In this document: positions 1 through 64,000 of the stretch, piece after piece
Layout of the letters: each line of letters begins with the position of its first letter
How positions within the stretch are numbered: the first letter of the stretch is position 1
NCBI GenBank assembly: GCA_036381495.1
Contig: DASVCS010000015.1
Coordinates: 5,687 to 69,686 of the forward strand
Direction of reading: 5' to 3'
DNA from: Longimicrobiales bacterium
GTDB lineage: Bacteria > Gemmatimonadota > Gemmatimonadetes > Longimicrobiales > RSA9
DNA length: 64,000 nt
The notes under the pieces: model-generated
Told to the model about the DNA's origin: nothing
Databases searched by the model: none
What the model saw: the letters and a program-made list of their open reading frames with translations, nothing else
Position numbers and translations under genes: made by a program

Positions 1-1152
1 GGTGATGGCCGTCGCCTTCCAGTCGTTCAGGAAGAGCATGACGACCACGACCGTGAGCAGCGCGCCCAGGAGCAACTCGTGGATCACGTCTTCCACCGAG
101 TGGCGGATGTCGACCGAGTTGTCCCGGACGACCTGGAGCTCCACACCATCAGGGAGCTCCGCGGCCAGCTCGTCGATCGCCTCGTTGACGCCGTCGGCCA
201 CCGCGACCGTGTTGGCGCCGGAGACCTTGAGGATGTCGAGCGAGACGGCGCGCTGGCCGTTGACGAGCGCGATCGAGCGCTCCTCTTCCGTGGCGTCGAC
301 CACGCGGCCGACCTGGCCGAGCCGGATCGGTTCGCCGCCACGATTGGCGATGATGACGTCGGCGAACTGCGCCGGATCGGTGATGCGGCCGGTGACGCGC
401 ACCAGATCCTCGTGACTGCCTCGCTCGACCCGCCCCGCCGGGACCTCCATGTTCTGGCGCTGGAGCGCGGCCATGACCTGGGAGGTCGAGACGCCCAGCG
501 CGCGCATCTGCTGCGGGTCGAGGAAGATGCGGATCTCGCGGAGCAGGCCGCCCGCGAGCTGGACGTTGCCGACGCCCGAGACGGCCTCGAGCCGCCGCCG
601 CACCGTTTCATCGGCGAGCGTGGTCAATTCCGCGATCGACAGCTCGTCCGAGGCGAGCGCGAGCGAGAGGATCGGCTGCGCCGCCGGGTCGAACTTCTGC
701 ACGACGGGCGCCTCGATGTCGAGCGGGAGTTCGCGCCGGATGGCGTCGATCTTCGCCCGGATGTCCTGCGCCGCCTGATCGCCATCGCGTTCGAGCTCGA
801 ACTCGACAATGATCTGGGACATGCCTTCGAGCGACACCGACGTGATCCGGTCCACGCCCTCGACCGGATTGAAGGCCTCCTCGAGCGGCCGCGTGACCTC
901 GCGCTCGATGGTCTCCGGACTCGCACCCGGGTAGACCGTCTGCACGACGACCACCGGGATGTCCACCTCCGGGAACTGATCGATCGGCAGCCGGCGGAAG
1001 CTGAAGAGGCCGAGCACGATCAGGCCGAGCATCACCATCGCGGTGAAGATGGGGCGGCGGATCGCAATGCCGCTCAGTCCGCCACCGCTGCTCGCGCCGC
1101 CGTCGCCGCCGCCGGCCTCATCCGGCGGCCGGGATTGCATTTCTTCCGTCAT
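1..1152 (-). CDS. RND (AcrB/HAE1-type) efflux pump permease, N-terminal 384 codons only; the gene runs off the left edge
   Basis: Not in the ORF track because it is open at the window edge. My reverse translation from the ATG at 1152 gives MTEEMQSRPP...GIAIRRPIFTAMVMLGLIVLGLFSFRRLPIDQFPEVDIPVVVVQTVYPGASPETIEREVTRPLEEAF, a canonical AcrB-family N-terminus. The ATG overlaps the TGA of the upstream adaptor gene (ATGA, 1149-1152). Listed + ORF 79..1518 is its antisense shadow. Confidence 0.85.
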   Translation of the reverse strand, partial: MTEEMQSRPPDEAGGGDGGASSGGGLSGIAIRRPIFTAMVMLGLIVLGLFSFRRLPIDQFPEVDIPVVVVQTVYPGASPETIEREVTRPLEEAFNPVEGVDRITSVSLEGMSQIIVEFELERDGDQAAQDIRAKIDAIRRELPLDIEAPVVQKFDPAAQPILSLALASDELSIAELTTLADETVRRRLEAVSGVGNVQLAGGLLREIRIFLDPQQMRALGVSTSQVMAALQRQNMEVPAGRVERGSHEDLVRVTGRITDPAQFADVIIANRGGEPIRLGQVGRVVDATEEERSIALVNGQRAVSLDILKVSGANTVAVADGVNEAIDELAAELPDGVELQVVRDNSVDIRHSVEDVIHELLLGALLTVVVVMLFLNDWKATAIT

Positions 1153-2339
1153 TGTTCCCCCGTCGCGGATGTGGAGGCCTTCTCGGCCGTAACGGAAACG
1201 CCCTCGACGTTTTCGGTGGCAATGCGGACGCGTGCGCCGTCGGTCAGCGCTCCGGGCGAGACCACCACGCGCTCGCCGCCGGCGAGGCCTTCGGTGACCT
1301 GGACCACGCCGCGGCGCTCGTCGCGCGCGCCCGTCCGGACGGGGCGCCGTGTGGCGGTCCCGTCCGCGACCACCCAGACGTACGGCTCGTCGCCCTGCGG
1401 CGAGCGTACCGCCGGGATCGGCACGACCACTGCCTCTTGTTCGGCGCCCGTCAGGACCCGGCCGGTGGCGAAGAGTCCGCCCACGAGCCCGTTCGCCTCG
1501 TTCTCCAGGCGCAGGTAGACGCCGACCTGCCGCGTGGCCGGATCCGCGGTCGGCTCGATGCGGGCCACCTCGCCGCGGAAGACCCGGCCGGCGTACGCAT
1601 CCAACGTGAACTCGACGGGCATCCCGACGCGAACCCGCGCCGCCTGGTCGACCGGGATCTGACCCGCCAGCTCGAGGGTGTCGGTGTTCACCACGGTGAA
1701 CAGTGCATCCCCGGGGCTCACGGCCTCGCCCTCGCTGACCATGCGCCGGCTGACCTCACCGGTGATCGGCGCTTCGATGGTGGTGCGCTGCGCGGACTCG
1801 ATCGCGCTTGCGGCCTGCGCCTGCGCTGCCGCGAGCTGCGCCTGCGCCGCCTCGAACGCCGCCTCCGCGCTCTTGAAGTCGATGTCCGACATCGCCCCAG
1901 CTTCGTGGAGCTTGCGCGCCGATTCGAGCTGCTGCTGCGCCAGGACGCGGTTGGCCTCGGCCGCCGCAACCGCGGCGCGCGCGCCCGCGGCCTGGCTGCG
2001 GATCCCCTCCGCCTCGATCGTGGCCATCACCTGGCCGCGCCGGACCGCACTGCCGCGGTCAACCCGGAGCTGGCCGATCAGCCCCGGCACCTGCGCGCGA
2101 ACCTCGACCACGCGGTACGGGTTCAACGATCCGGTCAGGACCACGCTCCCGCGAATCGTGGACCGTTCCGCGACCGCCACATCGCGGGGCGAGAGCACGA
2201 CCGCCGTGGTCTCCGCACCCGCCTCGATCGCCGCGGCTTCCGCGGGCGCCTTGCCCGCGCCGCACCCTGCGGCCGCGATCACGAGCGCGGCGGCCGCGAT
2301 TGTATACGTACCTCGGTTCCTGCCGTCGTACCGACTCAT
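1149..2339 (-). CDS. RND efflux periplasmic adaptor (HlyD/AcrA-type membrane fusion protein)
   Basis: ORF 1149..2516(-), trimmed to the ATG at 2339 (MSRYDGRNRGTYTIAAAALVIAAAGCGAG, lipoprotein-like signal). It has an Ala/Gln-rich coiled-coil hairpin (AAFEAAQAQLAAAQAQAA) and beta-barrel segments typical of MFPs. It lies between the TolC-like and RND genes and its stop is coupled to the RND start. Confidence 0.85.
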   Translation of the reverse strand: MSRYDGRNRGTYTIAAAALVIAAAGCGAGKAPAEAAAIEAGAETTAVVLSPRDVAVAERSTIRGSVVLTGSLNPYRVVEVRAQVPGLIGQLRVDRGSAVRRGQVMATIEAEGIRSQAAGARAAVAAAEANRVLAQQQLESARKLHEAGAMSDIDFKSAEAAFEAAQAQLAAAQAQAASAIESAQRTTIEAPITGEVSRRMVSEGEAVSPGDALFTVVNTDTLELAGQIPVDQAARVRVGMPVEFTLDAYAGRVFRGEVARIEPTADPATRQVGVYLRLENEANGLVGGLFATGRVLTGAEQEAVVVPIPAVRSPQGDEPYVWVVADGTATRRPVRTGARDERRGVVQVTEGLAGGERVVVSPGALTDGARVRIATENVEGVSVTAEKASTSATGEQ

Positions 2340-2412
2340 CGAAGACTCTCTATCGTTGGGTTCAACCCTTTCGGCCCGCGCCGACCCCCTCCCGAGGGGC
2401 CGAGCGCGGTGC

Positions 2413-3921
2413 TCAGTGTTCACCGGAATCCTGCCCGGACCGCACCCGCCGATTCGCGACGGCCGAGCCGCCACGAGCCCGCTGGACAGACGCGTCGGCG
2501 ATATAGTAATCGGCAATCGCCTGAGCCAGGTTCGTCCGGGCCTGGAGCAGCGCCAGGCGCGACTCGGACACTTCGAGCTGCGTCGCCACGCCCTGCTCGT
2601 ACCGCAGCACGGTCAGGTCGTAGACGCGCTCGGCGACGTCGGCCGTGCGCTCGCGCGCGGCGATCGCGGACAGTGCGCGCTCGCGCTCGGCCCGTGCCCG
2701 CTCGTAGTCGAGCTGGACCGATTCCTTGAGTTGCTCCACCTGGAGCCGGGCCTGGTCCAGTTCGGCACGCGCTCTGCTGACCTCCGCGGCCCGACGGAAC
2801 CCCTGGAAAAGCGGGATGTCCACCCCGATCGAGACCGTCCAGTCCGTGCGCCACTCACCACCGAAGTCGAACGTCGACGCCGGGTAGAGCTGGCGGCCGT
2901 ACGCCGTGCTCAACGACACGCTCGGCAGGAACGCGCCCTTCGCGATCCTCACCTGCTGCTCCCGGATCGCCACCTGTCGCTCGGCCGCCTCGACCGCCGG
3001 CCGCTCCTCGACGACTTCCACCGCCGACGGCGCCGACACCGTCCGCGTCGCGGCCGGCGGCGGCTCGAGCGGCGTGGTCAACTCGACCGTCCGCGTCAGC
3101 GGGATGTCCAACAGCCGCTTCAGATTCAGCATGGCGAGGTCCGCGGCGTTCCGCGCCTCGACGAGCTGCGGCCGGAGATTGTCCCGCGAGACCTCGGCAC
3201 GCATGACTTCGAGTTCCGAGGCACGGCCGGCTTCGAGACGCAGCCGCTCCTGCGAGAGGAACCGCTCCGCCTGCTCGAGCGCCTCCTCCGCGATGGTCTC
3301 CGTTTCCCGCGCCAGCAAGGCCTGGTAATACGCGGTCCGAACCTGCTGCTCGACCTCCGCACGCGCCTCGGCCAGACTCAGCCGCGCCGACTCCGTGAAA
3401 TGATCCGCCGCCTCGAGCGCCGCACCGACCCGGCCACCCGAATACAGGAGCTGCGACGCCGTGATCGATGCATTGTACGCGTTCTCCTGGCCGAACGGCA
3501 GATCGCTGAACAGGCCGCCGAGCGCGCCGAACGCAGCGTTCGGCACCTTCTCCTCGAGATACGTCACCCGGTCCTCCAACGGCAGCGACGGATCCGGATC
3601 GAAACGCAGAGAGTCCGGCAACGTGAACCCATCGCCCGTATCGAACTGCGAGGCCAGCGTCCGCGTGTATCCGAGGCTCAGGTTGATCTGTGGCAGGGCA
3701 TCGGCGCGCGCCGCCGTGACCTGCGCCTCCGCCACCTCGACGCTCGCGCGCGCCATCTTTACTTCCTGACTCTCCTCGAGCGCATGATGTATCGCCTCAT
3801 CGAGACTGATCCGCACGACAGCGGTGTCCGCTCCAGCCGCGGCCGGCGGTTCCTGCGCCCGGACCGCGCCGGGCATCCCGATCAAAGCCACCAGCGCCGT
3901 CGCCGACGCAATTCCCTTCAT
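2413..3921 (-). CDS. TolC-family outer membrane efflux protein
   Basis: ORF 2413..3936(-). The signal peptide is MKGIASATALVALIGMPGAVRAQ, with GAGGAG 7 nt upstream of the ATG at 3921. Two OEP-type repeats are present (LSLDEAIHHALEESQEVKMARASVEVAEAQV..., ERQVAIREQQVRIAKGAFLPSVSLS...). Confidence 0.85.
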   Translation of the reverse strand: MKGIASATALVALIGMPGAVRAQEPPAAAGADTAVVRISLDEAIHHALEESQEVKMARASVEVAEAQVTAARADALPQINLSLGYTRTLASQFDTGDGFTLPDSLRFDPDPSLPLEDRVTYLEEKVPNAAFGALGGLFSDLPFGQENAYNASITASQLLYSGGRVGAALEAADHFTESARLSLAEARAEVEQQVRTAYYQALLARETETIAEEALEQAERFLSQERLRLEAGRASELEVMRAEVSRDNLRPQLVEARNAADLAMLNLKRLLDIPLTRTVELTTPLEPPPAATRTVSAPSAVEVVEERPAVEAAERQVAIREQQVRIAKGAFLPSVSLSTAYGRQLYPASTFDFGGEWRTDWTVSIGVDIPLFQGFRRAAEVSRARAELDQARLQVEQLKESVQLDYERARAERERALSAIAARERTADVAERVYDLTVLRYEQGVATQLEVSESRLALLQARTNLAQAIADYYIADASVQRARGGSAVANRRVRSGQDSGEH

Positions 3922-4198
3922 CGTTCTCCTCACCATCTATCCTGTTCGGCCGGCGCCGCCCCGACACCCCTCTCGATGAACGGCGCCGGGATCCACGCCC
4001 GCCAATCCGTAGGGCACGGCCCTCGCCGCGGCCATGCCGTCTTCAAAGAACGCGCGGAGCGCCCCGAGCCTGTCACGGGCCTCCCGCGACACGGCGAGAC
4101 GCCCACAGCGGCTCGGGTGGGATCACACCGCTACCGCCGCGCGCCCGGAGCCCGTCCGACGGCCTCTGGACGGACGGCCATCGCGTCGTCAGGCTCTC

Positions 4199-4224
4199 CT
4201 GGACCGCCGCCTCCGGCGGTCCAG
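4199..4224 (-). terminator. GC-rich perfect hairpin between tetR and the tolC-like gene (candidate attenuator or terminator, no U-tract)
   Basis: CTGGACCGCCG-cctc-CGGCGGTCCAG: an 11-bp perfect stem and 4-nt loop, about 120 nt downstream of the TetR stop on the minus strand. Confidence 0.25.
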
Positions 4225-4342
4225 GTCACTTCGCCCCGCCGGCGCCGCCGGCGCTTCCACGCCTCGGCGCCGGCGGGGCCGCTCGTATCCATACCGGCCA
4301 TTGCCCACGTCATCGAACACTGCTTCGCCGCGGCATCACCGC

Positions 4343-5128
4343 TCATGCATGGGTCCGGCCCTCGAGCCCCCGCCAGAGAATGCGCGCCAGCTCCGGCGCG
4401 ATCGATTCCGGATCCACCTGCTCGGGGTGCACGAGCCAGTTCAGCACCAGACCGTTGACCAGGCACCGGAAGAGGATGGCGATCGCTCGAGGATTCAGCT
4501 CGGGGCAGAGGCGTCCTTCGCGCTGCATCCGGCGGGCGGTCGCCGTGGCCATTTCCTGACCCGATCGGTGGAGGTCGCGGAGCCGCTTCCGGACCTCGGG
4601 GTCACGGCTCGACGCGGAAAACTCCATGTACAGGCGCGGCCACTCAGGATGGCAGCGGCCCATGGCGATCTGCTCACGCAGCAGGTTCGCCAGACCATCC
4701 ACGGGGTCCTCCGCTTCCGCCATGCGGCGCACCGCCGCCGGGAGCGTCTCGCACCAGCGCTTCACGTCCGCTTCCAGGAGTGCCAGGAAGAGGTCGCACT
4801 TGCTGGCGAAGTGCCAGTAGACCGCGCCCTTCGTCATTCCGGCGTCCGCCGCGACCTGGTCCACGGTGGCGCCGTTGTAGCCATGGCGCGCGAAGACGCG
4901 GGACGCGGCGGCAAGGATCCGCTCGCGGGTGCTGGGCGCGCCGTCGACTAGGTCCGGACTCTCGACGGCCAACCACGCCCTGAGCTGCTCGCGGCCGCCC
5001 AGGTGACGCCGGACGGTCGGCCAGCTCACATCCGCATGGCGCGCGATCCGCGCGAGACTGATCTGCTCGATCGGCGTGTCGGTGACGAGCTCGCGCACCG
5101 CGGCCAGGATTCGTTCGCGGACGGTCAT
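4343..5128 (-). CDS. TetR-family transcriptional regulator with two tandem TetR_N-like HTH segments
   Basis: ORF 4343..5155(-); ATG at 5128 (MTVRERIL...). The second HTH, RERILAAASRVFARHGYNGATVDQVAADAGMTKGAVYWHFASKCDLFLALLE, is classic TetR_N. An earlier segment, RERILAAVRELVTDTPIEQISLARIARHADVSWPTVRRHLGGREQL, has the same pattern. It lies upstream of, and co-oriented with, the efflux operon. Confidence 0.85.
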   Translation of the reverse strand: MTVRERILAAVRELVTDTPIEQISLARIARHADVSWPTVRRHLGGREQLRAWLAVESPDLVDGAPSTRERILAAASRVFARHGYNGATVDQVAADAGMTKGAVYWHFASKCDLFLALLEADVKRWCETLPAAVRRMAEAEDPVDGLANLLREQIAMGRCHPEWPRLYMEFSASSRDPEVRKRLRDLHRSGQEMATATARRMQREGRLCPELNPRAIAILFRCLVNGLVLNWLVHPEQVDPESIAPELARILWRGLEGRTHA

Positions 5129-5169
5129 CGCGGTAGTGGCATCGGGGCCGAACAAACTGGCGGGTATTC

Positions 5170-5189
5170 GATTCCCATACTCATGGGAA
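5170..5189. promoter_or_regulatory. Candidate TetR operator (8-bp inverted repeat)
   Basis: ATTCCCAT-actc-ATGGGAAT, a perfect inverted repeat 42 nt upstream of the TetR ATG. It is an AT-containing island in otherwise GC-rich DNA. Confidence 0.5.
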
Positions 5190-5736
5190 TGGAAGCTAGC
5201 TCCGAGCGGGTGAACGAGTCAAGGGGGCGCCCGAGACTGCGGGTGCGACGCGGCGCGGGGCCCGGGATCGGACGGGATGCCGCGGACGGAACCTGCGTAG
5301 GCGGTCGATCCCGATTGCGACGGCCGTACGGTCGGGCCGCGTGGCGTGTTTCATCGTCCACGCCCGGCCGGATGCGGCGTCGTGTTCCGGGGCCGGGCCC
5401 GGGCGGGACCGTGGGGGCGTCCGCGAGGCCGGAGGCCGGCGGACGCGTAGCCGGAGCGGATCCGTGTACCGGTGGTTGCCGGTGTTGTTCCCGTGCGTGT
5501 GTCGCGGTGCGCGGTCGGCGCTCGCGCCGGCGGGTCCGGCGACGCGGGCCAGGCGCGTCGCGGTGCGCGTCGCGGTGCGGCGGGGCGCGTTCGGGTCGTT
5601 GGAGGGTAGCAGTGGCGGGCGGGATGCCGGGCGCCGTCCGGGGTGGCGTCGCGCCGGTCTTTCGCGGGGCCGGGCGAGAGCGCACTATTGCGGCGCCCGG
5701 GGGGCCACGACGACGCACAAAGGGGGACGACACGGG

Positions 5737-7620
5737 ATGACCTGGACGATCGACGATTCCCGCGAACTGTACAACATCGACGGCTGGGGAATCGATTACT
5801 TCGGGATCAACGAGAAGGGGCACGTCACGGTCCATCCGACCAAGGACCCCGACCGAGGCCTCGATCTCTTCGAGTTGGCCATGGATCTCGAGGCCCAGGG
5901 CGTGGGGCTGCCGCTCCTGCTGCGCTTCTCGGACATCCTCCGCACGCGCATCGAGACGCTCACCGAGCGGTTCCGTACCGCGATCCGGGAATTCGGCTAC
6001 GAGGGCGAGTATACGACGGTCTACCCGATCAAGGTGAACCAGCAGCGGCACGTGGTCGAGGAGATCGTGGGGTTCGGCGAGCGCTACGGCGCGGGACTCG
6101 AGGTGGGGAGCAAACCCGAGCTCCAGGCGGTGCTGGCGCTGACCGAGCGGACGGATCACATGATCATCTGCAACGGCTACAAGGATGAGGAGTACATCCG
6201 GCTGGCGCTGATCGGGCAGAAGCTCGGGCACACGGTGCTGATCGTGATCGAGAAGATCGGCGAGGTGGACACGCTGCTGCGGGTCGCCGCCGAGATGGAC
6301 GTGCGGCCGACGGCGGGTGTGCGCATCAAGCTGTCGGCGACCGGTGCGGGCCGTTGGTCGGAGACGGCGGGCGAGCGGAGCAAGTTCGGCTTGAACGCGT
6401 CGCAGTTGGCGCGGGTCCTGGACAAGCTCGAAGCGGCCGGGCGGCTGGACATCCTGAAGATGGTGCATTTCCACCTGGGCTCGCAGATCCCGGACATCCG
6501 GAACGTGAAGCTGGCGATGACGGAGGTCTCACGCTTCTACGTCGAGCTGCGCAAGCTCGGGGTGGATATCACGTACGTGGATGTGGGCGGCGGGCTGGGC
6601 GTCGACTACGACGGCTCGCGTTCGACGGCGTCGGCGAGCGTGAACTATTCGATCCAGGAGTACGCGAACGACATCATCTACTCGCTGGCCGAGGCGTGCC
6701 GGGAGGCCGAGATCCCGATGCCGCACGTGATCTCGGAGTCGGGTCGAGCGCTGACGGCGCATCACGCGTTGCTGCTGATCAACGTGGTGGATCTCGAGAC
6801 GCAGATCGAGGAGGTGCCGGAGTCGGTCCCCGAGGATGCCCATCCTCTGGTCCAGGAGCTGGCCGCGACGCTGCGCGAGGTGGGCGAGCGGGGCGTGCGG
6901 GAGGTGTACCATGACGCGTCGTTCGCGAGGGACCAGATGCGGACGCACTTCAACAGCGGCGTGCTGACGTTGCGGGAGCGTGCGTTGGCGGAGCGGCTGT
7001 ACCTCGCGATCATGAACCGGGTCGCGCAGCTCGTGTCGAACGATCCGGAGGAGTACGACGACATCCTGCCGGAGCTCGAGGCGATCCTGATCGATCGGTA
7101 TTTCTGCAACTTCTCGCTGTTCCAGTCGCTACCGGACTCGTGGGCGATCGACCAGCTCTTCCCGATCCTGCCGATCCACCGTTTGGACGAAGAGCCGACG
7201 CGGCGCGGGACGCTCCAGGACGTGACGTGCGATTCGGATGGAAAGATCGACCGGTTCATCGGTCCGCGCGCTCCGAAGCCGAGCCTGGAGCTGCACACCT
7301 TCCGGCCGGACGAGCCGTACATTCTGGGGATCTTCCTGACCGGCGCGTACCAGGAGATCCTGGGCGATCTCCACAACCTGTTCGGTGACACCAACGCGGT
7401 GCACATCCGGCTGACGGCCACGGGCTACGAGGTGGGCAACCTGGTCCACGGCGACACGATCACCGAGGTCCTGAACTACGTGCAGTTCAACGCACAGGAC
7501 CTGATCACCACGTTTCGGCGGAAGGTGCAGAACGCGCGGAACATCAGTCGGGCCGAGGCCAATGCCTTCATTGCGGATTACATCGGCGGGCTGGCGGGGT
7601 ACACGTATCTGGAGGGCTAG
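5737..7620 (+). CDS. speA: Biosynthetic arginine decarboxylase
   Basis: ORF 5341..7620(+), trimmed to the ATG at 5737. MTWTIDDSRELYNIDGWGIDYFGINEKGHVTVHP...LLLRFSDILRTRIETL...YPIKVNQQRHVVEEI is the typical SpeA N-terminus plus PLP-barrel. 627 aa. Confidence 0.9.
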   Translation: MTWTIDDSRELYNIDGWGIDYFGINEKGHVTVHPTKDPDRGLDLFELAMDLEAQGVGLPLLLRFSDILRTRIETLTERFRTAIREFGYEGEYTTVYPIKVNQQRHVVEEIVGFGERYGAGLEVGSKPELQAVLALTERTDHMIICNGYKDEEYIRLALIGQKLGHTVLIVIEKIGEVDTLLRVAAEMDVRPTAGVRIKLSATGAGRWSETAGERSKFGLNASQLARVLDKLEAAGRLDILKMVHFHLGSQIPDIRNVKLAMTEVSRFYVELRKLGVDITYVDVGGGLGVDYDGSRSTASASVNYSIQEYANDIIYSLAEACREAEIPMPHVISESGRALTAHHALLLINVVDLETQIEEVPESVPEDAHPLVQELAATLREVGERGVREVYHDASFARDQMRTHFNSGVLTLRERALAERLYLAIMNRVAQLVSNDPEEYDDILPELEAILIDRYFCNFSLFQSLPDSWAIDQLFPILPIHRLDEEPTRRGTLQDVTCDSDGKIDRFIGPRAPKPSLELHTFRPDEPYILGIFLTGAYQEILGDLHNLFGDTNAVHIRLTATGYEVGNLVHGDTITEVLNYVQFNAQDLITTFRRKVQNARNISRAEANAFIADYIGGLAGYTYLEG

Positions 7621-7645
7621 GGCTAGGGCTAGGGCTGGGGCTAGG
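7614..7645 (+). repeat. (GGGCTA)3-GGGCTG-GGGCTA hexamer array (repeat family A, minimal copy)
   Basis: Read directly. The array fills the whole convergent intergenic spacer. It contains the speA TAG (7618-7620) and the CTA (7641-7643) that is the stop of the minus-strand gene. Confidence 0.9.
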
Positions 7646-8681
7646 CCTCGACGAAGAGGGTGCTGAGCCAGCGGCGGGTGCGGCGGCCGCGGCAGAGGGG
7701 CGGGAGGAGGGCGAAGCTGAGGTCGCGGAGCGGGCGCCGGAGCCAGGCGCGGGCGATGGCATCGTGGATGCGCTTGATCCGGAGCCACGCGCGCGTCTTC
7801 GAGGGCGGGAAGCTCGGCTCGAGGATCCGGCGCGCGGTCTCCTCTCCCGTGACCAGTGCGGCGTAGATCCCCTCGCCGGTGAGTCCGGACGCGACGCCGG
7901 CGGCATCGCCGACCAGGTGGACGCCTCCGGCGAAGTCGAACCCGGCGAAGTCGACTTCGATGGTCGCGCCTTCGTAGGGAGTCTCACCGCGCGCGATGCC
8001 GATCGCGTCGATGCGGCGTTCGAGGTACGGTCGGATCACGGCGGGGCGGACGGCCGCCTTGTGGACGCCGGCGCCGATCGAAACGTAGTCGCTGTGCGGG
8101 AAGACCCAGAAGTACCCGGAGCCGAGCGTCGCGGCATCGGTTTCGACGAAGAGGTGGTCGGCGCGTGCGCCCCGGACGTTGAACTCGGCGGCGTAGAAGG
8201 CGCGCGGCGAGGGGATGCCGAGTGCCCGCCGCACGACGGAGCGGGAGCCGTCTGCGCCGATGAGGTGCCGGTAGCGGATGCGGCGGCCGGCGACCTCGAG
8301 GGTGGACGCCGCGACGTCGATGCGTGAGACGGGCGCCGCCGTGCGGATCTCGGCTCCGGCGGCGCGGGTCCACTCGGCCTGGAAGCGGCCGAGCGTGCGG
8401 CGCGCGAGTGTGCGGACGACCGCGCGTTCCGGATCCAGCGGCACGAGTCTGCCGGCGAAGGCCGCGTGCGCGACGAGCGGCAGACCGGCATCGGAGGGCA
8501 GGCCGAGGGCTTCGAGTTCGCGGACGGCCTTGGTGGTCAGTCCGCCGGCGCACGTCTTCGGCCCGATCTCGGCGTTCTTCTCGAGGACCAGCACCTCGCG
8601 GCCCGCCTCGGCCAGCACCTGAGCAGCGCGTAATCCGGCGGGACCGGCGCCGACCACGATGTTCTCGATCTCTTCGATCAT
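7641..8681 (-). CDS. FAD-dependent oxidoreductase, geranylgeranyl-reductase-like
   Basis: This is the C-terminal part of ORF 7641..9881(-); ATG at 8681. MIEEIENIVVGAGPAGLRAAQVLAEAGREVLVLEKN is a GxGxxG Rossmann fold, followed by IGADGSRSVVRR and VGDAAGVASGLTGEGI motifs. The upstream 400 codons of the listed ORF are Arg/Pro-rich shadow. Confidence 0.8.
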   Translation of the reverse strand: MIEEIENIVVGAGPAGLRAAQVLAEAGREVLVLEKNAEIGPKTCAGGLTTKAVRELEALGLPSDAGLPLVAHAAFAGRLVPLDPERAVVRTLARRTLGRFQAEWTRAAGAEIRTAAPVSRIDVAASTLEVAGRRIRYRHLIGADGSRSVVRRALGIPSPRAFYAAEFNVRGARADHLFVETDAATLGSGYFWVFPHSDYVSIGAGVHKAAVRPAVIRPYLERRIDAIGIARGETPYEGATIEVDFAGFDFAGGVHLVGDAAGVASGLTGEGIYAALVTGEETARRILEPSFPPSKTRAWLRIKRIHDAIARAWLRRPLRDLSFALLPPLCRGRRTRRWLSTLFVEA

Positions 8682-8846
8682 GCCTTCCTCCGGTCCGACC
8701 TCCGGTCCGACTCGAGCGTCATGAGGATGATGCTCCGGGTGCGTTGACGGCAAGACCGGCGCCCGCCGGGCGCCGGATGTCGGACGTTGCGCGACGATGG
8801 GGTCGTCACGTACTCTACGGGTACGTGGAACAGCCCGAAGGACCGT

Positions 8847-9737
8847 ATGCACACGTCGATCGAATCTCTGCTCCGCGATGCGGAACGCACGGGTGCGCGA
8901 CTCCCCGACGTGGTTCTCGATCTGGAGGTGGCGGAGAGTGGGCAGGCGCCGGAGGAGATCCGCGCGCGCCTGCGCCGTACGCTCGAGGTCATGCGTTCCG
9001 CGATCGAGGAGGGGTTGAAGGGCGAGGTCCGTTCTCCCTCGGGGTTGACGGGCGGGCGCGCCGCGCGGCTGTGGCGGGACGGGCCGCGGCTGTTGGGCCC
9101 GCGAGTGACGGCCACGCTTGCGCGCGCCATTGCGACGCTCGAAGTGAACGCCGCCATGGGGTTGATCGTGGCGGCGCCGACGGCGGGCGCCGCGGGCGTG
9201 CTCCCGGCGGTGCTGCTCGGGACCGAGGAAGCGTTCGGACAGGACATCGACGACGAACGACTGGTCGATGCCATGCTGGTGGCCGGCGGAGTCGGCGGGG
9301 TGGTGGCGCACCGTGCTTCGCTCGCGGGTGCCGAAGGCGGGTGTCAGGCGGAAACGGGGTCGGCGGCCGCCATGGGTGCGGCGGCGGTCTGCTGGCTCGG
9401 CGGCGGAACGCACGAGCAGGTCGCGACGGCCGTCGCGCTGTCGCTCCAGGGGATGCTCGGCCTGATCTGCGACCCGATCGGCGGCCTGGTCGAAATCCCG
9501 TGCATCTACCGGAACGCGTCGGCGGCCATGCAGGCGATCGCCGGGGCGGAGATGGCGTTGGCCGGGCTGGATTTCCCCGTGAGCGCGGACGAGGTGATCG
9601 ACGTGATGGGCGAAGTCGGCCGGAAGATGCCCGTCGCGTACCGGGAGACGGCGCTGGGCGGGCTGGCGGCGACGCCGTCCGCGCGGCGGCTGGTGCAGAT
9701 CCAGCCGTCGCGGCGACCGACGGGGATCAGCGGCTGA
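8847..9737 (+). CDS. sdaAA: L-serine ammonia-lyase (iron-sulfur dependent), alpha subunit
   Basis: ORF 8787..9737(+); ATG at 8847 (MHTSIESLLRDAERTG...). It contains ATLEVNAAMGLIVAAPTAGAAGVLPAVL and GGCQAETGSAAAMGAAAV, the SdaA alpha signature. Confidence 0.85.
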   Translation: MHTSIESLLRDAERTGARLPDVVLDLEVAESGQAPEEIRARLRRTLEVMRSAIEEGLKGEVRSPSGLTGGRAARLWRDGPRLLGPRVTATLARAIATLEVNAAMGLIVAAPTAGAAGVLPAVLLGTEEAFGQDIDDERLVDAMLVAGGVGGVVAHRASLAGAEGGCQAETGSAAAMGAAAVCWLGGGTHEQVATAVALSLQGMLGLICDPIGGLVEIPCIYRNASAAMQAIAGAEMALAGLDFPVSADEVIDVMGEVGRKMPVAYRETALGGLAATPSARRLVQIQPSRRPTGISG

Positions 9738-9753
9738 GCGGCGGAGGCGGCGC

Positions 9754-10419
9754 GTGGTCTCTCTCTTCGACGTTCTGGGCCCGGTCATGGTCGGCCCATC
9801 CTCTTCGCACACGGCCGGCGCGTGTCGACTGGGGCTCATGGCGCGCGCGATCCTCGGCGGCACGCCGGAGCGCGCGCACATCGCGCTGCACGGTTCGTTC
9901 GCCGCGACGGGGGAGGGTCACGGCACACACCGCGCCATCGTGGGCGGGCTGATCGGGTTGGCCCCCGATGACCTCCGTCTGCGCCATGCGTACGCCGAGG
10001 CCGAAGCCGTGGGGTTGCATTGGGAGTTCGCGAAGGTCGACCTCGGTGAGGGCGCGCATCCGAACACCGCGGTGTTCAAGATCGAACGGGACGGCGAGAC
10101 GGTCGAGCTCCGCGGCGCCTCCGTCGGCGGCGGGCGGATCGAAGTGACCGAGATCGACGGCTTCCCGGTCTCGCTCAGCGGCGGGTATCACACCCTGGTC
10201 GTGCTCGCGCACGACGAGCCGGGCACGATCGCCACGATCGCCGGGATCTTCGCGCACGACCGCGTCAACCTTGCCACCATGCGAGTCGACCGGACCGGCC
10301 GGCACAAGGACGCGCTGATGACGATCGAGGCCGACGAGCCGATCTCGGACAAGGCGCTCGCCGAGATCCGCGCGCACGCGTGGCTCCGTTGGGCGCGGCG
10401 GATCGAGAAAATCTCGTGA
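9754..10419 (+). CDS. sdaAB: L-serine ammonia-lyase, beta subunit (with ACT domain)
   Basis: MVSLFDVLGPVMVGPSSSHTAGACRLG is the SdaA beta N-terminal signature. The C-terminal ACT-like segment is HTLVVLAHDEPGTIATIAGIFAHDRVNLATMRV. Confidence 0.85.
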   Translation: MVSLFDVLGPVMVGPSSSHTAGACRLGLMARAILGGTPERAHIALHGSFAATGEGHGTHRAIVGGLIGLAPDDLRLRHAYAEAEAVGLHWEFAKVDLGEGAHPNTAVFKIERDGETVELRGASVGGGRIEVTEIDGFPVSLSGGYHTLVVLAHDEPGTIATIAGIFAHDRVNLATMRVDRTGRHKDALMTIEADEPISDKALAEIRAHAWLRWARRIEKIS

Positions 10420-10528
10420 TGGCGCCCGTGCGCGCGGCGTACGGCGCACGGATCGACGCGTACGCGCGGCGGCCGACCACGAAACGGCCGCGGCGACATC
10501 CTCGCGGCACCGATCGCAGGAGATCGAC

Positions 10529-12568
10529 ATGATGTTTCCGGTTCGTTTGCGGCAGCGCGCCGCCGGCTCCTGGCTGTTGCTGTGCGCGCTGTCCCTTCCC
10601 CTCCCTCTCGCGGCGCAGACCCATGCCGGCACGACCGATGGCTGGACCCCGGCGCTGAGCATGCGCTACCGGACGATCCAGGGCACGGCCGTTTCTCCCG
10701 ATGGCGAGCGCGTGGCGTACGTGGTGCGCGAGCCGGTGATGGAGGGGGATCAGTCGGAGTGGCGGAGCCAGATCTGGCTCGTCGCGGCGGATGGCAGTCG
10801 CAACGTCCAGTACACGCGGGGCGAGGAATCGGCGAGTTCGCCGAGCTTCTCGCCCGACGGCCGGCTGCTGGCGTTCACGTCGTCGCGTTCCGGCGAGAGG
10901 CAGGTCTGGATCCTCCCGGTCGACGGCGGCGAGGCGTGGCAGCTCACGGATGCCGAGAGCGGCGTGTCGTCGTTCCGCTGGTCGCCGGACGGCGCGCGCA
11001 TCGCCTACACCATGCGGGATCCGGAGACGGAGGCCGAGAAGAAGGCGAAGGAGGAGAAGCGCTACGTCATCGTGGTCGACCAGGACTTCAAGTACAACCA
11101 CCTGTACGTGGTCGACCTCGAGCCGGACACCGCGGGTGAGCGTGAGGCGCGGCGGCTGACCGAGGGCGCGTTCCACGTCACGTCGTTCGACTGGTCCCCG
11201 GACGGACGCTCGATCATCTTTGCGCGCCAGCCGGATCCGCGGCTCGACACGGGGTACCGCTACGGCGACATCGCGGTGGTCTCGGTCGAGGGTGGTGCGC
11301 CGAAGCCGCTCGTGACGTGGGATGGCGTGGACGGCGACCCGCTCTACTCCCCCGACGGCCGCTGGATCGCCTTCGTCTCGACCGGCGAGCGCCCGGAACC
11401 GGTGGGGCTGGGCGACGTGTACGTGGTGCCCGCGGAGGGCGGCGCGCCGCGGAGGCTCGCGGAGACGCCGGACCGCAACGCGCGCTTGATCGGGTGGTCC
11501 GCCGATGGCGAGAGCGTCTACGTCACGGAGCCGGTCGGGACCACGCGGCAGGTCCTCGCCGTGCCGCTGGACGGGAGCCCGGTCCACGCCGTAACGGAAG
11601 GCGAGGGCGTCTTCGGCTCCGTCTCGATCGCCGCCGACGGCTCGCGGATGGCGTTCACCTTCGAGACGCCCGCTACGCCGGCGGACGTCTACATCTCGCC
11701 CGTGGCCGATTTCTCCATGACGCGCCTCACTGACGTGAACCGCGACATCCCGCGTCCACCGATGGGCCGGACCGAGCTGGTCCACTGGACGTCCAAGGAC
11801 GGCACGCCGGTCGAAGGCCTGCTGACCTATCCGGTCGGCTACCGCGAGGGCCAGCGGGTCCCACTGATCCTCAACGTGCACGGCGGCCCGGCGGGCGTGT
11901 TCACGCAGTCGTTCACCGGCGGGCCGAGCATCTACATGCTCCAGTACTTCGCGCAGGAGGGCTTCGCCGTCCTGCGGCCGAATCCGCGCGGGAGCACCGG
12001 TTACGGCAAGGAGTTCCGGTACGCCAACGTCGAGGACTGGGGCTACGGCGACTTCGAGGACCTGATGAGCGGCGTGGACCACGTCATCGCGATGGGCGTG
12101 GCGCATCCGGACAGCCTGCTGCTGATGGGGTGGAGCTACGGCGGCTACATGACGTCGTTCGCGGTGACGCGGACGGATCGCTTCAAAGCGGCGAGCATGG
12201 GTGCCGGACTTCCGGACCTGATCAGCATGGTGACGACGACGGACATCGGTCGCTACCTGGAAGCGCACATGGGCGGCCCGTTCTGGGAGGACTACGAGAC
12301 CTACCAGAAGCATTCGGCGATCTACCACATCGAGGACGTGCACACGCCGACGCAGGTGATTCACGGCGCGGAAGACCTGCGGGTGCCGTTCACGCAGGGG
12401 CAGGAGTTCTACCGGGCGCTGCGCCGCCTGGGCGTACCGACCGAGATGATCGTGCTGCCGCGCACGCCGCACGGGCCGCGCGAGCCGAAGCTGCTCATGG
12501 AGGTCTCGCCGCGTATCCTCGCATGGTTCACGAAGCACCTGCGTGGGGGCGGCGTGGCGGTGAATTGA
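10529..12568 (+). CDS. S9-family serine peptidase (beta-propeller plus alpha/beta hydrolase), secreted
   Basis: Signal peptide MMFPVRLRQRAAGSWLLLCALSLPLPLAAQ. TolB-like propeller repeats (SPDGERVAYV, SPDGRLLAFT, SPDGARIAYT, SPDGRSIIFA, SPDGRWIAFV). Catalytic GWSYGG motif, then the D/H region. Confidence 0.85.
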   Translation: MMFPVRLRQRAAGSWLLLCALSLPLPLAAQTHAGTTDGWTPALSMRYRTIQGTAVSPDGERVAYVVREPVMEGDQSEWRSQIWLVAADGSRNVQYTRGEESASSPSFSPDGRLLAFTSSRSGERQVWILPVDGGEAWQLTDAESGVSSFRWSPDGARIAYTMRDPETEAEKKAKEEKRYVIVVDQDFKYNHLYVVDLEPDTAGEREARRLTEGAFHVTSFDWSPDGRSIIFARQPDPRLDTGYRYGDIAVVSVEGGAPKPLVTWDGVDGDPLYSPDGRWIAFVSTGERPEPVGLGDVYVVPAEGGAPRRLAETPDRNARLIGWSADGESVYVTEPVGTTRQVLAVPLDGSPVHAVTEGEGVFGSVSIAADGSRMAFTFETPATPADVYISPVADFSMTRLTDVNRDIPRPPMGRTELVHWTSKDGTPVEGLLTYPVGYREGQRVPLILNVHGGPAGVFTQSFTGGPSIYMLQYFAQEGFAVLRPNPRGSTGYGKEFRYANVEDWGYGDFEDLMSGVDHVIAMGVAHPDSLLLMGWSYGGYMTSFAVTRTDRFKAASMGAGLPDLISMVTTTDIGRYLEAHMGGPFWEDYETYQKHSAIYHIEDVHTPTQVIHGAEDLRVPFTQGQEFYRALRRLGVPTEMIVLPRTPHGPREPKLLMEVSPRILAWFTKHLRGGGVAVN

Positions 12569-12571
12569 GGG

Positions 12572-12592
12572 GGCGGCGCCGTTGGCGCCGCC
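12572..12592 (+). terminator. GC hairpin 4 nt after the S9 peptidase stop
   Basis: GGCGGCGCC-gtt-GGCGCCGCC: a 9-bp perfect stem with no U-tract. It is immediately followed by the hexamer array. Confidence 0.35.
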
Positions 12593-12831
12593 GGGCTGGG
12601 GCTGGGGCTAGGGCTAGGGCTAGGGCTGGGGCTGGGGGTGCCCGGGAGGGGGTGCGGTGGAGGGGAGGAAGGCCCGGGTATGACCGACAGCGGTGGGAGC
12701 GGGCTGGGAACGGCCGGGAGCGGGAGCGGGAACGTTTACGTTTACGTTTACGGGAGCGGGATGGGGGCGGCCGGGGGCGGGGTGCGGGACGCGCGCGCGC
12801 TCGCGCACGGGAGGGGCTGGGGGCGGCGGGG
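12593..12831 (+). repeat. Repeat family A, composite G-rich element (copy A)
   Basis: Seven GGGCTR hexamers (12593-12634), then GGTGCGGTGGAGGGGAGGAAGGCCCGGGTATGACCG, then GGGAGC/GGGAAC hexamers, then (GTTTAC)3 within 12731-12754, then a GGGACGCGCGCGCG module. Colinear with 24946-25330. Confidence 0.85.
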
Positions 12832-12869
12832 ATCCAACGGGAAATCGCATGAACATCCGCGAGGGAGGG

Positions 12870-14744
12870 ATGATGAAGCACAGCGCGAGGATGATGCTGG
12901 TCGCCGCGGGGTTCGGCCTGTGCGCGGCGCTCGGGGCGCCGCCGGGGCTGGAGGCGCAGCAGACGGCCAAGCCGGTGCTGCATGGGAAGCACTGGGTGGC
13001 GATCACGGGGAAGCCGCTGGGGGCGACGGCGGGTGCGATGATCTTCCAGCGCGGCGGCAACGCGGTGGATGCGGCGTGCGCGATGCTGGCGGCCGTATCC
13101 ACGATGTGGGACGTGCTGAGCTGGGGCGGCGAGACGCAGGCGCTCATCTACAACCCGCACACGGGCGAGGTGATCGGCATCAACGCGCTGGGCGTGGCGC
13201 CGACGGGCGCGACGGCGGAGTTCTTCCGGGAGAAGGGGATGCGCTACCCGCCGGAGTACGGCCCGCTGGCGGCGGTGACGCCGGGGACGCCGGGCGGCCT
13301 CATGACGATGCTGGCCGAGTGGGGCACGATGTCGCTCGCGGACGTGCTCGCGCCGGCGATCGAGATGGCCGAGGGCTACCCGATCGAGGCGCAGACGGCC
13401 AACAGTATCGAGCGGGAAAAGGAGCGCATCAAGCAGTGGCCGTACTCGAAGGCGCTGTTCCTGCCGCACCTCGGGGAGGAGCGCGAGGCGCCGTACCCGG
13501 GCGAGGTCTTCCGCCAGCCGGACCTGGCGGCCACGCTCCGGAAGCTGGTCGAGGCCGAGCAGGAGGCGCTGGCGCAGGGGAAGAGCCGGAAAGAGGCGAT
13601 CTACGCCGCGTACGACCGGTTCTACAAGGGCGACATCGCCCGCGAGATCGTGCGCAGCGTCCGTGAACAGGGCGGCCTCTTCACGATGGAGGACCTGGCG
13701 AACTGGCAGGTGCACATCGAGAAGCCGGTGCACACGAACTACAAGGGGATCGAAGTCTACAAGCTGACGCACTGGATCCAGGGGCCGGTGCTCCTCCAGA
13801 TGCTGAACATGCTCGAGAACTTCGACCTGAAGGCGATGGGCTACAACAGCGCGCGCTACATCCACACGCTGTATCAGGTCATGAACCTGGCGTTCGCGGA
13901 CCGGGACTTCTATTACGGCGACCCGTACTTCCCGCCGGAGGAGCCGATCGAGGGGTTGCTCTCGAAGGAGTATGCGAAGCAGCGGATCCAGGAGATCGAC
14001 TGGGAGCGCAACGATCCGAACGCGGCGCCGGGCGACCCGTACCCGTTCCAGGGCGGGACGAATCCGTTCCTGGACCTGCTCGAGCAATGGAAGCGCCCGA
14101 CCACGGTGTCGCTCGGTGCGTGGACCCCGGAGGCGCTGCGCGAGTTCGACGAGGCGTTCTACGCGGGGACGACGTCGATTCAGGCGGCGGACGAGGAGGG
14201 CTGGGTCGTGTCCGTGACGCCGAGCGGCGGGTGGGTCCCCGCGGTCATCGCGGGCCACACCGGTGTCGGCTTGAGTCAGCGTATGCAGGCGTTCGTGGTG
14301 GAAGCGGAAGACGGCCCGTACAACGTGGTCGAGCCGGGGAAGCGCCCGCGCGCCACGCTGACGCCGAGCCTGGCGTTGAAGGATGGCAAGCCGTTTCTCT
14401 CGTTCGCGGTCCAGGGCGGCGACAGCCAGGACCAGAACCTGCTCCAGTTCTTCCTGAACGTGGTCGAGTGGGGGATGAACGTACAGGAGGCGGCCGAGGC
14501 GGCGAACATCAACAGCTTCCAGATGCACAGCTCGTTCGGCCAGCACGAGTCGGTGCCGGGACGGTTGCTGCTGAACGAGGCGACGCCGCCGTGGGTGCGC
14601 AGCAAGCTGCGGGAGATGGGGTACCGGCTGACGTTCGACGACCGCACCTCCGGGCCGATCAACGCGATCTACTTCGACCGCGAGCACGGGACGTTCTGGG
14701 GCGGCTCGAGCAATCACGGCGAGGATTACGGGATCGCCTGGTAG
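12870..14744 (+). CDS. ggt: Gamma-glutamyltranspeptidase-family hydrolase, secreted
   Basis: ORF 12693..14744(+), trimmed to the ATG at 12870 (GAGGGAGGG just upstream). Signal MMKHSARMMLVAAGFGLCAALGAPPGLEAQ. The family N-terminus is GKPLGATAGAMIFQRGGNAVDAACAM. The nucleophile region is YAGTTSIQAADEEGWVVSVTPSGG. Confidence 0.8.
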   Translation: MMKHSARMMLVAAGFGLCAALGAPPGLEAQQTAKPVLHGKHWVAITGKPLGATAGAMIFQRGGNAVDAACAMLAAVSTMWDVLSWGGETQALIYNPHTGEVIGINALGVAPTGATAEFFREKGMRYPPEYGPLAAVTPGTPGGLMTMLAEWGTMSLADVLAPAIEMAEGYPIEAQTANSIEREKERIKQWPYSKALFLPHLGEEREAPYPGEVFRQPDLAATLRKLVEAEQEALAQGKSRKEAIYAAYDRFYKGDIAREIVRSVREQGGLFTMEDLANWQVHIEKPVHTNYKGIEVYKLTHWIQGPVLLQMLNMLENFDLKAMGYNSARYIHTLYQVMNLAFADRDFYYGDPYFPPEEPIEGLLSKEYAKQRIQEIDWERNDPNAAPGDPYPFQGGTNPFLDLLEQWKRPTTVSLGAWTPEALREFDEAFYAGTTSIQAADEEGWVVSVTPSGGWVPAVIAGHTGVGLSQRMQAFVVEAEDGPYNVVEPGKRPRATLTPSLALKDGKPFLSFAVQGGDSQDQNLLQFFLNVVEWGMNVQEAAEAANINSFQMHSSFGQHESVPGRLLLNEATPPWVRSKLREMGYRLTFDDRTSGPINAIYFDREHGTFWGGSSNHGEDYGIAW

Positions 14745-14761
14745 GGGGCGGCCGATCCGGG

Positions 14762-15469
14762 CTACAACGGCTGGTCGAGGTCGGGGCGGTAGCGTGCGAC
14801 GGCCCGGCGCGTGATGGCGAAGGCGAAGAGCGCGGCGGCCGCGAGCGCCACGAGGAGCACGGAGGCCGCGGCGGGGAGCGCCCACGGCGGGATGGGGCCA
14901 TCGCGGAGCGCTACGGCGACGTCGGCGGGCCGGACGCGCTCGGCGATCCGGAGCAGCAGAATCACGGCGAGGGCGACGACGACGAGGGGCCAGCGGAGCA
15001 GTCGGGCGAACTCGAACGCGGCCGCCGCAGCGACCAAGACCCAGGAGGCGATGGAGAGCAGGAGCCAGAACCCCACGGTCGCGGCCGCGAGCAGCCCGCC
15101 GTGCAGGACGTCGAATGGTGTGGGCAGGTCGACCGCGGCCACGGCGATCCCAGCGAGCGCCGCCCCCGGCGCGAGCGCGAGTGCGGCGGCGGCGAACCGG
15201 GCCGCGGCGATTTCGCCGGCGGTCGCCGGCAGCGTGCACAGGAACTCGAGCGTGCGCTCCATCTTGTCGCGCACGATGGTCATCGGCGCGAGCAGGGTCG
15301 CGCCGATGGGCGTACCGATGAAGGCCGCCAGCAGGTTTTCCGTCGATGCCTTCCCGAGCAGGATGAACAACGCGGCCAGCACGAGCGCGGCGCCCTGAAC
15401 GCGGAGCACGGTTGGAGCAAGTCGCCGCAGCTCGAGGCCGAGGAGCGCCTTGAAGTGGCCCGCGCTCAT
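14762..15469 (-). CDS. ABC-2-type transporter permease (about 6 TM segments)
   Basis: ORF 14762..15655(-), trimmed to the ATG at 15469, which overlaps the TGA of the ATPase gene (ATGA). The sequence is hydrophobic throughout (MSAGHFKALLGLELRRLAPTVLRVQGAALVLAALFILL...). Confidence 0.7.
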   Translation of the reverse strand: MSAGHFKALLGLELRRLAPTVLRVQGAALVLAALFILLGKASTENLLAAFIGTPIGATLLAPMTIVRDKMERTLEFLCTLPATAGEIAAARFAAAALALAPGAALAGIAVAAVDLPTPFDVLHGGLLAAATVGFWLLLSIASWVLVAAAAAFEFARLLRWPLVVVALAVILLLRIAERVRPADVAVALRDGPIPPWALPAAASVLLVALAAAALFAFAITRRAVARYRPDLDQPL

Positions 15470-16242
15470 CGGCCTTCGAGGAGCCCGTACAGCGCGCCCG
15501 CCACGGAGCCTTCCCGCGCGCGCAACGCTTCGAGCGTGGTGTCGGCGCAGAGGACGCCCTGTTTGAGGACGACCACCCGCTCCGCCAACCACTCGACATC
15601 TTCCAGGAGGTGCGTCGAGAAGAGGACGATGCGGTCGCCGCCCGGCGGGGCGCATTCGCGGATGATCTCGATGACTTCGCGGCGCACGACGGGATCGAGG
15701 CCGGAGGTCGGCTCATCGAGCAGGAGCAGCGGCGGCCGGTACGCTTCGGCCGCGACGAACGAGAGCTTGACCCGCATCCCCTTCGAGAGCGCGCCCAGCT
15801 TCACCTCGTCGCGGAGCCCGAGCCGCGCGAGGAGCGACCGCTCGTAGTCGCGGTCCCAGGTCGGGAAGAAGCGCCGCAGGAAATCGAGATGCTGTCGCAC
15901 CGTCAACCACCGGTAGCCCAGCAGATCCTCAGGTACCAGCCCGATGCTCGTCCGGATCGCCGGGAGCGCGGACCGGACCTCGACGCCGTCGAGGTAGATG
16001 CCGCCGCGGTAGTCCGCGGCGAGCCGCCCGGCGATCGCCTTCAGGGTTGTGGTCTTCCCCGAGCCGTTGGGCCCGACCAGTGCGACCGCCTCGCCGCCGT
16101 GGAGGACGAGCGACATCGGTTCGAGCGTAAAGAGCGGGTAAGTCACCGAGAAGGCGCGCAGCTCGAGGCGTCGCTCCACCGGATGCGGCGGGCTGGTCGT
16201 GGCCTCCCCCCTCATCGTGGCGACCGTGGCCTCCGGTCTCAT
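15466..16242 (-). CDS. ABC transporter ATP-binding protein
   Basis: Walker A GPNGSGKTT, signature LSKGMRVKL, Walker B LLLLDEPTSGLD and an H-loop STHLL. The start is 16242 or 16215. Confidence 0.85.
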   Translation of the reverse strand: MRPEATVATMRGEATTSPPHPVERRLELRAFSVTYPLFTLEPMSLVLHGGEAVALVGPNGSGKTTTLKAIAGRLAADYRGGIYLDGVEVRSALPAIRTSIGLVPEDLLGYRWLTVRQHLDFLRRFFPTWDRDYERSLLARLGLRDEVKLGALSKGMRVKLSFVAAEAYRPPLLLLDEPTSGLDPVVRREVIEIIRECAPPGGDRIVLFSTHLLEDVEWLAERVVVLKQGVLCADTTLEALRAREGSVAGALYGLLEGR

Positions 16243-16693
16243 GTGCCCATCGAGTTTCGTATCGGGTGCGCGATTCCGCCGAGCCGGATCGTGCTACGAC
16301 ACGCGCCGAGGACCGGCTCGCGAGCTCGTCGTGTATGATCCGGTCGAAGCGGCGCGGCGGTGGCGGCCCGGCCCTCGAACCGCGCGACCAGGACGGCAAC
16401 GGCCATCAAGATAGCGCTGCACGGGGCGCGGCGGCGAGCGTCGGCATGCGACCCCGGGTCGCGGATGGATGCGGGCCGTGGCGGCCGAGGGACGCCGAAC
16501 CCTTGCTGCGCCGCAGGTTGCGCGGGGTCGTGCGGCGCGGTAACGTTCGCGGTTGCGCGCAAGCAGACCGTTCGATCGTGAGGAACCGCGTGGAGAGCGA
16601 AGTCGTCGTGGATGCGCGCGCCGGTGGTTCGGCGCGCCGGGCGCGGTGCCCCGGCCGATCCGTGGGACCCGAGGCGCCGGCGGATCGGGTCGG

Positions 16694-18637
16694 ATGACTC
16701 CGCAGGTCACGCTACGGCGCCCGACGCAGCCGGCCGAGGCCGCGAGCGCCGCCAGCGCGCACGAAGGGGAGCCGCGCGGACGCTATCTGGTGATGCTCTC
16801 GCTGACGGCGCTCGGCGTCGTCTTCGGCGACATCGGCACCAGCCCGCTCTACGCGCTCCGGGAGTGCTTCTTCGGCGAGCACGCCGTGGCGGTGACGGCC
16901 GCGAACGTGCTAGGCGTGTTGTCGCTCATCTTCTGGGCGCTCATCCTGGTCATCTCGGTCAAATACCTGACGTTCATCCTGCGCGCGGACAACCGCGGCG
17001 AGGGCGGGATCCTGGCGCTGATGGCGCTGGCGCGCCCCGAGGCGCGGGGGACGCCGGCGCGTCTGCCGCGCCTTGCCGCTTTCGGCATCTTCGGCGCTGC
17101 GCTGCTCTACGGGGACGGGATGATCACGCCGTCGATCTCGGTACTCAGCGCAGTGGAAGGGCTCGAAGTCGCGACGCCGGTGTTCCGGCCATACGTGATC
17201 CCGATCACGGTCGGGATCCTGGTGGCGCTTTTCCTGTTGCAACGTCGCGGCACCGCAGGGGTCGGCGCGATCTTCGGTCCCGTCACGCTGGTGTGGTTCA
17301 CGACGCTGGCGGGGCTCGGAATCCGGCAGATCATCCGCGAGCCATCGGTGCTCGCGGCGGTGAGCCCGCTGCATGCCGTCGACTTCTTCGTCCGCAACGG
17401 CGTCATCGGGTTCTTCGTGCTGGGCGCGGTCTTCCTGGTGGTGACGGGCGGCGAGGCGATGTACGCGGACATGGGCCACTTCGGGCGCCGCCCGATCCGG
17501 CTTGCCTGGTTCGGACTCGTCCTGCCGGCGCTGCTGCTCAACTATTTCGGCCAGGGCGCGCTCCTGCTGCACACGCCGGAGGCGGCGCACAACCCGTTCT
17601 ACCGGCTCGCGCCGGGGTGGGCCCTGATCCCGCTGGTCGTGTTGGCGACGGCGGCGACGGTCATCGCGTCGCAGGCGGTGATCTCGGGCGCATTCTCGCT
17701 GACCATGCAGGCCGTGCAACTCGGGTTCAGCCCGCGCGTGCACATCGACCACACGTCGGCCGAGGAGTTCGGCCAGATCTACATTCCCGGCATCAACTGG
17801 ACCCTGATGCTGGCGTGCATCGCGCTGGTCATCGGGTTCCGGACATCGAGCAACCTCGCGGCCGCGTACGGCGTGGCCGTGACCACCGACATGGTCTTCG
17901 CCTCGATCCTCTTCTTCGCGGTCCTCCGCGGCCGCTGGCGCTGGAGCGTGTGGGCCGCGCTCGCACTCGTCGGCGCGTTCCTGACCATGGACCTGTCGTT
18001 CTGGGGCGCGAACATCGTCAAGGTTCCCGATGGCGGCTGGGTCCCGCTCGCCGTCGCCGCCACGATCTTCACGCTCATGACGACGTGGAAGCGAGGCCGC
18101 GGGATCCTTGCCCGACGCCTGAACTCCACCTCCATTCCCTTCGATGCGTTCCTCGAGGGACTGATCGCGCACCCGCCGGTGCGCGTCCCCGGGACGGCCG
18201 TCTTCATGACCGGCAACCCCGGCGCCACGCCGCCGGCGCTGTTGCACAACCTCAAGCACAACCAGGTGCTGCACGAGCAGGTCGTCCTCCTCACCGTGGT
18301 GATGGAAGAGGTCCCGCACGTGCCTCGCTCCCGGCGCATGCAGCTCGAGGAGCTCGGCGGCGGCTTCTACCGCCTGACCGCGCGGTACGGCTACATGGAA
18401 GAGCCTGACGTGCCGAAGGTCCTCACGCAGGCCGGGCGCCTCGGCCTGCACACCGACCTCATGCGCACCACTTTCTTTCTCGGTCGCGAACACCTCATCG
18501 CCTCCCGCAAGCGGGGAATGGCCCTCTGGCGCGAAAAGCTCTTCGCACTCCTCACCCGCAACGCCACCAGCGCCACCGCCTTCTTCCGGATTCCGCCCAA
18601 CCGGGTCGTCGAGATGGGGATGCAGATCGAGATCTGA
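16694..18637 (+). CDS. kup: KUP/HAK/KT potassium uptake transporter
   Basis: ORF 16553..18637(+), trimmed to the ATG at 16694. LTALGVVFGDIGTSPLYALRECF...ADNRGEGGILALMAL...TGGEAMYADMGHFG are diagnostic Kup motifs. Confidence 0.9.
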   Translation: MTPQVTLRRPTQPAEAASAASAHEGEPRGRYLVMLSLTALGVVFGDIGTSPLYALRECFFGEHAVAVTAANVLGVLSLIFWALILVISVKYLTFILRADNRGEGGILALMALARPEARGTPARLPRLAAFGIFGAALLYGDGMITPSISVLSAVEGLEVATPVFRPYVIPITVGILVALFLLQRRGTAGVGAIFGPVTLVWFTTLAGLGIRQIIREPSVLAAVSPLHAVDFFVRNGVIGFFVLGAVFLVVTGGEAMYADMGHFGRRPIRLAWFGLVLPALLLNYFGQGALLLHTPEAAHNPFYRLAPGWALIPLVVLATAATVIASQAVISGAFSLTMQAVQLGFSPRVHIDHTSAEEFGQIYIPGINWTLMLACIALVIGFRTSSNLAAAYGVAVTTDMVFASILFFAVLRGRWRWSVWAALALVGAFLTMDLSFWGANIVKVPDGGWVPLAVAATIFTLMTTWKRGRGILARRLNSTSIPFDAFLEGLIAHPPVRVPGTAVFMTGNPGATPPALLHNLKHNQVLHEQVVLLTVVMEEVPHVPRSRRMQLEELGGGFYRLTARYGYMEEPDVPKVLTQAGRLGLHTDLMRTTFFLGREHLIASRKRGMALWREKLFALLTRNATSATAFFRIPPNRVVEMGMQIEI

Positions 18638-18673
18638 GATCAGGTTCGCGGGAACCGGTCAGTGTTACTGCAC

Positions 18674-18788
18674 GGGAACGGGAGCGGCGGCTGCGCCGCC
18701 TGGAGCGGGAACGTTTACGTTTACGGGAAACGGGAGCGCCCTCCGTGCCCGTAAACGTAAACGTTCCCGCTCCCGTTCCCGCTCCCGG
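18674..18788. repeat. Repeat family A, palindromic copy (26-bp perfect stem)
   Basis: GGAGCGGGAACGTTTACGTTTACGGG (18702-18727) is the exact reverse complement of 18748-18773, with a 20-nt loop. 18680-18728 is identical (49/49) to 25055-25103. A C-rich hexamer tail (GTTCCCGATCCCGCCCGATCCC) continues to about 18905. Confidence 0.9.
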
Positions 18789-18973
18789 AGGTCACCCCGA
18801 ATCGCGCACGGTCCATGCGAACTTGATCTGAGGGAGCGGCGCAGTCGCGGCGCCTGTCCCTGCAAGCGTTGTCGCTGCCGTTCCCGATCCCGCCCGATCC
18901 CGTCGCGGCCAGACGTAATTCGCCGAGCCGAGCCTGAAATTCGAGCGTCCTGTCCGGGTGTACCGCGGTGCGC

Positions 18974-19002
18974 TTGACACTTCGGTGTTTGTTCGGTATC
19001 CT
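18974..19002 (+). promoter_or_regulatory. Sigma70-like promoter of the radical-SAM gene, with direct repeats in the spacer
   Basis: TTGACA (18974-18979), a 17-nt spacer, then TATCCT (18997-19002). The spacer carries TTCGGT twice with an 11-nt period (18981, 18992). The ATG is at 19029, preceded by GGAGGGGGA. Confidence 0.5.
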
Positions 19003-19028
19003 GTCGGCGGAATCAGCCGGAGGGGGAG

Positions 19029-20312
19029 ATGACGCGGGATCCGGATCTGGGGCGGAAGCTCGAGCTGCTGATGTCGCTGGCGATCGACGACCGGGAGGCG
19101 GGGGCGCCGCCGGCCGGGCGCGCGCTGCCGCCGCGCCTGCGGAACGCGGGGGAGGCCGGTGTTTTGCGGCCGCTGAACCTGCGAGAGGTGCGGGCGCGGG
19201 GCGGCGGGCGCGTGTGGCTGCTGCGGGTGTTGATGACGAACGCGTGCAGCTTCAACTGCCACTATTGTCCGATGCGCCGGGACCGTGAGCTTCCCCGCAC
19301 ATTGCTCAAGCCGGAGGAGCTGGTGCGGATCTTCCTGGGCGCGTACCGGCGCGGCTGGTGCAGCGGGCTGTTCATCACGACGGGGATCCCGGGGCGGCCG
19401 GTGAAGGTGATGGACGACCTGATCGAAGTGCTGGAGTCGTTGCGCGAGCGACACGGCTTCCGGGGCTACGTGCACGTGAAGCTGGTGCCGGGCGCTGAGG
19501 CGGCGCAGATCGAGCGGCTGACCGCGCTGGCGAGCCGCGTTTCGCTGAACCTGGAGGCGCCGTGCGGTGCGAGCCTGACGCGGATCGCGCCGGAAAAGCG
19601 CTTCGATGAGGCGCTCGCGGAGCTGGACACGGCGCGGCGCCTGGTGTTGCGGGAGTTGGCGGAGGAGGCGGACGGCAAGCGTCGCGACCCGCTACGGCCG
19701 GGTGGTGCATCTGGAATGACCACGCAGTTCGTCGTGGGTGCGACGTCCGACACGGACCGTGCGATTCTGGGCAGGGCCGCTGCGCTGTACGCGAGCGGCG
19801 GGGTCCACCACACGCATTACAGCGGTTTCCGGCCGATCCGTGGCACGCCGATGGAGGACGTGCCGGAGGTTCCGGCGATGCGCGAGCACCGACTGTACCA
19901 GGCGGATCACCTGTTGCGCCTCTACGACTTCGCGCCCGATGAGGTGGTCTACGACGACGAGGGGAACCTGCCACTCGCGCTCGATCCGAAGGCTGCCTGG
20001 GCGCTCGCGCATCCGGAGCGGTTCCCGGTCGAGGTCCGCACGGCCTCCTATCGGGCGTTGATCCGGGTCCCGGGGATCGGTCCCGTCGTCGCGCGCCGCA
20101 TCATCGCCGAGCGTCGCACGACGCAGTTCAGGGGTCTCGCGGACTTGCGGCGACTCGGCGTGATCGCGCGGCGGGCGGCGGGCTTCCTCACGCTCGCCGG
20201 CCGGCGTCTGGGGGATGTCCGCTGGGCCGAACAGCTCTCGTTGTGGGGAGCGGACGACCCGGCGGGCATCCCCTCGCGCCTCTACGAGGTGAGCCCGGGG
20301 ACGTTCCGGTAA
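19029..20312 (+). CDS. Radical SAM protein of the putative DNA modification/repair type, with a C-terminal helix-hairpin-helix
   Basis: CX3CX2C cluster NACSFNCHYCPMRRD. The C-terminal HhH is LIRVPGIGPVVARRIIAER. Length and layout match the rSAM family that is normally linked to a UDG-like/DUF4130 partner. Confidence 0.75.
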   Translation: MTRDPDLGRKLELLMSLAIDDREAGAPPAGRALPPRLRNAGEAGVLRPLNLREVRARGGGRVWLLRVLMTNACSFNCHYCPMRRDRELPRTLLKPEELVRIFLGAYRRGWCSGLFITTGIPGRPVKVMDDLIEVLESLRERHGFRGYVHVKLVPGAEAAQIERLTALASRVSLNLEAPCGASLTRIAPEKRFDEALAELDTARRLVLRELAEEADGKRRDPLRPGGASGMTTQFVVGATSDTDRAILGRAAALYASGGVHHTHYSGFRPIRGTPMEDVPEVPAMREHRLYQADHLLRLYDFAPDEVVYDDEGNLPLALDPKAAWALAHPERFPVEVRTASYRALIRVPGIGPVVARRIIAERRTTQFRGLADLRRLGVIARRAAGFLTLAGRRLGDVRWAEQLSLWGADDPAGIPSRLYEVSPGTFR

Positions 20313-20379
20313 GACAGTCGGCGCGAGGGGGCACCGGACGGCGCGATCGGGGCCGTGTCGGTCGTGGTGCGGAGCCGCC

Positions 20380-20898
20380 TCACGGCTCGATCACGAGCGG
20401 CACCGATCCGCCGGCCTTCTCGATCCTGTGGGCCAGAGCCACCGCATCGCTCTCCGTCATGCGGATGCACCCGTGGGATGCGGCCGCGCCGATCGAGGCG
20501 GGGTCGTTCGTTCCGTGGATGAAGTAGCTCGGCTCACGGAAGTAGATCTTTACGCCCCGCATCGGATTCTTCGGATCGCCGGGCGCACGCGGCTTCTCGC
20601 CGCGGGCCCAGGGCGAGTTCGGCGGGTTCCACCCAGGGTTCCACACGATCCGGCCGGTCCGGAAGGTGCCGGTCGGCGTCGGATGACCCGGCATTCCGAC
20701 GGCAATGTTGTATGTCTGCACGGTCTCACCGTCTTCAATGACGTAGAGGTGGCGCTCCGAGAGGTCGACTTTCAGTCGCAGCGGCGGCGTGGTATCGAGG
20801 AACTCCGCGACATTGGATCTGAACAGCAGCACCGCCGCGGCGATCGGGATCGCGAAGAGGAACAACGCCAGCGGCAGGCGGTACGTCGGACGTGGCAT
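20380..20898 (-). CDS. L,D-transpeptidase (YkuD domain)
   Basis: ORF 20380..20937(-), ATG at 20898. TM/signal MPRPTYRLPLALFLFAIPIAAAVLLF. The catalytic motif is HGTNDPASIGAAASHGCIRM. Confidence 0.85.
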   Translation of the reverse strand: MPRPTYRLPLALFLFAIPIAAAVLLFRSNVAEFLDTTPPLRLKVDLSERHLYVIEDGETVQTYNIAVGMPGHPTPTGTFRTGRIVWNPGWNPPNSPWARGEKPRAPGDPKNPMRGVKIYFREPSYFIHGTNDPASIGAAASHGCIRMTESDAVALAHRIEKAGGSVPLVIEP

Positions 20899-21092
20899 GC
20901 TCCCTCCCAGTTGTGGGTCCAGGGATAGGGGGAGCAAATCGTGTTCCGGAACGGAGCTGGCCCGTTCCCGCGGGTGTGCATGGGGTGGTCGGTCCGCCGG
21001 ACGGCTGCCGCAGCGCTTCGGCGTCGTGGACGCCGGCGGAAGCGAGTCCGGGGGGACTGCCGAACGCGGCCCCGAACGGGCGGGGGCGCGCC

Positions 21093-22655
21093 CTACCGCG
21101 TGCCCATGGGCGGCGGCCCCAGCACGTCGCTCACGTCGAGGAAGCGGATATCGCCCAGCGCCTGCTCGCGGACCTGCGCTTCGATGGCCTCGCGGTCGCC
21201 GACGACGATGATCGCCAGGTTCTCGGGGTCGATGTACTCGTGGGCGACGCGCTCGACATCGGCCTTCGTGACGGCGAGGATGCGCTCGGTGTAGCGGTTG
21301 TACTCGTCGTCGGGGATGCCGTAGCGGACGATGTCGGCGAGGCGTCGGGCAATGCCGGCGACGGACTGAAACGCGGCCGGATAGCGCATGGCGAGGAAGC
21401 TCCGGGCGCGTTCGACCTCCTCCTCCGGGATCGGCTCGAGGATGCCCTGGAGCTCGTTCATGAACTCGCGGAGCGAGGCGCCGGTGGCATTGGTCTGGAC
21501 CGCCGCGGCGGCGATGAACGGGCCGGCAGCCGGCCGGAAATCGAAATTGGAGCCGGCGCCGTAGGTGTAGCCCTTGTCCTCGCGCAGGTTCTGGTTGAGA
21601 CGGGACGTGAACGATCCGCCGAGGATCGTGTTCATGACCTGGAGCGCGTAGTAGTCGTCGGTGTCCCGCGGCGGCCCGATGCGGCCGATGCGGATCACGG
21701 ACTGCGCGGCGCCGGGTTTGTCGACCAGGTAGACGGTACGGCCGTGGACCTGCTCGGCGTCCGCGACGTCCACCGGCGCGACGTCGTCGCCGGGCGTCCA
21801 GGCGCCGAACGCGGCTTCGAGCCGCTGGCGGAGGATCTCCGGCGTGACGTCGCCGACCACGACCACGGCCGCGTTGTTCGGGCGGTAGTAGCGGTCGTAG
21901 AAGGCGCGAACGTCGTCGGTACCGATGGCGCGCAGCGTTGCGGCATCGCCGATCGTACCGCGGCCGTAGGGGTGCGTCGCGCCGAAGAGCGCTTGCTCGA
22001 GGGTGACGCCGGCGATCCGGTTCGGCTCATCGCGCCGGCGGATCAGGAAGGTGAGGCGCTCCTGGCGCAGCCGGTCCAGCTCGGCGGCCGGGAAGTCGGG
22101 GTGCAGCGCGACGTCGGCCATGAGCGCCAGCGCCTCTTCCAGGCGCGCCACCGGCACGCGGAGCGACAGGGTGGCCAGGTGCAGGTCGGCGCCGATGTTG
22201 AAACGGGCGCCGAGACGCTCGAATGCGCCGGCGATGTCGAGTGCGGCCCGGCCGGCCGCGCCCTCATCGAGCATATCCGCGGTGAGGTCGGCGAGCCCGA
22301 CGGTACCCGCCTCATCGCGCACGCTCCCCGCGCGGACGTGCAGATTGACCTGCACCAGCGGGACTTCGTGTTTTTCGAGGAGCAGGACCTCGAGGCCGTT
22401 GTCGAGGGCGAACCGCTCGACCGCGGGCAATTCGAGCTCCGGGACGGGTCCGACGGCCGGGCGAGTGGTCCGGTCGGGGGGCTGGTCGCGCCCGCATCCG
22501 GGCGTTGCGGCGAGCGCGCCGGCGAGCGCGAGCGCAGCGGCGCCGCTCCGCGCCGGCCGCCTGGCGGGCCGGCCGTGGTTCTTCTCGCTTCCTGAGACGT
22601 CCATCGTCGTTCTCGGCTCCTCGGGGCTCCGGTTCGTGCAGCGGGAGTCGGGCAT
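21093..22655 (-). CDS. M16-family peptidase subunit lacking HxxEH (probably non-catalytic partner)
   Basis: Insulinase fold (NGLEVLLLEKHEVPLVQVNLHVRAGSVRDEAG...), but the zinc motif position reads GLADLTADML. The start at 22655 overlaps the upstream stop (TGATG); the alternative is ATG 22604. Confidence 0.8.
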   Translation of the reverse strand: MPDSRCTNRSPEEPRTTMDVSGSEKNHGRPARRPARSGAAALALAGALAATPGCGRDQPPDRTTRPAVGPVPELELPAVERFALDNGLEVLLLEKHEVPLVQVNLHVRAGSVRDEAGTVGLADLTADMLDEGAAGRAALDIAGAFERLGARFNIGADLHLATLSLRVPVARLEEALALMADVALHPDFPAAELDRLRQERLTFLIRRRDEPNRIAGVTLEQALFGATHPYGRGTIGDAATLRAIGTDDVRAFYDRYYRPNNAAVVVVGDVTPEILRQRLEAAFGAWTPGDDVAPVDVADAEQVHGRTVYLVDKPGAAQSVIRIGRIGPPRDTDDYYALQVMNTILGGSFTSRLNQNLREDKGYTYGAGSNFDFRPAAGPFIAAAAVQTNATGASLREFMNELQGILEPIPEEEVERARSFLAMRYPAAFQSVAGIARRLADIVRYGIPDDEYNRYTERILAVTKADVERVAHEYIDPENLAIIVVGDREAIEAQVREQALGDIRFLDVSDVLGPPPMGTR

Positions 22656-24082
22656 CAGCGGCCCGGAGCCGCGGCCGTTTTCGTGCCGCGCGCGTCCGGA
22701 CTCAACATCAGGTCATCCGCCGGAATGGCACGGCTGTCCGGGATCGCGAGCTCGGGCCGCCCGCGCGGCACAATGCTCAACACGACCCGCCGCGCCGGGT
22801 CCAGATACGTCCGGGCGGCCGCACTCACCGCGGCGGGCTCGAGGGCGCGAAAGCGCTCGAGGTCCTGGTTGAAATAGTCCGGCGTACCCGTGTAGTAGAA
22901 GTACTCGTTCAACTGGTTCGCCTTGGCTGCCACGCTCTGGAGGCGCTCGAGGAAGCCCACCTCGTACTGGTTGACGATCCGCTCGAGTTCGGCCGCCTCC
23001 GGCGGCTCGCCCTTCACGCGCTCGAGCTCTGCCAGGATCTCGCGATCCAGCTCCTCGAGCGTGTGGCCGGCGCGCGCCGTCGCCACGATGACGAACTCCC
23101 CGGCCAGCTTGCCGCCCCGCTGGTACGCCGAAACATCATCGGCGATCTGTAGATCGTAGACGAGCCGCCGATACAGGCGCGAACTCTTCCCGCCCGCGAG
23201 CAACTCGGAGAGCGCGATCAGCGCAGCATCATCCTCCGCGTACGCCGGCGTGGTCAGCCAGGCCATGTACAGGCGCGGGAGCTGCACCCGGTCTTCGAGC
23301 AGGATCCGCTCCGTCCGCTCGATCTTCGGCTCCGCAGGCGCCAGCGCCTCGACCGCCGGGCCCCGCGGGATCTCGCCGAACCACTTCTCGACCAGCCGCC
23401 GCGCCTCCGCCGGATCGATGTCCCCCGCGATCACCAGACTCGCGTTGTTCGGCGTGTAGTACCGCTGGAAGAAACCGACCACGTCGTCGTACGTCGCCGC
23501 GCTCAGATCGTCCATGTACCCGATCACCGGCCAGTGGTACGGGAACGACGCCGGATACAGCGCCTCGGTCAGGAGCTGCGACGCCAGACCATACGGACGG
23601 TTGTCGTAGCTCTGCCGCCGCTCGTTCTTCACCACATCCCGCTGGCCATCCACCACCGCCGGCGACATCGCATCCAGCAGGTACCCCATCCGGTCCGACT
23701 CGATGAAGAGCGCCAGATCGAGCGCGTTGCTCGAAAACGTCTGCATGTAGTTCGTGCGGTCGCGCGTCGTCGAGCCGTTCGGCGAGCCGCCCACCGCCTC
23801 GAACCATTCGTCGATCTTCCCCTCCGGTACGTTCTTCGACCCCTCGAACATGATGTGCTCGAAGAGGTGCGCGAAGCCCGTCCGCCCCGGATCCTCCCGC
23901 GCAGAGCCGACGTGATACCAGATGTTGGTCGCGATCACGGGCGTCGACGCATCCCTGTGCAGGATCACCGTCAGCCCGTTCGGCAGCGTGAACTGTTCGT
24001 ACGGCACTTCGATGCGCGTTTCCTGGCCGATCACCGGCCGAGCAAGGGCGAGCAGTGCGGTGAAGGCGATCAGTGTCTTCAT
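22655..24082 (-). CDS. M16-family zinc peptidase (pitrilysin/insulinase type), secreted
   Basis: ORF 22655..24349(-), trimmed to the ATG at 24082. Signal MKTLIAFTALLALARPVIGQ. The zinc motif is GFAHLFEHIMFEGSKNV (HxxEH). Confidence 0.85.
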   Translation of the reverse strand: MKTLIAFTALLALARPVIGQETRIEVPYEQFTLPNGLTVILHRDASTPVIATNIWYHVGSAREDPGRTGFAHLFEHIMFEGSKNVPEGKIDEWFEAVGGSPNGSTTRDRTNYMQTFSSNALDLALFIESDRMGYLLDAMSPAVVDGQRDVVKNERRQSYDNRPYGLASQLLTEALYPASFPYHWPVIGYMDDLSAATYDDVVGFFQRYYTPNNASLVIAGDIDPAEARRLVEKWFGEIPRGPAVEALAPAEPKIERTERILLEDRVQLPRLYMAWLTTPAYAEDDAALIALSELLAGGKSSRLYRRLVYDLQIADDVSAYQRGGKLAGEFVIVATARAGHTLEELDREILAELERVKGEPPEAAELERIVNQYEVGFLERLQSVAAKANQLNEYFYYTGTPDYFNQDLERFRALEPAAVSAAARTYLDPARRVVLSIVPRGRPELAIPDSRAIPADDLMLSPDARGTKTAAAPGR

Positions 24083-24196
24083 GGGGTGTTCCCGGTTCGG
24101 GGAGTCGTCCCTGCCCCAATCTGACGAAGAAACAGAACATTGCCAAGGGGCGGCGGCCGTCGTGTGCGCGACCTCGCGCCTCGACGGAAAGTGTGC

Positions 24197-24225
24197 TTGA
24201 CAGTCTGACAAATGTCCTTTACATT
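24197..24225 (+). promoter_or_regulatory. Sigma70-like promoter of the membrane-protein/XRE operon
   Basis: TTGACA (24197-24202), a 17-nt spacer, then TACATT (24220-24225). The spacer contains GACA-aa-TGTC, a possible operator. Confidence 0.45.
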
Positions 24226-24347
24226 GGCGCGAGTGGGTGCCGGGGTTGCCGCGTATGGAGAGCGGCTCGCGGGGGGCTCGGCGTTCAGCGGCCGCGGCGT
24301 GGGGGTCCGGCGTCGCGGCCGGGCGCTCGGAACGAACGGGAGGGCGC

Positions 24348-24746
24348 ATGACGGAGACGGTGGCCTACCGTCGGACGAAGCGGCGGTACGTGAAGGAGTT
24401 CGGCGCGGCGATGCTGGGTTACGGCGTGGTGCTGGTGGCGTCGCTGATGTGGCTGGAGGCGCACCCGGAATCGGCGTGGCGGGTCCCGGTGTCAGTGGCG
24501 CCGGTGGTACCGATCGGGCTTGCGTTGTGGGCGGCGGTGCGGCTGTTCCGCCGCCTGGACGAGCTGCATCGGCGGATCCAGGTCGAGGCGCTGGCGTTCG
24601 CGTTCACGGGGAGCGCGCTGTTCGTGATCACGTACGGATTCCTGGAGGGGGCGGGCTTCCCGAAGCTGACGATGTGGTGGGCGTGGACGGTGATGGGCGT
24701 GTTGTGGGGGGTCGGACACTGCATCGCGAGGTGGCGTTACCGGTGA
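24348..24746 (+). CDS. Small integral membrane protein (4 TM segments), unknown function
   Basis: ORF 24237..24746(+), trimmed to the ATG at 24348 (MTETVAYRRTKRRYVKEFGAAMLGYGVVLVASLMWL...). Its stop overlaps the GTG of the next gene (GTGA). Confidence 0.6.
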   Translation: MTETVAYRRTKRRYVKEFGAAMLGYGVVLVASLMWLEAHPESAWRVPVSVAPVVPIGLALWAAVRLFRRLDELHRRIQVEALAFAFTGSALFVITYGFLEGAGFPKLTMWWAWTVMGVLWGVGHCIARWRYR

Positions 24747-24952
24747 GGAATCGCCTGAGGGTGCTGCGAGCGGAGCGGGGTTGGTCGCAGGTCGAGCTGG
24801 CGGAGCGGCTGGGGGTTTCGCGACAGACGGTGAACGCGCTCGAGAACGACCGCTACGATCCGAGTCTGCCGCTGGCGTTCAGGATCGGCCGGCTGTTCGG
24901 GCTGCCGATCGAGGAGATCTTCTTGGATGGGGGCGCGCAGGAGGAGGGCTAG
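24743..24952 (+). CDS. Small XRE-family HTH regulator (YozG-like)
   Basis: This is the tail of ORF 24212..24952(+) from the GTG at 24743: VRNRLRVLRAERGWSQVELAERLGVSRQTVNALENDRYDPSLPLAFRIGRLFGLPIEEIF. The stop TAG lies in the first hexamer of repeat copy B. Confidence 0.8.
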   Translation: MRNRLRVLRAERGWSQVELAERLGVSRQTVNALENDRYDPSLPLAFRIGRLFGLPIEEIFLDGGAQEEG

Positions 24953-25330
24953 GGCTAGGGCTAGGGCTAGGGCTGGGGCTGGGGCTGGGGTTGCCCGGGA
25001 GGAGGTGCGGTGGAGGGGAGGACGGCCCTGGTATGGCCGGGAACGGCCGGGAGCGGGAGCGGCGGCTGCGCCGCCTGGAGCGGGAACGTTTACGTTTACG
25101 GGAGTGGCGGCGGCCGGGACGGGGGGCGATGGAGGGCGGAACGGCCGGGAAGGGCCCGGGAGGGCGTGTGGTGGAGGGGGAAGGGCCGGGTATGGCCCGG
25201 AGGGGGCGGAGCGCGGTTGATGCGGCGCCGTCGGGACGTACGGACGGGCGGGGCATGGCGGGGAGCGGTGTGGTGGAGGGGGCGGTGGGACGCGTGCGCG
25301 TACACGGTGGGCATGGGGGCTTCGGGCGAG
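24946..25330 (+). repeat. Repeat family A, composite G-rich element (copy B, with internal triplication)
   Basis: Seven GGGCTR hexamers (24946-24987), then the same modules as 12593-12831 plus a GGCGGC-tgc-GCCGCC hairpin module. (GTTTAC)2 is at about 25088-25099. The GGTG(C/T)GGTGGAGGGG module occurs three times (about 25005, 25170, 25268). Confidence 0.85.
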
Positions 25331-25364
25331 CGGCTGAGATGAACGGCGGGATGGAGGGGTGACC

Positions 25365-27203
25365 ATGGGCAAGGGGGTCGGGAGGACGGGGTTTGCGGCG
25401 GTGGTGGTCGGCGTTCTCCTCGGGCTGGCGGCGCCGGTCCGGGGGCAGGAGGCGACGGTGATCCGGGGGGTGCGCGTCTTCGACGGGGCGCGTGTGATCC
25501 CCTCGGCGACCGTGGTGATCCGCGGCGGTCGGATCGCGGCGGTCGGGCCCGGCGTGGACGTCCCGCCGGATGCGGAGGTCGTGGAGGGGGCGGGGCGGAC
25601 GCTGCTGCCGGGGCTGATCGATGCGCACACGCACACCTTCGCGCCGCAGATGCTCGAGGCGGCGCTCGCGTTCGGCGTGACGGCGCAACTGGACATGTTC
25701 ACGCCCCCGGCGCTGGCGGCGCGGTGGCGAGCGGAGCAGGAGGCGGGGGGCGCGGACACGCGAGCCGACCTCTTCTCCGCGGGGATCGTGGCGACGGCGC
25801 CGGGCGGCCACGGCACCGAGTACGGCTTTCCGATCCCGACGATCGCCGCGCCGGAGGCGGCGCAGGCGTTCGTGGATGCCCGCATCGCCGAGGGCTCGGA
25901 CTACATCAAGATCATCTACGATGACGGCGCGGCCTACGGCGTCCAGTTCCCGACGCTCGACGTGGCGACGCTGCGCGCGGTCGTCGCGGCCGCGCACGCG
26001 CGCGGCAAGCTGGCGGTCGTGCACATCGCGACGCTGCGGGATGCACGCGAGGCGGTGGTGGCCGGTGCGGACGGGCTCGCGCACCTGTGGGTCGACAGCG
26101 TCCCGGGTGATGCCCTGATCCGCGAGATGAGGGCACGCGACGTCTTCGTGATCCCGACGCTGACCGTGCTCGAGAGCGTGACCGGCCGGGCGAGCGGCGC
26201 GGCGCTGGTGGATGATGCGCGCATGGCGCCGTTTCTCGGGCCCGAGCAGCGCCAGCAGCTGATGCAGCACTTCCCCCGCAATCCCGCGGCGCCCGCGTCC
26301 TTCGATGCCGCGCGGGAATCGCTCGCCCGTCTGGCGGAGGCCGGCGTGCGCATCCTCGCCGGCACGGACGCGCCGAATCCGGGCACGACGCACGGCGCCA
26401 GCATCCACCGCGAGCTGGAGCTGCTGGTCGCGGCGGGGCTCCCGCCGGTCGAGGCGTTGCGTGCAGCCACCGCCGCGCCGGCCGCCGCGTTCGGCCTCGA
26501 AGAGCGCGGGCGAATCGCGCCCGGACGGCGCGCCGACCTGCTGCTCGTCGAGGGCGACCCGACCACCGACATCACCGCGACCCGCGCCATCGTCCGGATC
26601 TGGAAGGCGGGACGCGCGTTCGACCGCGAGGGCTACCGCCATCGGGCCGCGAGCCGTCCGGCGACCGCCGCGCGCGAGGCCTCGGCGCCCGCTGCGATCC
26701 AGCCGGGCGGCGCCATCATCGGCGCCTTCGATCACGGGGCCCTCGACGCCCCACTGGGCAGGGGCTGGGTCGAGACGACCGATGCGCTCATGGGCGGCCG
26801 GTCCACCGCCGTCCTCGACGTGGTCGCCGGCGGCGCCGCCGGGACCTCCCACGCGCTGCGCATCACGGGCGAGATCGCCGCCGGGCTCCCCTTCGCGTGG
26901 GGCGGCGCCATGTTCGTCCCCGGCGAGCGCCCCATGGCGCCCGTCGACCTCTCGGCCGTACGCGGACTCCGCTTCCACGCACGCGGCGACGGCGGGCGCT
27001 ACCGCGTCCTCCTCTTCACCCGCAAGGGCGGCCAGGCGCCCGCGGTCCGGAGCTTCACCGCCGACTCGACATGGCGGGAGTACGCCTTCGCCTGGTCGGA
27101 CTTCAACGGCAGCGACGGTTCCGACGTGATGGCCATCGCCATCGTCGGCGGACCGACACCCGGCCCGTACACCCTCTGGATCGACCAGGTCACGCTGCAC
27201 TGA
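25365..27203 (+). CDS. Secreted amidohydrolase-family enzyme with a C-terminal CIA30/carbohydrate-binding-like domain
   Basis: ORF 25359..27203(+). The ATG at 25365 is preceded by GGAGGGG. Signal GFAAVVVGVLLGLAAPVRGQ. The metal motif is LLPGLIDAHTHTF. The C-terminal roughly 170 aa (WVETTDALMGGRSTAVLDVV...YTLWIDQVTLH) resemble CIA30-type domains. Confidence 0.75.
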   Translation: MGKGVGRTGFAAVVVGVLLGLAAPVRGQEATVIRGVRVFDGARVIPSATVVIRGGRIAAVGPGVDVPPDAEVVEGAGRTLLPGLIDAHTHTFAPQMLEAALAFGVTAQLDMFTPPALAARWRAEQEAGGADTRADLFSAGIVATAPGGHGTEYGFPIPTIAAPEAAQAFVDARIAEGSDYIKIIYDDGAAYGVQFPTLDVATLRAVVAAAHARGKLAVVHIATLRDAREAVVAGADGLAHLWVDSVPGDALIREMRARDVFVIPTLTVLESVTGRASGAALVDDARMAPFLGPEQRQQLMQHFPRNPAAPASFDAARESLARLAEAGVRILAGTDAPNPGTTHGASIHRELELLVAAGLPPVEALRAATAAPAAAFGLEERGRIAPGRRADLLLVEGDPTTDITATRAIVRIWKAGRAFDREGYRHRAASRPATAAREASAPAAIQPGGAIIGAFDHGALDAPLGRGWVETTDALMGGRSTAVLDVVAGGAAGTSHALRITGEIAAGLPFAWGGAMFVPGERPMAPVDLSAVRGLRFHARGDGGRYRVLLFTRKGGQAPAVRSFTADSTWREYAFAWSDFNGSDGSDVMAIAIVGGPTPGPYTLWIDQVTLH

Positions 27204-27333
27204 TCCACACGCCGCACCCGGGACGGGACTGGCGGACCACGTTCCGCGCGAACCAGAGCGGTTCCTGCGCAGGATCATGGCGGATCCGCTGCCGCACCCG
27301 CCCAACCATCTCCCGGGCAGCGGCCGTGAGGTC

Positions 27334-27429
27334 TAGAGCGGTTGGCCCGCGGGTTCGGAGCCGCGTGGCCGCTCGCCGCGTTCGTACCGCGGGCGCGTGC
27401 GAATCCGAAGCGACGCGACAACCCCTCTC
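27334..27429 (+). repeat. Repeat family B, ~95-bp quasi-palindromic MITE-like element (copy E1)
   Basis: Left arm TAGAGCGGTTG-GCCCGCGGGT-TCGGAG. The right arm, reverse-complemented, is GAGAGGGGTTG-TCGCGTCGCT-TCGGAT. It is about 80% identical over its length to 54659-54752. Confidence 0.75.
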
Positions 27430-27546
27430 GCGCGTCGTGCCCCGGCACCCGGCTCCCCGCCCTCCCCCGGACGCGGCGCAAGGTCCTGCACGAGCTGATC
27501 CGGCACACCACTCCGGCCCCTGCTCCCCACCCTCCCATCGACACTC

Positions 27547-27588
27547 TTGACATCTAGTTTCTACACTCGTAATACTACGGCCGTAGAA
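27547..27588 (+). promoter_or_regulatory. Promoter plus candidate BlaI operator upstream of blaI-like gene 1
   Basis: TTGACA (27547-27552), a 17-nt spacer, then TAATAC (27570-27575). The palindrome CTACGGCCGTAG is at 27575-27586, within TACTAC-GGCC-GTAGAA. An extra TTCTAC half-site is at 27559. Confidence 0.5.
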
Positions 27589-27694
27589 CATGAGGCGACC
27601 GACGGCGGTTCGGGGTTGCCGGCAGACCGGCGAGCGAAGTGGCGTGGGGGCGAGGGGAGACGCCGCCCGTGCGGCAAGTGGAAGGATGGTACGG

Positions 27695-28093
27695 ATGAGC
27701 TATTCGTTGACGGAGCTCCAGCTCGCGCTGATGCGGGTGTTGTGGGAGCGAGGGGAGGCGACGGTGGTGGCGGTGCAGGAGGCGCTGGAGCCGGAGCGGC
27801 GGCTGGCGCAGTCGACGGTGGCGACGCTGCTGTCGCGGCTGGAGAAGCGGGGGCTGGTGACGCATCGGACGGAGAGCCGGCAGTACGTGTACCGGGCGCT
27901 GGTCACGGAGCAGGAGGTACGCCGGTCGATGGTGAGGGCGTTCGCGGAGTTGGCGGACGATCTGTTCCGCGGGGACGTCGCCGCGCTGGTGAGCCATCTG
28001 CTCACGGCGCAGGAGGTGGCGCCGGCGGATCTGGCGCGGGTGAAGGCGCTGATCGAGGCGAAGGAGCGGGAGCTGAACCGGAGGAGGTCATGA
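27695..28093 (+). CDS. BlaI/MecI/CopY-family transcriptional repressor (module 1)
   Basis: ORF 27590..28093(+), trimmed to the ATG at 27695 (GGAAGGA upstream). MSYSLTELQLALMRVLWERGEATVVAVQEALEPERRLAQSTVATLLSRLEKRGLV. The stop overlaps the ATG of the M56 gene (ATGA). Confidence 0.85.
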   Translation: MSYSLTELQLALMRVLWERGEATVVAVQEALEPERRLAQSTVATLLSRLEKRGLVTHRTESRQYVYRALVTEQEVRRSMVRAFAELADDLFRGDVAALVSHLLTAQEVAPADLARVKALIEAKERELNRRRS

Positions 28094-30880
28094 TGGCGGG
28101 GATCGGATCGGCCGGGAGCGTGTTCGTGGGGGGTGTGGCGGGGTGGCTGGCGACGTACGCGGTGCACAGCGCGATCCTGCTGGGCGGAGCGGCGTTGGTG
28201 ACGCGCCGGCTGGTGCGCGCGGATGCGTGGCGCGAGGTGATCTGGAAGACGGCGCTGCTCGGGGGTCTCGCGACGGCGACGTTGCAGGCGGGGCTGGACT
28301 TCCGGCCGCTGAGCGGAGAGTGGCGGTTCCCCGTCGGCCGGGTGCGCGTCGCCGGCGCCGCGCCGGCTGCGGCCGACCGGACGGCGCGAGGCGTGGAGGA
28401 CGGCACGCCGGCCGCGGCGCCCCAGGCGAGCCCGGGGGTGCGATCCGACGCCGGGCGCAACACCGCCGGCCGCACGGACTTGCGCGGTACGGGATCCGTC
28501 GCGCAGGCCGGAGCGCGCCGGCAGGCGGGGATCGGGACGGCCCCATCGACCGTCCAGACCGGCGGGAACACCCGGGCTCGCGACGGCGGGGAGGGAATGA
28601 CCAGCGGGCGCGCCACGTCCCCGTGGCTCATGGCGCTGCTGGCGCTCTGGTCGGCCGGGGCGGTGCTCTTCCTCGCGCGGCTGGCGCGCCATCATCTCCG
28701 GCTCCTGCGGCTGCTGCGGGACCGCGCACAGGTAACGGATGGGGCCATCCTCTCGCTCCTCGCCACCCTCCGGCGGAACGCCGGCGTCTGGCGGCCGGTG
28801 CGGCTCACGGTAGCCGCGACGTGTCCGACCCCGCTCGCGCTCGGTACCCGCGAGATCTGCGTGCCCGAGCCGTTCCTCTCGCGCCTCGACCGCGACCAGC
28901 AGCGGAGCACGCTCGCCCACGAACTGGCGCACCTGGCGCGCCGGGACCCGGCATGGCACCTGACCGCCGGGATCATCGAGGCCATCTTCTTCTTCCAGCC
29001 GCTCAACCGGCTCGCACGGCGCCGGCTGCGTGAGGCCGCCGAGAACCTGTGCGACGACTGGGCCGTGCAGCAGACCGGTTCGGCGCTCGGCCTGGCCCGC
29101 TCGCTGGCGGAGGTCGCCTCGTGGGTCGTGCCGGGCGCGGAGCCGGTCCCGTCCGGAACCATGGCCATGGCGGAAGGGGGCTCCCCCCTGCTCCGGCGGG
29201 TCGAGCGGCTCCTCGCGGAGCGGGAGGGCGCGGCTCCTCGCGGAGCGGGAGGGCGCGGCGCCGCGCGGGGTGCGGCGCGCCGCGGCGGCCGCTGTGGGGT
29301 TGCTCGCCGTCGTCGCCGTGGTGGCGCCGGGGGTGTCGGCGACGGGTGGTGGGTCGGAGCCGTCGCGCGCGGCGCCGGTGGGACCGGACTCGCGGCCGTT
29401 GGCGAATGCGAGCGCGAGCGCGCAGGATCCGGTGATCCGTCACCCGGCGCCGGAGGAGCCGCTGGAGCGGCGGTGGGGGTGGGCGGAGGCGGAGGCGCAG
29501 CGTCGCGGGGATTCGGCGTACTGGGTGGCGTACGCCTTCGAGCGTGCGCTGTCTCCGGACCGGTTGTACGTGGAGGACAGCGAGGGCTGGTCGACGGAGG
29601 AGACGGCCGACGCGCCGCTGGGCCGGCTCGTGTTCGGACCCTCGTACGAGCGGCCCGTGAAGGCGAGCGGCCCGGTGCGGCAGCCGGTGCTGGTGCTCTT
29701 CCGCGTGGCGGCTGCGGGGTCGGACGGGCCGCGGGTGGACCGGGTGTCGGTGCGCGCCGCGTCGCTCGGGATGTCGCTGAGCGGCTTGCCCCTCTACTGG
29801 CTGGGCATGGCCGAGGAGTCGGAGAGCTTCGATTGGCTGCGACGCTGGGTGGACGACCTCGGTGACGAGCGGCTGCGGGGCACGGTGATCGAGGCGATCG
29901 CGATGCATGAGGATGCGGGACGCGTCGTGCCGTTCCTCGCGGATGTCGTGCGGAGCGAGCGGCCGGACGGCGTGCGTGAGGAGGCGGTCGAGGGGCTGGC
30001 CTGGCATGCGACGGAGGGTTCCGTGGCTTTGCTGCGGGCGACGGCGCTCGAGGACCGGTCGGTCCGCATCCGTGAGGAGGCGGCGGAGACGCTCGGCGAG
30101 TTGGGGACGCCGGAGGCATCGGCGGCGCTTACGGAGGTGGTGCGCTCGAGGACGCCGGAAGAGGTGCGTGTCGAGGCGGTCGAGGCGATGGCCGGGTGGT
30201 CCGCGCCCGAGGTACTCGAGACGCTGGTACGCCTTGCGTTCGAGGATCCGAACGCGGAGATCCAGGAGGAAGCGATCGAGACGATCGCCGAGTTTCCGGC
30301 GGCATCCGCCGTTCCGGCGCTCGAGCGTATTGCGCACGAGCATCCTTCGATCGGCATCCGACGGGAGGCGGTCGAGCAGTTGGGCGAGCTGGATCCGGCG
30401 GCGGCGGCGGAGGTGATCGAGGCGCTGTTGCGTGAGGATACGCCCGCCGAGTTGCGGGAGGAGGCCATCGACGCGCTGGCGGAGCGGGCGTCGCCACGCG
30501 CGCTCGAGGCCATCGTCGCCGTGGCGATGTCGGACCCGAGCCCGGAGTTGCAGGAGGAGGCGGTCGAGAAGCTGGCGGAGTTCGCGCCGGCGGATGCGCT
30601 GCCGCACCTCGAGCAGATCATCTGGGAGCATCCGTCGGCGTCCGTGCGCCGGGAGGCCGTCGAGACACTGGCCGAGTTCCCGGCGCAACTGGCGCTTCCG
30701 ATCCTGGACGAGGTGGTGGCCCGAAGCACGGAAGGCGCGCTGCTCGAGGAGGCGGTGCAGGCCATTGCGGAGTTCCCGGCCGACCTGAGCGTGCCGCGGC
30801 TCCTGAAGATCGTGCGGGAGCACCCGCGGGCGGAGGCACGGCGCGAGGCGCTGGACCAGCTCGGCGACAGGATCGGGTGA
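28090..30880 (+). pseudogene. BlaR1-like M56 peptidase sensor with a C-terminal HEAT-repeat domain, frameshifted by a 25-bp tandem duplication
   Basis: The frame from ATG 28090 carries the M56 motif (LAHELAHLARRD) and reads ...SPLLRRVERLLAEREGAAPRG before becoming Gly/Arg junk to 29865. The frame of ORF 29030..30880 reads ...LLAEREGAAPRGVRRAAAAAVGLLAVVAVV (a TM segment), then about 10 HEAT-like repeats (VREEAVEGL, IREEAAETLGEL, VRVEAVEAM, IQEEAIETI, IRREAVEQLGEL...). Removing one 25-bp copy gives a single 921-aa ORF. Confidence 0.8.
29206..29255 (+). repeat. Perfect 25-bp tandem duplication (CGGCTCCTCGCGGAGCGGGAGGGCG x2)
   Basis: 29206-29230 equals 29231-29255 base for base. 25 mod 3 = 1, which matches the +1 frame change between the two halves of the BlaR1-like gene. 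Confidence 0.95.
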
Positions 30881-31081
30881 GCGGTTCACGAGGTTCCGCG
30901 CCGGCCGGGTCCCGCCCGGTCCGGCCCAGCGGAACAGGTGTTGCGATCAGGATGTTGGGGCCCGGGGGTCCCCCGCGCTGCTGCGCTGGCCGCACGCGGC
31001 TCCCCCGACGAAGCCGAGAAAGACCCGGGCGGACGCCAGCACGGGCGCGTCCGCTCCGGTCGACGGACACGGAGGACAACC

Positions 31082-31666
31082 ATGGCCCACCCGCTCGTTC
31101 GCAACTGGGGGACCCTCGTCCTCGAAGGACTGGTCGCCATCCTGTTCGGCATCATCTTCCTGGCCGTCCCCTTCGCCAGCCTGCTGGCGCTGACCTATGT
31201 CTTCGGCGCGTTCGCGATCGTCGACGGCGTCCTCGCACTGGTCTCGATGTTCTCGCCCGAACGGAGCGGATCCCGCTGGGCGCTCGCGATCTACGGCATC
31301 GCCGGCATCATCATCGGGATCCTCGCGTTCGTGGTGCCCAGGATCACGATCATGGCCTTCGTCTACCTGCTGGCGGCCTGGGCGTTCATCATCGGGATTC
31401 TGCGGATCATCTCGGCGATCGCACTGCGCAGGGAGATCCGCGGCGAATGGGTCCAGATCCTCGCCGGGATCGTGGCCGTCGCCTTCGGCCTCTACCTGCT
31501 CTTCGCTCCGAGCCGCCTGATCGCGCTCGTGCTCGCGATCGGCGTCTACGCGATCATCAAGGGCGTGCTCCTCGTCATCAGCGGCATCCAGCTCCGGCAC
31601 CACGTCGAGGAGATGCGCCGCCGCGCCGGACCGGGACCGACCTTGCAAGGACGCGCCGCGGCTTGA
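31082..31666 (+). CDS. HdeD/DUF308-family membrane protein
   Basis: ORF 30938..31666(+), ATG at 31082. MAHPLVRNWGTLVLEGLVAILFGIIFLAVP..., with repeated DUF308-type helix pairs. Confidence 0.75.
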   Translation: MAHPLVRNWGTLVLEGLVAILFGIIFLAVPFASLLALTYVFGAFAIVDGVLALVSMFSPERSGSRWALAIYGIAGIIIGILAFVVPRITIMAFVYLLAAWAFIIGILRIISAIALRREIRGEWVQILAGIVAVAFGLYLLFAPSRLIALVLAIGVYAIIKGVLLVISGIQLRHHVEEMRRRAGPGPTLQGRAAA

Positions 31667-31859
31667 TCCCGGGGCCTCCCGGACCCGGTGTGAGCGACGC
31701 CGGGACCGCGAGGCCCTTGTGCAAGCGCCCCGGTCCAGTGTAACGTGCCTCCCCCGGGTGGGCCCCGACCGGCGGAACGCGACGGCATCGCGCCGATGCC
31801 ACGAGGGCGGCGAACCGGACGCATGCCCACCATACACCCCATCAATCGAGTCAAACGGC

Positions 31860-32570
31860 TTGAGCACGAACGCGCCGTCGGACAATGCGGTCGATCGCGC
31901 CGGACACGCATACCGGCGCCTCCGTGATCTCATCCTCCACGGCCGCCTCGGCCCCGGCTTCCGCCTCACCGAGATCGAGGTCGCGCGCCGCCTCGGCATG
32001 AGCCGAACGCCCGTCCGCAGCGCGCTGCAACGACTCCAACAGGAGGGATACGTCCTCACCATCGCCGGTGGCCGGCAGAGCCGGACCGTGGTGGCCCCGC
32101 TCACCCGCGATGATGCCCGCGAGCTCTTCGGCATCGTCGGTGAGCTCGAAGGACTCGCGGGCGCGATGGCGGCGCGACTTCCGGATCGAGTGCGGCTCCC
32201 GCTGGTGCGCGAAATGGAACGCCTCACCGCGGAATTGCTCGCGATCTCCCGCGCGCCCGCCCCCGATCCCAACCGCCGCTTCGAGAACGACACCGAATTC
32301 CACGCCCTGTACGTGAACGCCGCCGCCGGCCCCCGCCTCCGCGCTCTGCACGCCGCTGTCAGGCCGCAGGCCGAACGCTACGTCCGCCTCTACATCAGCC
32401 TGCTCGTCGACGCGATGGGGACCTCCCACGACGAACACGCGGCGATCACCGCCGCCATCGCGGCGGCCGACCCCGACGCCGCCCAGCAGTCCGTTCGCAT
32501 GAACTGGATCAACGCCGCCGAACGACTCTGCGCCGTAATGTCCGAGCAGGGCGAGCGCGGAATCTGGTAG
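31860..32570 (+). CDS. GntR-family (FadR/FCD-type) transcriptional regulator
   Basis: ORF 31719..32570(+). The wHTH is AYRRLRDLILHGRLGPGFRLTEIEVARRLGMSRTPVRSALQRLQQEGYV, followed by an FCD-like helical domain. The start is uncertain: TTG 31860 is proposed, and the listed GTG 31719 adds 47 atypical residues. Confidence 0.7.
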   Translation: MSTNAPSDNAVDRAGHAYRRLRDLILHGRLGPGFRLTEIEVARRLGMSRTPVRSALQRLQQEGYVLTIAGGRQSRTVVAPLTRDDARELFGIVGELEGLAGAMAARLPDRVRLPLVREMERLTAELLAISRAPAPDPNRRFENDTEFHALYVNAAAGPRLRALHAAVRPQAERYVRLYISLLVDAMGTSHDEHAAITAAIAAADPDAAQQSVRMNWINAAERLCAVMSEQGERGIW

Positions 32571-33050
32571 GATCCGCGCGGCCACACCCGCCGTACATGC
32601 ACCCGTCCAGCTCGACCGTGACCGTTGCGGGGAACGGTTGACCGCTCATCACATCGCGACACGGCCGCACATCGATCACCACCGCGACGCGGTGGGCGTC
32701 CGTCTCGATTCAGTAGACCGTCCGGCCCGCGGCGACGGTCGTCCGGGTTCCTGCGTGTGGTCAGTGCGGCGTCGCGGCGCCCACGTCTCCGAATCTCATA
32801 TTTCCGCTTGACATTCTGTTGTTCTCGTCGCAGATTGCCGAAAAAAGCAAGGGTTCCCGTGGATCGGCAGGGTGGTGCCGGTGTGCCGGACGGCACGGCG
32901 GCCGGCGAACGTTCACTCTCCCCGGTGGAGGTCGTCATGATCGCACGCTGTGTTCCGTACGTCGTGGCACGAGCCACGACGGTCACGAAGATGCTGCCTC
33001 GCGGCGTCGCGGATTCGGGAGGCGGAGTGTCGGGGGACGCGAAGGGCGGG

Positions 33051-34274
33051 ATGGGCATACGGTGGCTGTCGCGCCTGGTACCGGTGGCCGTGTGGCTCGG
33101 GCTGGGCGTGGCGTGCGCCGGCGAGCCGGCGGCGCTGGAGTCGCCGGCTGGGGATGGCGCGGTACTGGAAGCGGGTCGGGTGCTGGAGCGAAAGACGCCG
33201 CGCCGGGTCGAGGAGGGCCGGTGGATCTTCCGTTACGACGACTTCGGCGACTGGCGGTTCTGGACGGACACCCTGCGGCTGAACGACCTGGTGGAGCAGG
33301 TGACGCCGCGGACCGCGTTGCAGCTCGGTCTGAAGGTGGATGCGGATGCGATTCCGCCGGAGGTTCTGGATGCGGTGCTGAGCGACCCATCGCTGCTGGA
33401 TGACCGGGCCATCACGCGGGCGTTGCTGCAACTGGATGCCGTGGTCGGCGTGAGCGCTCAAGTCGAGGGCGACCAGATCACGCGGATCGGCATCACGTGT
33501 GCGCTCTGCCATTCGACGGTGGATGATGCGGTCGCGCCGGGGATCGGACATCGGCGGGACGGGTGGCCGAACCGCGACCTGGCGGTCGGAACGGTCGTGT
33601 CGCTGGCGCCGGGACTGCCGGACGAATTGCGGGGGATCTACGGCTCGTGGCCGGCGGGCTTCTTCGATCCCCGGTTCAACCTGGATGGGATCAGCGATCC
33701 GGTGGTGATCCCGCCGGCGTACGGGCTGAAGGGCGTGGGGCTCGAGACGTACACGGGCGAGGGGCCGGTGTCGTACTGGAACGCGTACGTGGCGGTGCTC
33801 GAGATGCACGGTCACGGCTCGTTCTCCGACCCGCGGCTGGGGGTCCGTGTCCGCATCCCGCCGGGTGAGGACGAAGTCCGGTCGAAGCTCGCGGCGCTGC
33901 GGCAGTACCAGCGGACGCTGGAGGCGCCGCGGCCGCCGGAGGGGAGCTACGATGCGGCCGCGGCGGCGCGTGGCCGCGTGGTCTTCCGGACCGTGGCTCG
34001 CTGTTCGACGTGCCACTCGGGACCGAACTTCACGGATGGCGGGAACCTGCACGACGCGGCGGAGACGGGCATGGATCCGGCGTACGCCGCGCGCGGCACG
34101 ACGGGCAAGTACCGGACGACGCCGCTCAGGGGCTTGTGGCAACACCCGCCGTATTTCCATGATGGGAGCGCCGCGACTCTGGCGGAAGTCGTGGATCACT
34201 ACGACCGCGCGCTGGGGCTGGGTCTGACGCCGGACGAGCGGGCGGACCTGATCGAGTACCTGAAGACGCTGTGA
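33051..34274 (+). CDS. Di-haem cytochrome c peroxidase-like lipoprotein
   Basis: ORF 32625..34274(+), trimmed to the ATG at 33051. Signal and lipobox MGIRWLSRLVPVAVWLGLGVACAG. Two CXXCH motifs (CALCHS, CSTCHS). The C-terminal LWQHPPYFHDGSAATLAEVVDHY is typical of the CCP/MauG family. Confidence 0.75.
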   Translation: MGIRWLSRLVPVAVWLGLGVACAGEPAALESPAGDGAVLEAGRVLERKTPRRVEEGRWIFRYDDFGDWRFWTDTLRLNDLVEQVTPRTALQLGLKVDADAIPPEVLDAVLSDPSLLDDRAITRALLQLDAVVGVSAQVEGDQITRIGITCALCHSTVDDAVAPGIGHRRDGWPNRDLAVGTVVSLAPGLPDELRGIYGSWPAGFFDPRFNLDGISDPVVIPPAYGLKGVGLETYTGEGPVSYWNAYVAVLEMHGHGSFSDPRLGVRVRIPPGEDEVRSKLAALRQYQRTLEAPRPPEGSYDAAAAARGRVVFRTVARCSTCHSGPNFTDGGNLHDAAETGMDPAYAARGTTGKYRTTPLRGLWQHPPYFHDGSAATLAEVVDHYDRALGLGLTPDERADLIEYLKTL

Positions 34275-34348
34275 CGGCCGGCATCGCCCGGCCCTGCGAG
34301 GCCGGGCGATGCTGGTCCGACCGGCGAAGACGTTCGAGACGAGGAGGA

Positions 34349-35935
34349 ATGGAAATGGGGAACGAGCCGTCGCAAGTGACGGGACCGGATCTGGCCGCGG
34401 GCGTCGCCGTCGACACGCTGGTCGAGGGCGAACCGCTCCTCGGCCAGGTGGATGGCGAGCCGGTGCTGCTGGTGAAACGGGGTGGAGAGCTGCTCGCGAT
34501 CGGCGCGGTCTGCACGCACTACGGCGGCCCGCTGGCGGAAGGGCTGGTGGTGGGAGATACGATCCACTGCCCGTGGCACCACGCGTGTTTCTCGCTGCGC
34601 ACGGGCGAAGCGCTCGGCGCGCCGGCGTTGAATCCGGTGGCACGCTGGACGGTCGAGGTCCGCGACGGCAAGGCGATCGTGACCGGGAAGGAGGAGGAGC
34701 CGCCGCTCTCGGCGCGTGGTCGGACGGCGACGGGTCCGGAGTCCGTCGTCATCGTCGGCGCGGGCGCCGCGGGGAGCGCCGCGGCGGAAATGCTGCGCCG
34801 CGAGGGGTACGCGGGTCCCATCACGATGGTGGACCCCGATGCGCCGGCGCCGTACGATCGGCCGAATCTCTCGAAGGACTACCTGGCCGGGAACGCGCCG
34901 GAGGAGTGGATCCCTTTGCGCCCCGAGGGCTTCTACGCGGAGCACGGCATCGAGCGCATCGACGCGACGGCCGTCTCGCTCGACCCGTCGGCGCGGACGC
35001 TCACGCTCTCGGACGGACGGAGCCTCGGCTTCGGTGCGCTCCTGCTCGCGACCGGCGCCACGCCCGTAGCGCTGCGCGCGCCCGGCGCCGCGCTGCCGCA
35101 CGTGCACCTGCTGCGCTCGCTCGCGGACTGCCGCGCGATCATCGCGGCGGCGGAGAGCGCGCGCCGCGCCGTCGTCGTGGGCGCCAGCTTCATCGGGATG
35201 GAGGTGGCCGCCTCACTGCGCATGCGTGGGCTCGCCGTCACGGTCGTCGCGCCCGAGGCGCTCCCGTTCGAGCGCACCCTCGGCCCGGACCTCGGTCGCC
35301 TGCTGCGCTCCGTACACGAGGAGCACGGCGTGTCCTTCGCGTTGGGGCACACCGCCGCGCGCATCGAGGCGGATCGCGTCGTGCTGGATGACGGTCGCGA
35401 ACTGGACGCGGACCTCGTGGTGGTCGGCATCGGCGTACGGCCGAACACCGACCTCGCCCGGGCCGCCGGACTCGAAGTCTCGAACGGCGTGCTCGTGAAC
35501 GAATTCCTCGAGACGAGCGCGCCCGGCATCTTCGCGGCCGGCGACATCGCGCGCTTCCCGGACCCGCGCACCGGCGAGCGGATCCGCGTCGAACACTGGG
35601 TCGTCGCGCAGCGGCAGGGCCAGGCCGCGGCGCGCAACATCCTCGGCCGCGCAGAGCCGTTCCTCGACGTGCCCTTCTTCTGGACACAGCACTGGGATCT
35701 CCCGGTGGCCTACGTCGGTCACGCCGCCGGCTGGGACGACATCGTCGTGGATGGCGACCCGCTCTCCCGCGACTGCACGGTCCGCTACCGCCGCGGCGGA
35801 GAGACCCTCGCCGTCGCCACCATCTATCGCGACCACGAGAGCCTCGAAGTCGAAGCCGAGATGGCCGCCGCCGGCGCGCGCCGCGTGGCGGAGACCGCGC
35901 GCGCACACGCCGCCTCCCCGGAGCGTGCGTCGTGA
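34349..35935 (+). CDS. Rieske [2Fe-2S] domain fused to an FAD/NAD(P)-dependent oxidoreductase (ferredoxin-reductase/AIF-like)
   Basis: Rieske motifs CTHYGGP and CPWHHACF. Two Rossmann motifs ([27 protein letters not shown]). [10 protein letters not shown]. The start is ATG 34349 or 34355, after GAGGAGGA. Confidence 0.8.
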
Positions 35936-36735
35936 GTCGCCGCAGGACGACGTCGCAGAATCCAGTGATCCCGACGACGTCGGGTGCCCCGGCGCACCCG
36001 GCGCCGCCGGACGGCGCGGCGAACCCCGCCGCCACGGCGCCGGCGGGATCCCCCGCCGATGCGCCGGCCCCGGCCGCCGCGCGGAACGGCCGCCCGCGCC
36101 GATCGGATGTAGCGCCTGCAACGGACGCGGCCTCGCGCGCCGCCCCGAGCCCGCACACCGGGGAGGACCCGCCCACGGATGCCGAGCTCGAAGGCCTGGT
36201 CCGCCGCCTGCTCGAACTGCTGGGCGAGGACCCGGCGCGCGCCGGGCTCGTCGCGACGCCACGCCGCGTCGCCCGCGCACTGCGCTGGCTCACCCGCGGA
36301 TACAGCCGCACCGCCCAGGACGCGATCGGCGGCGCCCTCTTCGAGGAGCGCCACGAGGCGATGATCCTGGTCAAGGACATCGAGCTGTATTCCCTCTGCG
36401 AGCACCACATGCTCCCGTTCTACGGCCGCGCCCACGTCGCCTACGTGCCGGACGGCCGGATCGTCGGGCTCTCGAAGATCGCGCGCGTGGTCGACGTCTT
36501 CGCCCGCCGGCTCCAGGTCCAGGAGCGGCTGACCGACCAGATCGCCGACGCGCTCGCCCGAGTGCTGCGCCCGCGCGGCGTCGCCGTCGTCATCGAGGCG
36601 CACCACCTGTGCATGATGATGCGCGGCGTGGAGAAACAGAACTCGAAGACGATCACGAGCGCGGTTCGCGGCGTCTTCGCCGACTGCCCCATGCGCCGCG
36701 ACGAGTTCCTGCGGCTGGCGATGCGCGGGGAGTGA
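35932..36735 (+). CDS. folE: GTP cyclohydrolase I with a Pro/Ala-rich N-terminal extension
   Basis: Core [17 protein letters not shown]...[53 protein letters not shown]...HLCMMMRGV. The GTG at 35932 overlaps the upstream TGA (GTGA). The only other in-frame start before the core is GTG 35965. Confidence 0.85.
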
Positions 36736-36912
36736 GAGGGGCACGGGGCCCGCGTGCGGCGGCGACGTGGTCGCCGACGGGCACACGTCCATGCGGTCGG
36801 AGTCGCCGCCGCTCCGTGCAGCCTCGCCTCCGCGCTCCTGAGCCCCCGGCCCCGGCCACCCGCCGGGACCGTTCCTCCCCCATACCTTGACACCCGACAA
36901 TCGCCGTCCCGT

Positions 36913-36933
36913 CCTTGCTGTCGAACGACAAGG
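36913..36933. promoter_or_regulatory. Imperfect palindrome upstream of padR (candidate operator)
   Basis: CCTTGC-TGTCG-aa-CGACA-AGG, 22 nt upstream of the padR ATG. TTGACA lies at 36887-36892. Confidence 0.3.
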
Positions 36934-36954
36934 CATCCGGCGTGGGAGGTGGCG

Positions 36955-37296
36955 ATGGCGAAAGGTGCGGCGAAGGCGGATCTGCTCCAGGGCACGCTGG
37001 ATCTGCTGATCCTCAAGACGCTGGTGCTGGGGCCGTTGCACGGCTGGGGGATCAGCAAGCGGATCCGGCAGCTCTCGGGTGAGGTGCTCCAGGTCAACCA
37101 GGGCTCGCTCTACCCGGCGCTCTACCGGTTGGAGGACCGGGGGTTGATCGAGGCGGAGTGGGGCGTCTCGCCCGAGGGTCGGCGGGCGAAGTTCTACCGG
37201 CTGACGCGGGCGGGGCGGGCGGCGTTCGTGGCGGAGCGGGAGGGTTGGCGCCTGTTCTCGGGGGCGGTGGACCGGATCCTGGAGGCGACGCCATGA
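36955..37296 (+). CDS. PadR-family transcriptional regulator (Acidobacteria-type)
   Basis: ORF 36754..37296(+), ATG at 36955. LLQGTLDLLILKTLVLGPLHGWGISKRIRQLSGEVLQVNQGSLYPALYRLEDRGLIEAEWGVSPEGRRAKFYRLTRAG. Confidence 0.85.
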   Translation: MAKGAAKADLLQGTLDLLILKTLVLGPLHGWGISKRIRQLSGEVLQVNQGSLYPALYRLEDRGLIEAEWGVSPEGRRAKFYRLTRAGRAAFVAEREGWRLFSGAVDRILEATP

Positions 37297-37568
37297 GGCC
37301 GGGGTGGAGCCGTCCGACGATGTGGCTGGCGCGCTGGCGGCGCCGGGGGCGGTACCTGCTCGGGCGTTCCGGCTGGCGACGGTCGGTCTCGCCCTCGGAT
37401 TGCCGGGCGCGCTCGCGCTCACCCGGCTGGTCGGCGCGCCACGCGCCCTGGCTGGCACGTGGGATGCGCCTGAATCCGTCGCCACGGGATCGGTGGGCGG
37501 AGCATGCGACGAATCGGCCGGCCGCGAGTGAAAGATCGCGATGCAGCGCGGATCCAGCGCGCGGGTAA
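37293..37568 (+). pseudogene. Possible decayed remnant of a PadR-linked duplicated (FtsX/ADOP-type) permease
   Basis: The ATG at 37293 overlaps the padR TGA (ATGA), as in intact PadR-permease pairs. The N-terminus is MRPGWSRPTMWLARWRRRGRYLL. In the +1 frame, VGLALGLPGALALTRLV resembles the last FtsX TM segment. Back in frame 0, ARGMRLNPSPRDR resembles the ARRAxRVDPxxALR C-terminus. Only about 90 codons remain instead of about 800. Confidence 0.3.
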
Positions 37569-39492
37569 GCGGCGTGGGCCGAGGCCCGTGCCGCTCCGGC
37601 GGGCGGGGCTCGCGTTTCTCTTCATCATCCTCGCGCTCTTCGCGATCGCGCTGTTACCGCCCTGGGTGGCGCGGCAAACGGCGGGGCTACGGCAAGAGAT
37701 CCAGGAAGTCATCCTGCCGGCGCAGGCGCTGGCGACCGAAATCCAATCGGCGCTCGCGCGTGAGGTGGCGGGGAGCCGTGGATTTCTCCTGACGGGTGAT
37801 CGGCAGTTCCTGGACATCGTCCGGGAGGCGCAGGCGGTCGAGATCAGGTCGGTGCGAGCGTTGGATCCGCTCGCACGCCGCCTGGGTCCGGGCGTGGGCG
37901 CGCAGGTCGATACGATGGAGCGACGGATCGAGCGCTGGCACGCCCTGTCGGACTCGCTGGTGGCGGGCCTGATCGCGGGGGAGCGGTACGTCGCGGCGCT
38001 GCCGGAGCAGGAGGCGCGGTACGAGGCGGCCCTGACGTCGGCGGTCCGCCTCGAGTGGATGATCGAGGGGCTGCTCGTGGACCGGCAAGCGGCGATCGTT
38101 GCGGCCAACCGCAGGGGCTGGATCATCGGCGGCCTCCTCGTCGCGCTCGCGCTGGTCGCCGCACTGGATGCGGGCTGGCTGTACCGGCAGCAGCGCCGGC
38201 TGACCGAAGCCGTCGAGGAGTCGCGTGCCGCCGCGTTGCGGCAGGCGCGCTCGGAGGCGGCGTTGCGGGAGGCGGTCTCCGCCGTTGTCGCGGCGGCTAC
38301 GACGGCGGAGGTGGTCCGCGCGATCGGAGCGCGCGCGCTGGTCGCGACGGACGCGGACGGCGCGTTCGTCGCGCGGCTGGATGCGGCGCGCGGCGAGCTC
38401 GAAGTCGCGGCTGCGGCCGGGAGTCCGGCACCGCCGCTGGAGATGCGCATCGCCTACCGCGGCTCTCTCTCGGAGCGGGTCATCACGCGGGGACGTCCGG
38501 AAATCGTGGCATCACCCGAGGCGTATCCACCACTCGCGGAGCTGTGCGCCGAATGCTCGTTTCTCGCGGTTCCGCTGGGCGGAAGGGACCGGCCGTTCGG
38601 CGCGCTGTTCGTGGTGCGACGGCCGAGCCGGACGCCGTTCACGTCGGACGAAGTGGAACGCGCGCTCATCTTCGGCGAACTGGCGACGCTCGCCTTTCGC
38701 CGGCTCCAACTGCTGGAGACCTCGGAGCACCGGCGCCTCGAACTCCAACGACTCCTGGAGAGCCGCGACCGGCTCACGCGAGGTCTCTCGCACGACGTGA
38801 AGAACCCGCTGGGCGCCGCGGACGGCTTCCTCCAGCTCCTCGAGATGGGGGTCAGGGGCCCGCTGAACTCCGCCCAGCGCGAAGGCGTCGGCCGCGCGCG
38901 CGAGGCGATCCGGGAGGCAGTGCGGCTGCTCGACGAGGTCCTCGAAATCGCTCGTGCGGAGGCGGGTCAGCTCGGGCTCACGCTCGAACCGGCCGAAATC
39001 GGGCACATTGCGCACAGCGCCGCCGAGGAATACCGGGCGCAGGCGGAGGCGAAGCATCTCGATCTGCGGGTCGCCATCCCCGAGGGGCTGACCACGATCG
39101 AGACCGATGCGGCCCGCGCACGGCGGATCATCGGGAACCTGCTCTCGAACGCGGTCAAGTACACGGGCGATGGCGGCCGCATCGAGATCCGTGTCACGGA
39201 GCGGGAGAACGGCGGGGCCCCGCGGCCCGGCCGCTGGATCGCGGTTGCCGTCACGGATACGGGGCCAGGGATCCCGAAGGAGAAGCAGCGCTGGATCTTC
39301 GAGGAATTCACCCGCATCGGAGGAGCGGGTGCCGAGCCGGGCGCGGGCCTCGGCCTGGCGGTCAGTCAGCGCCTGGCGCACGCGTTGGGCGGCGCGATCA
39401 CGGTCGAGAGCGAGGTGGGTCGCGGGAGCACCTTCACGCTCTGGCTGCCGGTCGAGCCACCCACCGGTGCGGCGGTGGCCGAAGCCGCGTGA
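37504..39492 (+). CDS. Sensor histidine kinase (TM, CHASE3-like, TM, GAF, HisKA, HATPase_c)
   Basis: The CHASE3 hallmark is AGSRGFLLTGDRQFLD, between two TM segments. The H-box is LSHDVKNPLGAADGFLQLL, the N-box IIGNLLSNAVKYT, and the G-boxes DTGPGIP and GAGLGLAVS. No adjacent response regulator. Confidence 0.85.
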   Translation: MRRIGRPRVKDRDAARIQRAGKRRGPRPVPLRRAGLAFLFIILALFAIALLPPWVARQTAGLRQEIQEVILPAQALATEIQSALAREVAGSRGFLLTGDRQFLDIVREAQAVEIRSVRALDPLARRLGPGVGAQVDTMERRIERWHALSDSLVAGLIAGERYVAALPEQEARYEAALTSAVRLEWMIEGLLVDRQAAIVAANRRGWIIGGLLVALALVAALDAGWLYRQQRRLTEAVEESRAAALRQARSEAALREAVSAVVAAATTAEVVRAIGARALVATDADGAFVARLDAARGELEVAAAAGSPAPPLEMRIAYRGSLSERVITRGRPEIVASPEAYPPLAELCAECSFLAVPLGGRDRPFGALFVVRRPSRTPFTSDEVERALIFGELATLAFRRLQLLETSEHRRLELQRLLESRDRLTRGLSHDVKNPLGAADGFLQLLEMGVRGPLNSAQREGVGRAREAIREAVRLLDEVLEIARAEAGQLGLTLEPAEIGHIAHSAAEEYRAQAEAKHLDLRVAIPEGLTTIETDAARARRIIGNLLSNAVKYTGDGGRIEIRVTERENGGAPRPGRWIAVAVTDTGPGIPKEKQRWIFEEFTRIGGAGAEPGAGLGLAVSQRLAHALGGAITVESEVGRGSTFTLWLPVEPPTGAAVAEAA

Positions 39493-39516
39493 GGCGCCGG
39501 CCCCGCGCGATCCCGC

Positions 39517-40284
39517 CTATCGCCGTCCACGCCGCGCGCGCCCCGGGCCGCCGAAGGTGTAAGCCACGGCGAGTCGAAAGAGCGTCTGTCGCACCGTCGT
39601 CGGCTCATCGATGGTGAAACCCGTGAGCGGACGGAACGACTCTTCCCCGCTGAACGGGTTGCCGCCGCCGAACGTCGTCGCTTCCAGGCGCACCCGCCAG
39701 TGCCACGAGACGCGGTACTGAAGGCCCAGAATGCCCACCCCGCCGAGTCGCAGGCGGGTGTTGTCGCCACCCGAGCTGATCAGGTCTCGCTCCTCCTCGT
39801 CGTCGAGGCTCCACCAGGCCAGCGCGAAGCCGAGCCCACCGTAGGGGACGAGCCGGATCCGCTCCGGGAGGAGGAAGCGAATGGCCTCGATGCTGAGGAT
39901 GTTGCTGCTGAGGTCGGCGACGTCACCGATATCGAAGAGATCGGAGCCGTTCCCGGTGTCGTCTTCGTAGTCCAGTTCCGTCGAGGTGTGGGTGAAGGCG
40001 AGCCGGACCGTGGTGCGCGGGAGGATGGTTGCGCCGATCGATCCGCCGAAGCCGAACGCGTTGTCCGCGGTCAACTCCCGCTGGGCGCTGACGAGCGGTA
40101 CGATCGTGGGCGACTGCAAGAGGAACCGGCCGAAGTTGCTCAGTCCGCCGTAGAGCTCGATGGTCCAGTTGGGGAACCCGAGGAACCAGCGGGCCTCTTC
40201 GTCTCGCTGGGCCGCTGCCGGGCCGGGCGAGAGCATGATTGCCGTCAACGCGATCCATGCGACGATCGCCAGCCGCCTCGACAT
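39517..40284 (-). CDS. Outer-membrane beta-barrel protein (porin-family/OmpA-barrel-like)
   Basis: ORF 39517..40374(-), ATG at 40284. Signal MSRRLAIVAWIALTAIMLSPGPAAAQ. Alternating beta-strand pattern. The beta-signal-like FRLAVAYTF is followed by 11 extra basic residues. Confidence 0.65.
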   Translation of the reverse strand: MSRRLAIVAWIALTAIMLSPGPAAAQRDEEARWFLGFPNWTIELYGGLSNFGRFLLQSPTIVPLVSAQRELTADNAFGFGGSIGATILPRTTVRLAFTHTSTELDYEDDTGNGSDLFDIGDVADLSSNILSIEAIRFLLPERIRLVPYGGLGFALAWWSLDDEEERDLISSGGDNTRLRLGGVGILGLQYRVSWHWRVRLEATTFGGGNPFSGEESFRPLTGFTIDEPTTVRQTLFRLAVAYTFGGPGRARRGRR

Positions 40285-40580
40285 ACCGCGCCTCTCTTTC
40301 CGTTCGTGGGCGGGCCCCTCCCGGCGGCCGCCGCGGGCAACCGCTGGTGCGCCCGCGGGGATCCGCAAGGCCATCCGCCGCCGCGCCGGCCGGTCCGCGT
40401 CGCGGAGCCGGGATGGAGTGGCGGCGATTCGTTCGTCGGATCGCCCCCCGCAACTTCAATGCGAGCGGGCACGGCGGCCGGGGGCACGACCGGACCACGG
40501 GAGGCGTCGGCTGGCGAGAGGCGCGGGCGGGCGCGGGAAGCGCGCCCGGGATCGAATTCGGAGTGGTGCGGCAGCGGCTT

Positions 40581-40673
40581 TGCAGCGGTTCGCCCGCCGG
40601 TCTGGAGCCGCTCGGCCGCCCGCGCGCTCGCGACGCGCGGGTGCGACTCCGGACCGATAGGGCAACCGCTCTA
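40581..40673 (+). repeat. Repeat family B element (copy E2)
   Basis: Left arm TGCAGCGGTTC-GCCCGCCGGT-CTGGAG. The right arm, reverse-complemented, is TAGAGCGGTTG-CCCTATCGGT-CCGGAG. Its terminal CTA (40671-40673) is the stop codon of the minus-strand gene 40671..41354. A half copy (CAGCGGTTGCCCGCGG...CCGGGAGG on the minus strand) lies at 40317-40346. Confidence 0.7.
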
Positions 40674-41354
40674 GCGTGCCATTCCGTGCCGGTGCCACGC
40701 GGCGAGCGCCCCGAACGCGGCGCCCGCGACGAGCGCGAGCGCTGCGCCGACCCATCCGAGAACGTTGAGATCCGCGACGTGCAGCCACGCCAGCACCCAG
40801 AACCCGACCAGCGCGGCGATGCCGCAGCCGGCGGGGTAGAGCAGGATCGCGCGCCTCGACATCGGCGCGGCCCGCTCGTGGCGGCCGGGGAGGAGGCGCT
40901 TCAGCCGATCGTAGTCCCAGACCAGGAGGTAAGCGCTCGCCAGGACCATCATCGCCGGGGCGACCGGCGCGCCGCCGATGTCCGTGGAGAGCCTGAGCAG
41001 GAAGATGTTGAGAATGACCGGGAAATACATCACGGCGCCGAGCGTCGCCGTGCTCGGCAGCAGGAGCAGGAGCCCCGCGCCGACCTGCGCCCACCCGACG
41101 AAGGCGTACCAGGCGCCGGCTCCGTAGAAGGCGCCGAAGACGGAACCGATCGGCGTCGCGGAGTCGAAGCCGAGGCCGAAGCCGAACTCGCTCCTCATGA
41201 CCTTGATCATCCCCGGGAGGATGAACGAGATCGCCAGGAAGACGCGAACGATCACCGTGACTTGTCGGAGGAACGCCGATGCCCGAACCCGGGCATAAAG
41301 ACCGTTCATGCCCGTCGCGACGGGCTCCATCACCCGCTGCACTTCGCTGGACAC
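40671..41354 (-). CDS. Integral membrane protein (DoxX-like), unknown function
   Basis: Hydrophobic 4-6 TM profile (VTVIVRVFLAISFILPGMIKV, AWYAFVGWAQVGAGLLLLLPS, GAVMYFPVILNIFLL...). The start is uncertain: GTG 41354, ATG 41330 or ATG 41309. Confidence 0.55.
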   Translation of the reverse strand: MSSEVQRVMEPVATGMNGLYARVRASAFLRQVTVIVRVFLAISFILPGMIKVMRSEFGFGLGFDSATPIGSVFGAFYGAGAWYAFVGWAQVGAGLLLLLPSTATLGAVMYFPVILNIFLLRLSTDIGGAPVAPAMMVLASAYLLVWDYDRLKRLLPGRHERAAPMSRRAILLYPAGCGIAALVGFWVLAWLHVADLNVLGWVGAALALVAGAAFGALAAWHRHGMAR

Positions 41355-41781
41355 CCTGAATCCCTCCGCTCGCGGTGGTCGCGTGCCGGCAACGTCGCCG
41401 ACACGGCATCGGCGCCGCCCGAGGCCAGCCGGACGGCACCTGAAGATTTCGCCCCCGACCGGTGTCGCGCAACCGTCGACGACGGCGGTGCGCCCGTCTC
41501 GTGGCCGGGCAGTCGGCCATCAGGATGCGCCGCGGAAGCGGCGGGGTGCCCGTATGCGCGGCCGAACGGGACGGACGCCTGCACGCTTCGCGGCAGGGGA
41601 TCATCGCGGCGTCGGACGGCACCGGAACGGCGGCGGCGCCGAAATGCAGCGCCGGCGCCCGGACGGAGGGTCCGGGCGCCGGAGTGTGCGCGGCACGGGG
41701 TCGGCGCATCGGATGGCGGCGCGCCCGCAGCGCGTGCCAGGGCGCCGACCGCGCCGCGCCGTCACGACACGGGGCGCGACC

Positions 41782-43644
41782 TCACGATGCGGGTGCGCCC
41801 GCGGTCTGGAAGCTGACCGGGATCTGGATCCACACCGGGACCGGTTCGCCGTCCACGTTCAGCGCCGGCAAGAAGCGCATGACGTTCGCCACGCGCTGCG
41901 CGGCGGCGTCCAGCGCCGGATATCCGCTCGACGCCGAAACGGTCGCATTGACGACCGTGCCCTGCGCATCGATGAAGAGGAACATGGTCACCGAGCCGCC
42001 GATCCCGGCGTCCCGGAGCGCCGCCGGATATGACGCCGCCAGGGCCTGCTGCACCTCTGCGACGTTCGCGAGCGACGGCCTCACCCGCCCGATGGACGGC
42101 TGCTGCTTTTCTCCGGCGGCGCGACGCAGTGCGGCCGCGGCGGTGGTGAGGCGGCGCTCCCGTTCCGCCGACGGGGTGCTAGCCTCCGGTTCCGATGCCC
42201 CTCCGGCGCGCCGGAGCGACGGCGGGAACCTGAAATCGCTGCGGAACGTCCCGCCCGCGTCCGACGGCGTCAGGGTGCCGGAAAACGCCCGACCCTCATC
42301 GACCCGGAACGTCCCACCGGATTCCGGGAAGGTCAAGGTGCCCGGCAGCGGCCCACGCGCACGAGCGCCGGTCGACCGCACCTCACTCGGTTGCACCGCC
42401 TCCGCCAACCGCGCCGTGGCGGCCCGCACGGCGTCGCGCTCGGCCGCGGCGGCGGCGGCACGACCCTGTGCCGCCGCCTTCGTCGTGATGCGGATCTCGC
42501 CGCAGCCGCCGAGCTTCGTCGTGTGGCTGGCCGGATCGAAGCTGATCGCCGCGCCCTTGCGGACCTCGATCCTCTCGATGTCGTCCGGCCCGAGATTCTC
42601 GACCGCGGATTCACCCTTGCCCGGGAAGGTCCCGATGCGAACGCCGTCGACGTACATGACGGGACGGCACTCGGCGGGATCCGCGCCGTCCGGCACGGGA
42701 TCGAGGACGACGTGATCGCCGCCGACCGCGGCCTGCGGCTGCTCCTCGGGGATCGCCAGCGGCTCGGGCGCCTCGCACGCGCCGATCACGAGGAGCGCGG
42801 AAGCGCCGGCGCTTGCGAGGAACCGGCCGCGGCGCGGCCCGCCGCGCCGGCCGATCAGTCGGATCCGGCGCTCGAGAAACGGCTTCGGTTCGACGAGCCC
42901 CGCCATCATCAGCGCGCCGGCGCCGCGACGCCGGCCCACTTCGAGGAGCAGTTCACCATACGCGCGCGCATCCGGCACCCGTCGCAGAACGCGCGCATCG
43001 CAGTCCAGCTCCAGCGCCTGGCGCAGGCGCCAGAACTGCCACCACAGCGCGGGGTTCCACGGCATGGCGATGAGCGCCGCGACGGCCGCGACCACCAGCC
43101 GTGGATCCCCGGCGCGCAGGTGCTCCGACTCGTGGAGCAGCATCAGCTCCCGAAGCCGCGCGTCCAGTGCCAGCGCCCACTCGGGGATCACGATCGAGCC
43201 ACGCACGAAGCCCAGTGCGGCCGGACCGGTCCGCCCGGACACCAGGACCGGCGTCCCGCCCACCTCCGCCCGACGCCACCCCGCGCGCTCGCGCCACAGC
43301 CGCAGCAACGAGGCAAGCACCACGAGCAAGAAGAGCGCCGATGCCGCCAGCCAGGCGTACCGGAGCGAGGTGTCGAGGAGTCCGGCGGCCGGCGCCGCCG
43401 GGAGCGACGGCTGGACCACGATCTGTTCGAGGACCGCCGGGTCCGCGGTGACCGGCGCTTCCCCACCCCACGACGGCCACCCCAGCCATGCCGCCAGCGG
43501 CATGGCCAGCGAGCCCGCCATCGCGCCGACCCACACCCAGCGCACCGGGCGGCCCGCCGCCCGCAGCGCCGCCTCGCCCGCAACGGCGGCGATTCCCAAC
43601 AGCGTCGCGACGAGCGCGCAGTAGAACAGCCATGTCGCCATCAT
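41782..43644 (-). CDS. BlaR1-like M56 peptidase sensor fused to a plug-like segment and a TonB C-terminal domain (module 2)
   Basis: M56 motif LLHESEHLRAGDP. Plug-like segment MYVDGVRIG...LGPDDIERIEVRKGAA...GEIRITTK. The TonB_C segment is YPAALRDAGIGGSVTMFLFIDAQGTVVNATVSASSGYPALDAAAQRVANVMRFLPALNVDGEPVPVW. Its ATG overlaps the blaI-2 TGA (ATGA). Confidence 0.85.
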   Translation of the reverse strand: MMATWLFYCALVATLLGIAAVAGEAALRAAGRPVRWVWVGAMAGSLAMPLAAWLGWPSWGGEAPVTADPAVLEQIVVQPSLPAAPAAGLLDTSLRYAWLAASALFLLVVLASLLRLWRERAGWRRAEVGGTPVLVSGRTGPAALGFVRGSIVIPEWALALDARLRELMLLHESEHLRAGDPRLVVAAVAALIAMPWNPALWWQFWRLRQALELDCDARVLRRVPDARAYGELLLEVGRRRGAGALMMAGLVEPKPFLERRIRLIGRRGGPRRGRFLASAGASALLVIGACEAPEPLAIPEEQPQAAVGGDHVVLDPVPDGADPAECRPVMYVDGVRIGTFPGKGESAVENLGPDDIERIEVRKGAAISFDPASHTTKLGGCGEIRITTKAAAQGRAAAAAAERDAVRAATARLAEAVQPSEVRSTGARARGPLPGTLTFPESGGTFRVDEGRAFSGTLTPSDAGGTFRSDFRFPPSLRRAGGASEPEASTPSAERERRLTTAAAALRRAAGEKQQPSIGRVRPSLANVAEVQQALAASYPAALRDAGIGGSVTMFLFIDAQGTVVNATVSASSGYPALDAAAQRVANVMRFLPALNVDGEPVPVWIQIPVSFQTAGAPAS

Positions 43645-44018
43645 TGCTCGCCCTCCTTGCCCAGACGTTCATCCAGCAGCGCGCGCATCCTCCTCAAATC
43701 CTCTTCCGTCAGTCGCCGGTCCGACACGAGCTGCGTCAGCAGCAACTCCGGCCGGCCGGCGAACAGCTTCCGGACCATCCGCCCCAGCGCACTCGCACCC
43801 GCGCGCTCCCGCTCCACCAGCGGATGATACCGGTACGCCCGCCCCGCCTCCCGATGCCCCACGTACCCCTTCTCTTCGAGCGTCCGCAGCACCGTCAGCA
43901 CCGTCGTGTACGCCAGCTCATCCGGAAGCCGCTCCTTCACCTCCGCCACCGTCGCGGCGCCCAACTCCCACAGCACCGCCATCACGTCCAGCTCCCGTTC
44001 CGTGAACGAAATCTCCAC
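43641..44018 (-). CDS. BlaI/MecI/CopY-family transcriptional repressor (module 2)
   Basis: ORF 43641..44114(-), trimmed to the GTG at 44018, which is preceded by GCAGGAGGTG. (V)EISFTERELDVMAVLWELGAATVAEVKERLPDELAYTTVLTVLRTLEEKGYVGH. Confidence 0.85.
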   Translation of the reverse strand: MEISFTERELDVMAVLWELGAATVAEVKERLPDELAYTTVLTVLRTLEEKGYVGHREAGRAYRYHPLVERERAGASALGRMVRKLFAGRPELLLTQLVSDRRLTEEDLRRMRALLDERLGKEGEQ

Positions 44019-44751
44019 TCGCCACCTCCTGCATGAATCTCGCTTCGCCCCGCGCCGTCCGCTCCGCGGCCGCGCCTCCGGGCGGATCCGGCCCGGCCCG
44101 ATCACCACCGCCACCGGGCGGCCGCGATGGTGGACCGATCACCGCCGGAAGCTCGGCCGCGCCCGAGATCAACTCGACCGGCTCTTCGTCCAGCGGCACC
44201 ACCGCCGTGAAATAGTAGCGCCCCGGCCGGATCGTGTCGCCGATCACCGACGGCATCACCTCCGTCATCGTGAGAGACCGCGACGCATTCGCCGGCACCA
44301 CCAGCGGTTCGCCGCCCCCACGACAGGACCCGTCCTCTCGCTCCTCCCATGCCCGCCCCGTCCGCCGCGCCCACCCCCGCAAGCGTATGTACTCGTCCCA
44401 CGCCGGGAACCCCACCCGCTCCGGCGTCGTGTACAGCCGGACCCACACCATACAGGCGATCGGCGGCACCTCGACCGGCTCATCCCCACCGTTCTCCACC
44501 AGGATCTCCGTCCGGATCTGCACCGGCGCCACGGAGATGAAGCTCGTCACCGCCCGGTACGTCACATCCCCGTCCTCCCAAACCGGACGCGGACCTCTCG
44601 CCCCGCCGAATAGACCGAACACCGCCGAACACCCGGCCAGGCACACCGTCCCGAGCGCCGCCGACAGGCCGGCCGCCACGCAGAGCGCCGGGTGCCGACG
44701 CTCGCCCACACCGGGACGACGGCGCCGCGACCGCGTGCCGACGACGATCAC
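43918..44751 (-). CDS. Lipoprotein of unknown function, first gene of BlaI/BlaR1 module 2
   Basis: ORF 43918..44862(-). The proposed start is the GTG at 44751 (VIVVGTRSRRRRPGVGERRHPALCVAAGLSAALGTVCLAGC, with a lipobox). The core has balanced beta-rich composition (VWEDGDVTYRAVTSFISVAPVQIRTEILVENGG...RYYFTAVVPLDEEPVEL). A low-complexity tail overlaps the blaI-2 start by 101 nt. Confidence 0.55.
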   Translation of the reverse strand: MIVVGTRSRRRRPGVGERRHPALCVAAGLSAALGTVCLAGCSAVFGLFGGARGPRPVWEDGDVTYRAVTSFISVAPVQIRTEILVENGGDEPVEVPPIACMVWVRLYTTPERVGFPAWDEYIRLRGWARRTGRAWEEREDGSCRGGGEPLVVPANASRSLTMTEVMPSVIGDTIRPGRYYFTAVVPLDEEPVELISGAAELPAVIGPPSRPPGGGGDRAGPDPPGGAAAERTARGEARFMQEVASGDFVHGTGAGRDGGAVGVGRRDGGGGEGAASG

Positions 44752-44958
44752 GCGCCACCGCCGACCGGCGGCGCTCACGCCGCGCACCCCGCAACCGCTC
44801 CGGCGCCCGGCTCCTTCGGCACGACGGCCGAGCGACGGCCCGCAACGCCCGCGTCCGTCCAACCGTTGCCAAGCATCGATCCTGGTCCCCCGCTCGCCCG
44901 GTCCGGCCGGCCCGCCCGGCTGGCCGCGCCGGACGGCTTCACGCTGGCACCCCGGCGA

Positions 44959-45028
44959 ACTACTAGTCTTCTAATACACGATGGCACGCGCGACGCGCGT
45001 TGTCAACTATCTGGGTAGTAGACGGCCG
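44959..45028 (-). promoter_or_regulatory. Candidate BlaI operator/promoter region of module 2
   Basis: On the minus strand: CGGCCG-TCTACTAC...TTGACA(45006-45001)...GACTAGTAGT. It shares the CTAC/GTAG half-sites and the GGCCG core with the module-1 operator. The -10 is weak (CATCGT). Confidence 0.3.
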
Positions 45029-45174
45029 CGGTGCTCCGCGCGTGCCGCACGACCGGACGGCGCCGGACCCGATGATGCTCCCGGCTGGAGTGGTTACCGC
45101 ATCAATCCAGAGTCGAGCGTGCGGATCGCGAGTCCGTCACGAAAGGCGGAGCGGCTCCGAATCGGCGGACGGCG

Positions 45175-45543
45175 CTAGCCGCGCCAGGCCGCATAGGCCA
45201 GGAGCGCCCAGCCGGCGAGGAAGGAGAGGCCGCCGAGCGGCGTGATGAAGGCGACGGGGCGGGGTCCGCCGAGTGCGAGGAGGTAGAGGCTGCCGGAGAA
45301 GAGGAGGATGCCGAGGGTGAAGAGCCAGCCGGCCGCGGTGAGGGCGCCACTGGTCCAGCGAGTCGCGGCGAGGCCGACGGCGAGGAGGGCGAGTGCGTGA
45401 TAGAGCTGGTAGCGGGCCGCGAGCTCGAAGGTGTCGAGCCGGTCGGGCGTGAGCCGGCCTTCGAGCGCGTGTGCGCCGATGGCGCCGAGGGCGACGCCGA
45501 GCAGTCCGGCGATCGAGCCGATGATGAAGAAGACTCTGTCCAA
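45175..45543 (-). CDS. DUF423-family membrane protein
   Basis: ORF 45175..45639(-). FFIIGSIAGLLGVALGAIGAHAL...YQLYHALALLAVG...GILLFSGSLYLLAL. A TTG start at 45543 is proposed; the ATG at 45639 would add 32 Arg-rich residues. Confidence 0.75.
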   Translation of the reverse strand: MDRVFFIIGSIAGLLGVALGAIGAHALEGRLTPDRLDTFELAARYQLYHALALLAVGLAATRWTSGALTAAGWLFTLGILLFSGSLYLLALGGPRPVAFITPLGGLSFLAGWALLAYAAWRG

Positions 45544-45766
45544 GCTGTCGCTCCGGTCGGGGTGGCGCGGGCGGCCGCGGTCCCGGCGTGTCGCCGCGGG
45601 CGTGGCGCGGCTGTGGACCAGACTACCCGGCGTGTGCATGGTGCGTCAAGGAACCGGTCGGCGCGGTCCGGGTCTAATACGGCGTTCGCGCAAGCCAATC
45701 GCCTCTGCGACGCTGCCTCCGTCCACGCCGGGTGATGGAGCGGCGCCGCGGCAAACCGGGAGATCG

Positions 45767-46831
45767 ATGTCGCGGAAGCTGTGGATCGCACTCGTGGTCG
45801 TGGTGCTCGTCGCCGGGGCGACACTGACGTGTTCACCGACGTACGTGGTCCGCGCGGGGATCGAGGAGGCGCGAATCCTGAGCCGGCGCGAGCCGATCAC
45901 CGAGGTGGTGGCGGATCCGGACACGAGCGAGCCGATCCGGCGCAAGCTCGAGATGGTGGTGGAGGCGCGGACGTTCGCGCATCGCGTGCTCGATCTGGAC
46001 GTCGGCGACAGCTACACGACGTACTCGTGGGTGGACCGGGACACGCTGGCGCTGGTGCTCTCCGCGGCGCGCCAGGACCGTTTCGAGCCGGTCACCTGGT
46101 GGTTCCCGATCGTCGGTCACATCCCGTACAAGGGGTTCTTCAGCCTTGCCGAGGCGCGCGAAGCCGCGCGCGAGTTGGAGGAGGAGGGCTACGACACCTA
46201 CATCCGCCCGACCGGCGCCTTCAGCACGCTCGGCTGGTTCAACGACCCATTGCTCTCGACCATTCTCCGCTACAACGACGTCTCGCTGGTCTCGACGGTC
46301 ATCCACGAGCTGACGCACAACACGCTCTTCGTGCCGAGTCGGGTCTCGTTCAACGAGAGCTTCGCGAGCTTCGTCGGGGATCGTGGCGCGATCGCCTATT
46401 TTTGTGCGCTCGAGGGCGAGGACGGCGAGCGGTGCCGGGAGGCGCGGGCGGATTGGTCGGATAACCTGATCTTCGGCGCGTTCCTGCAAGAGCTGATCGC
46501 GGAGCTGGAAGCCGTGTACGCGCGCACGGACCTTCCGCTCAGCGAGCGCCTCGCGCGCCGGGAAGAGGTCTTCGCGCGCGCGAAGGCTCGCTTCGTCCGC
46601 GAGGTCCAGCCGCGGCTCTCCGTGCCCGGCTACCGCGGGTTCCCGCGCGTTCCGCTCAACAACGCGCGGCTCATCGCCTGGCGCATCTACTACGACCGCC
46701 TGCATCTCTTCGAGGCCGTCTACCAGCGCTACGCGCCCGACCTGCCCGCCGCGGTGCGCGCGATCCGCGAGGCCGCCGCCGCCCGGCCCGAGGACCCCTT
46801 CGGCGCCATCGCCCGGCTGGCCTCGGAGTAG
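45767..46831 (+). CDS. Putative zinc aminopeptidase (PF10023/DUF2265-like)
   Basis: ORF 45431..46831(+), ATG at 45767. N-terminal anchor MSRKLWIALVVVVLVAGATLTC. WWFPIVGHIPYKGFF and VIHELTHNTLF (HExxH) motifs. Confidence 0.75.
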   Translation: MSRKLWIALVVVVLVAGATLTCSPTYVVRAGIEEARILSRREPITEVVADPDTSEPIRRKLEMVVEARTFAHRVLDLDVGDSYTTYSWVDRDTLALVLSAARQDRFEPVTWWFPIVGHIPYKGFFSLAEAREAARELEEEGYDTYIRPTGAFSTLGWFNDPLLSTILRYNDVSLVSTVIHELTHNTLFVPSRVSFNESFASFVGDRGAIAYFCALEGEDGERCREARADWSDNLIFGAFLQELIAELEAVYARTDLPLSERLARREEVFARAKARFVREVQPRLSVPGYRGFPRVPLNNARLIAWRIYYDRLHLFEAVYQRYAPDLPAAVRAIREAAAARPEDPFGAIARLASE

Positions 46832-46834
46832 GCC

Positions 46835-46851
46835 GGGCGCCGAAGGCGCCC
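46835..46851 (+). terminator. GC hairpin 3 nt after the aminopeptidase stop
   Basis: GGGCGCC-gaa-GGCGCCC: a 7-bp perfect stem with no U-tract. Confidence 0.3.
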
Positions 46852-46867
46852 CGACCGGACGCCCCCC

Positions 46868-46896
46868 TGTCACTGGCACGCACACGCCACTATAGT
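46868..46896 (+). promoter_or_regulatory. Candidate leuS promoter
   Basis: TGTCAC, a 17-nt spacer, then TATAGT (46891-46896), 54 nt upstream of the leuS ATG. The -10 is embedded in the palindrome CACTATAGTG. Confidence 0.35.
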
Positions 46897-46949
46897 GTAC
46901 GTTTCCGCGCAGTTTCCGAGACCGGCGAATCCATGACGCAAGACGTGCG

Positions 46950-49574
46950 ATGAGTGACGGCAACCACGAGACGTACACCCCGGCCGCGATCGAGGAGAAG
47001 TGGCAGCGGCTCTGGGAGGAGCGGGGGACCAACACCTACGGGGATGAGGCGCTCGCCGCGGCCGACCGCCCGTTCTACAACCTGATGATGTTCCCCTACC
47101 CCTCCGCGGAGGGGCTGCACGTCGGGAACATCTACGCCTTCACGGGCGCCGATGTCTACGGCCGGTTCCGGCGGCTCCAGGGCGACGCCGTCTTCGAGCC
47201 GATCGGCTTCGACGCGTTCGGCATCCACTCGGAGAACTACGCGCTCAAGGTCGGCACCCACCCGATGGAGCTGATCCCGAAGAACATCGCGAACTTCACG
47301 CGGCAGCTCCGGCGCACGGGCGCGATGTACGACTGGAACCACACCGTCGACACGACCGACCCGCGCTACTACCGGTGGACGCAGTGGCTCTTCCTCCAGC
47401 TCTACAAGGCCGGGCTGGCCGAGAAGCGCGAGGCGCCCGTCAACTGGTGCCCGGGGTGTCACACGGTCCTCGCGAACGAGCAGGTCATTGCGGGCGAGTG
47501 CGAGCGGTGCGGCACGGCCGTCGAGCAGCGCTACCTCTCGCAGTGGTTCTTCCGGATCACCGATTACGCCCAGCGCCTGCTCGATGACCTCTCCTGGATC
47601 GACTGGTCGGAGACGACGAAGAAGGCGCAGGAGAACTGGATCGGCCGGAGTGAAGGCGCCGAGTTGCGCTTCCCCATCGCGCGGCGCCGCGTGGCCGAGG
47701 ACCGGCACGAGCCCGCCCGGCTCCACGCCGAACCGCCCGTGATCCGCGTGTTCACGACCCGGCCGGACACCGTCTTCGGCGCGACGTTCATGGTGCTCGC
47801 GCCCGAGCACCCGCTGGTCGACGCGCTGACGAGCGACGACCAGCGCGCGGCCGTCGAGGCGTACCGCGCGCGGATCGCGACCATGGACGTCGTCGCCCGC
47901 AAGAAGACGGACAAGGAGAAGACCGGTGTCTTCACCGGCGGCTACTGCATCAACCCGGCGACGGGCGAGGAGATTCCCGTCTGGATCGCGGACTACGTGC
48001 TCATGGAGTACGGCACGGGCGCGATCATGGCCGTGCCGGGGCACGACGACCGCGACTTCGAGTTCGCGACCAAGTTCGCGCTCCCGATCCGCCGCGTGGT
48101 GGCGGAGGCGGCGGACCCCGAGGCCATGCCCGGCGCGCCGGGCGCCCGCGAAGACGGAACCCCAGCGGTATCGGAAGCGGAGGCGCTGGCCCGATCCGCG
48201 GCCGAGCCGCTCACCGAAGCGTACACCGGCCCCGGCGTGCTCGTGAACTCCGACCGCTTCAACGGCATGCGCTGGGATGAGGCGAAGCGCGCGATCACCG
48301 ACTGGCTTGCCGAGCGCGGTCTGGCCGAGCCACGGGTCAACTACCGGCTCCACGACTGGTGCATCTCGCGCCAGCGCTACTGGGGGCCGCCGATCCCGAT
48401 CCTCTACTGCGACCGCTGCGGCACGGTCCCCGTCCCGGAGGCGGACCTCCCGGTCGTGCTGCCGTATGTCGAAGACTACAAGCCCGACGAGAGCGGCGTG
48501 AGCCCGCTCGCCCGGGTCGAGGAATGGTACCGCGTCCCCTGCCCGGAGTGCGGCGGCGAGGCGCGGCGCGAGACGGACGTGAGCGACACGTTCCTGGACA
48601 GCGCGTGGTACTTCCTGCGCTACCCGTCGGCCGGCCGCGACGACGTCGCGTTCGACCGCGCGCTCACGAAGAAATGGCTCCCCGTCGACATGTACATCGG
48701 CGGCGAGGAGCACGCGGTGCTGCACCTGCTGTACAGCCGCTTCATCACGATGGTGCTGCACGACCTCGGCCACATCGACTTCGAGGAGCCGTACGTCCGG
48801 TTCCGCAAGCACGGGCTCATCATCAAGGACGGCGCGAAGATGTCGAAGAGCCGGGGCAACGTGGTGGTCCCCGACGAGTACATCGAGCGCTTTGGCGCGG
48901 ACGCGTTCCGCACCTACCTGATGTTCCTCGGTCCGTACCAGGAAGGCGGCGATTTCCGTGACCAGGGACTCCAGGGTCCGTACGGGTTCCTGAGCCGGCT
49001 GTGGGACTGCGTCGTCCCCGTCGCGATGTTGGGCGATGCGCCGATCGAGGGAGCCCTCGAGCAGAAGCTGCACGCCACGATCCGGAAGGTGACCGAGGAC
49101 CTGGCCGAGCTGCGCTACAACACGGCGATTGCCGCGATGATGGAGTACCTGAACGCGGTCCGCGAGGGTGGGCGCCGGGCGAACCGGTCCGAGGTCGAGC
49201 CGCTCATCGTGCTGGTGGCGCCGTTCGCGCCGCACATCGCCGAGGAGCTGTGGCAGCGGCTCGGCCACGAGCGGAGCATCTTCGAGCGCCCGACCGAGGG
49301 CGAAGCCGCCGCGAGGCCGGCGGGTTGGCGCTCCGTCGCCGGCGGCAACTGGCCGGTCTTCGATCCGGAGAAGGCGACGGTCGACGTCGTCGAGTTCGTC
49401 GTGCAGGTGAACGGGAAGGTGCGCGCGCGGATCCCGGTCGAGCGCGGGATCCGCGAAGACGAGGCGCGCGCCGCGGCGCTGGCGGACGAGAACGTGCGCC
49501 GCTTCGTGAACGGCAACCAGGTCCGGAAGGTGATCTTCGTGCCGGACCGGCTGATCAACCTGGTAGTGGCGTAG
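46950..49574 (+). CDS. leuS: Leucyl-tRNA synthetase
   Basis: FYNLMMFPYPSAEGLHVGN (HIGH region), a CP1 editing domain and KMSKSRGN (KMSKS). 874 aa. The long minus ORF 46890..49664 is its shadow. Confidence 0.95.
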   Translation: MSDGNHETYTPAAIEEKWQRLWEERGTNTYGDEALAAADRPFYNLMMFPYPSAEGLHVGNIYAFTGADVYGRFRRLQGDAVFEPIGFDAFGIHSENYALKVGTHPMELIPKNIANFTRQLRRTGAMYDWNHTVDTTDPRYYRWTQWLFLQLYKAGLAEKREAPVNWCPGCHTVLANEQVIAGECERCGTAVEQRYLSQWFFRITDYAQRLLDDLSWIDWSETTKKAQENWIGRSEGAELRFPIARRRVAEDRHEPARLHAEPPVIRVFTTRPDTVFGATFMVLAPEHPLVDALTSDDQRAAVEAYRARIATMDVVARKKTDKEKTGVFTGGYCINPATGEEIPVWIADYVLMEYGTGAIMAVPGHDDRDFEFATKFALPIRRVVAEAADPEAMPGAPGAREDGTPAVSEAEALARSAAEPLTEAYTGPGVLVNSDRFNGMRWDEAKRAITDWLAERGLAEPRVNYRLHDWCISRQRYWGPPIPILYCDRCGTVPVPEADLPVVLPYVEDYKPDESGVSPLARVEEWYRVPCPECGGEARRETDVSDTFLDSAWYFLRYPSAGRDDVAFDRALTKKWLPVDMYIGGEEHAVLHLLYSRFITMVLHDLGHIDFEEPYVRFRKHGLIIKDGAKMSKSRGNVVVPDEYIERFGADAFRTYLMFLGPYQEGGDFRDQGLQGPYGFLSRLWDCVVPVAMLGDAPIEGALEQKLHATIRKVTEDLAELRYNTAIAAMMEYLNAVREGGRRANRSEVEPLIVLVAPFAPHIAEELWQRLGHERSIFERPTEGEAAARPAGWRSVAGGNWPVFDPEKATVDVVEFVVQVNGKVRARIPVERGIREDEARAAALADENVRRFVNGNQVRKVIFVPDRLINLVVA

Positions 49575-49662
49575 GCGGGTCCGCCCAGGGGACCGAACCT
49601 GGCATACCCTTTGCCATGGTGGCCGCTCCACGTCGGCGACCACCACGCACGGGGCTGTTCGC

Positions 49663-52221
49663 ATGCCGGACGAGATCGAGCCCGGGGGGCTCTCGGCAGG
49701 CGGGGCCGAGGATCGGTTCCGACGGATCGCCGAGAACGTGCGCGAGATCCTGTGGATCCTGGACGCCGACGGCTCCCGGATCCGCTATGCCAACCCCGCA
49801 TTCGAAAGGATCACGGGCCGCTCCGTCGAGGAGATAACCGGCGACCGGGCCAGGTCGTGGCACGAGATCGTCCATCCGGACGACCGCGCCCGGATCGACG
49901 AGACCGACTTTTCCCGTGCACAGGATGTCGAGTTCCGGATCGTGCGCCCGGACGGCGAGGTTCGCTGGCTCTGGGTACGCGATGTCCCGATCCGCGATGC
50001 GCGCGGCAACGTCCAGCAGATCATCGGCGTCGCGCAGGACATCACGCAACGCAAGCGAGCCGAGCAGTCGCTCGAGAAGACGCTGGCGCTGCTGCACGCT
50101 ACACTGGACGCCACAGCGGACGGCATCCTCGCCCTGGACCTCGAGGGGCGGATCTCGATGTTCAACCGCCGCTTCGTCGACCTCTGGAAGATCCCGGATT
50201 TCATCGCCATCGAGGCCGGCAACGAGCAGGCCCTCTGGACGTACCTCCGGGATCAGCTCGAGGACCCGGACGCCTTCATGGCCGGGATGAATCGGGTCAA
50301 GGACCGCCTGCGAACCAGCAGCTTCGACATTCTCGAATTCAAGGATGGCCGCGTCTTCGACCGATGCTCGTATCCGGAGTGGATCGGCGACCAGGTCGTC
50401 GGCCGGGTCTGGAGCTTTCGGGACACCACCAAGCGGACCCACGCGGAGCGGGCGTTACGCCACAAGACGCGGCGGCTCGAAACCCAGAACGCGGTGCTGT
50501 TGCGCATTACGCGGTCACCTGTCACCGACCGCCAATCCGCGTTCGAGCACATCACCGAGGCGGCGTCGGACGTGCTCGAGACGGAGCGCGTCGGGATCTG
50601 GCTCTTCGATGAGGCGCGTCGGGAGATCCGTTTGTGGGAGCTGTTCCAGCGTAGCGACCGCAGGCACTCTTCGGGGACCGTACTCCAGCGCGACCAGGCG
50701 CCCGCGTACTTCCGCGCGATCGAGGAGGAGCGCACCGTGGCCGCCAATGACGTGGCCGCGGATCCCCGGACCCACGAACTGCTGGAATCCTACTGTGGGC
50801 CGCTCGGCATCACGTCGATGCTGGACGCACCGATCCGCGCCGGTGGCACGCTCATCGGGATCATCTGCTTCGAGCACGTCGGCGCCCCGCGGCGCTGGAC
50901 CATCGAGGACCAGAGCTTCGCCGGATCCGTCGCGGACCTCGTTTCGATCACGGTCGAGGCCGCGGACCGCCAGGAAGCCCAAAGACGCGTGCGCGTGCTC
51001 GCACGCGCCGGCACCGTCCTCGCGTCGTCGCTCGATTACCACACCACGCTCTCGAACGTAGCCCAACTCACGATCCAGGCGATCGCCGACTGGTGCGTGA
51101 TCGACATCGTCGAAGACGGCAAGATCCGCCGCGTGACCTCGGCCCACCGCGAAGGAGCGAAGGCCGACCTCATGCGCGAGCTACGGCGCGACTACCCGCT
51201 CGAGTGGGACTCGCCCCAGCCGGGCGCCATCGCGCTGCGCACCGGCGAGCCTCAACTCGCCCCGGATGTCACCGAGGCCGTGATGCGCGAGCACACACAC
51301 GATGCGCGCCATCGGGAGCTGATCCGCCGCCTCGGCATCCACTCCTACATGGCCGTGCCACTCACGGCGCGCGAGCGCACCCTCGGCGTCATCACGTTCG
51401 CATCCGCCGAGCGCAGCTACGACGCCAACGACCTCGCGTTCGCCCAGGACATCGCCACCCGCGCCGCCGTGGCGATCGACAACGCCCGCCTGTACGAGCG
51501 GGCACAGGAGGCCAACAAGGCGAAATCCGACTTCCTCGCCGTCATGAGTCACGAACTCCGGACCCCGCTCACCGCGATCATCGGCTACGCCGACCTGCTG
51601 GACGCGGGCGTCGCCGGGAAGATCAACGCCGAGCAGCGGCGCCACATCGAGCGGATCCGGCTCCGCTCCCTGGACCTGCTCCGCGCCCTCGAGGAAATCC
51701 TCACGTTTTCCCGTACCGAGACCGGGCGCGAACAACGGCACATCGAAACCGTCGACCTCGCCGACCTGGTCCGCGAGGTCGCCGCGATCGCCCGCCCGCT
51801 CGCCGATGAGCGAGGTCTCTCCTTCGAGCTCGACGCGCCCGACCAGCCGACGCCCTTCTCCACCGATCCCGGGAAACTGAAGCACATCCTGCTGAACCTG
51901 CTCTCGAACGCGGTCAAGTTCACCGAGCGCGGCGGCGTCGAGCTGGAAGCGAAGAAGGAGGACGGCAGCGCCGTCTTCCACGTGCGGGATACCGGCCGGG
52001 GCATCGCGCACGCGAACCGGGAACGCATCTTCGAGCCGTTCGTGCAGGCCGAAGCCGCCACGACGCGGGAGACGGGGGGGACCGGGCTCGGCCTCGCCGT
52101 CGTCCGCCGCCTCGCGCGGCTCCTGGGAGGCGAGGTCTACGTCGACAGCACGCCCGGCAAGGGGAGCACCTTCACGGTCCGGCTGCCGGCGGCACCCGAT
52201 GGCGCGCCCAGCGCCCGCTGA
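49663..52221 (+). CDS. Multi-domain sensor histidine kinase (PAS x2-3, GAF x2, HisKA, HATPase_c)
   Basis: PAS segments (FRRIAENVREILWILDADGSRIRYANPAFERITG; LHATLDATADGILALDLEGRISMFN). GAF segments. The H-box is MSHELRTPLTAIIGYADLL, the N-box LLNLLSNAVKFT, and the G-boxes DTGRGI and GTGLGLAVV. No adjacent response regulator. Confidence 0.9.
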   Translation: MPDEIEPGGLSAGGAEDRFRRIAENVREILWILDADGSRIRYANPAFERITGRSVEEITGDRARSWHEIVHPDDRARIDETDFSRAQDVEFRIVRPDGEVRWLWVRDVPIRDARGNVQQIIGVAQDITQRKRAEQSLEKTLALLHATLDATADGILALDLEGRISMFNRRFVDLWKIPDFIAIEAGNEQALWTYLRDQLEDPDAFMAGMNRVKDRLRTSSFDILEFKDGRVFDRCSYPEWIGDQVVGRVWSFRDTTKRTHAERALRHKTRRLETQNAVLLRITRSPVTDRQSAFEHITEAASDVLETERVGIWLFDEARREIRLWELFQRSDRRHSSGTVLQRDQAPAYFRAIEEERTVAANDVAADPRTHELLESYCGPLGITSMLDAPIRAGGTLIGIICFEHVGAPRRWTIEDQSFAGSVADLVSITVEAADRQEAQRRVRVLARAGTVLASSLDYHTTLSNVAQLTIQAIADWCVIDIVEDGKIRRVTSAHREGAKADLMRELRRDYPLEWDSPQPGAIALRTGEPQLAPDVTEAVMREHTHDARHRELIRRLGIHSYMAVPLTARERTLGVITFASAERSYDANDLAFAQDIATRAAVAIDNARLYERAQEANKAKSDFLAVMSHELRTPLTAIIGYADLLDAGVAGKINAEQRRHIERIRLRSLDLLRALEEILTFSRTETGREQRHIETVDLADLVREVAAIARPLADERGLSFELDAPDQPTPFSTDPGKLKHILLNLLSNAVKFTERGGVELEAKKEDGSAVFHVRDTGRGIAHANRERIFEPFVQAEAATTRETGGTGLGLAVVRRLARLLGGEVYVDSTPGKGSTFTVRLPAAPDGAPSAR

Positions 52222-52399
52222 CCTCGCCGGCGCGCTTCACTCGCGTCACGGCGGCGGCGCAGACAGTCCGCTCCCGTCCTCTGCTCGGCGACATCGATGA
52301 TCTGACCCGCGTGCCTCGCGAAGCGCTCGACGGCGTGGCAGAGGACTTCCACCACGCTCACCTCGGGGCCCTTGGATCCCTCGGCGCTCGATCGGCCGT

Positions 52400-54502
52400 T
52401 CAGCGTGATGCGCGCCCGATGACGCCCCGGGGGAACATGTTGTTCCCTCGATCGTCATCCGGGAGCACGTGGTCCGGGTCGAGGGTGGCGGTACGGATCC
52501 GCTGCGTTCCCGGTACCACGATGTCGAAGCTATGGTGTTGCATCCAGGTCGCGACCGGCACCCGGACGCGTGTCGTCGCGCCGTCCACGTACGTCACCTC
52601 GAGCGTCGCGGGCAGGACCAGCTTGCCGAGGTTGGCCACCGTGACGACCGCGCCGTTCCGGGGATCGCCGTCGACGTACGCGATGCCCGTCACCGCCTGG
52701 TCGAACGTCCAGTTGTTTTCGAACCAGCCGCGCCAGAACCACGAGAGGTCCTCTCCCGCCGCGCTGTTCATCGCGCGGAAGAAGTCGTCGGGCGAGGGAT
52801 GCTTGAAGGCCCAGGCAGCGATGTAGCGGCGGAACGCGGGGTCGAAGCGTTCGGGGCCGAGGATCTGCTCGCGTAGCAGGACCAGGCCGAGCGCGGCCTT
52901 GAAGTACGTCACCGGGTGGCGGTACTTCTCCGCGATCAGGTCGGGACGGGTCCGGATCGGCGGTGCGGCCGGGTCGTCGAGCACGGGCAGGATCTCATCG
53001 ACGGGGTTGCCGCCGCCCGGTGCATACTCACCATCGCGCTTGGGAGCATACTCGCCGCCGTTGAACTCGTCGCTGGCGTAAATGTCGATGAACGTGTTGA
53101 AGCCCTCATCCATCCAGGCGGCGCGGCGCTCGTTCGAGCCGACGACCATCGGGAACCAGGTGTGGCCGATCTCGTGCGCGGTCAGGCTGAACAGATCCTG
53201 GCCTCGCGAGCGGTACGAGTCGAACACGATGCCGGGGTACTCCATCCCGCCGGCAATGCCGGCCTCCGCTACAGCCACAGGGTAGGGATACGGATACCAT
53301 TGCTCCGAAAAGATCTCGGTCGAGTACTTGAGGTACTCGGTCGAGCGACCCCAGGCATCGGCGCCCGCGCTCTCGACCGGGTAGGCCGACATCGCCAGCG
53401 CCGTCCGCCCACCCGGGAGATTGATCCGCGCGGCATCCCAGATGTATGCCGCGGAGGCGCCGAAGGCGACGTCGCGCGTGCGCTCCATCCGGAAATGCCA
53501 GGTCAGTTCGCCGCTCCGTACCGGTCGCGTTGCGGGGTCGCGGACCTCATCGGGTGCGATGATCATCACCGTCGTATCGCTCATCCGCGCCGCGGCCAGC
53601 CGCGCACGCTCGGCTGCCGTGAGCACCTCCTCCGGGTTCACCAGTTCGCCCGAGCCGACGACGATCATGTTCCAGGGAACCGTGATGAAGTAGTCGAAGT
53701 CACCGTACTCGAGATAGAACTCGTTGTTGAGGAAGGGGAGCGTGTCCCAGCCGTGCAGATCGTCGTAGACGCAGAGGCGCGGGTACCACTGCGCGATCTC
53801 GAAGATGTCGCCGTTGCGGCTGTGGAACCAGTCGGTGCGCCCACCGAAGCTGCCGGGGATGACGTAGCTGTAGGCAATGTGCACGCGCACCGTGCCGCCG
53901 GCCGGCGGCAGCGGTCGCGGCAGGTCGATGCGCATGCGCGTGTCCGAGATCACGTACGGCGTCGCGCGCGGCGCGCCATCCACCTCGACGCGGACCGACT
54001 CGATCCGGTAGCCATCGGTGTGCTCCGTCACCGCTGGCATCCCGTCCGCGCTGAAATTTGCGCGCGCGTCGGAACGATAACGGTTCTGGTCGAGCTGCAA
54101 CCACAGCACGGCGAGCGTGTCCGGGCTGTTGTTGGTGTACGTCACCACCTCGGTGGCGGTCAGCGTCTTCGCTGCGGGGTCGAGCCGTGCGTGGATCTCG
54201 TAGTCCGCGCGGTTCTGCCAGTAGTCGGGGCCGGGCAGCCCATCGGCGGAGCGATACCGGCTGACCGGATGTGCGTAGCGAAACGGCGCGAAGGTCTCGA
54301 GCGGATCGAAGGTCCCGGGCGCGGCCCGAACAGGCGACGCTTTGCGTGCTCCGGCCGCGTGCGCCTCGTCCCGCGGGTCGAGCCCTCTCCGCGCAGTGGC
54401 GGCGTGCCCCGGATCGGACCCTTGCGCGGCCACAGGCGTGCCGGCGGCCGAGGTGAACAGCAGCAGACCCGCCGCGAATGTAATCGTGTGCAGCTTCATC
54501 AT
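52400..54502 (-). CDS. M1-family (gluzincin) metallopeptidase, secreted
   Basis: Signal MMKLHTITFAAGLLLFTSAAGTPVAAQ. Zinc motif LTAHEIGHTWFPMVVGSNERRAAWMDEGFNTF (HExxH-X18-E). Confidence 0.85.
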   Translation of the reverse strand: MMKLHTITFAAGLLLFTSAAGTPVAAQGSDPGHAATARRGLDPRDEAHAAGARKASPVRAAPGTFDPLETFAPFRYAHPVSRYRSADGLPGPDYWQNRADYEIHARLDPAAKTLTATEVVTYTNNSPDTLAVLWLQLDQNRYRSDARANFSADGMPAVTEHTDGYRIESVRVEVDGAPRATPYVISDTRMRIDLPRPLPPAGGTVRVHIAYSYVIPGSFGGRTDWFHSRNGDIFEIAQWYPRLCVYDDLHGWDTLPFLNNEFYLEYGDFDYFITVPWNMIVVGSGELVNPEEVLTAAERARLAAARMSDTTVMIIAPDEVRDPATRPVRSGELTWHFRMERTRDVAFGASAAYIWDAARINLPGGRTALAMSAYPVESAGADAWGRSTEYLKYSTEIFSEQWYPYPYPVAVAEAGIAGGMEYPGIVFDSYRSRGQDLFSLTAHEIGHTWFPMVVGSNERRAAWMDEGFNTFIDIYASDEFNGGEYAPKRDGEYAPGGGNPVDEILPVLDDPAAPPIRTRPDLIAEKYRHPVTYFKAALGLVLLREQILGPERFDPAFRRYIAAWAFKHPSPDDFFRAMNSAAGEDLSWFWRGWFENNWTFDQAVTGIAYVDGDPRNGAVVTVANLGKLVLPATLEVTYVDGATTRVRVPVATWMQHHSFDIVVPGTQRIRTATLDPDHVLPDDDRGNNMFPRGVIGRASR

Positions 54503-54658
54503 GCCCGTGCCGTGAACGTGTTTTCAGGAAATCCAGAAAGCGATCGACATCGGATGATGCCCGTCGCGCGGGCGGCAGGCAAGCGCGGCCGAGTTTTCAC
54601 CCGTGGCGCGGGTCGCGCATCGCGTGGTGGTCCGCCGGTACGACGGCGGTCGGGCCTC

Positions 54659-54752
54659 TACGGCGGTCCACCCGCGGGTTCGGATCCGCGTGGCCGCCCG
54701 CCGCGCCCGGTTTGCGGGCGCAGGCCTCCGGAGTGACGCGACAACCGCTCTA
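54659..54752 (+). repeat. Repeat family B element (copy E3)
   Basis: The left arm is degenerate: TACGGCGGTCC-ACCCGCGGGT-TCGGAT. The right arm, reverse-complemented, is TAGAGCGGTTG-TCGCGTCACT-CCGGAG. CCCGCGGGTTCGGATCCGCGTGGCCGCCCGCCGCG matches copy E1 with 2 mismatches. Its terminal CTA (54750-54752) is the stop of gene 54750..55631. Confidence 0.75.
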
Positions 54753-55631
54753 AGACCGCCCACGCCCGGGGAAGCGCCCTTCATCGGTCCGCGATCGCGG
54801 CGACTCCGGCCGGCATCTCTTCTCCGCGCTCCGGATCGGCTCGTCCGCTTGGCGACCCCGATCGTCGCCGGCATAGCCCGCCAGGACGAACGCGATACCG
54901 GAGACCGCCAGCGCTTCGAAGACGGCGATACCATCGCTCACGCTGGTGAACGTTCGGGGCAGGTGCACGATCCAGAACCACGAGAACACCATCACGCCCG
55001 ACAGGAACGCCGCGAGGCGCGCCGTCCACGGGACGAGCAGACCGGCCCCGCCGGCCAGGAGCGCGGCACCCGCGAAATACGTCCAGAACACGGCGTCGCC
55101 GGGGAACCAACCCGGGATCAGCGAGGCGACGAACTCGGTGAAGATGTAGTGCTGGAAGCCGGTGATGATCATGAAGATCCCGAGCGTGACCCGCCCCAGC
55201 ACGATGAACTCGGCTCGGCGGTTCATGAAGCTCCGGAGCCGGGCGGCGCCACCGGCCTTCACCGCCGGCAGCGTGGACGCGACCGCCCAGGCGCCGCCGA
55301 AGAAGGTGAGCGCCTTGCCCGCGCGCGTCCACGTCCCGCCGAGAAACGAGTCCGCCGCGACGACCGGTACGTTCCGGAGCAACGCCCACGCGAAGATCAG
55401 CGCGCCGGCGAGGATCGCCGCGGGGCGCGCGCCCTTCCGGATCAATACGGCCACGCCGATGCCGATGAAGGCGATCCCGGTCAGGTACGCCCAGACCACG
55501 CCGCCGGGGATCGAAGCGGGCCAGGCGGGGGCGCGTCCCGTGACGAACTCCCGGAAGATGAAATGCTCGATGCCGAGTCCGGTCAGCGCGACGGCGAAGA
55601 ACGTTCGTCCGACGGTCGCGAGCTTTGCCAT
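54750..55631 (-). CDS. Integral membrane protein with an internal duplication (DoxX-like halves), unknown function
   Basis: Two homologous halves (GIEHFIFREFVTGRAPAWPASIPGGVVWAYLTGIAFIGIG and GFQHYIFTEFVASLIPGWFPGDAVFWTYFAGAALLAGG). A charged C-terminal tail. Confidence 0.6.
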   Translation of the reverse strand: MAKLATVGRTFFAVALTGLGIEHFIFREFVTGRAPAWPASIPGGVVWAYLTGIAFIGIGVAVLIRKGARPAAILAGALIFAWALLRNVPVVAADSFLGGTWTRAGKALTFFGGAWAVASTLPAVKAGGAARLRSFMNRRAEFIVLGRVTLGIFMIITGFQHYIFTEFVASLIPGWFPGDAVFWTYFAGAALLAGGAGLLVPWTARLAAFLSGVMVFSWFWIVHLPRTFTSVSDGIAVFEALAVSGIAFVLAGYAGDDRGRQADEPIRSAEKRCRPESPRSRTDEGRFPGRGRS

Positions 55632-55674
55632 GGCTTCGCTCGACGGAAGCGGGCGATGTGCTGGCCGGTCCCGA

Positions 55675-56241
55675 TCAACACTTCACGGCCGGGTTCCAGT
55701 CGGCGAAGAGCCCGTTGCTGTTCCGCTCCCACACCCACACGTGCAGATACCAGAGCCGGAGCCTGGGAGCCCGCTTCAGCGATCGTCCGAAGATGCGCGG
55801 CGCCTCCTCGTCGGGGCCGCGCGCGGAGAACGGCACGACGTACTCGACGCCGACCAGCTTCGGCTTGCCGCTGCTCGTCGGCGCGTAGACCAGGATCTCC
55901 GGATGCTCGACGTCGAGGTGGTCATCGAGCCGGTCCGGGTGCACGTAGTGCAGTCCCATCCCGCCGGCCGGCGGATTCTCCAGGCAGCCGGGAACCCTCG
56001 TCGGGTATCCGGCGGCGTGGGCGGCCGCAATGTCGTGGAACTCGTCGGTCGCCGCGCGTACGCGTTCGAGGTCACGCACGACGTCCGCGCCGTACGCCAT
56101 CGCGTCGGGCGAGGAGGACGCCGAGGCCGAGGCGCTCAGGTCGGCCATCGATGTGGCGCGTTGCGGCGTCCCGCCGCACGCCAGGAGGAGTGCGGAGGCG
56201 GCAAGCGCCGCGTGACCGGGTATTCGTGTCCGAAGCATCAT
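55675..56241 (-). CDS. Lipoprotein of unknown function
   Basis: MMLRTRIPGHAALAASALLLACGG (lipobox). Well-balanced composition, ending ...LHVWVWERNSNGLFADWNPAVKC. Confidence 0.55.
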   Translation of the reverse strand: MMLRTRIPGHAALAASALLLACGGTPQRATSMADLSASASASSSPDAMAYGADVVRDLERVRAATDEFHDIAAAHAAGYPTRVPGCLENPPAGGMGLHYVHPDRLDDHLDVEHPEILVYAPTSSGKPKLVGVEYVVPFSARGPDEEAPRIFGRSLKRAPRLRLWYLHVWVWERNSNGLFADWNPAVKC

Positions 56242-56523
56242 CCCGCTACCTGGAACCGGTGGAACCCACGTGGTGCGCGACTCGCCGAAGCGCCGGCGCG
56301 CATGAGCCGGTCGACTCGACTCCGGTGGTCGGCCGCACGTCGGCGTTCAAGAGACGGCCGTGCACGGCCCGTGGTCAAGGAAGTGTCGACGAACCGACGG
56401 CGGAACGGGATGAATGATACCGGGACGCGCCGAATCGCAGGCCCCGGAATCGGTGGGCGCGCCACCGGAGCCATCCCGCGCCGTGCGACCGTGGTCCGCC
56501 CGCGGCGGGCGAGCCGCGTGCCG

Positions 56524-57336
56524 CTACTCGAAGAGGTTGTCGCGGTAGCCCCGGCTCATGCGCAGCGTCGTGCCTCCTTCGAGCACGACCGTGTAGGCGC
56601 CGCCATCGGCCGGTCGGATCTCAGCGACGCGGTCCAGATTCACGATCGCCGAGCGGTGGATGCGGCGGAACCGGGCGGCGTCCAGGCGCGCCTCCATGTC
56701 AGCCATCGTCGCGCGCAGGAGGTGCGACTCGCCGTCGCAGTGCAGGCGCACGTAGTCGCCGGCGGCCTCGATCCAGACGAGGTCATCGGCCTTGACGAGC
56801 AGGTAGCTGTCGCGCCGCTTGACGACGAACCTGCGCGCGGGCCCGGACGCCGCGTTCGCGCCGGCGGTCCGTCCACAGTCCGCGGCATCGGCGGATCCGG
56901 CGTCGCGCGAGTCCAGGAGCCGCGCCAGCGCACGCCGGACGGCGGCGTCGGACCGCATCGCCTCATGGCGCGCCCGCCGCATCGCGCGGGCGAAGCGCTC
57001 GGCCGTGAACGGCTTGAGCAGGTAATCCAGTGCGTGGACGTCGAATGCGCGCAGGGCGTACTCGTCGTACGCCGTCACGAACACGATGATCGGCAGGTGG
57101 TGGGCCGCCGTCCGCTCGAGGACCTCGAATCCGTCCATCTCCGGCATCTGGATGTCGAGGAACACGATATCCGGCCGCAACGCCGTGATCGCCGCGACGG
57201 CGGCCGGCCCGTCCTCCGCCTCGCCCACGATCTCGACGTCGGGCTCCGACTCGAGCCGGGCGCGGACCATTTCCCGCGCGAGTGGCTCGTCGTCCACGAT
57301 CAGCGCCCGGATCGCCGAGCCGGCCGCGTCGCTCAC
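56524..57336 (-). CDS. LytTR-family response regulator
   Basis: Receiver domain (ALIVDDEPLAREMV...IVFLDIQMPEMDGFEVL...DYLLKPF) plus a LytTR domain (VKRRDSYLLVKADDLVWIEAAGDYVRLH...FRRIHRSAIVNLDRV). Confidence 0.9.
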   Translation of the reverse strand: MSDAAGSAIRALIVDDEPLAREMVRARLESEPDVEIVGEAEDGPAAVAAITALRPDIVFLDIQMPEMDGFEVLERTAAHHLPIIVFVTAYDEYALRAFDVHALDYLLKPFTAERFARAMRRARHEAMRSDAAVRRALARLLDSRDAGSADAADCGRTAGANAASGPARRFVVKRRDSYLLVKADDLVWIEAAGDYVRLHCDGESHLLRATMADMEARLDAARFRRIHRSAIVNLDRVAEIRPADGGAYTVVLEGGTTLRMSRGYRDNLFE

Positions 57337-58499
57337 GTCGCCTCCGCGGCCTGCCGCGCCGGCTCGGTCGGCGCCGCCCGGCCGCCCGGCCGCTGCAACG
57401 GGATCCGGATCACGACCTCGCCGCCGCCGCCCTCCGCGTCGCCGGCCTCGAAGCGACAGCCGTCGCCGTAGCGCTGCTCGAGGCGCGCGCGCGTGTTCGC
57501 CAGCCCGATCCCGTGCGACTCCGTCGGCCCGGCGGCCGCACCGAAGCCGGGGCCGGTGTCGCGGATCCGAATCCGGAGCGCATCGGCTTCCGCTCTCGCC
57601 GCGATCTCGATCCGCACCGGACCGCGCCGCCGAGCGACGCCGTGCAGGACCGCGTTCTCGGCCAGCGGCTGCATGATCATCCGCGGCACGAGGGCGTCCA
57701 GCGCGTCGGGGTCGATCGTCTTCTCGACGACCATGCGCTCGCCGTAGCGGAGCCGCTGGATCTCGAGGTAGAGGTCCACGGCCTCGAGCTCACGGGAGAG
57801 CGGGACGTCCTGTTCGCCGCCGTCATCAAGCGAGTAATCCAGGATCTCGCGCAGACGGCTCAGGCCGCCGACGACCGCCTCGCGCTCGCCGCGCAGCGCG
57901 AGCGCGGAGACCGCGTTCAGCGTGTTGTACAGGAAGTGCGGGTCGAGCCGATTGCGCAGCGCCTGGAGTTGCGCGCGGGTCAGACGCGCCCGCAGCTCGG
58001 ACGCCGCCAACTCCCGCTCGCGGGCATCGCGATGGTACCGGAGCGCGTGGTGTACGCCCACGATCGCACCGTAGGTCAGCAGCTCCATGATGAAGTACCA
58101 GTTGATGAGCTGCTGGAATACGACCGAAAACGAGTCGCCGGTGGTGCCCATCGCCGTGGCGGCGACCGCGGTCCCTCCGAGGTGTGCGAACGTGAAGAGG
58201 ACGAAGGTGATGACATGCGCCGGGACGTGGCGCAGACCGTGGCTGCGGTCGAGCGGGTAGCGATCCGAAACCCACAGGACCGCGGGGGCGAGCACGGCCA
58301 GGATCACCCACGACGGCAGGACCCGCCCGAGCGCCGCAGTGAACGGTATCGGTGCCTCGTTCTGGAGCGCCCGCACGTAGGTCTGCGTCGTCTCGACCGT
58401 CGCGAGGGCCAGGCAGGCGCCGAGGATCACGCCCGCCCGCACGAGACCGCGCCGCCACCGGGTCCCACCCTTCTCGATGGGCGCGGCGTAGACCGTCAC
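57333..58499 (-). CDS. LytS/YehU-type sensor histidine kinase
   Basis: Multi-TM N-terminus. The His_kinase motif is LRNRLDPHFLYNTLNAVSAL, followed by an HATPase region. The stop overlaps the regulator start (ATGA). A GTG start at 58499 is proposed because the listed 58592 start would overlap the upstream gene by 70 nt. Confidence 0.8.
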   Translation of the reverse strand: MTVYAAPIEKGGTRWRRGLVRAGVILGACLALATVETTQTYVRALQNEAPIPFTAALGRVLPSWVILAVLAPAVLWVSDRYPLDRSHGLRHVPAHVITFVLFTFAHLGGTAVAATAMGTTGDSFSVVFQQLINWYFIMELLTYGAIVGVHHALRYHRDARERELAASELRARLTRAQLQALRNRLDPHFLYNTLNAVSALALRGEREAVVGGLSRLREILDYSLDDGGEQDVPLSRELEAVDLYLEIQRLRYGERMVVEKTIDPDALDALVPRMIMQPLAENAVLHGVARRRGPVRIEIAARAEADALRIRIRDTGPGFGAAAGPTESHGIGLANTRARLEQRYGDGCRFEAGDAEGGGGEVVIRIPLQRPGGRAAPTEPARQAAEAT

Positions 58500-58521
58500 C
58501 GGTTGCAATCCATTCGGGATC

Positions 58522-59142
58522 CTAAGAACACCCTTCCACCCACTCGACGGCCGGGAGCGCTCCCGCGCGATACCGTTCCACCGCACGGCCATCCGTCTCG
58601 AAGACGATCCGGCGCTCCGCCCCGGTCGGTCCAGGCGGCGTCACGATCAGGTAATGACCTTCCGTGTACTTGTGCGGCCGTACTTCGACCCGCCCCGGAT
58701 AGAGCGCCTGGATCTCGTCCTCGGTGCTGCCGATCCGCGCGCCCTCCGCAGTCGCGGTCCCGCCCTCCCACACATCCACTCGCGCGACGGATCCATCCAC
58801 CATCATGACCGCGACGCCCTGGGGCCACGTCGGCGGGAGGATGTAATCGCAGCCACCCGGCTCGTCCGGCACGTCGACGGCACCCCCCAGCGCCCGCGCC
58901 ACCTCCTCCGTGCTCATGCCGATGCGGATCGGACCCAGGCCATCCGCGGTTACGACCCAGCTCGGATCGAACGATGCCGGCGCCGACGTCGCCTCATCCT
59001 GCGCCCGCCCGCGTTCCTGCTGGACGACGTCGCCGCCTTCTCCCGAACGGGACGAATCCGCTCTCGTGGCCACCTGCGCCCCCGGGCCGCCGCCGCACCC
59101 GAGGACCACGATCCCGGCCAACGCCAAACCGCACAGCTTCAT
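58522..59142 (-). CDS. Lipoprotein of unknown function
   Basis: ORF 58522..59193(-), ATG at 59142 (MKLCGLALAGIVVLGCGG). Balanced globular composition. Confidence 0.55.
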   Translation of the reverse strand: MKLCGLALAGIVVLGCGGGPGAQVATRADSSRSGEGGDVVQQERGRAQDEATSAPASFDPSWVVTADGLGPIRIGMSTEEVARALGGAVDVPDEPGGCDYILPPTWPQGVAVMMVDGSVARVDVWEGGTATAEGARIGSTEDEIQALYPGRVEVRPHKYTEGHYLIVTPPGPTGAERRIVFETDGRAVERYRAGALPAVEWVEGCS

Positions 59143-59492
59143 CGCACACTCGCTCCCCATCCAGGGCGTCGCTCCTCCCCGCGCGTCCGACACGACAGAC
59201 GCGACCCCGCCGGACCGTCAAGGATGACGAGCAACCGTCCATCCGCGGCAGCCTCCCGCGCTCCCCACCCTGGCGCGCTCCCGTGCTGTGGCGGGTGATC
59301 GATGCGACGTCACGTCCGGAGAACGCGTAACATCATGCCACTTTGCACAGCCCCGCGGCGAGGTCTTACGCAGACCGCGGCGCCGCCCGCCGCGCTCCGC
59401 CAGGCCGGGGCGGCGCCAGGCCGCCGCAGCGTGGGCGCGACGTCGTGCGCGGTCAGACCGCTACCCGGACCGCGTGTACGCGGCGGTCCCGG

Positions 59493-60077
59493 TCACTGCT
59501 TCCCGGAAGACCACCGCAACGGCGCGATCCGCTCGCCTGCCTCCGAATCCCTGATCAGCGTGGCGAGGCGCCTTCTCCTCGTCTCCTCCCGCTTGGCGCT
59601 GATCACCCACCACGTGGCGGTTCGCCGGTACGAGGGCGGCTGGGCCTCGAAGAACGCCCACGCCTTCGCATTCGCCCGAAACTCCGCCTCGTACGCCTCT
59701 CCGAGCTCCACGACCCCCTGGTCGAACGAATATCGTCGCGTGCGATCCTCCTTCCGCCCGGCGAAGGCTTCGAGCCCCGCCGGCTGCATGCGCCCCGCCT
59801 CGATCAGCTCCTGCGCTCGCCGGATGTTCGCTGTGCTCCAGATACTTCCCGGCCGGCGCGGCGTGAAGCGGATGCGGTAACTCACCTCGTCGATCGACTT
59901 GCGGATGCCGTCGATCCAGCCGAAGCAGAGCGCTTCATCGACCGATTCCGGCCAGGTGAGGCTCGGACGGCCCGACGTCTTCTTGTAGAAGCCGACCCAG
60001 AGCTCATCCGCCGTCGCGTGATGCCGTTCGAGCCACGCGCGGAATTCCGCGGGGGTGCGGAAGAAGTGGGTTTCCAT
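59493..60077 (-). CDS. YdeI/OmpD-associated family protein
   Basis: METHFFRTPAEFRAWLERHHATADELWVGFYKKTSGRPSLTWPESVDEALCFGWIDGIRKSID...YRRTATWWVISAKREETRRRRLATLI, the typical family pattern. Confidence 0.75.
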   Translation of the reverse strand: METHFFRTPAEFRAWLERHHATADELWVGFYKKTSGRPSLTWPESVDEALCFGWIDGIRKSIDEVSYRIRFTPRRPGSIWSTANIRRAQELIEAGRMQPAGLEAFAGRKEDRTRRYSFDQGVVELGEAYEAEFRANAKAWAFFEAQPPSYRRTATWWVISAKREETRRRRLATLIRDSEAGERIAPLRWSSGKQ

Positions 60078-60146
60078 GGTTCTCCCGGTTGAGGGACCGC
60101 GCGAACACTTCGATGAGTTCCGCCATCTTGCCGTGCTGCAGATCGA

Positions 60147-60449
60147 TCACGCAGAGGAATTCGGCGTGCACCGGCTCGCCGGCACGCACGCATCGAGGAA
60201 GATCGCCGCCCCGATACTCTTCCGCCACCACAGCAGCACTCCGGCACCTGCGAGGAGGGCGAAATCGAGCAGAGCGAAGCGCGTTACCGCTGTAACGAAC
60301 CGCAGCCCGTCCGTGCCCAGGAGCGCAAAGACCGCTCCCACGCCGCCAGCGACGAAGGCGACGGCGCCGGCGCGGGTCGTCCGGTCCTCTGCCCGGCGCC
60401 GCGCTTCGAACCAGCGATCATTCCTCGATGCGTGCGTGCCGGCGGTCAT
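60147..60449 (-). CDS. Small 2-TM membrane protein (hypothetical)
   Basis: This is the tail of ORF 60147..60713(-) from the ATG at 60449. MTAGTHASRNDRWFEARRRAEDRTTRAGAVAFVAGGVGAVFALLG...FALLDFALLAGAGVLLWW. Confidence 0.4.
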   Translation of the reverse strand: MTAGTHASRNDRWFEARRRAEDRTTRAGAVAFVAGGVGAVFALLGTDGLRFVTAVTRFALLDFALLAGAGVLLWWRKSIGAAIFLDACVPASRCTPNSSA

Positions 60450-60570
60450 TCGGTTCTGGTGCACTGGGACGAGTGGGTGATGGGGCCGAGCATTCCAGCG
60501 TTCACGATGTCGAGCGAGGCACGGCCGTTGGAGTCGGTGGACCGCCGGGGAGAATCCTGCCTCCCTGCGG

Positions 60571-60873
60571 TCAATGCCCCCATACCGCGACGAACGGGAT
60601 CTCGGTCCATACACGCCAAATCCCGTCCTCGTCGGGGCGAAGGACCGCGACCCCGAACGTCTCCTCCTCCAGCCCTTTCTTCCAGGTCCAGACGAGCACC
60701 TCCGGTGCGCCATCCCCGGTCACGTCCAGCGGAGCGAGGGGCTCCCAGATCCCTTCGTGTGTCCAGGGACGATCCGTGAGTCGCTCGAAGCGGAGGAACA
60801 ATAGTTCGACGGAGTCCGCCGCAATGACCGCCGCGCCCGCGAACACAGTGGTTGACGGTCCCCTCGACCGCAC
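60571..60873 (-). CDS. FG-GAP-like repeat fragment, or a separate small ORF in the same frame as the upstream lipoprotein gene
   Basis: A GTG at 60873. It contains LDVTGDGAPEVLVW (a DxDGDG-type FG-GAP signature). It is in frame with ORF 60895..61680 and separated from it only by a TGA (60895-60897) plus 7 codons. Confidence 0.45.
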   Translation of the reverse strand: MRSRGPSTTVFAGAAVIAADSVELLFLRFERLTDRPWTHEGIWEPLAPLDVTGDGAPEVLVWTWKKGLEEETFGVAVLRPDEDGIWRVWTEIPFVAVWGH

Positions 60874-60894
60874 GGGCCGGGCGGTCCAGCTCCC

Positions 60895-61680
60895 TCAGAT
60901 CTGGCGAGTCTCATCCCCGACATTCCAGAGGTCCATCTTGGGGGCCGACTCGATGGTGGCGAAAACGGAGTCGCCGTTCCGGTTGACCTCGTTTTGCACC
61001 GCCATGAGAAATTCCCGTCGGATGTCCTCATCGATGTCATACGCGTGCGCAATGCGCTGCGGCGATGAGGACGGCAGAGAATCCGCCGGGAGCGCCAGAG
61101 AACGGAGCCCCTGCGGAAGTTCCACCTCGGGGGGGCCTACCTCGAACGCCGGCACGAGGAAGCGCATGTACGGGCGGTCCGGGGCCGAGCGTGAGAGATG
61201 AAGATCCCCACGCACACTCCGATCCGGAAACAACGCGATGGGGCGTTCGGTCGGCTGCGGTCCTCCTGGCTGGGCGGAATCCAGCCCTCCGATCTGAAAA
61301 GCCAGAGGCGGCCGCGACCCGATACCGAGCACGTATATGGTCCTCAGGATCGGCTGCCGTCTGACTACGGTTGCGACTGAATCCGTGTCAATTGCGACCG
61401 AATCCGTGTCGCGATCCGTTGTCGTGCCCAGGTCCCCGGGTTCCTCACCCCTCGGTGCCCGGCTGTCGGCCCGTTCGTCTTCTTGCAGGCCAACCATCGG
61501 CTCGCGCGGATCCCCCACCGCTGCAGATGCTTCGCCTCGCCGGTCGACGGCGAGAACCGAGTCCTCGTGGGTCCCTCCGGCCGTCCTGTCGCCGGTTCCG
61601 ACGCACGCTCCGCAGGCGAGCGCGACCAGAACAGGAGCGTAGCGCGAACACCGCCGCAACCAATCTGTCGACTTTACCAT
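60895..61680 (-). CDS. Lipoprotein of unknown function
   Basis: ORF 60895..61884(-), trimmed to the ATG at 61680 (MVKSTDWLRRCSRYAPVLVALACGAC, lipobox), 11 nt after the upstream stop. An acidic linker is followed by a globular part. Confidence 0.55.
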   Translation of the reverse strand: MVKSTDWLRRCSRYAPVLVALACGACVGTGDRTAGGTHEDSVLAVDRRGEASAAVGDPREPMVGLQEDERADSRAPRGEEPGDLGTTTDRDTDSVAIDTDSVATVVRRQPILRTIYVLGIGSRPPLAFQIGGLDSAQPGGPQPTERPIALFPDRSVRGDLHLSRSAPDRPYMRFLVPAFEVGPPEVELPQGLRSLALPADSLPSSSPQRIAHAYDIDEDIRREFLMAVQNEVNRNGDSVFATIESAPKMDLWNVGDETRQI

Positions 61681-61691
61681 TCGTAAACGCC

Positions 61692-62711
61692 TCAGTTCAA
61701 TCGGTCGAGCAATGCCGATGCATTGCCGGAGAGGAGCACGTACTCGCGTGTGGTGAAGATCCCCTGAGCGGCTGACCGGTCCAGCCCTCTCAGGTAGGCA
61801 TCGATCTGCGCTCGGCCCGGTATCCGCCGGCCCGCCCGGAGCTGTCGCTCGGCGTTGGCCAGATGTGATGCCAGGGCCGTACACTGTCCGAAACGCGCGC
61901 CTTGCGCCTCGTCATCGCAGACCATCCTGTGCAATCTCTGCAACGCCGCGAGCATTGCCAGGTCCGAAAGCGCGGAACGAGCCGCCTCCAACGGTGCCCG
62001 GTATCGCTGTGCGGCGCCCTGTATGAACGACCACCGGTCGTGGGCGATCGTGTCGTTCTCTGCCAGTGAGGCCACGACGGGAGTCCATTCGGGCAGCACA
62101 ACCTCTCCGACCGTTTCGACGAACGCGTAGCGCGAGTTCGGAACAGAATCGAAAGCCGCAACGAAGAGGCGCCGGTCGATGATTCTTCGTTGTGTCTCGG
62201 TGAGGCGGATCTCGCCGTTCCGGTCGGCAAGCAGCATTTCGCCAAGCGTCGGAACGATATCGGAGCGGAGCGGCCAGTGCTCACGCCACGCCTCTTCCAG
62301 CGCCGGCAGGGCGCGGTCGGGGTGTCGCGCCAGGAAGCGACGAGCGCCGACGCTGACATCGATTCCGAGAAAGGCGAGTGGGCGCACCGCATCCGGATCG
62401 CCGGTCCGCAACACGAGGAGCACCACATCGATCAGGTACTCACCGTATCCCTCTCCTACGGGTCCTTCGGCGTTCCACGTCTCATCGACTTCCCGGGCGA
62501 GCAGATCGATAGCCGCAGCGGCATATCCGGCCGGAAGATCCGCGTCGGACATCTGGTTCAGCGCCGCTACCGCCGCCGACCGCACCACCCAGTCCGGATC
62601 AGCCAGCTTCGCGACGAGGGTGTCACTCCCCTGGCCCCGCAGTGGACGGGGGAGGATGAGGAGGAAAGCGATCAATAGGAACGCCCTGTGTCGCTGCGCC
62701 AAGTACGCCAT
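61692..62711 (-). CDS. Secreted alpha-helical protein with an N-terminal HEAT-like repeat, unknown function
   Basis: ORF 61692..63056(-), trimmed to the ATG at 62711. Signal MAYLAQRHRAFLLIAFLLILPRPLRGQ. LADPDWVVRSAAVAALNQM is HEAT-like. The C-terminal helical segment is ALASHLANAERQLRAGRRIPGRAQIDAYLRGLDRSAAQGIFTTREYVLLSGNASALLDRL. Confidence 0.55.
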   Translation of the reverse strand: MAYLAQRHRAFLLIAFLLILPRPLRGQGSDTLVAKLADPDWVVRSAAVAALNQMSDADLPAGYAAAAIDLLAREVDETWNAEGPVGEGYGEYLIDVVLLVLRTGDPDAVRPLAFLGIDVSVGARRFLARHPDRALPALEEAWREHWPLRSDIVPTLGEMLLADRNGEIRLTETQRRIIDRRLFVAAFDSVPNSRYAFVETVGEVVLPEWTPVVASLAENDTIAHDRWSFIQGAAQRYRAPLEAARSALSDLAMLAALQRLHRMVCDDEAQGARFGQCTALASHLANAERQLRAGRRIPGRAQIDAYLRGLDRSAAQGIFTTREYVLLSGNASALLDRLN

Positions 62712-63086
62712 CTCGTCGATTCCTCCGGGTTGCGGGGCAGAGATTGACGTTCCGGACGTCCAGATGAGCACATCTCCGTTCCATAAAGGATCGGCACATG
62801 CCCCGCCGCCGTTCAATCCCCGGCTGCGGCGCCGTGTCCAGTACAGGTTCCGCTGCAAGGCTGCTTCGCGAGTCCCTGATTGCGGCGGAAATGTTTGGAA
62901 GTCGACTGAGTGCGACACCTTCGCCGGCGCTCGTGCCGAACTGCTCCTCGCCCTCCTGGCCACCGACGTGCTGGCCGGCGGCGCCCACCTGCTCGGCCGA
63001 AACGAGCAGGCGGGAATCAGGTGCGAGCGATTCCGCACCGTCGTCCCAGAGTGCACTGCGCGCGTGCTGCTGAGGTGCCTCGCGCC

Positions 63087-64000
63087 TCACCCCACCACCG
63101 CCGCCGCCCCCACCCGCGCGCACACCCGCATCCCCGGCGCCAGCCCAAGCCGGTCGCAGGCGCGACGCGGGATGCGGGCGAGGAGCGGCATGCCGGCCCG
63201 GCTCTCACGGCCTCCAGCGCCGCCGTCTTCACCGCCACCGTCATCAGGCTCACCGTCGTCACGGACGCCCACACTACCCTCGCCGCCCTGTCCGCCACCC
63301 CCATCCCCTTCGCCGCCCCCGCTGCCTCCGTCGTCCCCCACACCCTCTCCCCCGCCATCGCCGCACACCAACCGCACCACCGCCTCCCCCGCCCCGACCT
63401 CCTCGATCCCGACGATCCGCGCAGCGAACTGGTTCAGGATGCTCGAGGCCGCATCCGCCGCGAGCCCGATGCTCACGTCCGCCGCGCGCACCTCGACGCG
63501 GACCCGCCGGCCGGGCGCGTGCCGCTGCCGCGGCAGCCACAGGGGGCCCCACGGCGCGTCGAGCCGCGTGAGGCCGTAGGCGTCGTCGTGTTCCCGCACG
63601 ACGGCGTCGACGACGACGGCGGCCTCCGGACCGCGCCAGCGGGCGAAGTCGGCGCGTGCCAGCACATCGGCCGGCGCGCCGGCGGCTCGCACGCGCCCGG
63701 CCACGAGCCACACGAGCCGGTCGGCGAGCCGGACGACCTCGGCGAGCGAGTGGCTGACGTAGAGGATCGGGACGCGCAGCCGCGCCGGCAGCATCTCGAG
63801 GTACGGCAGGATCTCGCCGCGGCCGGTCTCGTCGAGCGCGGAGAGCGGCTCGTCCATGAGCAGCAGCCGCGGGCTGGCGAGGAGCGCGCGCGCGATCGCG
63901 ACGCGTTGGCGCTCGCCGCCGGAGAGCGCGCCGGTCGTCCGGTCGAGCAGAGGCTCGAGGCCCAGCCAGGCGATCGCCTCGTCCCACGCGATGCGCCGCG
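63087..64000 (-). CDS. modC: Molybdate ABC transporter ATP-binding protein, partial (5' end beyond the right edge), with a low-complexity insertion in the TOBE domain
   Basis: Reverse translation to the window edge gives ...LSGGERQRVAIARALLASPRLLLMDEPLSALD (signature plus Walker B), then ILYVSHS (H-loop). The TOBE-type C-terminus is (RVEVRAADVSI...ILNQFAARIVGIEE...PLLARIPRRACDRLGLAPGMRVCARV). Confidence 0.8.
   Translation of the reverse strand, partial: RRIAWDEAIAWLGLEPLLDRTTGALSGGERQRVAIARALLASPRLLLMDEPLSALDETGRGEILPYLEMLPARLRVPILYVSHSLAEVVRLADRLVWLVAGRVRAAGAPADVLARADFARWRGPEAAVVVDAVVREHDDAYGLTRLDAPWGPLWLPRQRHAPGRRVRVEVRAADVSIGLAADAASSILNQFAARIVGIEEVGAGEAVVRLVCGDGGGEGVGDDGGSGGGEGDGGGGQGGEGSVGVRDDGEPDDGGGEDGGAGGRESRAGMPLLARIPRRACDRLGLAPGMRVCARVGAAAVVG

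What the first reader, a model, noticed from the sequence alone, without database searches (positions are those of the whole stretch)
12572..12831. Composite G-rich, hexamer-periodic element (family A, copy A) between the S9 peptidase and GGT genes
Four nucleotides after the TGA comes a perfect 9-bp hairpin (GGCGGCGCC-gtt-GGCGCCGCC). The following modules then occur in order:
- Seven GGGCTR hexamers.
- GGTGCGGTGGAGGGGAGGAAGGCCCGGGTATGACCG.
- GGGAGC/GGGAAC hexamers.
- (GTTTAC)3.
- A GGGACGCGCGCGCG module, ending about 40 nt before the GGT start.

The module order is colinear with 24946-25330. Almost the whole 300-bp spacer is this element. It is strongly G-rich on the sense strand, so the transcript would be G4-prone, and it has a 6-nt periodicity without a conserved reading frame. 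I do not recognise it as any described REP/BIME/MITE class.
Basis: seen in the sequence. Interest (0 to 1): 0.7.

Follow-up and report, generated by a model that had tools for sequence, protein, structure and literature searches.

The report
G-rich hexamer-repeat mosaic after stop codon
The 300-base gap between a peptidase gene and a gamma-glutamyltranspeptidase (GGT) gene in this probably Gemmatimonadota genome is filled by a non-coding, guanine-rich patchwork of six-base tandem repeats. It recurs at three other gene ends nearby and is a new variant of the quadruplex-prone repeats already described next to stop codons in Xanthomonas and Nostoc.

Summary
At 12572-12831 every listed module is present, and copy B (24946-25335) is colinear with it (85-89% identity over 100-157 nt). 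Partial copies lie at 7613-7645 and 18673-18790, the latter as an inverted pair that forms a long hairpin. The spacer is 54% G, holds four canonical G4 motifs and has strong lag-6 periodicity. It shows no better-than-random Watson-Crick fold, no shared reading frame, no terminal inverted repeats and no Rfam, plasmid or phage match.

The 9-bp hairpin is not part of the repeat family. It is the GC-rich post-stop hairpin that many genes in this window carry.

The (GGGCTR)n module is not unique to this genome. In six loci from three other Gemmatimonadota MAGs it also begins -2 to +27 nt from a stop codon. It is G-rich on the sense strand in 9 of 9 cases. This matches the G4-forming simple-sequence repeats described in Xanthomonas and Nostoc.

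The non-repeat core was found only in this window and in one soil metagenome contig.

Best reading: a lineage-specific mosaic of G4-prone microsatellites, spread by recombination or template switching, lying in the transcribed spacer. Its function (a stop-proximal RNA quadruplex barrier that Rho cannot load on) is inferred, not shown.

Verdict: new variant of a known kind, moderate interest.

The parts
10529..12568 (+). Upstream gene: S9 family (prolyl oligopeptidase-type) peptidase, stop TGA at 12566-12568
   Evidence: Pfam Peptidase_S9 E=2e-48 plus PD40 repeats. Closest homologues are 69-75% identical; the named ones among them are from Gemmatimonadota MAGs.
12572..12592 (+). Perfect 9-bp GC hairpin with loop GTT, 3 nt after the stop. 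A generic post-stop hairpin, not a module of the repeat family.
   Evidence: Sequence. It forms in the MFE of the 45 nt after the stop. It is absent from copy B. Similar hairpins without a U-tract follow many other stops in the window.
12593..12640 (+). (GGGCTR)7 array plus GGGGTG. Forms canonical G4 motifs.
   Evidence: TRF 7.5 copies; 15 matches against 0 expected; PQS at 12593-12652; two three-layer G4s predicted by ViennaRNA with the gquad model.
12641..12693 (+). Non-repetitive module GCCCGGGAGGGGGTGCGGTGGAGGGGAGGAAGGCCCGGGTATGACCG, with Shine-Dalgarno-like GGAGG motifs
   Evidence: Two mismatches to 25004-25039. Weaker copies lie at 25154-25194 and about 25265.
12695..12733 (+). GGGAGC / GGGCT / GGGAAC hexamer block
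   Evidence: D2; PQS at 12695-12730.
12734..12751 (+). (GTTTAC)3
   Evidence: TRF. The same module occurs at 18711-18725, 18750-18764 (inverted) and 25086-25100.
12752..12841 (+). G-tract tail (GGGAGCGGGATGGGGGCGG...) that encloses an alternating-CG tract, GGGACGCGCGCGCGCTCGCGCACG, at 12786-12809. Two further G4 motifs.
   Evidence: PQS at 12752-12788 and 12809-12841. Copy B has the matching GGGACGCGTGCGCGTACACGG at 25288-25308.
12870..14744 (+). Downstream gene: gamma-glutamyltranspeptidase with an N-terminal signal-peptide-like segment. GAGGGAGGG lies just upstream of ATGATG.
   Evidence: Pfam G_glu_transpept E=1.5e-107, domain from residue 58; sequence.
24946..25335 (+). Copy B. The (GGGCTR)7 array begins inside the last codons of an XRE-type HTH gene (GAG GGC TAG, four in-frame TAGs), followed by the same modules in the same order. 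It ends about 30 nt before the amidohydrolase start (ATG 25366).
   Evidence: Pfam HTH_3 and Amidohydro_1.
7613..7645 (+). Partial copy: only a (GGGCTR)5.5 array, filling the 20-nt gap between a convergent arginine decarboxylase gene (+) and an FAD-binding ORF (-). Both stop codons lie inside the array.
18673..18790 (.). Partial copy: an inverted pair of (GGGARC)n(GTTTAC)2 modules that forms a long hairpin 36 nt after the Kup K+ transporter stop. The left arm is 98% identical to 25048-25103.
   Evidence: D2; fold of 18635-18830, MFE -124 kcal/mol, z=-10.3. A sigma-70-like promoter at 18974-19002 follows it.

Best explanation
What it is (shown). It is a non-coding, lineage-specific mosaic intergenic repeat. 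It is built mainly from G-tract hexanucleotide microsatellites ((GGGCTR)n, (GGGARC)n, (GTTTAC)n) plus a few unique G-rich modules. Whole composites (A, B) and single modules (7613, 18673) are scattered over gene 3' ends. The G-rich strand is the sense strand of the flanking genes.

How it arose (inferred). The arrays grow by replication slippage. Adjacent modules are copied between loci by recombination or template switching at the arrays, not by transposition.

How it works (inferred). A and B contain no recognisable promoter, so the spacer is probably transcribed with the upstream gene. The (GGGCUR)n tract directly at or after the stop codon would fold into a stable three-layer RNA quadruplex (or a DNA G4 on the non-template strand). 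That structure occupies the position where other genes of this genome carry a GC hairpin.

I take it to act as a stop-proximal structural barrier. It would shield the upstream message from 3' exonucleases and keep terminating ribosomes from sliding on. Because it is C-poor, it offers Rho no loading site, so read-through to the downstream gene is preserved. Where two arrays lie inverted (18673, and L170) the same modules instead form a long hairpin at the end of a transcription unit.

My confidence in the identity is about 0.85. My confidence in the functional part is about 0.35.
For: Repeat structure and chance.

Not coding:
- A and B read in different frames through the GGTGGAGGGG module, and translation gives low-complexity peptides.
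- The B ORF has no homologue among 5.8 billion proteins.

No canonical fold: z=-1.1 and -1.2.

G4 potential:
- 8 of the 12 plus-strand G4 motifs in the 64 kb window lie in these elements.
- Mean G4Hunter is 1.25 (A) and 1.17 (B), against 0.06 for the window.
- Allowing G4s lowers the predicted MFE from -130 to -170 kcal/mol (A) and from -176 to -253 kcal/mol (B).

Position and strand:
- Arrays begin at -2 to +27 nt from a same-strand stop codon in the three window loci and in L032, L036, L061, L077, L088 and L102.
- That is 9 of 9 with the G-rich strand as sense.
- By a strict automated rule, 3 of 5 Gemmatimonadota arrays abut a sense stop, against 4 of 49 non-coding arrays in other high-GC taxa.
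- Spacers of co-directional genes elsewhere in the window are mostly 50-120 nt with GC skew between -0.28 and +0.25. A and B are 301 and 413 nt with skew +0.45 and +0.47.

Post-stop hairpins are common in this genome, while canonical U-tract terminators are not above chance (3 found against 5.9 expected).

Promoters are recognisable elsewhere as TTGACA-17-TAnnnT (18974 and 24197; 27547 read). None lies in A or B.

Recent exchange between loci: 98% identity over 56 nt between 18673 and 25048. No terminal inverted repeats.

Precedent: G4-forming SSRs within 50 bp of stop codons on the coding strand, between aligned ORFs, mostly transcribed (PMC4692102). Stable structure just downstream of stop codons as a translation insulator (PMC7518266).
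Against: - No expression, 3'-end or structure-probing data exist for this organism. Transcription of the spacer, G4 folding in vivo and any effect on expression are all inferred.
- Rehm et al. could not show a regulatory role for the analogous repeats.
- rG4s are reported to be selected against in the bacteria tested so far (Guo & Bartel 2016, as summarised in PMC8191793).
- Only about 45 nt of each element is the stop-proximal array. The model gives no specific role to the remaining 200-350 nt.
- Gene orientation and replication direction are confounded in the window, so the strand bias could partly reflect replication.
- The sample is small: 4 loci in 64 kb, plus 6 loci from 3 MAGs that were selected by the search pattern itself.
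- The three closest available S9-gene neighbourhoods (L177-L185, about 55 kb of distinct sequence) contain no such arrays.
Confidence: 0.45

Rival explanations
1. Neutral or selfish by-product. The arrays are slippage-prone microsatellites, with hitch-hiking flanks, that accumulate wherever they do no harm. They reach up to the stop codon because nothing is needed there, and they stop about 30-40 nt short of the next start because the ribosome-binding region must be kept. The sense-strand G bias exists only because the opposite (C-rich) orientation would create Rho loading sites and be purged, or because of a replication-strand mutational bias. No positive function.
For: - Arrays fill whole spacers but spare the last 30-40 nt before the next start.
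- Units and module content vary freely between loci and between genomes.
- (GGGCTR)4 occurs in many unrelated high-GC taxa, often inside coding sequence.
- No function was found for the Xanthomonas and Nostoc analogues.
- The closest relatives' loci lack the arrays.
Against: - 9 of 9 sense orientation and tight abutment to the stop codon are stronger than simple tolerance predicts. Selection against rut-like orientation could still explain the strand bias.
- Arrays occupy the exact position where other genes in the window carry hairpins.
- Composite units with 85-98% identity between loci imply recent spread or homogenisation.
Confidence: 0.3
2. Quadruplex or R-loop based transcription terminator or attenuator. 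The G-rich non-template strand and the G-rich transcript form G4 or R-loop structures that stall RNA polymerase between S9 and GGT. This would substitute for the U-tract terminators that the genome seems to lack.
For: - Canonical terminators are not above chance in 19 kb.
- The element starts at the stop codon.
- The inverted version at 18673 sits at the end of a transcription unit, with a promoter downstream.
- G4-dependent termination is established for mitochondrial RNA polymerase at CSB II (from my own knowledge).
Against: - Neither A nor B is followed by a recognisable promoter, although promoters elsewhere in the window are easily recognised. Termination here would leave GGT and the amidohydrolase without transcription.
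- No bacterial precedent is known to me.
Confidence: 0.1
3. Cis-regulatory leader of the downstream exported hydrolase genes. The GGAGG- and GGA-rich tract would act as a ribosome standby or decoy platform, or as a multi-site target for a GGA-binding regulator of the CsrA type.
For: - GGAG and GGAGG are enriched over dinucleotide shuffles in the non-array parts: A has 9 GGAG against 3.7 expected and B has 16 against 7.2; GGAGG is 5 against 1.9 and 10 against 3.7.
- Both full copies precede genes for signal-peptide-bearing hydrolases (GGT, amidohydrolase).
- Genes in this window use GGAGG-like ribosome-binding sites.
Against: - The enrichment comes from a few repeated modules, so the counts are not independent.
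- The partial copies at 7613 and 18673 are at gene ends with no such downstream gene.
- No conserved secondary structure and no Rfam hit.
- Presence of a CsrA-type protein in this genome is unknown.
Confidence: 0.08
4. Non-autonomous mobile element (MITE, or a REP/BIME mobilised by a RAYT transposase).
For: - It is dispersed, intergenic, mosaic and modular, like BIME and BOX elements.
- Near-identical segments occur at different loci.
Against: - No terminal inverted repeats or target-site duplications (and reading).
- The core is not palindromic.
- No transposase or RAYT was found among the 17 genes checked by Pfam.
- No match in plasmids, phages or viral contigs.
- Copies differ by module gain and loss rather than having fixed ends.
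Confidence: 0.04
5. Translated sequence: an N-terminal extension of GGT (the frame is open from GTG 12693), or a small ORF starting at the Shine-Dalgarno-like GGAGGA-N11-ATG (12680 in A, 25033 in B).
For: - All three plus-strand frames are largely open.
- An ATG follows a Shine-Dalgarno-like motif in the shared module.
- The B ORF ends 3 nt before the amidohydrolase ATG. A frame-1 ORF in A ends in ATGA at 12849-12852.
Against: - Open frames are expected in T/A-poor sequence.
- The A and B peptides are unrelated in the shared module and are low-complexity.
- The ATG frame in A runs 342 codons out of frame through GGT.
- The B ORF has no homologues.
- The GGT Pfam domain and the signal-peptide-like segment fit the 12870 start.
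- Three TAGs close the GGT frame inside the array.
Confidence: 0.02

Closest known systems
G4-forming simple sequence repeats of Xanthomonas and Nostoc (GGGAATC / GGGGAYT; Rehm et al. 2015, PLoS One, PMC4692102)
   Same: - Tandem 6-9-nt units, each with a G3+ tract, giving canonical G4 motifs.
- Over-represented in non-coding DNA between co-directional ORFs.
- Most lie within 0-50 bp of the stop codon or overlap it, on the coding strand.
- Inverted copies can form hairpins.
- Associated genes are ordinary metabolic genes.
- Function is unresolved.
   Different: - The unit is a hexamer (GGGCTR), not a heptamer, and the phylum is different.
- Here the array is only the first module of a 260-390-nt colinear composite. 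The composite includes other hexamer arrays (GGGARC, GTTTAC), unique G-rich modules and an alternating-CG tract, and it is itself dispersed.
- Genome-wide abundance and the preference for four units could not be tested.
REP / BIME elements of enterobacteria and pseudomonads
   Same: - Short dispersed extragenic repeats that sit after stop codons within or at the end of operons.
- Combined with other motifs into mosaics (BIMEs).
- Thought to act as RNA structures that protect upstream mRNA. When within about 15 nt of a stop codon they interfere with translation termination (Liang, Rudd & Deutscher 2015; from my own knowledge).
   Different: - REPs are imperfect palindromes that fold as hairpins and are linked to RAYT transposases.
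- The core of A and B has no palindrome and no better-than-random fold. Its predicted structure is a quadruplex.
- Only the 18673 and L170 versions are palindromic, and they are so by inversion of whole arrays.
Ribosome termination structure (RTS; Chemla et al. 2020, PMC7518266)
   Same: A stable mRNA structure centred a few nucleotides downstream of the stop codon. [quoted passage not shown] The 12572-12592 hairpin and the stop-abutting arrays occupy exactly this position.
   Different: The RTS is defined by Watson-Crick folding energy, not by sequence families or quadruplexes. No experimental link exists for G4s.
BOX elements of Streptococcus pneumoniae and STRR/LTRR repeats of heterocystous cyanobacteria
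   Same: Modular intergenic repeats with a variable number of internal units (boxB), or tandem heptamer arrays in intergenic DNA. The recognised modules are lineage-restricted.
   Different: They have different sequences, are not G-tract based, and show no reported stop-codon abutment or sense-strand lock (from my own knowledge; not tested here).

Membership tests
G4-forming SSR class (Rehm et al. 2015) | Tandem units of 6-9 nt, each carrying a run of at least three G, with at least four units giving a canonical G4 motif | tested here: met
   (GGGCTR)7 at 12593-12634, with 7 and 5.5 units in the other copies. The canonical G3N1-7 motif scan is positive. G4s appear in the ViennaRNA gquad MFE.
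G4-forming SSR class (Rehm et al. 2015) | Located in non-coding DNA, preferentially between co-directional ORFs, within 50 bp of the stop codon or overlapping it, on the coding strand | tested here: met
   Window copies begin at 0, +25 and 0 nt from the stop. The six other Gemmatimonadota loci begin at -2 to +27 nt. All 9 are G-rich on the sense strand of the upstream gene.
G4-forming SSR class (Rehm et al. 2015) | Unit sequence GGGNATC / GGGGAYT | tested here: not met
   The units here are GGGCTA/GGGCTG hexamers. It is therefore a different member of the class, not the described repeat.
G4-forming SSR class (Rehm et al. 2015) | High genome-wide abundance with a preference for four units | not testable with these tools
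   Only 64 kb of a 72.9-kb contig is available, and the source genome could not be retrieved. Density in the window is 4 loci per 64 kb.
G4-forming SSR class (Rehm et al. 2015) | K+-dependent quadruplex formation in vitro | not testable with these tools
   Only prediction is available.
REP / BIME | Imperfect palindrome of 20-40 nt that folds as a stem-loop | tested here: not met
   The folds of A and B are no better than shuffles (z=-1.1 and -1.2). No inverted repeats of at least 10 nt were found other than a CG palindrome. The 9-bp hairpin is not shared between copies.
REP / BIME | Association with a RAYT (IS200/IS605-like Y1) transposase gene in the genome | not testable with these tools
   None was found among the 17 window genes scanned. 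The rest of the genome is unavailable.
MITE | Terminal inverted repeats and target-site duplication with constant ends | tested here: not met
   No terminal inverted repeats. The ends of A and B fade into different flanks with no duplicated target.
Intrinsic (Rho-independent) terminator | GC-rich stem-loop immediately followed by a U-tract | tested here: not met
   The scan of 7000-26000 finds no site in any of the four loci. The hairpin at 12572-12592 is followed by GGGCTGGGG.
Any Rfam RNA family (riboswitch, leader, sRNA) | Covariance-model match | tested here: not met
   No hit at gathering score in the window. No hit at E<=1 in A or B. Only sub-threshold generic miRNA-hairpin hits on the 18.7-kb palindrome.
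Phase-variable contingency SSR | Repeat lies inside an ORF or between promoter elements, so that unit changes switch expression | tested here: not met
   The arrays lie after the stop codon. The unit is 6 nt, so it preserves the frame. The flanking genes are housekeeping or metabolic.

The most novel reading that the evidence does not exclude
Some Gemmatimonadota may use an orientation-locked G-quadruplex element, embedded in or abutting the stop codon, as their standard 3'-end or inter-cistronic RNA structure in place of hairpins. On this reading the arrays, together with accessory modules (Shine-Dalgarno-like tracts, an alternating-CG tract), form a modular 'G-BIME' that is actively propagated and homogenised between gene ends. 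That would be a positively selected rG4 system in bacteria, contrary to the view that bacterial transcriptomes avoid rG4s.
Probability: 0.15. Interest if true: 0.75.

Novelty: new variant of a known kind. Interest (0 to 1): 0.45.

Why it matters
RNA quadruplexes are thought to be depleted from, and harmful to, the bacterial transcriptomes studied so far (Guo & Bartel 2016, via PMC8191793). The only described family of bacterial G4 microsatellites (Xanthomonas and Nostoc) has no known function.

A second, unrelated phylum shows the same stop-codon-abutting, sense-strand-locked placement. Here it comes with a different unit and as part of a larger dispersed mosaic. This suggests the placement reflects a general constraint or function of the region just after stop codons (ribosome release, 3'-end protection, Rho avoidance), not a quirk of one lineage.

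Gemmatimonadota have cultured members, so the question is testable with Term-seq, rG4-seq and reporters.

There is also a practical point. These elements inflate spacers to 300-400 nt, supply stop codons to upstream genes, and generate long spurious ORFs that can mislead gene callers in high-GC MAGs.

Tried and rejected
It did not find the source genome. It did reveal six Gemmatimonadota loci.

2. The metagenome scan for GGAACGTTTACGTTTACG gave 60 hits. On inspection, 59 are unrelated. Only L170 is a true relative.

3. Look-ups of window proteins to retrieve the source contig failed. The closest S9 homologues (69-75% identity) have no conserved synteny and no arrays, so no orthologous spacer comparison was possible.

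4. A protein search with the ORF that spans copy B, meant to catch mis-called ORFs over other copies, gave no hits.

5. BLAST and nhmmer with the non-SSR core against all held loci found copies only in the window and in L170.

6. Searches of plasmids, phages and viral contigs gave nothing.

7. Rfam gave nothing.

8. An ECF-sigma promoter reading of GGGAAC...CGTT was rejected by eye because the spacing is wrong (21-30 nt rather than 16-17).

9. A TRAP-like (G/U)AG-N3 binding array and a CsrA sponge were considered. Neither could be tested, because the genome's protein complement is unavailable.

10. An assembly artefact was considered unlikely. The copies differ by 2-15%, and each is embedded between intact genes. 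Read support could not be checked.
Full report
**Observation**

The S9 peptidase gene (10529-12568; Pfam Peptidase_S9 and PD40) ends with TGA at 12566-12568. The gamma-glutamyltranspeptidase gene starts at ATGATG 12870. This start fits the Pfam domain, which begins at residue 58, and an N-terminal signal-peptide-like segment.

- the 9-bp hairpin at 12572-12592;
- seven GGGCTR hexamers at 12593-12634, followed by GGGGTG;
- the 36-nt module at 12651-12686;
- GGGAGC/GGGAAC hexamers at 12695-12733;
- (GTTTAC)3 at 12734-12751;
- a G-tract tail that encloses GGGAC(GC)n at 12786-12809.

None of the modules is expected by chance. There were 15, 5 and 2 matches against 0 in shuffles.

The spacer is 54% G and 22% C. 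Its GC skew is +0.45, whereas every other spacer in the window lies between -0.28 and +0.25. Lag-6 autocorrelation is z=7.8.

**Other copies**

Copy B (24946-25335) lies between an XRE-type HTH gene and an amidohydrolase gene. It is colinear with A: 89% over 101 nt (D7), 84.7% over 157 nt, and the alignment. It differs from A in three ways:
- it lacks the left hairpin;
- it carries an internal GGCGGCTGCGCCGCC hairpin module;
- it repeats the GGTGGAGGGG module two more times.

Its hexamer periodicity disappears once the GGGCTR array is removed (z=1.1).

Two partial copies exist.
- 7613-7645 is only a (GGGCTR)5.5 array. It fills the 20-nt gap between convergent genes, and both stop codons lie inside it.
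- 18673-18790 is an inverted pair of (GGGARC)n(GTTTAC)2 modules. It forms a very strong hairpin (-124 kcal/mol, z=-10.3) 36 nt after the Kup transporter stop, upstream of a good TTGACA-17-TATCCT promoter. Its left arm is 98% identical over 56 nt to the inside of copy B (D2).

BLAST and nhmmer find no further copies in the window.

**What it is not**

- *Not protein-coding.* All frames are open, simply because the sequence is poor in T and A. A and B are read in different frames through the shared GGTGGAGGGG module. The peptides are low-complexity and unrelated. The ATG frame of A would run 342 codons out of frame through GGT. The B ORF has no homologue in 5.8 billion proteins.
- *Not a structured RNA of a known family.* Rfam gives nothing. 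The Watson-Crick folds are no better than shuffles (z=-1.1 and -1.2).
- *Not a MITE or REP.* It has no terminal inverted repeats, no palindromic core and no constant ends. No mobile-element genes lie nearby. It has no match in plasmids, phages or viral contigs.
- *Not a canonical terminator*.

**The hairpin**

The 12572-12592 hairpin should be separated from the element. Copy B does not have it. GC-rich hairpins without U-tracts follow many other stop codons in the window, for example after the genes ending at 2413(-), 30880, 31666, 39517(-), 46831 and 59493(-). It is the S9 gene's own post-stop hairpin.

**G-quadruplex potential**

Eight of the twelve plus-strand canonical G4 motifs in the 64 kb lie in these elements. 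Mean G4Hunter scores are 1.25 (A) and 1.17 (B), against 0.06 for the window. With ViennaRNA's quadruplex model the predicted MFE drops from -130 to -170 kcal/mol (A) and from -176 to -253 kcal/mol (B). Three-layer G4s are placed in the GGGCUR arrays. These are predictions only.

**Wider distribution**

The source is a 72.9-kb contig. Its S9 protein has no relative above 75% identity, and the named homologues are from Gemmatimonadota MAGs. The source genome could not be retrieved. The three closest S9 neighbourhoods share neither synteny nor arrays.

The (GGGCTR)4 scan of species-representative genomes was too general, with hits in many high-GC phyla, many of them coding. It did include six loci from three Gemmatimonadota MAGs:
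- L032 and L102 (one Gemmatimonadales MAG);
- L036 (a Gemmatimonadaceae MAG);
- L061, L077 and L088 (one Longimicrobiales MAG).

In all six the array is non-coding, lies on the sense strand of the upstream gene, and starts -2 to +27 nt from its stop.
- In L102, as at 7618 and 24950 in the window, the junction reads GAG GGC TAG, so the repeat supplies the stop codon.
- In L032 and L036 the whole spacer is made of hexamer arrays up to about 30-40 nt before the next start.
- In L036 a heptamer array (AGGGTTC)4 and its inverted complement sit after a stop between convergent genes.
- In L088 (GGGCTG)4 is followed by (GTGCCC)n.

By a strict automated rule, 3 of 5 testable Gemmatimonadota arrays abut a sense stop, against 4 of 49 non-coding arrays in other high-GC taxa. 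Similar stop-abutting composites occur in a Xanthomonadales genome (L031) and in a Verrucomicrobia MAG (L017).

The non-SSR core is much rarer. The 18-mer GGAACGTTTACGTTTACG found only one true relative among the metagenome contigs. This is L170, a 65% GC soil contig in which an inverted pair of (GGGAAC)2(GTTTAC)2 forms a hairpin about 35 nt after a response-regulator stop.

**Comparison with the literature**

Rehm et al. 2015 (PMC4692102) described G4-forming SSRs (GGGAATC, GGGGAYT) in Xanthomonas and Nostoc. Those repeats are:
- intergenic, and preferentially between aligned ORFs;
- mostly within 0-50 bp of the stop codon or overlapping it, on the coding strand;
- mostly transcribed;
- able to form hairpins when inverted;
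- without demonstrated function.

The (GGGCTR)n module meets the structural and positional criteria of this class but has a different unit and phylum.

Chemla et al. 2020 (PMC7518266) showed that stable mRNA structure centred about 5 nt after stop codons is widespread and limits re-initiation. The hairpin and the arrays occupy that position.

rG4s are reported to be depleted in the bacteria tested (Guo & Bartel 2016, as summarised in PMC8191793). This makes sense-strand G4 arrays in transcribed spacers noteworthy.

**Most likely explanation**

*Shown.* It is a lineage-specific, non-coding mosaic of G-tract hexamer microsatellites plus a few unique modules. It is dispersed over gene 3' ends with the G-rich strand as sense, and segments have been exchanged between loci recently.

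*Inferred origin.* The arrays grow by slippage, and modules spread by recombination or template switching at the arrays. Transposition is unlikely because the copies have no ends typical of transposons.

*Inferred function (about 0.35).* The spacer is co-transcribed, since A and B contain no promoter while TTGACA-17-TAnnnT promoters are obvious at 18974, 24197 and 27547. The stop-proximal array folds as an rG4 that plays the role of the post-stop hairpin: 3'-end protection and translation insulation. Its C-poor composition denies Rho a loading site, so the downstream gene is still expressed. Inverted arrays give long hairpins at unit ends.

*Main rival (0.3).* The arrays have no function and are merely tolerated. 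On this view the position is set by the need to keep the ribosome-binding region free, and the orientation is set by selection against C-rich, rut-like transcripts or by replication bias.

*Lesser rivals.*
- A G4 or R-loop terminator.
- A Shine-Dalgarno-like or GGA-rich regulatory leader. GGAG is enriched in the non-array parts (9 against 3.7 expected in A, 16 against 7.2 in B), but the counts are not independent.
- A mobile element.
- Coding sequence.

**Limits**

- There are no transcript or structure data.
- Only 64 kb of the genome is available.
- The comparative loci were ascertained by the pattern itself.
- Gene orientation and replication direction are confounded.
- MAG read support could not be checked.

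**Verdict**

This is a new variant of a known kind (the G4-SSR class, extended to a hexamer unit, a new phylum and a dispersed composite architecture). Interest is moderate.

Noticed in passing
window 27332-27396, 40579-40643, 54657-54721: A second, unrelated dispersed repeat of about 90 nt (62-80% identity, three copies, all intergenic). Its predicted consensus structure has a TTCGGA...TCCGAA stem and a few compensatory pairs. No Rfam match.
   Followed up: partly
window, downstream of many stop codons (e.g. 2413(-), 30880, 31666, 39517(-), 46831, 59493(-)): GC-rich hairpins without U-tracts commonly follow stop codons. Canonical hairpin-plus-U-tract terminators are not above chance in 7000-26000 (3 found against 5.9 expected). 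The organism probably does not rely on classical intrinsic terminators.
   Followed up: partly
window 18974-19002, 24197-24225, 27547-27575: Clear sigma-70-like promoters (TTGACA, 17 nt, TAnnnT) lie upstream of the radical-SAM gene, the membrane-protein/XRE pair and the BlaI-type repressor gene. Promoters are therefore recognisable in this genome, and they are absent from elements A and B.
   Followed up: partly
window 12641-12869 and 24994-25365: Shine-Dalgarno-like GGAG/GGAGG motifs are 2-3 fold enriched over dinucleotide shuffles in the non-array parts of A and B, while GGGG runs are under-represented. The shared module carries GGAGGA-N11-ATG.
   Followed up: partly
window 12849-12852 and 25360-25368: Long open frames through the elements end exactly at the downstream start regions: ATGA overlap at 12849-12852, and TGA 3 nt before ATG 25366. 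This is probably a consequence of T/A-poor sequence ending where normal composition resumes. It also resembles a translational-coupling junction.
   Followed up: no
window 12786-12809 and 25288-25308: Alternating purine-pyrimidine (CG/CA) tracts of 12-16 nt, which are Z-DNA prone, are conserved near the 3' end of both full copies. The composite therefore clusters several non-B-DNA motifs (hairpin, G4, Z-prone tract).
   Followed up: no
window 7618-7644 and 24950-24970; L102, L077: Where the array overlaps the gene end, the stop codon is the TAG of the repeat unit (junction GAG GGC TAG). It is followed by 1-3 further in-frame TAGs at 6-nt spacing, which form a tandem-stop arrangement.
   Followed up: partly
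window 27437-27547: A C-rich tract on the plus strand (two minus-strand G4 motifs; G4Hunter -1.3 to -1.4) lies in the spacer just upstream of the promoter of the BlaI-type repressor gene. It is not related in sequence to family A.
   Followed up: no
L036 3265-3331; L177 19216-19301; L031 around 5009-5032 (on the minus strand); L088 around 718-743 (on the minus strand): Other period-6/7 intergenic arrays in related or unrelated genomes:
- L036: (AGGGTTC)4 plus its inverted complement after a stop between convergent genes.
- L177: (CGGCGAC)12 between divergent genes.
- L031 (Coralloluteibacterium): (GGGCTG)n + (GGGGCTC)n + inverted (CCCCGTG)n after a stop.
- L088: (GGGCTG)4 + (GTGCCC)n between polA and ssb.
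   Followed up: partly
window 29962-30593 and 29205-29268: The 96-nt periodic direct repeats are coding: they are HEAT repeats of the 29030-30880 protein (Pfam HEAT_2). A separate 25-nt tandem repeat (2.6 copies) lies near the 5' part of that ORF.
   Followed up: partly

What the first reader, a model, noticed from the sequence alone, without database searches (positions are those of the whole stretch)
18674..18905. Palindromic version of the family A element: 26-bp perfect stem built from the GGGAAC-(GTTTAC)2 module, downstream of kup
GGAGCGGGAACGTTTACGTTTACGGG (18702-18727) pairs perfectly with 18748-18773, with a 20-nt loop that itself contains CGGGAG...CTCCG.
- GGGAACGGGAGCGG (18674-18687) is also complementary to 18767-18780, so alternative extended pairings exist.
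- 18680-18728 is 49/49 identical to 25055-25103 in copy B, including the small GGCGGC-tgc-GCCGCC hairpin. This implies recent copying or strong constraint.
- A C-rich hexamer tail (GTTCCC GATCCC GCCCGA TCCC) follows.
- The position is 37 nt after the kup stop and about 190 nt before the radical-SAM promoter. That is the place expected for a strong terminator or insulator, or for a cruciform/protein-binding site.
Basis: seen in the sequence. Interest (0 to 1): 0.65.

Follow-up and report, generated by a model that had tools for sequence, protein, structure and literature searches.

The report
Hairpin MITE inserted at kup stop codon
The perfect 26-bp palindrome after the potassium-transporter gene kup is the core of a roughly 190-bp non-coding mobile element (a MITE) that landed exactly on the gene's stop codon and duplicated it; it is a new family of an ordinary kind of selfish DNA, and nothing in the sequence marks it as a dedicated terminator.

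Summary
The arms 18702-18727 and 18748-18773 are 100% complementary. The 49-mer is identical to copy B. The 21-mer core has 101 exact copies in the 4.28-Mb genome.

The real element is 18638-18828 (191 bp). It has imperfect terminal inverted repeats and is flanked by a direct TGA/TGA repeat. The left TGA (18635-18637) is the kup stop codon.

About 20 full or near-full copies exist, with a median pairwise identity of 90%.
- In 9 of 13 copies with two readable ends the flanking triplets are identical: TGA x7, TAA x1, TCA x1. The other four differ at one base, and all but one of their eight triplets (CAA) fit TNA.
- Eleven Pfam-verified genes use that triplet as their stop codon, and none of these stops is TAG.
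- Kup homologues in relatives stop at the same codon, so the protein is untouched.

A 3-bp TNA duplication is the hallmark of IS5-family (IS1031-type) and Harbinger-type transposases. No partner transposase with matching ends was found.

There is no U-tract and almost no covariation. One copy sits 16 nt upstream of the purQ start inside a pur gene cluster. A strong terminator role is therefore unsupported, and no RNA data could be obtained.

Verdict: a new MITE family that shares a 60-nt module with the G-rich "family A" repeats. Interest is moderate to low.

The parts
16553..18637 (+). kup (KUP-family K+ transporter) coding sequence. The start codon is uncertain. The stop is TGA at 18635-18637.
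   Evidence: ORF list. GC3 is 0.90 over the last 100 codons. Homologues in 5 relatives and one own paralogue align to the last residue and stop at the same codon.
18635..18637 (+). Left target-site duplication (TGA). It is also the kup stop codon.
   Evidence: Direct TGA...TGA flanks the element. The stop position is conserved in relatives.
18638..18828 (.). The complete MITE-like element, 191 bp. It folds end to end into one long hairpin.
   Evidence: The alignment of 20 loci loses similarity exactly at these borders. nhmmer best hit C15:24322-24516, 205.6 bits. RNA MFE -121.4 kcal/mol. DNA MFE -70.8 kcal/mol, z = -9.5.
18638..18660 (+). Terminal inverted repeat, 'A' end: GATCAGGTTCGCGGGAACCGGTC. 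The family consensus is TATCGAGTTCGCGTGAACCGGTC.
   Evidence: With up to 3 mismatches the consensus occurs 15 times in this genome. It has single chance-level hits in only 2 of 300 other genomes of the order.
18674..18727 (+). Left arm, which is the family A module. It contains GGGAACGGGAGC, the side hairpin GGCGGC-TGC-GCCGCC (18686-18700), and TGGAGCGGGAACGTTTACGTTTACGGG.
   Evidence: 49/49 identity with window 25055-25103. More than 100 loci match only this part of the element model, positions 39-100.
18702..18773 (.). Central perfect hairpin: 26-bp stem (18702-18727 / 18748-18773) and a 20-nt loop (18728-18747) that has its own small stem.
   Evidence: I1.: -56.5 kcal/mol on the + strand and -56.7 on the - strand, z about -10.
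18748..18787 (+). Right arm. It is the reverse complement of the core plus C-rich hexamers (CCCGCT/CCCGTT) that pair with 18673-18687.
   Evidence: I1, I6, D1. Structures.
18806..18828 (-). Terminal inverted repeat, 'B' end. Read on the minus strand it is GATCAAGTTCGCATGGACCGTGC.
   Evidence: It pairs with the A end in every copy folded.
18829..18831 (+). Right target-site duplication (TGA).
18832..18905 (+). Not part of the element. This is the pre-existing kup 3' flank, with its own hairpin (18832-18885) and the C-rich hexamer tail.
   Evidence: Outside the aligned unit. No nhmmer hit. Fold -35.5 kcal/mol, z = -3.0.
18974..19002 (+). Promoter-like site of the downstream radical-SAM gene (start at 19029). 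This is context only.
   Evidence: TTGACA-17-TATCCT, 10 of 12 matches.

Best explanation
The palindrome is the body of a non-autonomous DNA transposon, a MITE of about 190-250 bp.

**Anatomy**
- Its ends are imperfect terminal inverted repeats: TATCGAGTTCGCGTGAACCGGTC ... GCACGGTCCATGCGAACTCGATA.
- Its interior is an inverted duplication of the genome's G-rich 'family A' module around the GTTTAC-GTTTAC core.
- As a result the whole element is one long hairpin.

**Insertion at this locus**
- It integrated at a TNA trinucleotide and duplicated it, giving a 3-bp target-site duplication.
- Here the target was the TGA stop codon of kup.
- The left copy of TGA still terminates Kup at its ancestral position. 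The right copy (18829-18831) joins the old 3' flank.

**Inferred steps**
- The transposase would be of the IS5 (IS1031-type) / PIF-Harbinger kind acting in trans. This is inferred from the TNA duplication.
- Stop codons are favoured sites because TGA and TAA are TNA, and because an insertion there leaves the protein intact. This is also inferred.
- The hairpin is a consequence of the element's architecture. Any effect on kup mRNA 3'-end formation or stability would be a by-product and has not been shown.
For: - **Borders:** 20 loci align across a unit whose similarity starts and stops sharply at the inverted repeats. nhmmer finds about 20 full or near-full copies, and more than 100 loci that match only the internal module.
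- **Target duplication:** flanking triplets are identical in 9 of 13 copies with two readable ends (TGA x7, TAA/TAA in C43, TCA/TCA in C154). The other four differ at one base. The repeats are direct, not inverted, so they are not part of the terminal repeats.
- **Stop codons:**
  - Eleven genes end in the flanking triplet. Ten are verified by Pfam and the eleventh is Kup.
  - None of these stops is TAG, although TAG makes up 31% of stops in this genome. Chance of that is 0.69^11 = 0.017.
  - Enrichment at stops gives P of about 1e-6 with the crude gene calls, and P = 0.026 with a deliberately high background of 0.3.
- **Protein untouched:** Kup homologues stop at the same codon.
- **Family structure:**
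  - Sub-families exist, for example one with a 33-nt internal duplication found at six or seven loci.
  - Median pairwise identity is 0.90. This pattern indicates copying of variants.
- **Hairpin:** every copy folds end to end, at -96 to -145 kcal/mol.
- **Literature:** TNA preference for the IS1031 group of the IS5 family (PMC1676026). C|TNA|G duplications in the related PHIS superfamily (PMC4482050).
- **Resident IS:** the genome's only DDE_Tnp_1 IS is an 878-bp IS5-family element. It too is flanked by TGA/TGA, with the left TGA serving as a gene's stop codon.
Against: - **No partner transposase with matching ends was found.** It was not in this genome, which is 80% complete. It was not in 300 genomes of the order. 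It was not in the species-representative or metagenome collections, where all hits were at chance level.
- **No empty site was observed.** No close relative or population data were available.
- **The duplication evidence is thin in variety.** Most duplications are TGA, so the case rests on only two non-TGA concordant pairs plus the direct (not inverted) orientation.
- **The flanking-base preference is weak.** G follows the duplication in 9 of 14 copies (P = 0.024). C precedes it in 7 of 14 (P = 0.18).
- **Not recently active.** The copies are about 90% identical, so recent mobility is not shown.
Confidence: 0.8

Rival explanations
1. The element is kept by the host as a factor-independent, possibly bidirectional, transcription terminator, insulator or mRNA-stabilising 3' hairpin for kup and other genes.
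For: - The hairpin is very stable on both strands.
- Eleven of about 21 copies begin at a gene's stop codon.
- Nine of these eleven have the same (A) end next to the co-oriented gene, a possible orientation bias.
- MITEs, REPs and SPRITE are discussed as terminator-like or RNA-structure elements in PMC10969869.
Against: - No T/U tract follows the stem on either strand, and the terminator scan finds 0 sites.
- There is almost no compensatory covariation (3 of 67 pairs), and the covariation term is unfavourable at +3.18.
- One copy lies 16 nt upstream of the purQ ATG, inside a co-directional purS...purQ-purL cluster. Another abuts a gene start (C120).
- The element is absent from all 300 related genomes checked, so it is not a conserved regulatory device.
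- The orientation bias can equally follow from the central base of the target: TGA in all three copies that have no co-oriented gene stop at the triplet.
Confidence: 0.12
2. It is a REPIN-type element: a doublet of REP palindromes mobilised by a RAYT (Y1, IS200/IS605-like) transposase, which leaves no target duplication.
For: - It has a hairpin architecture, is intergenic and is multi-copy.
- The genome has two weak Y1_Tnp matches, at 35 and 24 bits.
Against: - Concordant 3-bp direct repeats flank the copies.
- The element is 190-250 bp with distinct 23-nt terminal inverted repeats, not a 20-40-nt REP doublet.
- The Y1_Tnp hits lie in long ORFs (469 and 363 aa). They are not near any element or core copy.
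Confidence: 0.03
3. The inverted (GTTTAC)2 cores are the operator of a dimeric DNA-binding protein, or a cruciform-forming site with a chromosomal role. On this reading the mobile-element features are incidental.
For: - The 21-mer is invariant in 101 copies, and it is the only AT-rich patch in a 70% GC context.
- In this copy the stem is perfect.
Against: - Most copies of the core are solitary, not inverted: 91 of 101.
- The stems of other palindromic copies carry mismatches.
- The core is unknown outside this genome.
- No candidate binding protein is linked to it.
Confidence: 0.04
4. It is a structured small-RNA gene family or a known cis-regulatory RNA.
For: The fold is strong, with z = -8 to -10.
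Against: - No Rfam family reaches its gathering score. The sub-threshold hits are generic eukaryotic miRNA hairpins.
- No covariation.
- No promoter-like site precedes it.
Confidence: 0.02

Closest known systems
IS5-family (IS1031-type) insertion sequences and their MITEs; eukaryotic PIF/Harbinger-NuwaII elements and Tourist-like MITEs (PHIS superfamily)
   Same: - 3-bp target-site duplication of the form TNA, with a weak C|TNA|G tendency.
- Short terminal inverted repeats.
- A non-coding derivative present in tens of copies.
- The genome's own IS5-family IS shows the same TGA/TGA flanks at a stop codon.
   Different: - The terminal repeats are unrelated to the resident IS; the alignment is no better than shuffles.
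- No autonomous partner is known.
- The interior is not a deleted IS. It is an inverted duplication of a host-wide G-rich hexamer module.
Correia repeat-enclosed elements (CREE/NEMIS) of Neisseria
   Same: (Statements about Correia elements are from my own knowledge.)
- Both are 100-200-bp MITEs with terminal inverted repeats and a short AT-containing duplication (TA in Correia).
- Both have many intergenic copies next to gene ends, and transcripts that fold into long hairpins.
   Different: - The duplication here is 3 bp (TNA), not 2 bp (TA).
- No IHF site or promoter boxes were identified here.
- There are about 20 copies rather than hundreds.
- The GC content is extreme and the interior has hexamer periodicity.
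Pneumococcal BOX/RUP/SPRITE and enterobacterial REP/BIME modular repeats
   Same: - Modular, mosaic construction, with modules shared between element types.
- Intergenic location.
- Stable RNA/DNA hairpins, discussed as terminator-like (PMC10969869).
   Different: - BOX and REP elements lack target duplications, and REP is mobilised by RAYTs.
- This element has clear terminal inverted repeats and duplications.
- There is no U-tract like that of SPRITE.
Family A G-rich hexamer mosaic of the same genome (earlier notes e1-5023756 and e1-5023758, which compared it with the G4-forming repeats of Xanthomonas and Nostoc)
   Same: It shares the 60-nt module including the 21-mer core, at up to 100% identity. 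Further modules are also shared, such as GGGGCGCCCGAAGGAAGCCTCCGTTTCCACG.
   Different: - Family A copies are one-stranded (G-rich) mosaics, and their upstream sequence differs from the element's terminal repeat; their own ends were not mapped here.
- The palindromic element has its own 23-nt ends and a TNA duplication.
- By direct reading of the sequence, it has no run of four G3 tracts with loops of 7 nt or less.

Membership tests
MITE (miniature inverted-repeat transposable element) | Small (under about 500 bp) and without coding capacity | tested here: met
   The aligned unit is 169-249 bp. Coding capacity was not tested directly; the element is shorter than any transposase gene and folds end to end as one hairpin.
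MITE (miniature inverted-repeat transposable element) | Terminal inverted repeats | tested here: met
   The roughly 23-nt ends pair in all copies.
MITE (miniature inverted-repeat transposable element) | Target-site duplication flanking the copies | tested here: met
   9 of 13 copies have identical 3-nt direct repeats of three different sequences. The rest differ at 1 nt.
MITE (miniature inverted-repeat transposable element) | Multiple dispersed copies at unrelated loci | tested here: met
   About 20 copies on 17 or more contigs, next to unrelated genes.
MITE (miniature inverted-repeat transposable element) | Presence/absence polymorphism (empty site) | not testable with these tools
   No congeneric genome is held. 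The exact-protein look-up returned nothing.
IS5 family / IS1031-type derivative | 3-bp duplication with TNA specificity | tested here: met
   Literature: PMC1676026 and PMC4482050.
IS5 family / IS1031-type derivative | Ends that match those of an autonomous IS encoding a DDE_Tnp_1 transposase | tested here: not met
   The ends of the only resident IS5-family IS are unrelated. No matching ends were found elsewhere.
REP/REPIN-RAYT system | No target duplication, short REP doublets, and a RAYT gene flanked by the repeats | tested here: not met
   Duplications are present. The two weak Y1_Tnp hits are not flanked by the repeats.
Intrinsic (Rho-independent) terminator | GC-rich stem-loop immediately followed by a U-tract | tested here: not met
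   The stem is present, but the scan finds 0 terminator-like sites. The downstream sequence is GUUCCCGCUCCC, and at the element end CUUGAUCUGAGGG.
Intrinsic (Rho-independent) terminator | Transcript 3' ends map to the stem base | not testable with these tools
Any Rfam RNA family | Covariance-model score at or above the gathering threshold | tested here: not met
   0 matches at gathering score. Only sub-threshold miRNA-hairpin look-alikes appeared.
Family A G-rich mosaic repeat of this genome | Carries the GGGAAC-(GTTTAC)2-GGG core with flanking GGGAGC/GGGAAC hexamers | tested here: met
Family A G-rich mosaic repeat of this genome | Strand-asymmetric (G-rich on one strand) and without its own terminal inverted repeats | tested here: not met
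   The element is symmetric, with both arms present, and has unique ends that the solitary copies lack.

The most novel reading that the evidence does not exclude
Stop codons may be a preferred 'safe harbour' for mobile DNA in this very GC-rich lineage.

- This MITE, the resident IS5-family IS and at least two or three other unrelated repeat families all sit exactly on stop codons. The other families come from earlier, unchecked notes on the same genome and from the small GAGTTCTCCAC repeat seen here.
- If the transposase actively recognises the stop-codon context, that would be a new targeting principle. The alternative is that selection merely filters insertions.
- It would also be new if the hairpin had been co-opted as a U-tract-independent 3'-end or insulator signal, with the orientation bias (9 A-end versus 2 B-end) reflecting function.
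- In either case this would be a mobile supplier of gene-end structures.
Probability: 0.12. Interest if true: 0.6.

Novelty: new member of a known kind. Interest (0 to 1): 0.33.

Why it matters
- **Annotation:** a feature that looks like a designed terminator is explained as a mobile element. The kup 3' region and about 20 other loci should be labelled accordingly.
- **Target choice:** it is a clean example of how a TNA-duplicating element can sit on a stop codon without altering the protein. It also shows why, in a 70% GC genome, such elements pile up at gene ends.
- **Link to family A:** the genome's abundant G-rich 'family A' mosaic and a bona fide transposon share modules at 100% identity. 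That gives a handle on how those mosaics spread or exchange sequence.
- **Overall:** it does not open a new field. It is a lineage-restricted MITE family in an uncultured bacterium. Earlier, unchecked notes call the organism Gemmatimonadota/Longimicrobiales, and I could not verify the name.

Tried and rejected
1. **Rfam**, at gathering and at permissive thresholds: nothing real.
2. **Whole element by BLAST in 40 relatives:** only CCCGCT/CCCGTT hexamer runs matched.
3. **Terminal-repeat pattern in wider collections:**
   - In 300 genomes of the order, two single hits with 3 mismatches, which is chance level.
   - In the species-representative collection, 39 hits, about the number I estimated for chance (not computed by a tool). 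The two from one Gemmatimonadota MAG look like ordinary sequence without the element's modules, not repeats.
   - In JGI metagenome contigs, 47 single hits. None carries the core or the hexamer module.
   - No other host and no autonomous parent was found.
4. **Transposases in the genome:**
   - PF01609 gives one IS5-family IS with unrelated ends.
   - PF13359 gives none.
   - PF01797 gives two weak hits that are not repeat-associated.
5. **Exact-protein look-up** of the neighbouring radical-SAM gene, to find other assemblies or an empty site: none on record.
There are therefore no transcript ends and no population polymorphism data.
7. **Covariation:** essentially none, so I dropped the idea of a selected RNA structure.
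8. **Canonical G-quadruplex motif in this copy:** rejected by direct reading. The G3 tracts are too far apart.
9. **Gene caller:** my GC3-based caller is crude (80% coverage). I therefore used it only for background rates and checked the key genes with Pfam.
10. **Review look-up:** Mahillon & Chandler 1998 (PMC98933) is not held.

Full report
**1. The observation**

- Arms 18702-18727 and 18748-18773 are 26 nt, 100% complementary and 20 nt apart.
- 18673-18687 also pairs perfectly with 18767-18781.
- 18680-18728 is 49/49 identical to 25055-25103.
- The kup stop is TGA at 18635-18637.
- The central hairpin folds at -56.5 kcal/mol (z = -10). The region 18638-18910 folds at -162.7 kcal/mol (z = -8.2).
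- The 21-mer GGGAACGTTTACGTTTACGGG matches five times in the window (up to 3 mismatches) against zero expected. It has 101 exact copies in the 4.28-Mb, 70.5% GC genome, and 188 with up to 4 mismatches.

**2. What the unit really is**

Sixteen loci carry the core in the inverted (+ then -) arrangement.

An alignment of 20 loci loses similarity abruptly at two points.
- On the left the aligned unit begins TATC(G/A)AGTTCGCGTGAACCGGTC.
- On the right it ends GGTCCATGCGAACT(C/T)GATA.
- These two ends are inverted repeats of each other.

In the window the unit is 18638-18828 (191 bp). It starts directly after the kup stop, not 37 nt after it. The stretch 18832-18905, including the C-rich tail, lies outside it and has its own modest hairpin (-35.5 kcal/mol, z = -3).

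A profile search finds about 20 full or near-full copies. More than 100 further loci match only model positions 39-100, which is the 60-nt family A module. All copies fold end to end into one long hairpin of -96 to -145 kcal/mol.

**3. Target-site duplication**

The three bases outside each end are direct repeats.
- TGA/TGA occurs in seven copies, including the window copy.
- TAA/TAA occurs in C43 and TCA/TCA in C154.
- That makes 9 of the 13 copies whose two ends can be read unambiguously.
- The other four differ at one base: TAA/TGA, TAA/TCA, TTA/TCA and CAA/TAA.
- Every triplet but one (CAA) fits TNA.

The triplets are direct, not inverted, and they vary between copies in a concordant way. 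They are therefore target duplications and not part of the element.

The base after the duplication is G in 9 of 14 copies (P = 0.024). The base before it is C in 7 of 14 (P = 0.18). This is a weak C|TNA|G tendency.

**4. Relation to stop codons**

In eleven copies the flanking triplet is the stop codon of a real gene.
- Nine are at the A end on the gene's strand: Kup, a 4HBT thioesterase, CcmH, an OmpA-family protein, an ABC permease, a DegT aminotransferase, a CDF transporter, a PKD-domain protein and a GGDEF protein.
- Two are at the B end of a convergent gene: an HD-GYP protein and a class-III aminotransferase.
- All except Kup were checked with Pfam.

None of these eleven stops is TAG, although TAG is 31% of stops in this genome (0.69^11 = 0.017). 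That is what a TNA-restricted target predicts.

With my crude gene calls, stop codons make up about 10% of the permissible TNA sites, which gives P of about 1e-6 for 11 of 21. With a deliberately generous background of 30%, P = 0.026.

Kup homologues in five related genomes, and one paralogue in this genome, align to the last residue and stop at the same codon. The element therefore lies exactly at the ancestral stop, and the protein is unchanged. The inferred pre-insertion sequence is ...GAGATC TGA GGGAGCGGCGC....

**5. Mechanism**

A 3-bp duplication with TNA specificity is reported for the IS1031 group of the IS5 family (PMC1676026). C|TNA|G is reported for the related PHIS (PIF/Harbinger-IS5) superfamily (PMC4482050).

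The genome's only DDE_Tnp_1 element is an 878-bp IS with two frames, with annotated IS5-family relatives. It is itself flanked by TGA/TGA, and its left TGA is the stop of the upstream ORF. TNA-duplicating transposition onto stop codons therefore does occur in this organism.

That element's ends are unrelated to the MITE's ends, with alignment scores no better than shuffles. It is not the obvious partner.

I found no partner anywhere.
- There are no long-spaced pairs of the terminal repeat in the genome.
- There is no PF13359 match.
- Nothing beyond chance appeared in 300 genomes of the order.
- The species-representative collection gave only chance-level hits.
- JGI metagenome contigs gave the same.

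The genome is only 80% complete, and the copies are about 90% identical to one another. The partner may be missing from the bin or extinct.

What is shown:
- the architecture of the element;
- the target duplication;
- the copy number;
- the association with stop codons.

What is inferred:
- the class of transposase;
- that stop codons are favoured partly by target chemistry and partly because such insertions are harmless.

**6. Terminator or insulator reading**

Nothing in the sequence supports a dedicated terminator.
- No T-run follows the stem on either strand, and the scan finds no terminator-like site.
- In an alignment of nine copies, 67 pairs are predicted but only three show a change on both sides. 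The covariation term is unfavourable at +3.18. The hairpin is conserved because the copies are related and palindromic.
- One copy (C57:105932-106168) lies in a co-directional purS - small ORF - [element] - purQ - purL cluster, 16 nt upstream of the purQ ATG. Another abuts a gene start. A strong terminator would be harmful at those positions unless a promoter lies in or after the element.
- The element is absent from every related genome examined.

A hairpin of this strength in the kup 3' UTR could still pause polymerase or block exonucleases.

The 9:2 orientation bias at gene ends is suggestive. It is confounded, however: all three two-ended copies with no co-oriented gene stop at the flanking triplet also read TGA, not TCA, in the A-to-B direction. 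The central base of the target may therefore set the orientation.

**7. Relation to family A**

The interior of the element is an inverted duplication of the family A module.
- Solitary family A copies number 91 of the 101 exact cores. Of these, 77 lie outside my crude gene calls. They have different upstream sequence and lack the element's terminal repeats.
- Some element copies have picked up further family A modules. Examples are GGGGCGCCCGAAGGAAGCCTCCGTTTCCACG and GGGATGGGAACGGCCGG.
- 'Palindromic version of family A' is therefore half right. It is a distinct transposon whose cargo is family A sequence.

**8. Other rivals**

- **REPIN/RAYT:** rejected, because duplications are present and the two weak Y1_Tnp hits are not flanked by the repeats.
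- **Known RNA family:** rejected.
- **Operator or cruciform site:** not excluded, but without support.

**9. Verdict**

This is a real feature, correctly seen but wrongly bounded and over-interpreted. It is a new MITE family of a known type, inserted on the kup stop codon.

Earlier notes on this genome report other repeats sitting on stop codons, and name the organism Gemmatimonadota/Longimicrobiales. Their picture agrees with mine, but I did not check those notes here.

Noticed in passing
genome contig C168, about 34.85-35.73 kb, minus strand (outside the window): This is the only DDE_Tnp_1 element of the genome. It is an 878-bp IS5-family IS with two overlapping frames and terminal repeats GAAGCTGT(A/G)AACGAAGTC. 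It is flanked by TGA/TGA, and the left TGA is the stop codon of an upstream lipoprotein-like ORF.
   Followed up: partly
element copies C34:110161, C57:81420, C120:30908 and C57:105932, compared with the window copy 18728-18747: The central loop occurs in both orientations relative to the two distinguishable ends ('flip-flop'). In one copy the whole inner segment, including the GGCGGC-TGC-GCCGCC side hairpin, is flipped. The two loop types differ by paired changes at the tip (GGAG..CTCC versus GTGG..CCAC). This fits recombination or template switching between the arms.
   Followed up: partly
genome contig C57:105932-106168 (outside the window): A copy sits between a 66-aa ORF downstream of purS and purQ, 16 nt upstream of the purQ ATG. 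The surrounding purB-purC-...-purS-purQ-purL cluster is co-directional.
   Followed up: partly
window 18832-18885: A second hairpin (GGGAGCGGC...GCUGCCGUUCCC; -35.5 kcal/mol, z = -3) starts right after the right-hand TGA. It is probably the original kup 3' structure, displaced by the insertion.
   Followed up: partly
genome contigs C17:10941, C48:59337, C57:106167, C59:65035, C105:50305, C137:21602, C155:10452: A further small repeat reads (A)TGAGTTCTCCACCCGCGC..GCGCGGnCCCTGGAGCATGAAACGGCCGTTCGCGCACGCGCA, with about 7 copies. It begins at a TGA in 5 of the 7 copies listed. It lies directly next to one element copy (C57:105932); a diverged look-alike follows C118.
   Followed up: no
genome contigs C54:18461-18736 and C59:73500-73781: Two weak Y1_Tnp (IS200/RAYT-like) matches, at 35 and 24 bits, lie inside unusually long open frames (469 and 363 aa). 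They are not flanked by any of the repeats studied.
   Followed up: no
element copies C34:12447, C118:86899, C105:19630, C120:30908, C168:3452, C57:105932 (C148 partial): A sub-family carries a 33-nt internal duplication (TACTGCACGGGA(A/G)CGGGAGCGGCGGCTCCTCGA) after the A end. Its presence at six or seven loci shows that variants were copied as units.
   Followed up: partly
whole genome (crude GC3-based gene calls): Stop-codon usage is about TGA 65%, TAG 31% and TAA 3.5%. The genome has three kup paralogues: the window copy and two on contig C141.
   Followed up: no
relatives G001, G008, G010, G015, G023, G036 and others: Runs of CCCGCT/CCCGTT hexamers, the complement of GGGAGC/GGGAAC, are widespread in related genera. 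The GTTTAC core and the element's ends are confined to this genome.
   Followed up: partly

What the first reader, a model, noticed from the sequence alone, without database searches (positions are those of the whole stretch)
24946..25330. Largest family A copy fills the XRE-amidohydrolase spacer; its first hexamer provides the XRE stop codon and a module is triplicated
The TAG of the small XRE gene (24950-24952) is in unit 1 of GGGCTA x4 and is followed by three more in-frame TAGs, then GGGCTG x3. After that:
- The same modules as copy A follow (GGTGCGGTGGAGGGGAGGACGGCCCTGGTATGGCCG, GGGAGC units, (GTTTAC)2).
- An extra 21-nt hairpin module is present.
- Two further degenerate repeats of the GGTGTGGTGGAGGGGG...GGCCGGGTATGGCCC module occur at about 25170 and 25268.
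- The shared GGGACGCGTGCGCG 3' module closes the element.

The element ends about 35 nt before the amidohydrolase start. In both composite copies the downstream gene encodes a signal-peptide hydrolase. In three of four family A loci the array touches a stop codon. This suggests either insertion into gene 3' ends or a functional role at gene boundaries.
Basis: seen in the sequence. Interest (0 to 1): 0.7.

Follow-up and report, generated by a model that had tools for sequence, protein, structure and literature searches.

The report
G-rich mosaic intergenic repeat, Longimicrobiales
The 385-base spacer between a small regulator gene and a hydrolase gene is the largest copy of a previously undescribed, non-coding, very G-rich modular repeat that sits right at gene ends in two Longimicrobiales genomes; it resembles known bacterial intergenic repeats and quadruplex-forming microsatellites and is not a new kind of system.

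Summary
The XRE gene (24745-24952) stops at TAG 24950-52, inside unit 1 of (GGGCTA)4(GGGCTG)3. Behind the array come a G-rich module (M1), a conserved core with (GTTTAC)2, a second M1, half of a third M1, and a shared tail ending about 35 nt before the amidohydrolase start.

- **Non-random:** all motifs exceed shuffle expectation.
- **Non-coding:** no codon periodicity, no protein or Rfam match.
- **Composition:** 56% G, the strongest G-quadruplex-prone stretch in the window.
- **Distribution:** the core occurs 7 times in the DNA held, 4 in the window and 3 on one contig of another Longimicrobiales MAG. It is absent from about 85 kb of other relatives.
- **Insertion:** two syntenic XRE-amidohydrolase loci lack it, so it arose within this lineage.

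Relatives already have TAG at the same XRE position, and some have it at the same speA position. The array therefore probably grew from, or was captured at, a pre-existing "GGN-TAG-GG" stop. It probably did not donate the stop.

No terminal inverted repeats, target duplications or transposase were found. Best reading: a new family of mosaic interspersed repeat with a G4/hairpin-forming microsatellite head. It probably spreads by slippage and ectopic recombination and is tolerated only with its G-rich strand as the sense strand. Function is unproven. Interest is moderate to low.

The parts
24745..24952 (+). Small XRE-family HTH regulator gene (69 aa, GTG start, TAG stop), overlapping the stop of the upstream 169-aa membrane-protein gene
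   Evidence: ORF. Pfam HTH_3 E 9.8e-17. The identical protein is on Logan contig L001. Orthologues are in L008 and L020.
24946..24990 (+). Hexamer microsatellite (GGGCTA)4(GGGCTG)3GGG. It contains the XRE stop (24950-52) and three further in-frame TAGs (24956, 24962, 24968). Two canonical G3N3 quadruplex motifs.
   Evidence: 13 pattern matches against 0 expected. PQS list.
24991..25040 (+). Linker plus module M1, copy a (GTGCGGTGGAGGGGAGGACGGCCCTGGTATGGCC at 25005-25038)
   Evidence: 85% identical with 12593-12746 over 157 nt. Motif tests. Coordinates.
25038..25123 (+). Conserved family core: GGGAACGGCC(GGGAGC)2, 21-nt GC hairpin insert (25061-25081), GGGAAC(GTTTAC)2GGGA, GGCGGCGGCCGGGACGGG
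   Evidence: nhmmer core profile E 1.5e-15. Alignments A1 and A4. 98% identical to 18673-18728.
25138..25201 (+). Partial internal duplication: core-start 13-mer GGAACGGCCGGGA (25138-25150) plus M1 copy b (25166-25199)
   Evidence: Self-matches 25154-25201 vs 24993-25042 (82%) and 25138-25150 = 25040-25052. Coordinates.
25268..25285 (+). M1 copy c, 5' half only (GTGTGGTGGAGGGGGCGG)
   Evidence: 25268-25282 = 25166-25180, 15/15. Motif test.
25287..25330 (+). Shared 3' tail (GGGACGCGTGCGCG...CACGG..GGGGGC..CGG). It ends 35 nt before the amidohydrolase ATG.
   Evidence: Matches 12786-12831. The same tail is in L004 4211-4246 (89%).
25365..27203 (+). Downstream gene: secreted amidohydrolase with CIA30-like C-terminal domain (612 aa from ATG 25365)
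   Evidence: Pfam Amidohydro_1/3 and CIA30. Homologues.
7613..7645 (+). Family locus 1: solo (GGGCTA)3 GGGCTG GGGCTA array between convergent speA (+, stop TAG 7618-20) and an FAD-binding gene (-, stop = CTA 7641-43)
12593..12831 (+). Family locus 2: composite copy (array, M1, core with (GTTTAC)3, tail) between an S9 peptidase gene and a gamma-glutamyltranspeptidase gene. A 24-nt GC hairpin separates it from the upstream TGA.
18639..18835 (.). Family locus 3: two cores head-to-head inside a ~200-nt near-perfect palindrome just after the kup stop codon. No GGGCTA array.
   Evidence: DNA fold z = -8.8.

Best explanation
**What it is.** The spacer 24946-25330 is the largest copy of a lineage-restricted, non-coding, strand-asymmetric mosaic repeat family.

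**Architecture, 5' to 3' on the G-rich strand**
- A (GGGCTR)n microsatellite.
- An optional module M1.
- A conserved core of about 75 nt built of GGGAAC/GGGAGC hexamers flanking (GTTTAC)2-3.
- A GC-alternating tail that ends in array-like GGGGCTGGGG sequence.

**Proposed history (inferred)**
1. The microsatellite head nucleates at, or is captured by microhomology with, a pre-existing stop-codon context of the form GGN-TAG-GG. That context is already one repeat unit.
2. The head then grows and shrinks by replication slippage. This fits the G-quadruplex and hairpin folding shown in vitro for GGGCTA repeats.
3. The rest of the element is copied between loci by ectopic recombination or gene conversion, anchored in the array-like sequences at both ends. 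No dedicated transposase is needed.
4. Partial internal duplication of the core start and M1 made this copy the largest.

**Tolerance and effects (inferred)**
- The element behaves mainly as a tolerated, selfish spacer.
- It persists inside co-directional gene strings only with its G-rich strand as the sense strand. In that orientation the transcript is C-poor and a poor Rho loading site, and TAG in the repeat unit ends the upstream ORF cleanly when in frame.
- Quadruplex-prone RNA or DNA starting right at the stop codon could affect mRNA 3'-end stability, termination or co-transcription. These effects are possible but not shown.

**Shown:** the anatomy, the non-coding nature, the dispersal, absence in syntenic relatives, and the G4-prone composition.
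**Inferred:** seeding at TAG, recombinational spread, and orientation selection.
For: **Anatomy and non-randomness:**

**Non-coding**
- There is no 3-nt periodicity. GC is 0.69-0.83 at every codon position in all three frames, whereas real genes here show GC3 0.85-0.93 and GC2 about 0.5.
- The array sits in different frames relative to the core in different copies.
- A profile of the translated core found nothing among 5.8e9 proteins.
- phmmer of the open frame against 1.84e9 representatives found only a spurious tandem-repeat protein.
- Rfam gave nothing, even at E <= 1.

**Dispersed family**
- There are 7 core copies with nhmmer E from 2e-18 to 1.5e-11. Four are in the window and three on contig DASVDH010000100.1 of Longimicrobiales MAG SMAG_U2028.
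- 32-mers are 100% identical between the two genomes.

**Lineage-restricted insertion**
- No copy occurs in about 85 kb of non-redundant DNA from relatives. This includes two syntenic XRE-amidohydrolase loci and the closest speA loci at 85-87% aa identity.

**Stop predates the array**
- XRE orthologues end in TAG at the same place.
- speA orthologues share ...GYTYLEG. One reads GAG GGG TAG GGGCGGG with no array.
- Junctions at three genes read GGN-TAG-GGC.

**No transposon hallmarks**
- No TIR or TSD was seen. Pfam found no transposase, integrase or RT in the 37 putative window ORFs scanned.
- Array-like GGGGCTGGGGG recurs in the tail.

**G4 and hairpin propensity**
- Composition is G 56% and C 20%, GC skew +0.47.
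- 7 of 9 short-loop PQS on the + strand lie in family loci.
- The two highest 300-nt G4Hunter means are 1.32 and 1.29, against a window mean of 0.06 and sd of 0.29.
- ViennaRNA with G-quadruplexes lowers the sense-strand MFE from -169 to -251 kcal/mol. The antisense value is unchanged.
- (GGGCTA)4 folds into a G4 and longer arrays into G4 plus hairpins, with length-dependent instability in human telomeres (PMC8287962).

**Orientation**
- The G-rich strand is the sense strand of the upstream gene in 6 of 8 loci.
Against: - Only eight loci in two genomes are available, and neither complete genome is.
- No empty site is close enough to read the junctions at nucleotide resolution. The syntenic relatives are 72-84% identical in the flanking genes.
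- No population or long-read data show array length variation.
- Core identity of 90-100% between two different genomes could instead reflect recognition by a trans-acting protein or a selected function.
- The recombinational copy mechanism and the Rho-based orientation filter are inferences with no direct test here.
- Clustering of copies (4 within 18 kb in the window, 4 on a 12-kb contig) is not specifically explained.
Confidence: 0.55

Rival explanations
1. It is a non-autonomous mobile element (MITE- or REPIN-like), mobilised in trans by a transposase or RAYT encoded elsewhere in the genome. It inserts preferentially at TA/TAG, which in a 70% GC genome is concentrated at stop codons.
For: - The same core is dispersed at 90-100% identity across two genomes.
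- Local copy density is high where the family is present and zero in other relatives.
- The locus at 18639-18835 is an inverted doublet forming a long hairpin, like a REPIN.
- The solo array at 7613-7645 is bounded by TA...TA. Excising it would restore GAGGGCTAGGCC, in which both convergent genes stop in one CTAG.
- A second, clearly palindromic repeat family in the window (TAGAGCGGTTG termini) also places its TAG on two stop codons.
Against: - Complete copies have no terminal inverted repeats. Both ends carry array-like sequence in direct orientation.
- No consistent TSD was seen.
- Watson-Crick folding of the array and core is no better than shuffles, with z of +2.4 and -0.85.
- Pfam found no transposase, RAYT, integrase or RT gene in the 37 putative ORFs it scanned in the 64-kb window.
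- The left boundary varies between copies.
Confidence: 0.15
2. It is a selected cis-acting element that works through G-quadruplexes in the transcript or the non-template DNA strand. Placed at the stop codon, it could tune termination or ribosome release and stabilise the upstream mRNA 3' end. It could also act as a directional insulator that is Rho-resistant in sense and rut-rich in antisense.
For: - G4 propensity is extreme and strand-specific.
- Position and orientation match the Xanthomonas/Nostoc GGGNATC repeats. Those lie between aligned ORFs, within 50 bp of or overlapping the stop on the coding strand, prefer four units, and are transcribed (PMC4692102).
- The array here has 4+3 units.
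- The core is 90-100% conserved between genomes.
- From my own knowledge, not found in the paper library: REP elements within about 15 nt of a stop codon lower translation in E. coli (Liang, Rudd & Deutscher 2015).
Against: - It is absent from syntenic and near relatives, so it is not needed for these genes.
- Flanking genes are functionally unrelated.
- Copy architecture is highly variable, with internal duplications and truncations.
- No promoter- or terminator-like site lies in any copy.
- No function was found even for the much more abundant Xanthomonas repeats.
- No transcription data exist for this organism.
Confidence: 0.15
3. There is no dispersal. Each locus is an independent local microsatellite or minisatellite that grew in place from hexamer-periodic sequence.
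For: - (GGGCTA)n arrays arise sporadically in unrelated genomes without the other modules.
- The solo array at 7613-7645 can be derived from the ancestral GAG-GGC-TAG-G context.
- Lag-6 periodicity is strong in copy 12593-12831, at 0.55-0.61.
Against: - The non-repetitive core, M1 and tail are shared at 82-100% identity among loci and between two genomes. Independent slippage cannot produce that.
- Junctions such as GGGCTGGGGAACGGCC recur.
Confidence: 0.05
4. The region is protein-coding (a small G/R/W-rich protein or a read-through extension of XRE), or the arrays are assembly artefacts.
For: - The XRE frame is open from 24971 to 25339 after the four TAGs.
- In the second genome the TsaE ORF runs 64 codons through a copy.
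Against: - Four consecutive in-frame TAGs precede the open frame.
- There is no codon-position signal.
- Frames are inconsistent among copies.
- No homologues were found in two exhaustive protein searches.
- The element is absent in orthologous loci.
- Against an artefact: an independent Logan contig contains the first four units, and an independent MAG has the same arrays and modules.
Confidence: 0.03

Closest known systems
GGGNATC / GGGGA(C/T)T quadruplex-forming simple sequence repeats of Xanthomonas and Nostoc (Rehm et al. 2015, PMC4692102)
   Same: - A short G3-containing unit repeated in tandem, with four units being common.
- Over-represented between co-directional ORFs.
[quoted passage not shown]
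- Not associated with IS elements, and function unknown.
   Different: - The unit here is a hexamer (GGGCTR), not a heptamer.
- The phylum differs (Gemmatimonadota).
- The array here is the head of a larger element with unique conserved modules (M1, GTTTAC core, tail).
- Only a handful of copies are known, against hundreds.
BOX elements of Streptococcus pneumoniae (boxA-boxB(n)-boxC; Croucher et al. 2011, PMC3049150), and, from my own knowledge, E. coli BIMEs
   Same: - Modular interspersed intergenic repeats with variable module number and size (BOX spans 67-637 bp).
- Restricted to a species and its close relatives.
- Clustered and nested copies that are co-transcribed with neighbours.
- Interpreted as parasitic rather than functional.
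   Different: - BOX has terminal inverted repeats, makes target-site duplications and folds into stable stem-loops.
- This family has none of these for its complete copies.
- This family is extremely G-rich on one strand and carries a microsatellite head.
Human telomeric variant repeat (CTAGGG)n = (GGGCTA)n (Chatain et al. 2021, PMC8287962)
   Same: The hexamer is identical. Four repeats fold into a G4 with a GCGC tetrad in vitro. Longer arrays fold into G4 and hairpins and show length-dependent instability.
   Different: That is a eukaryotic telomere context. Here the arrays are short (4-8 units), interstitial, mixed with GGGCTG units, and lie at bacterial stop codons. There is no evolutionary relationship.
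Mycobacterial interspersed repetitive units (MIRUs; Supply et al. 1997, from my own knowledge)
   Same: Repeats fill spacers between genes of the same orientation and overlap the stop codon of the upstream gene.
   Different: MIRUs are tandem 40-100-bp units that contain small ORFs and also overlap the downstream start codon. Here the unit is a hexamer plus unique modules. The element stops about 30-40 nt before the next start, and no ORF is conserved.
REP/REPIN elements mobilised by RAYT transposases (from my own knowledge; cf. PMC4690160, seen only as a title and abstract)
   Same: Short GC-rich extragenic repeats near gene 3' ends. The inverted doublet at 18639-18835 resembles a REPIN.
   Different: There is no conserved imperfect palindrome or GTAG head in the core. 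Folding is not better than shuffles. No RAYT gene is in the window.

Membership tests
MITE (miniature inverted-repeat transposable element) | Terminal inverted repeats | tested here: not met
   Alignment of copies and sequence reading show both ends of complete copies carrying G-rich, array-like sequence in direct orientation.
MITE (miniature inverted-repeat transposable element) | Target-site duplication flanking each copy | tested here: inconclusive
   No consistent duplication is seen at the composite copies. Only the solo array at 7613-7645 is bounded by TA...TA. No empty site is close enough for nucleotide resolution.
MITE (miniature inverted-repeat transposable element) | Related autonomous IS or transposase in the genome | not testable with these tools
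   Pfam found none in the 37 putative window ORFs scanned. The rest of the genome is not available.
REP/REPIN (RAYT-associated) | Conserved imperfect palindrome forming a stable ssDNA hairpin | tested here: not met
   DNA folding gives z = +2.4 for the array and z = -0.85 for the core against shuffles. Only the head-to-head doublet at 18675-18795 is significant, z = -8.8.
BOX/BIME-type mosaic interspersed repeat | Built of distinct modules that vary in presence and number between copies | tested here: met
   The array, M1 (0-3 copies), the core, a 21-nt hairpin insert, (GTTTAC)2-3 and the tail combine differently in 8 loci.
BOX/BIME-type mosaic interspersed repeat | Extensive stem-loop structure, TIR and TSD (BOX) | tested here: not met
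   RNAalifold finds only a weak, invariant 11-pair helix with no informative covariation.
G-quadruplex-forming bacterial SSR (Rehm et al. class) | Tandem G3-containing short units, at least 4 units, able to form G4 | tested here: met
   (GGGCTR)7 is present, with two canonical G3N3 motifs. Folding was predicted only here. In vitro G4 formation for (GGGCTA)4 DNA is reported in PMC8287962.
G-quadruplex-forming bacterial SSR (Rehm et al. class) | Located between aligned ORFs, on the coding strand, within 50 bp of or overlapping the stop codon | tested here: met
   Window arrays at 7613, 12593 and 24946 start 0-24 nt from the upstream stop on its coding strand. L004 4053 does the same.
G-quadruplex-forming bacterial SSR (Rehm et al. 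class) | Heptamer unit GGGNATC / GGGGAYT; hundreds of copies genome-wide | tested here: not met
   The unit is the hexamer GGGCTR. Genome-wide copy number is not testable.
MIRU | Tandem 40-100-bp units with small ORFs overlapping both the upstream stop and the downstream start | tested here: not met
   Only the upstream stop is overlapped. The element ends 35 nt before the next start. No conserved ORF exists.
Structured non-coding RNA / riboswitch leader | Match to a curated family, or a conserved structure with covariation | tested here: not met
   Rfam gave 0 hits at gathering score and at E <= 1. There is no covariation. It is absent upstream of orthologous genes.
Protein-coding sequence | Codon-position bias, a conserved frame, and homologues | tested here: not met

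The most novel reading that the evidence does not exclude
The family is a transposase-independent, quadruplex-driven 'copy-paste' repeat. It nucleates specifically on TAG stop codons followed by a G-run and spreads by G4-induced breaks and ectopic gene conversion. It is retained because it acts as a directional intercistronic module. In the sense direction it gives a Rho-proof, G4-structured spacer starting at the stop codon, which could modulate ribosome release and mRNA 3'-end stability. In the antisense direction it gives a C-rich rut site that kills antisense transcription.
Probability: 0.12. Interest if true: 0.7.

Novelty: new variant of a known kind. Interest (0 to 1): 0.4.

Why it matters
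- Interspersed repeats have not, to my knowledge, been described in Gemmatimonadota or Longimicrobiales. Nothing matched in Rfam, the paper library, or the plasmid, viral or metagenome scans.
- This family joins two known phenomena in one element: modular mosaic repeats and quadruplex-forming microsatellites at stop codons.
- It offers a compact natural test case for three questions. Do G4-prone repeats seed at stop codons? Can repeats spread without a transposase? Does Rho-dependent polarity dictate the orientation of insertions inside operons?
- In practice, these elements break short-read assemblies. A Logan contig ends inside the array.
- They also mislead gene callers through long spurious ORFs and C-terminal extensions such as the one on TsaE.
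- If it is merely a tolerated selfish spacer, it is an ordinary genome-annotation item.

Tried and rejected
**Wider searches that found nothing useful**
- The exact core 21-mer in 185,579 GTDB species genomes gave one Longimicrobiales MAG plus one chance archaeal hit.
- The same core in JGI metagenomes gave three chance coding hits (GTFTFTG) at 49-58% GC.
- In viral contigs the core gave nothing. The array alone gave 8 unrelated (GGGCTA)n arrays, two of them embedded in telomere-like GGGTTA repeats of a 295-kb contig.
- Distant blastn against plasmids gave no match.

**Protein route to more copies**
- A profile of the translated core against 5.8e9 proteins gave nothing.
- phmmer of the 123-aa open frame against 1.84e9 representatives gave one spurious tandem-repeat hit.

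**Ideas tested and dropped**
- Structured RNA: rejected.
- Promoter or intrinsic terminator inside the element: none found.
- tRNA or tmRNA target: none.
- Transposase nearby: none.
- Regulatory link to secreted hydrolases: dropped, because copies in the second genome precede relA/spoT and tsaB.

**Could not be done**
- Exact-protein look-up of the amidohydrolase found no second assembly of the locus.
- Divergence between the two element-bearing genomes could not be measured, because the two contigs share no orthologous gene.
Full report
**Context**

- The window is 70.5% GC.
- Its proteins have their best named matches in Longimicrobium, Longimicrobiaceae and Longimicrobiales MAGs of the phylum Gemmatimonadota.
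- I made a gene map from third-position GC and Pfam scans. It shows ordinary chromosomal genes and no transposase, integrase or reverse transcriptase.
- Around the finding the order is as follows, all on the + strand:
  - a promoter-like site at 24197-24225;
  - a 169-aa membrane-protein gene (24237-24746);
  - a 69-aa XRE/HTH_3 regulator (24745-24952; E 9.8e-17);
  - the 385-nt spacer;
  - a secreted amidohydrolase with a CIA30-like domain (ATG 25365 to 27203).

**Check of the observation**

- The XRE stop TAG (24950-52) lies in the first unit of (GGGCTA)4.
- Three further in-frame TAGs follow, then (GGGCTG)3GGG up to 24990.
- Next come, in order:
  - module M1 (25005-25038);
  - (GGGAGC)2 (25049-25060);
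  - a 21-nt GC hairpin module (25061-81);
  - GGGAAC(GTTTAC)2 (25082-25099);
  - a repeat of the core-start 13-mer (25138-50);
  - a second M1 (25166-99);
  - the 5' half of a third M1 (25268-85);
  - the tail GGGACGCGTGCGCG (25287-25300).
- Similarity to the other composite copy fades near 25330, which is 35 nt before the start codon.
- Dinucleotide-preserving shuffles give 0.00 expected array matches against 13 found. They give 0.07 against 4 exact matches (5 allowing one mismatch), and 0.11 against 3, for the two halves of M1.
- The arrays are not an assembly artefact:
  - A Logan contig from run SRR25158368 carries an identical XRE gene. It runs into the same four GGGCTA units before ending.
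  - An independently assembled MAG has the same arrays and modules.
- Two sub-claims need correction:
  - The third M1 is only a half copy.
  - The array overlaps a stop codon at two of the four window loci, not three.

**The family**

The window holds four loci.

1. 7613-7645 is a solo array. It sits exactly between the TAG of speA (+) and the TAG of a convergent FAD-binding gene (-).
2. 12593-12831 is a composite copy between an S9 peptidase gene and a gamma-glutamyltranspeptidase gene.
3. 18639-18835 holds two cores head-to-head inside a ~200-nt palindrome after kup. It has no GGGCTA array.
4. 24946-25330 is the finding.

Further points about the family:

- An exact search for the core 21-mer in one genome from each of 185,579 species found one other carrier. 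This is contig DASVDH010000100.1 of Longimicrobiales MAG SMAG_U2028.
- That 12-kb contig has four loci:
  - a reversed array plus the first 11 nt of the core, next to an intrinsic terminator;
  - a copy between radC and relA/spoT;
  - a copy inside the 3' end of the tsaE ORF;
  - a copy after rimI.
- A core profile (nhmmer) finds exactly seven cores in all DNA held, with E from 2e-18 to 1.5e-11, and no weaker relatives.
- The consensus core is GGGGAACGGCCGGGAACGGGAGCGGGAGCGGGAAC(GTTTAC)2GGGATGGGGGCGGCCGGGAACGGG.
- The recurring junction GGGCTGGGGAACGGCC shows that the array and the core belong to one element. In the window copies M1 sits between them.
- The tail GCGCGCTCGCGCACGG(G)AGGGGC.GGGGGCGG is shared between 12790-12826 and L004 4211-4246 at 89% identity.

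**It is non-coding**

- Lag-3 periodicity is absent. GC is 0.69-0.83 at all codon positions in all three frames. Real genes here have GC3 of 0.85-0.93 and GC2 near 0.5.
- The array is read as G*G* in one copy and GLGL in another, relative to the same core frame.
- Copies differ by indels that are not multiples of three.
- No protein in 5.8e9 clusters matches a profile of the translated core.
- The 123-codon open frame matches only a spurious tandem-repeat sequence among 1.84e9 representatives.
- Rfam gives nothing, even at E <= 1.
- RNAalifold finds only a weak invariant helix between (GGGAGC)n and (GTTTAC)n, with no covariation on those pairs.

**It is an insertion in this lineage**

- Two metagenomic relatives (L008 from ENA, L020 from JGI) keep the membrane-protein/XRE/amidohydrolase order. 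Their amidohydrolases are 67% identical to the window protein.
- In both, XRE is followed directly by unrelated sequence.
- Nucleotide homology to the window ends at 24915 and resumes at 25460.
- The closest speA loci (85-87% aa) have neither arrays nor cores. Nor do the other relatives' loci (L009-L011).
- In all, about 85 kb of non-redundant DNA from relatives lacks the family.

**The stop-codon relationship**

- Both XRE orthologues already end in TAG at the equivalent position (GAT GAG GCG TAG and GAT GAA GCG TAG; 70 aa against 69 aa).
- SpeA orthologues share ...GYTYLEG.
  - Most continue for 2-6 residues: EGEG in 23 and EGEA in 13 of the 120 listed proteins.
  - Eight of the 120, one of them the window's own SpeA, end at LEG.
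  - In L027 the sequence reads GAG GGG TAG GGGCGGG with no array.
- The junctions are:
  - GAG GGC TAG GGC at both speA and XRE;
  - GGT TAG GGC TGG at rimI of the second genome.
- TAG is a common stop here, used by 13 of 37 genes, and it is often followed by GG.
- The simplest reading is that a GGN-TAG-GG stop context is itself one repeat unit. It then serves as a slippage seed or a microhomology landing site.
- On this reading the stop was not donated by the element.
- Where a copy lacking an array abuts a gene end, as at tsaE, the ORF reads on for 64 codons. This shows what happens without the built-in TAG.
- An unrelated ~95-nt palindromic repeat in the window (termini TAGAGCGGTTG...CAACCGCTCT) also puts its TAG on two stop codons. 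Stop-codon overlap by small repeats is therefore a wider habit of this genome.
- CTAG is otherwise almost absent. Of the 20 CTAG sites in 64 kb, 11 lie inside the arrays.

**Physical properties**

- The element is 56% G and 20% C, with GC skew +0.47.
- Seven of the nine short-loop quadruplex motifs on the + strand lie in family loci.
- The two composite copies have the highest 300-nt G4Hunter means in the window, 1.32 and 1.29. The window mean is 0.06 with sd 0.29.
- Allowing G-quadruplexes lowers the predicted sense-RNA energy of the finding from -169 to -251 kcal/mol. The antisense value does not change.
- Ordinary Watson-Crick folding of the array and the core is no better than shuffled sequence. 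Only the palindrome at 18.7 kb stands out, with z = -8.8.
- The same hexamer has been studied as a human telomere variant:
  - (GGGCTA)4 forms a G4 with a GCGC tetrad.
  - Longer arrays form G4 and hairpins.
  - The arrays show length-dependent instability (PMC8287962).

**How it most likely works**

*Shown*
- A modular, non-coding, G-rich repeat family confined to a narrow lineage.
- It is inserted at gene ends.
- It usually lies with its G-rich strand as the sense strand (6 of 8 loci).

*Inferred*
1. The array nucleates at TAG-GG stops and varies by slippage.
2. The remainder is copied between loci by ectopic recombination, anchored in array-like sequence at both ends. The tail ends in GGGGCTGGGGG. 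This would explain the absence of TIRs, TSDs and a transposase.
3. Orientation is filtered by selection. A 200-400-nt untranslated spacer inside a gene string would invite Rho-dependent polarity if it were C-rich. In the observed orientation the RNA is C-poor, with a C/G ratio of about 0.36. A Rho homologue is present in a related contig (L010).
4. This copy became the largest through partial internal duplication of the core start plus M1.

I give this composite explanation a probability of about 0.55. Rivals are a trans-mobilised MITE/REPIN-like element (0.15), a selected G4-based cis element (0.15), purely local microsatellites (0.05), and coding sequence or artefact (0.03).

**Comparison with known systems**

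- In position, orientation and unit count, the array matches the quadruplex-forming GGGNATC repeats of Xanthomonas and Nostoc. The function of those repeats is also unknown (PMC4692102).
- In modularity, narrow host range, clustering and nesting, the whole element resembles pneumococcal BOX elements (PMC3049150). It also resembles E. coli BIMEs (from my own knowledge).
- It fails the defining tests for several classes:
  - MITE, REP and BOX: no TIR, no stable hairpin, no demonstrable TSD.
  - MIRU: no overlap with the downstream start and no small ORF.
- I therefore file it as a new variant among bacterial interspersed intergenic repeats, not as a member of any named family.

**Verdict**

It is probably wrong about which came first, the stop codon or the array.
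- Interest is moderate to low (0.4). It is a tidy, undescribed repeat family in an under-studied phylum with an unusual G4/stop-codon association.
- Evidence is limited to eight loci in two draft genomes, and no function has been demonstrated.

Noticed in passing
window 27334-27430 (+), ~40575-40673 (-), 54671-54752 (-): A second interspersed family ('B'): a ~95-nt palindromic element with termini TAGAGCGGTTG...CAACCGCTCT, about 73% mean column identity among three copies. In two copies the terminal TAG is the stop codon of the adjacent minus-strand gene (40671-73 and 54750-52). It looks MITE- or REP-like and may be flanked by TA.
   Followed up: partly
window 18639-18835: A ~200-nt near-perfect palindrome lies immediately after the kup stop codon. 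It includes two family cores head-to-head and matching outer flanks (GATCAGGTTCGC / GCGAACTTGATC). The DNA fold has z = -8.8. It looks like a snap-back inverted duplication and could act as a strong 3' hairpin.
   Followed up: partly
whole window: CTAG is almost absent. There are 20 sites in 64 kb, against roughly 176 expected from base composition by my own arithmetic, and 11 of the 20 lie inside the GGGCTA arrays. TAG is nevertheless a frequent stop codon (13 of 37 genes; TGA 23, TAA 1).
   Followed up: partly
L002 160-370 (contig DASVDH010000100.1): About 14 copies of a 15-nt-period G-rich repeat (consensus near GGCCGCGGGGACTGG) lie directly beside a reversed (CCCAGC/CCCTAG) array and a canonical intrinsic terminator (L002 405-445). 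I could not tell whether it is coding (a pentapeptide repeat) or not.
   Followed up: no
L004 2199-2819 (same contig): The TsaE domain ends at residue 141 of the ORF. The ORF then continues for 64 codons through a family copy (GTAGNGSGSGNVYVYG...) to a TGA. This is a probable repeat-derived C-terminal extension, or the result of a displaced stop codon.
   Followed up: partly
L001 (Logan SRR25158368 contig, 1124 nt): This short-read contig has an identical XRE gene and terminates inside the hexamer array. Such repeats break short-read assemblies, so the family is probably under-represented in public MAGs.
   Followed up: no
L017 / L019 (IMG/VR UViG_641201223, 295,146 bp): An 11-unit (GGGCTA) array is embedded in GGGTTA telomere-like repeats in a large viral genome. 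Other viral contigs carry isolated (GGGCTA)4-8 arrays. These are independent occurrences of the same hexamer microsatellite without the other modules.
   Followed up: no
window 60150-63090: This stretch has lower GC (0.66) and no ORF passing the GC3 filter. It contains a 21-nt tandem repeat TTGCGACCGAATCCGTGTCAA x1.9 (61371-61410) and a 30-nt inverted repeat (60177-60206 / 60414-60444). It may be foreign or degraded DNA.
   Followed up: no
window 27587-28090 and 41785-44138: There are two BlaI-like (Penicillinase_R) repressor genes. One is paired with a BlaR1-type M56 peptidase fused to a TonB C-terminal domain.
   Followed up: no
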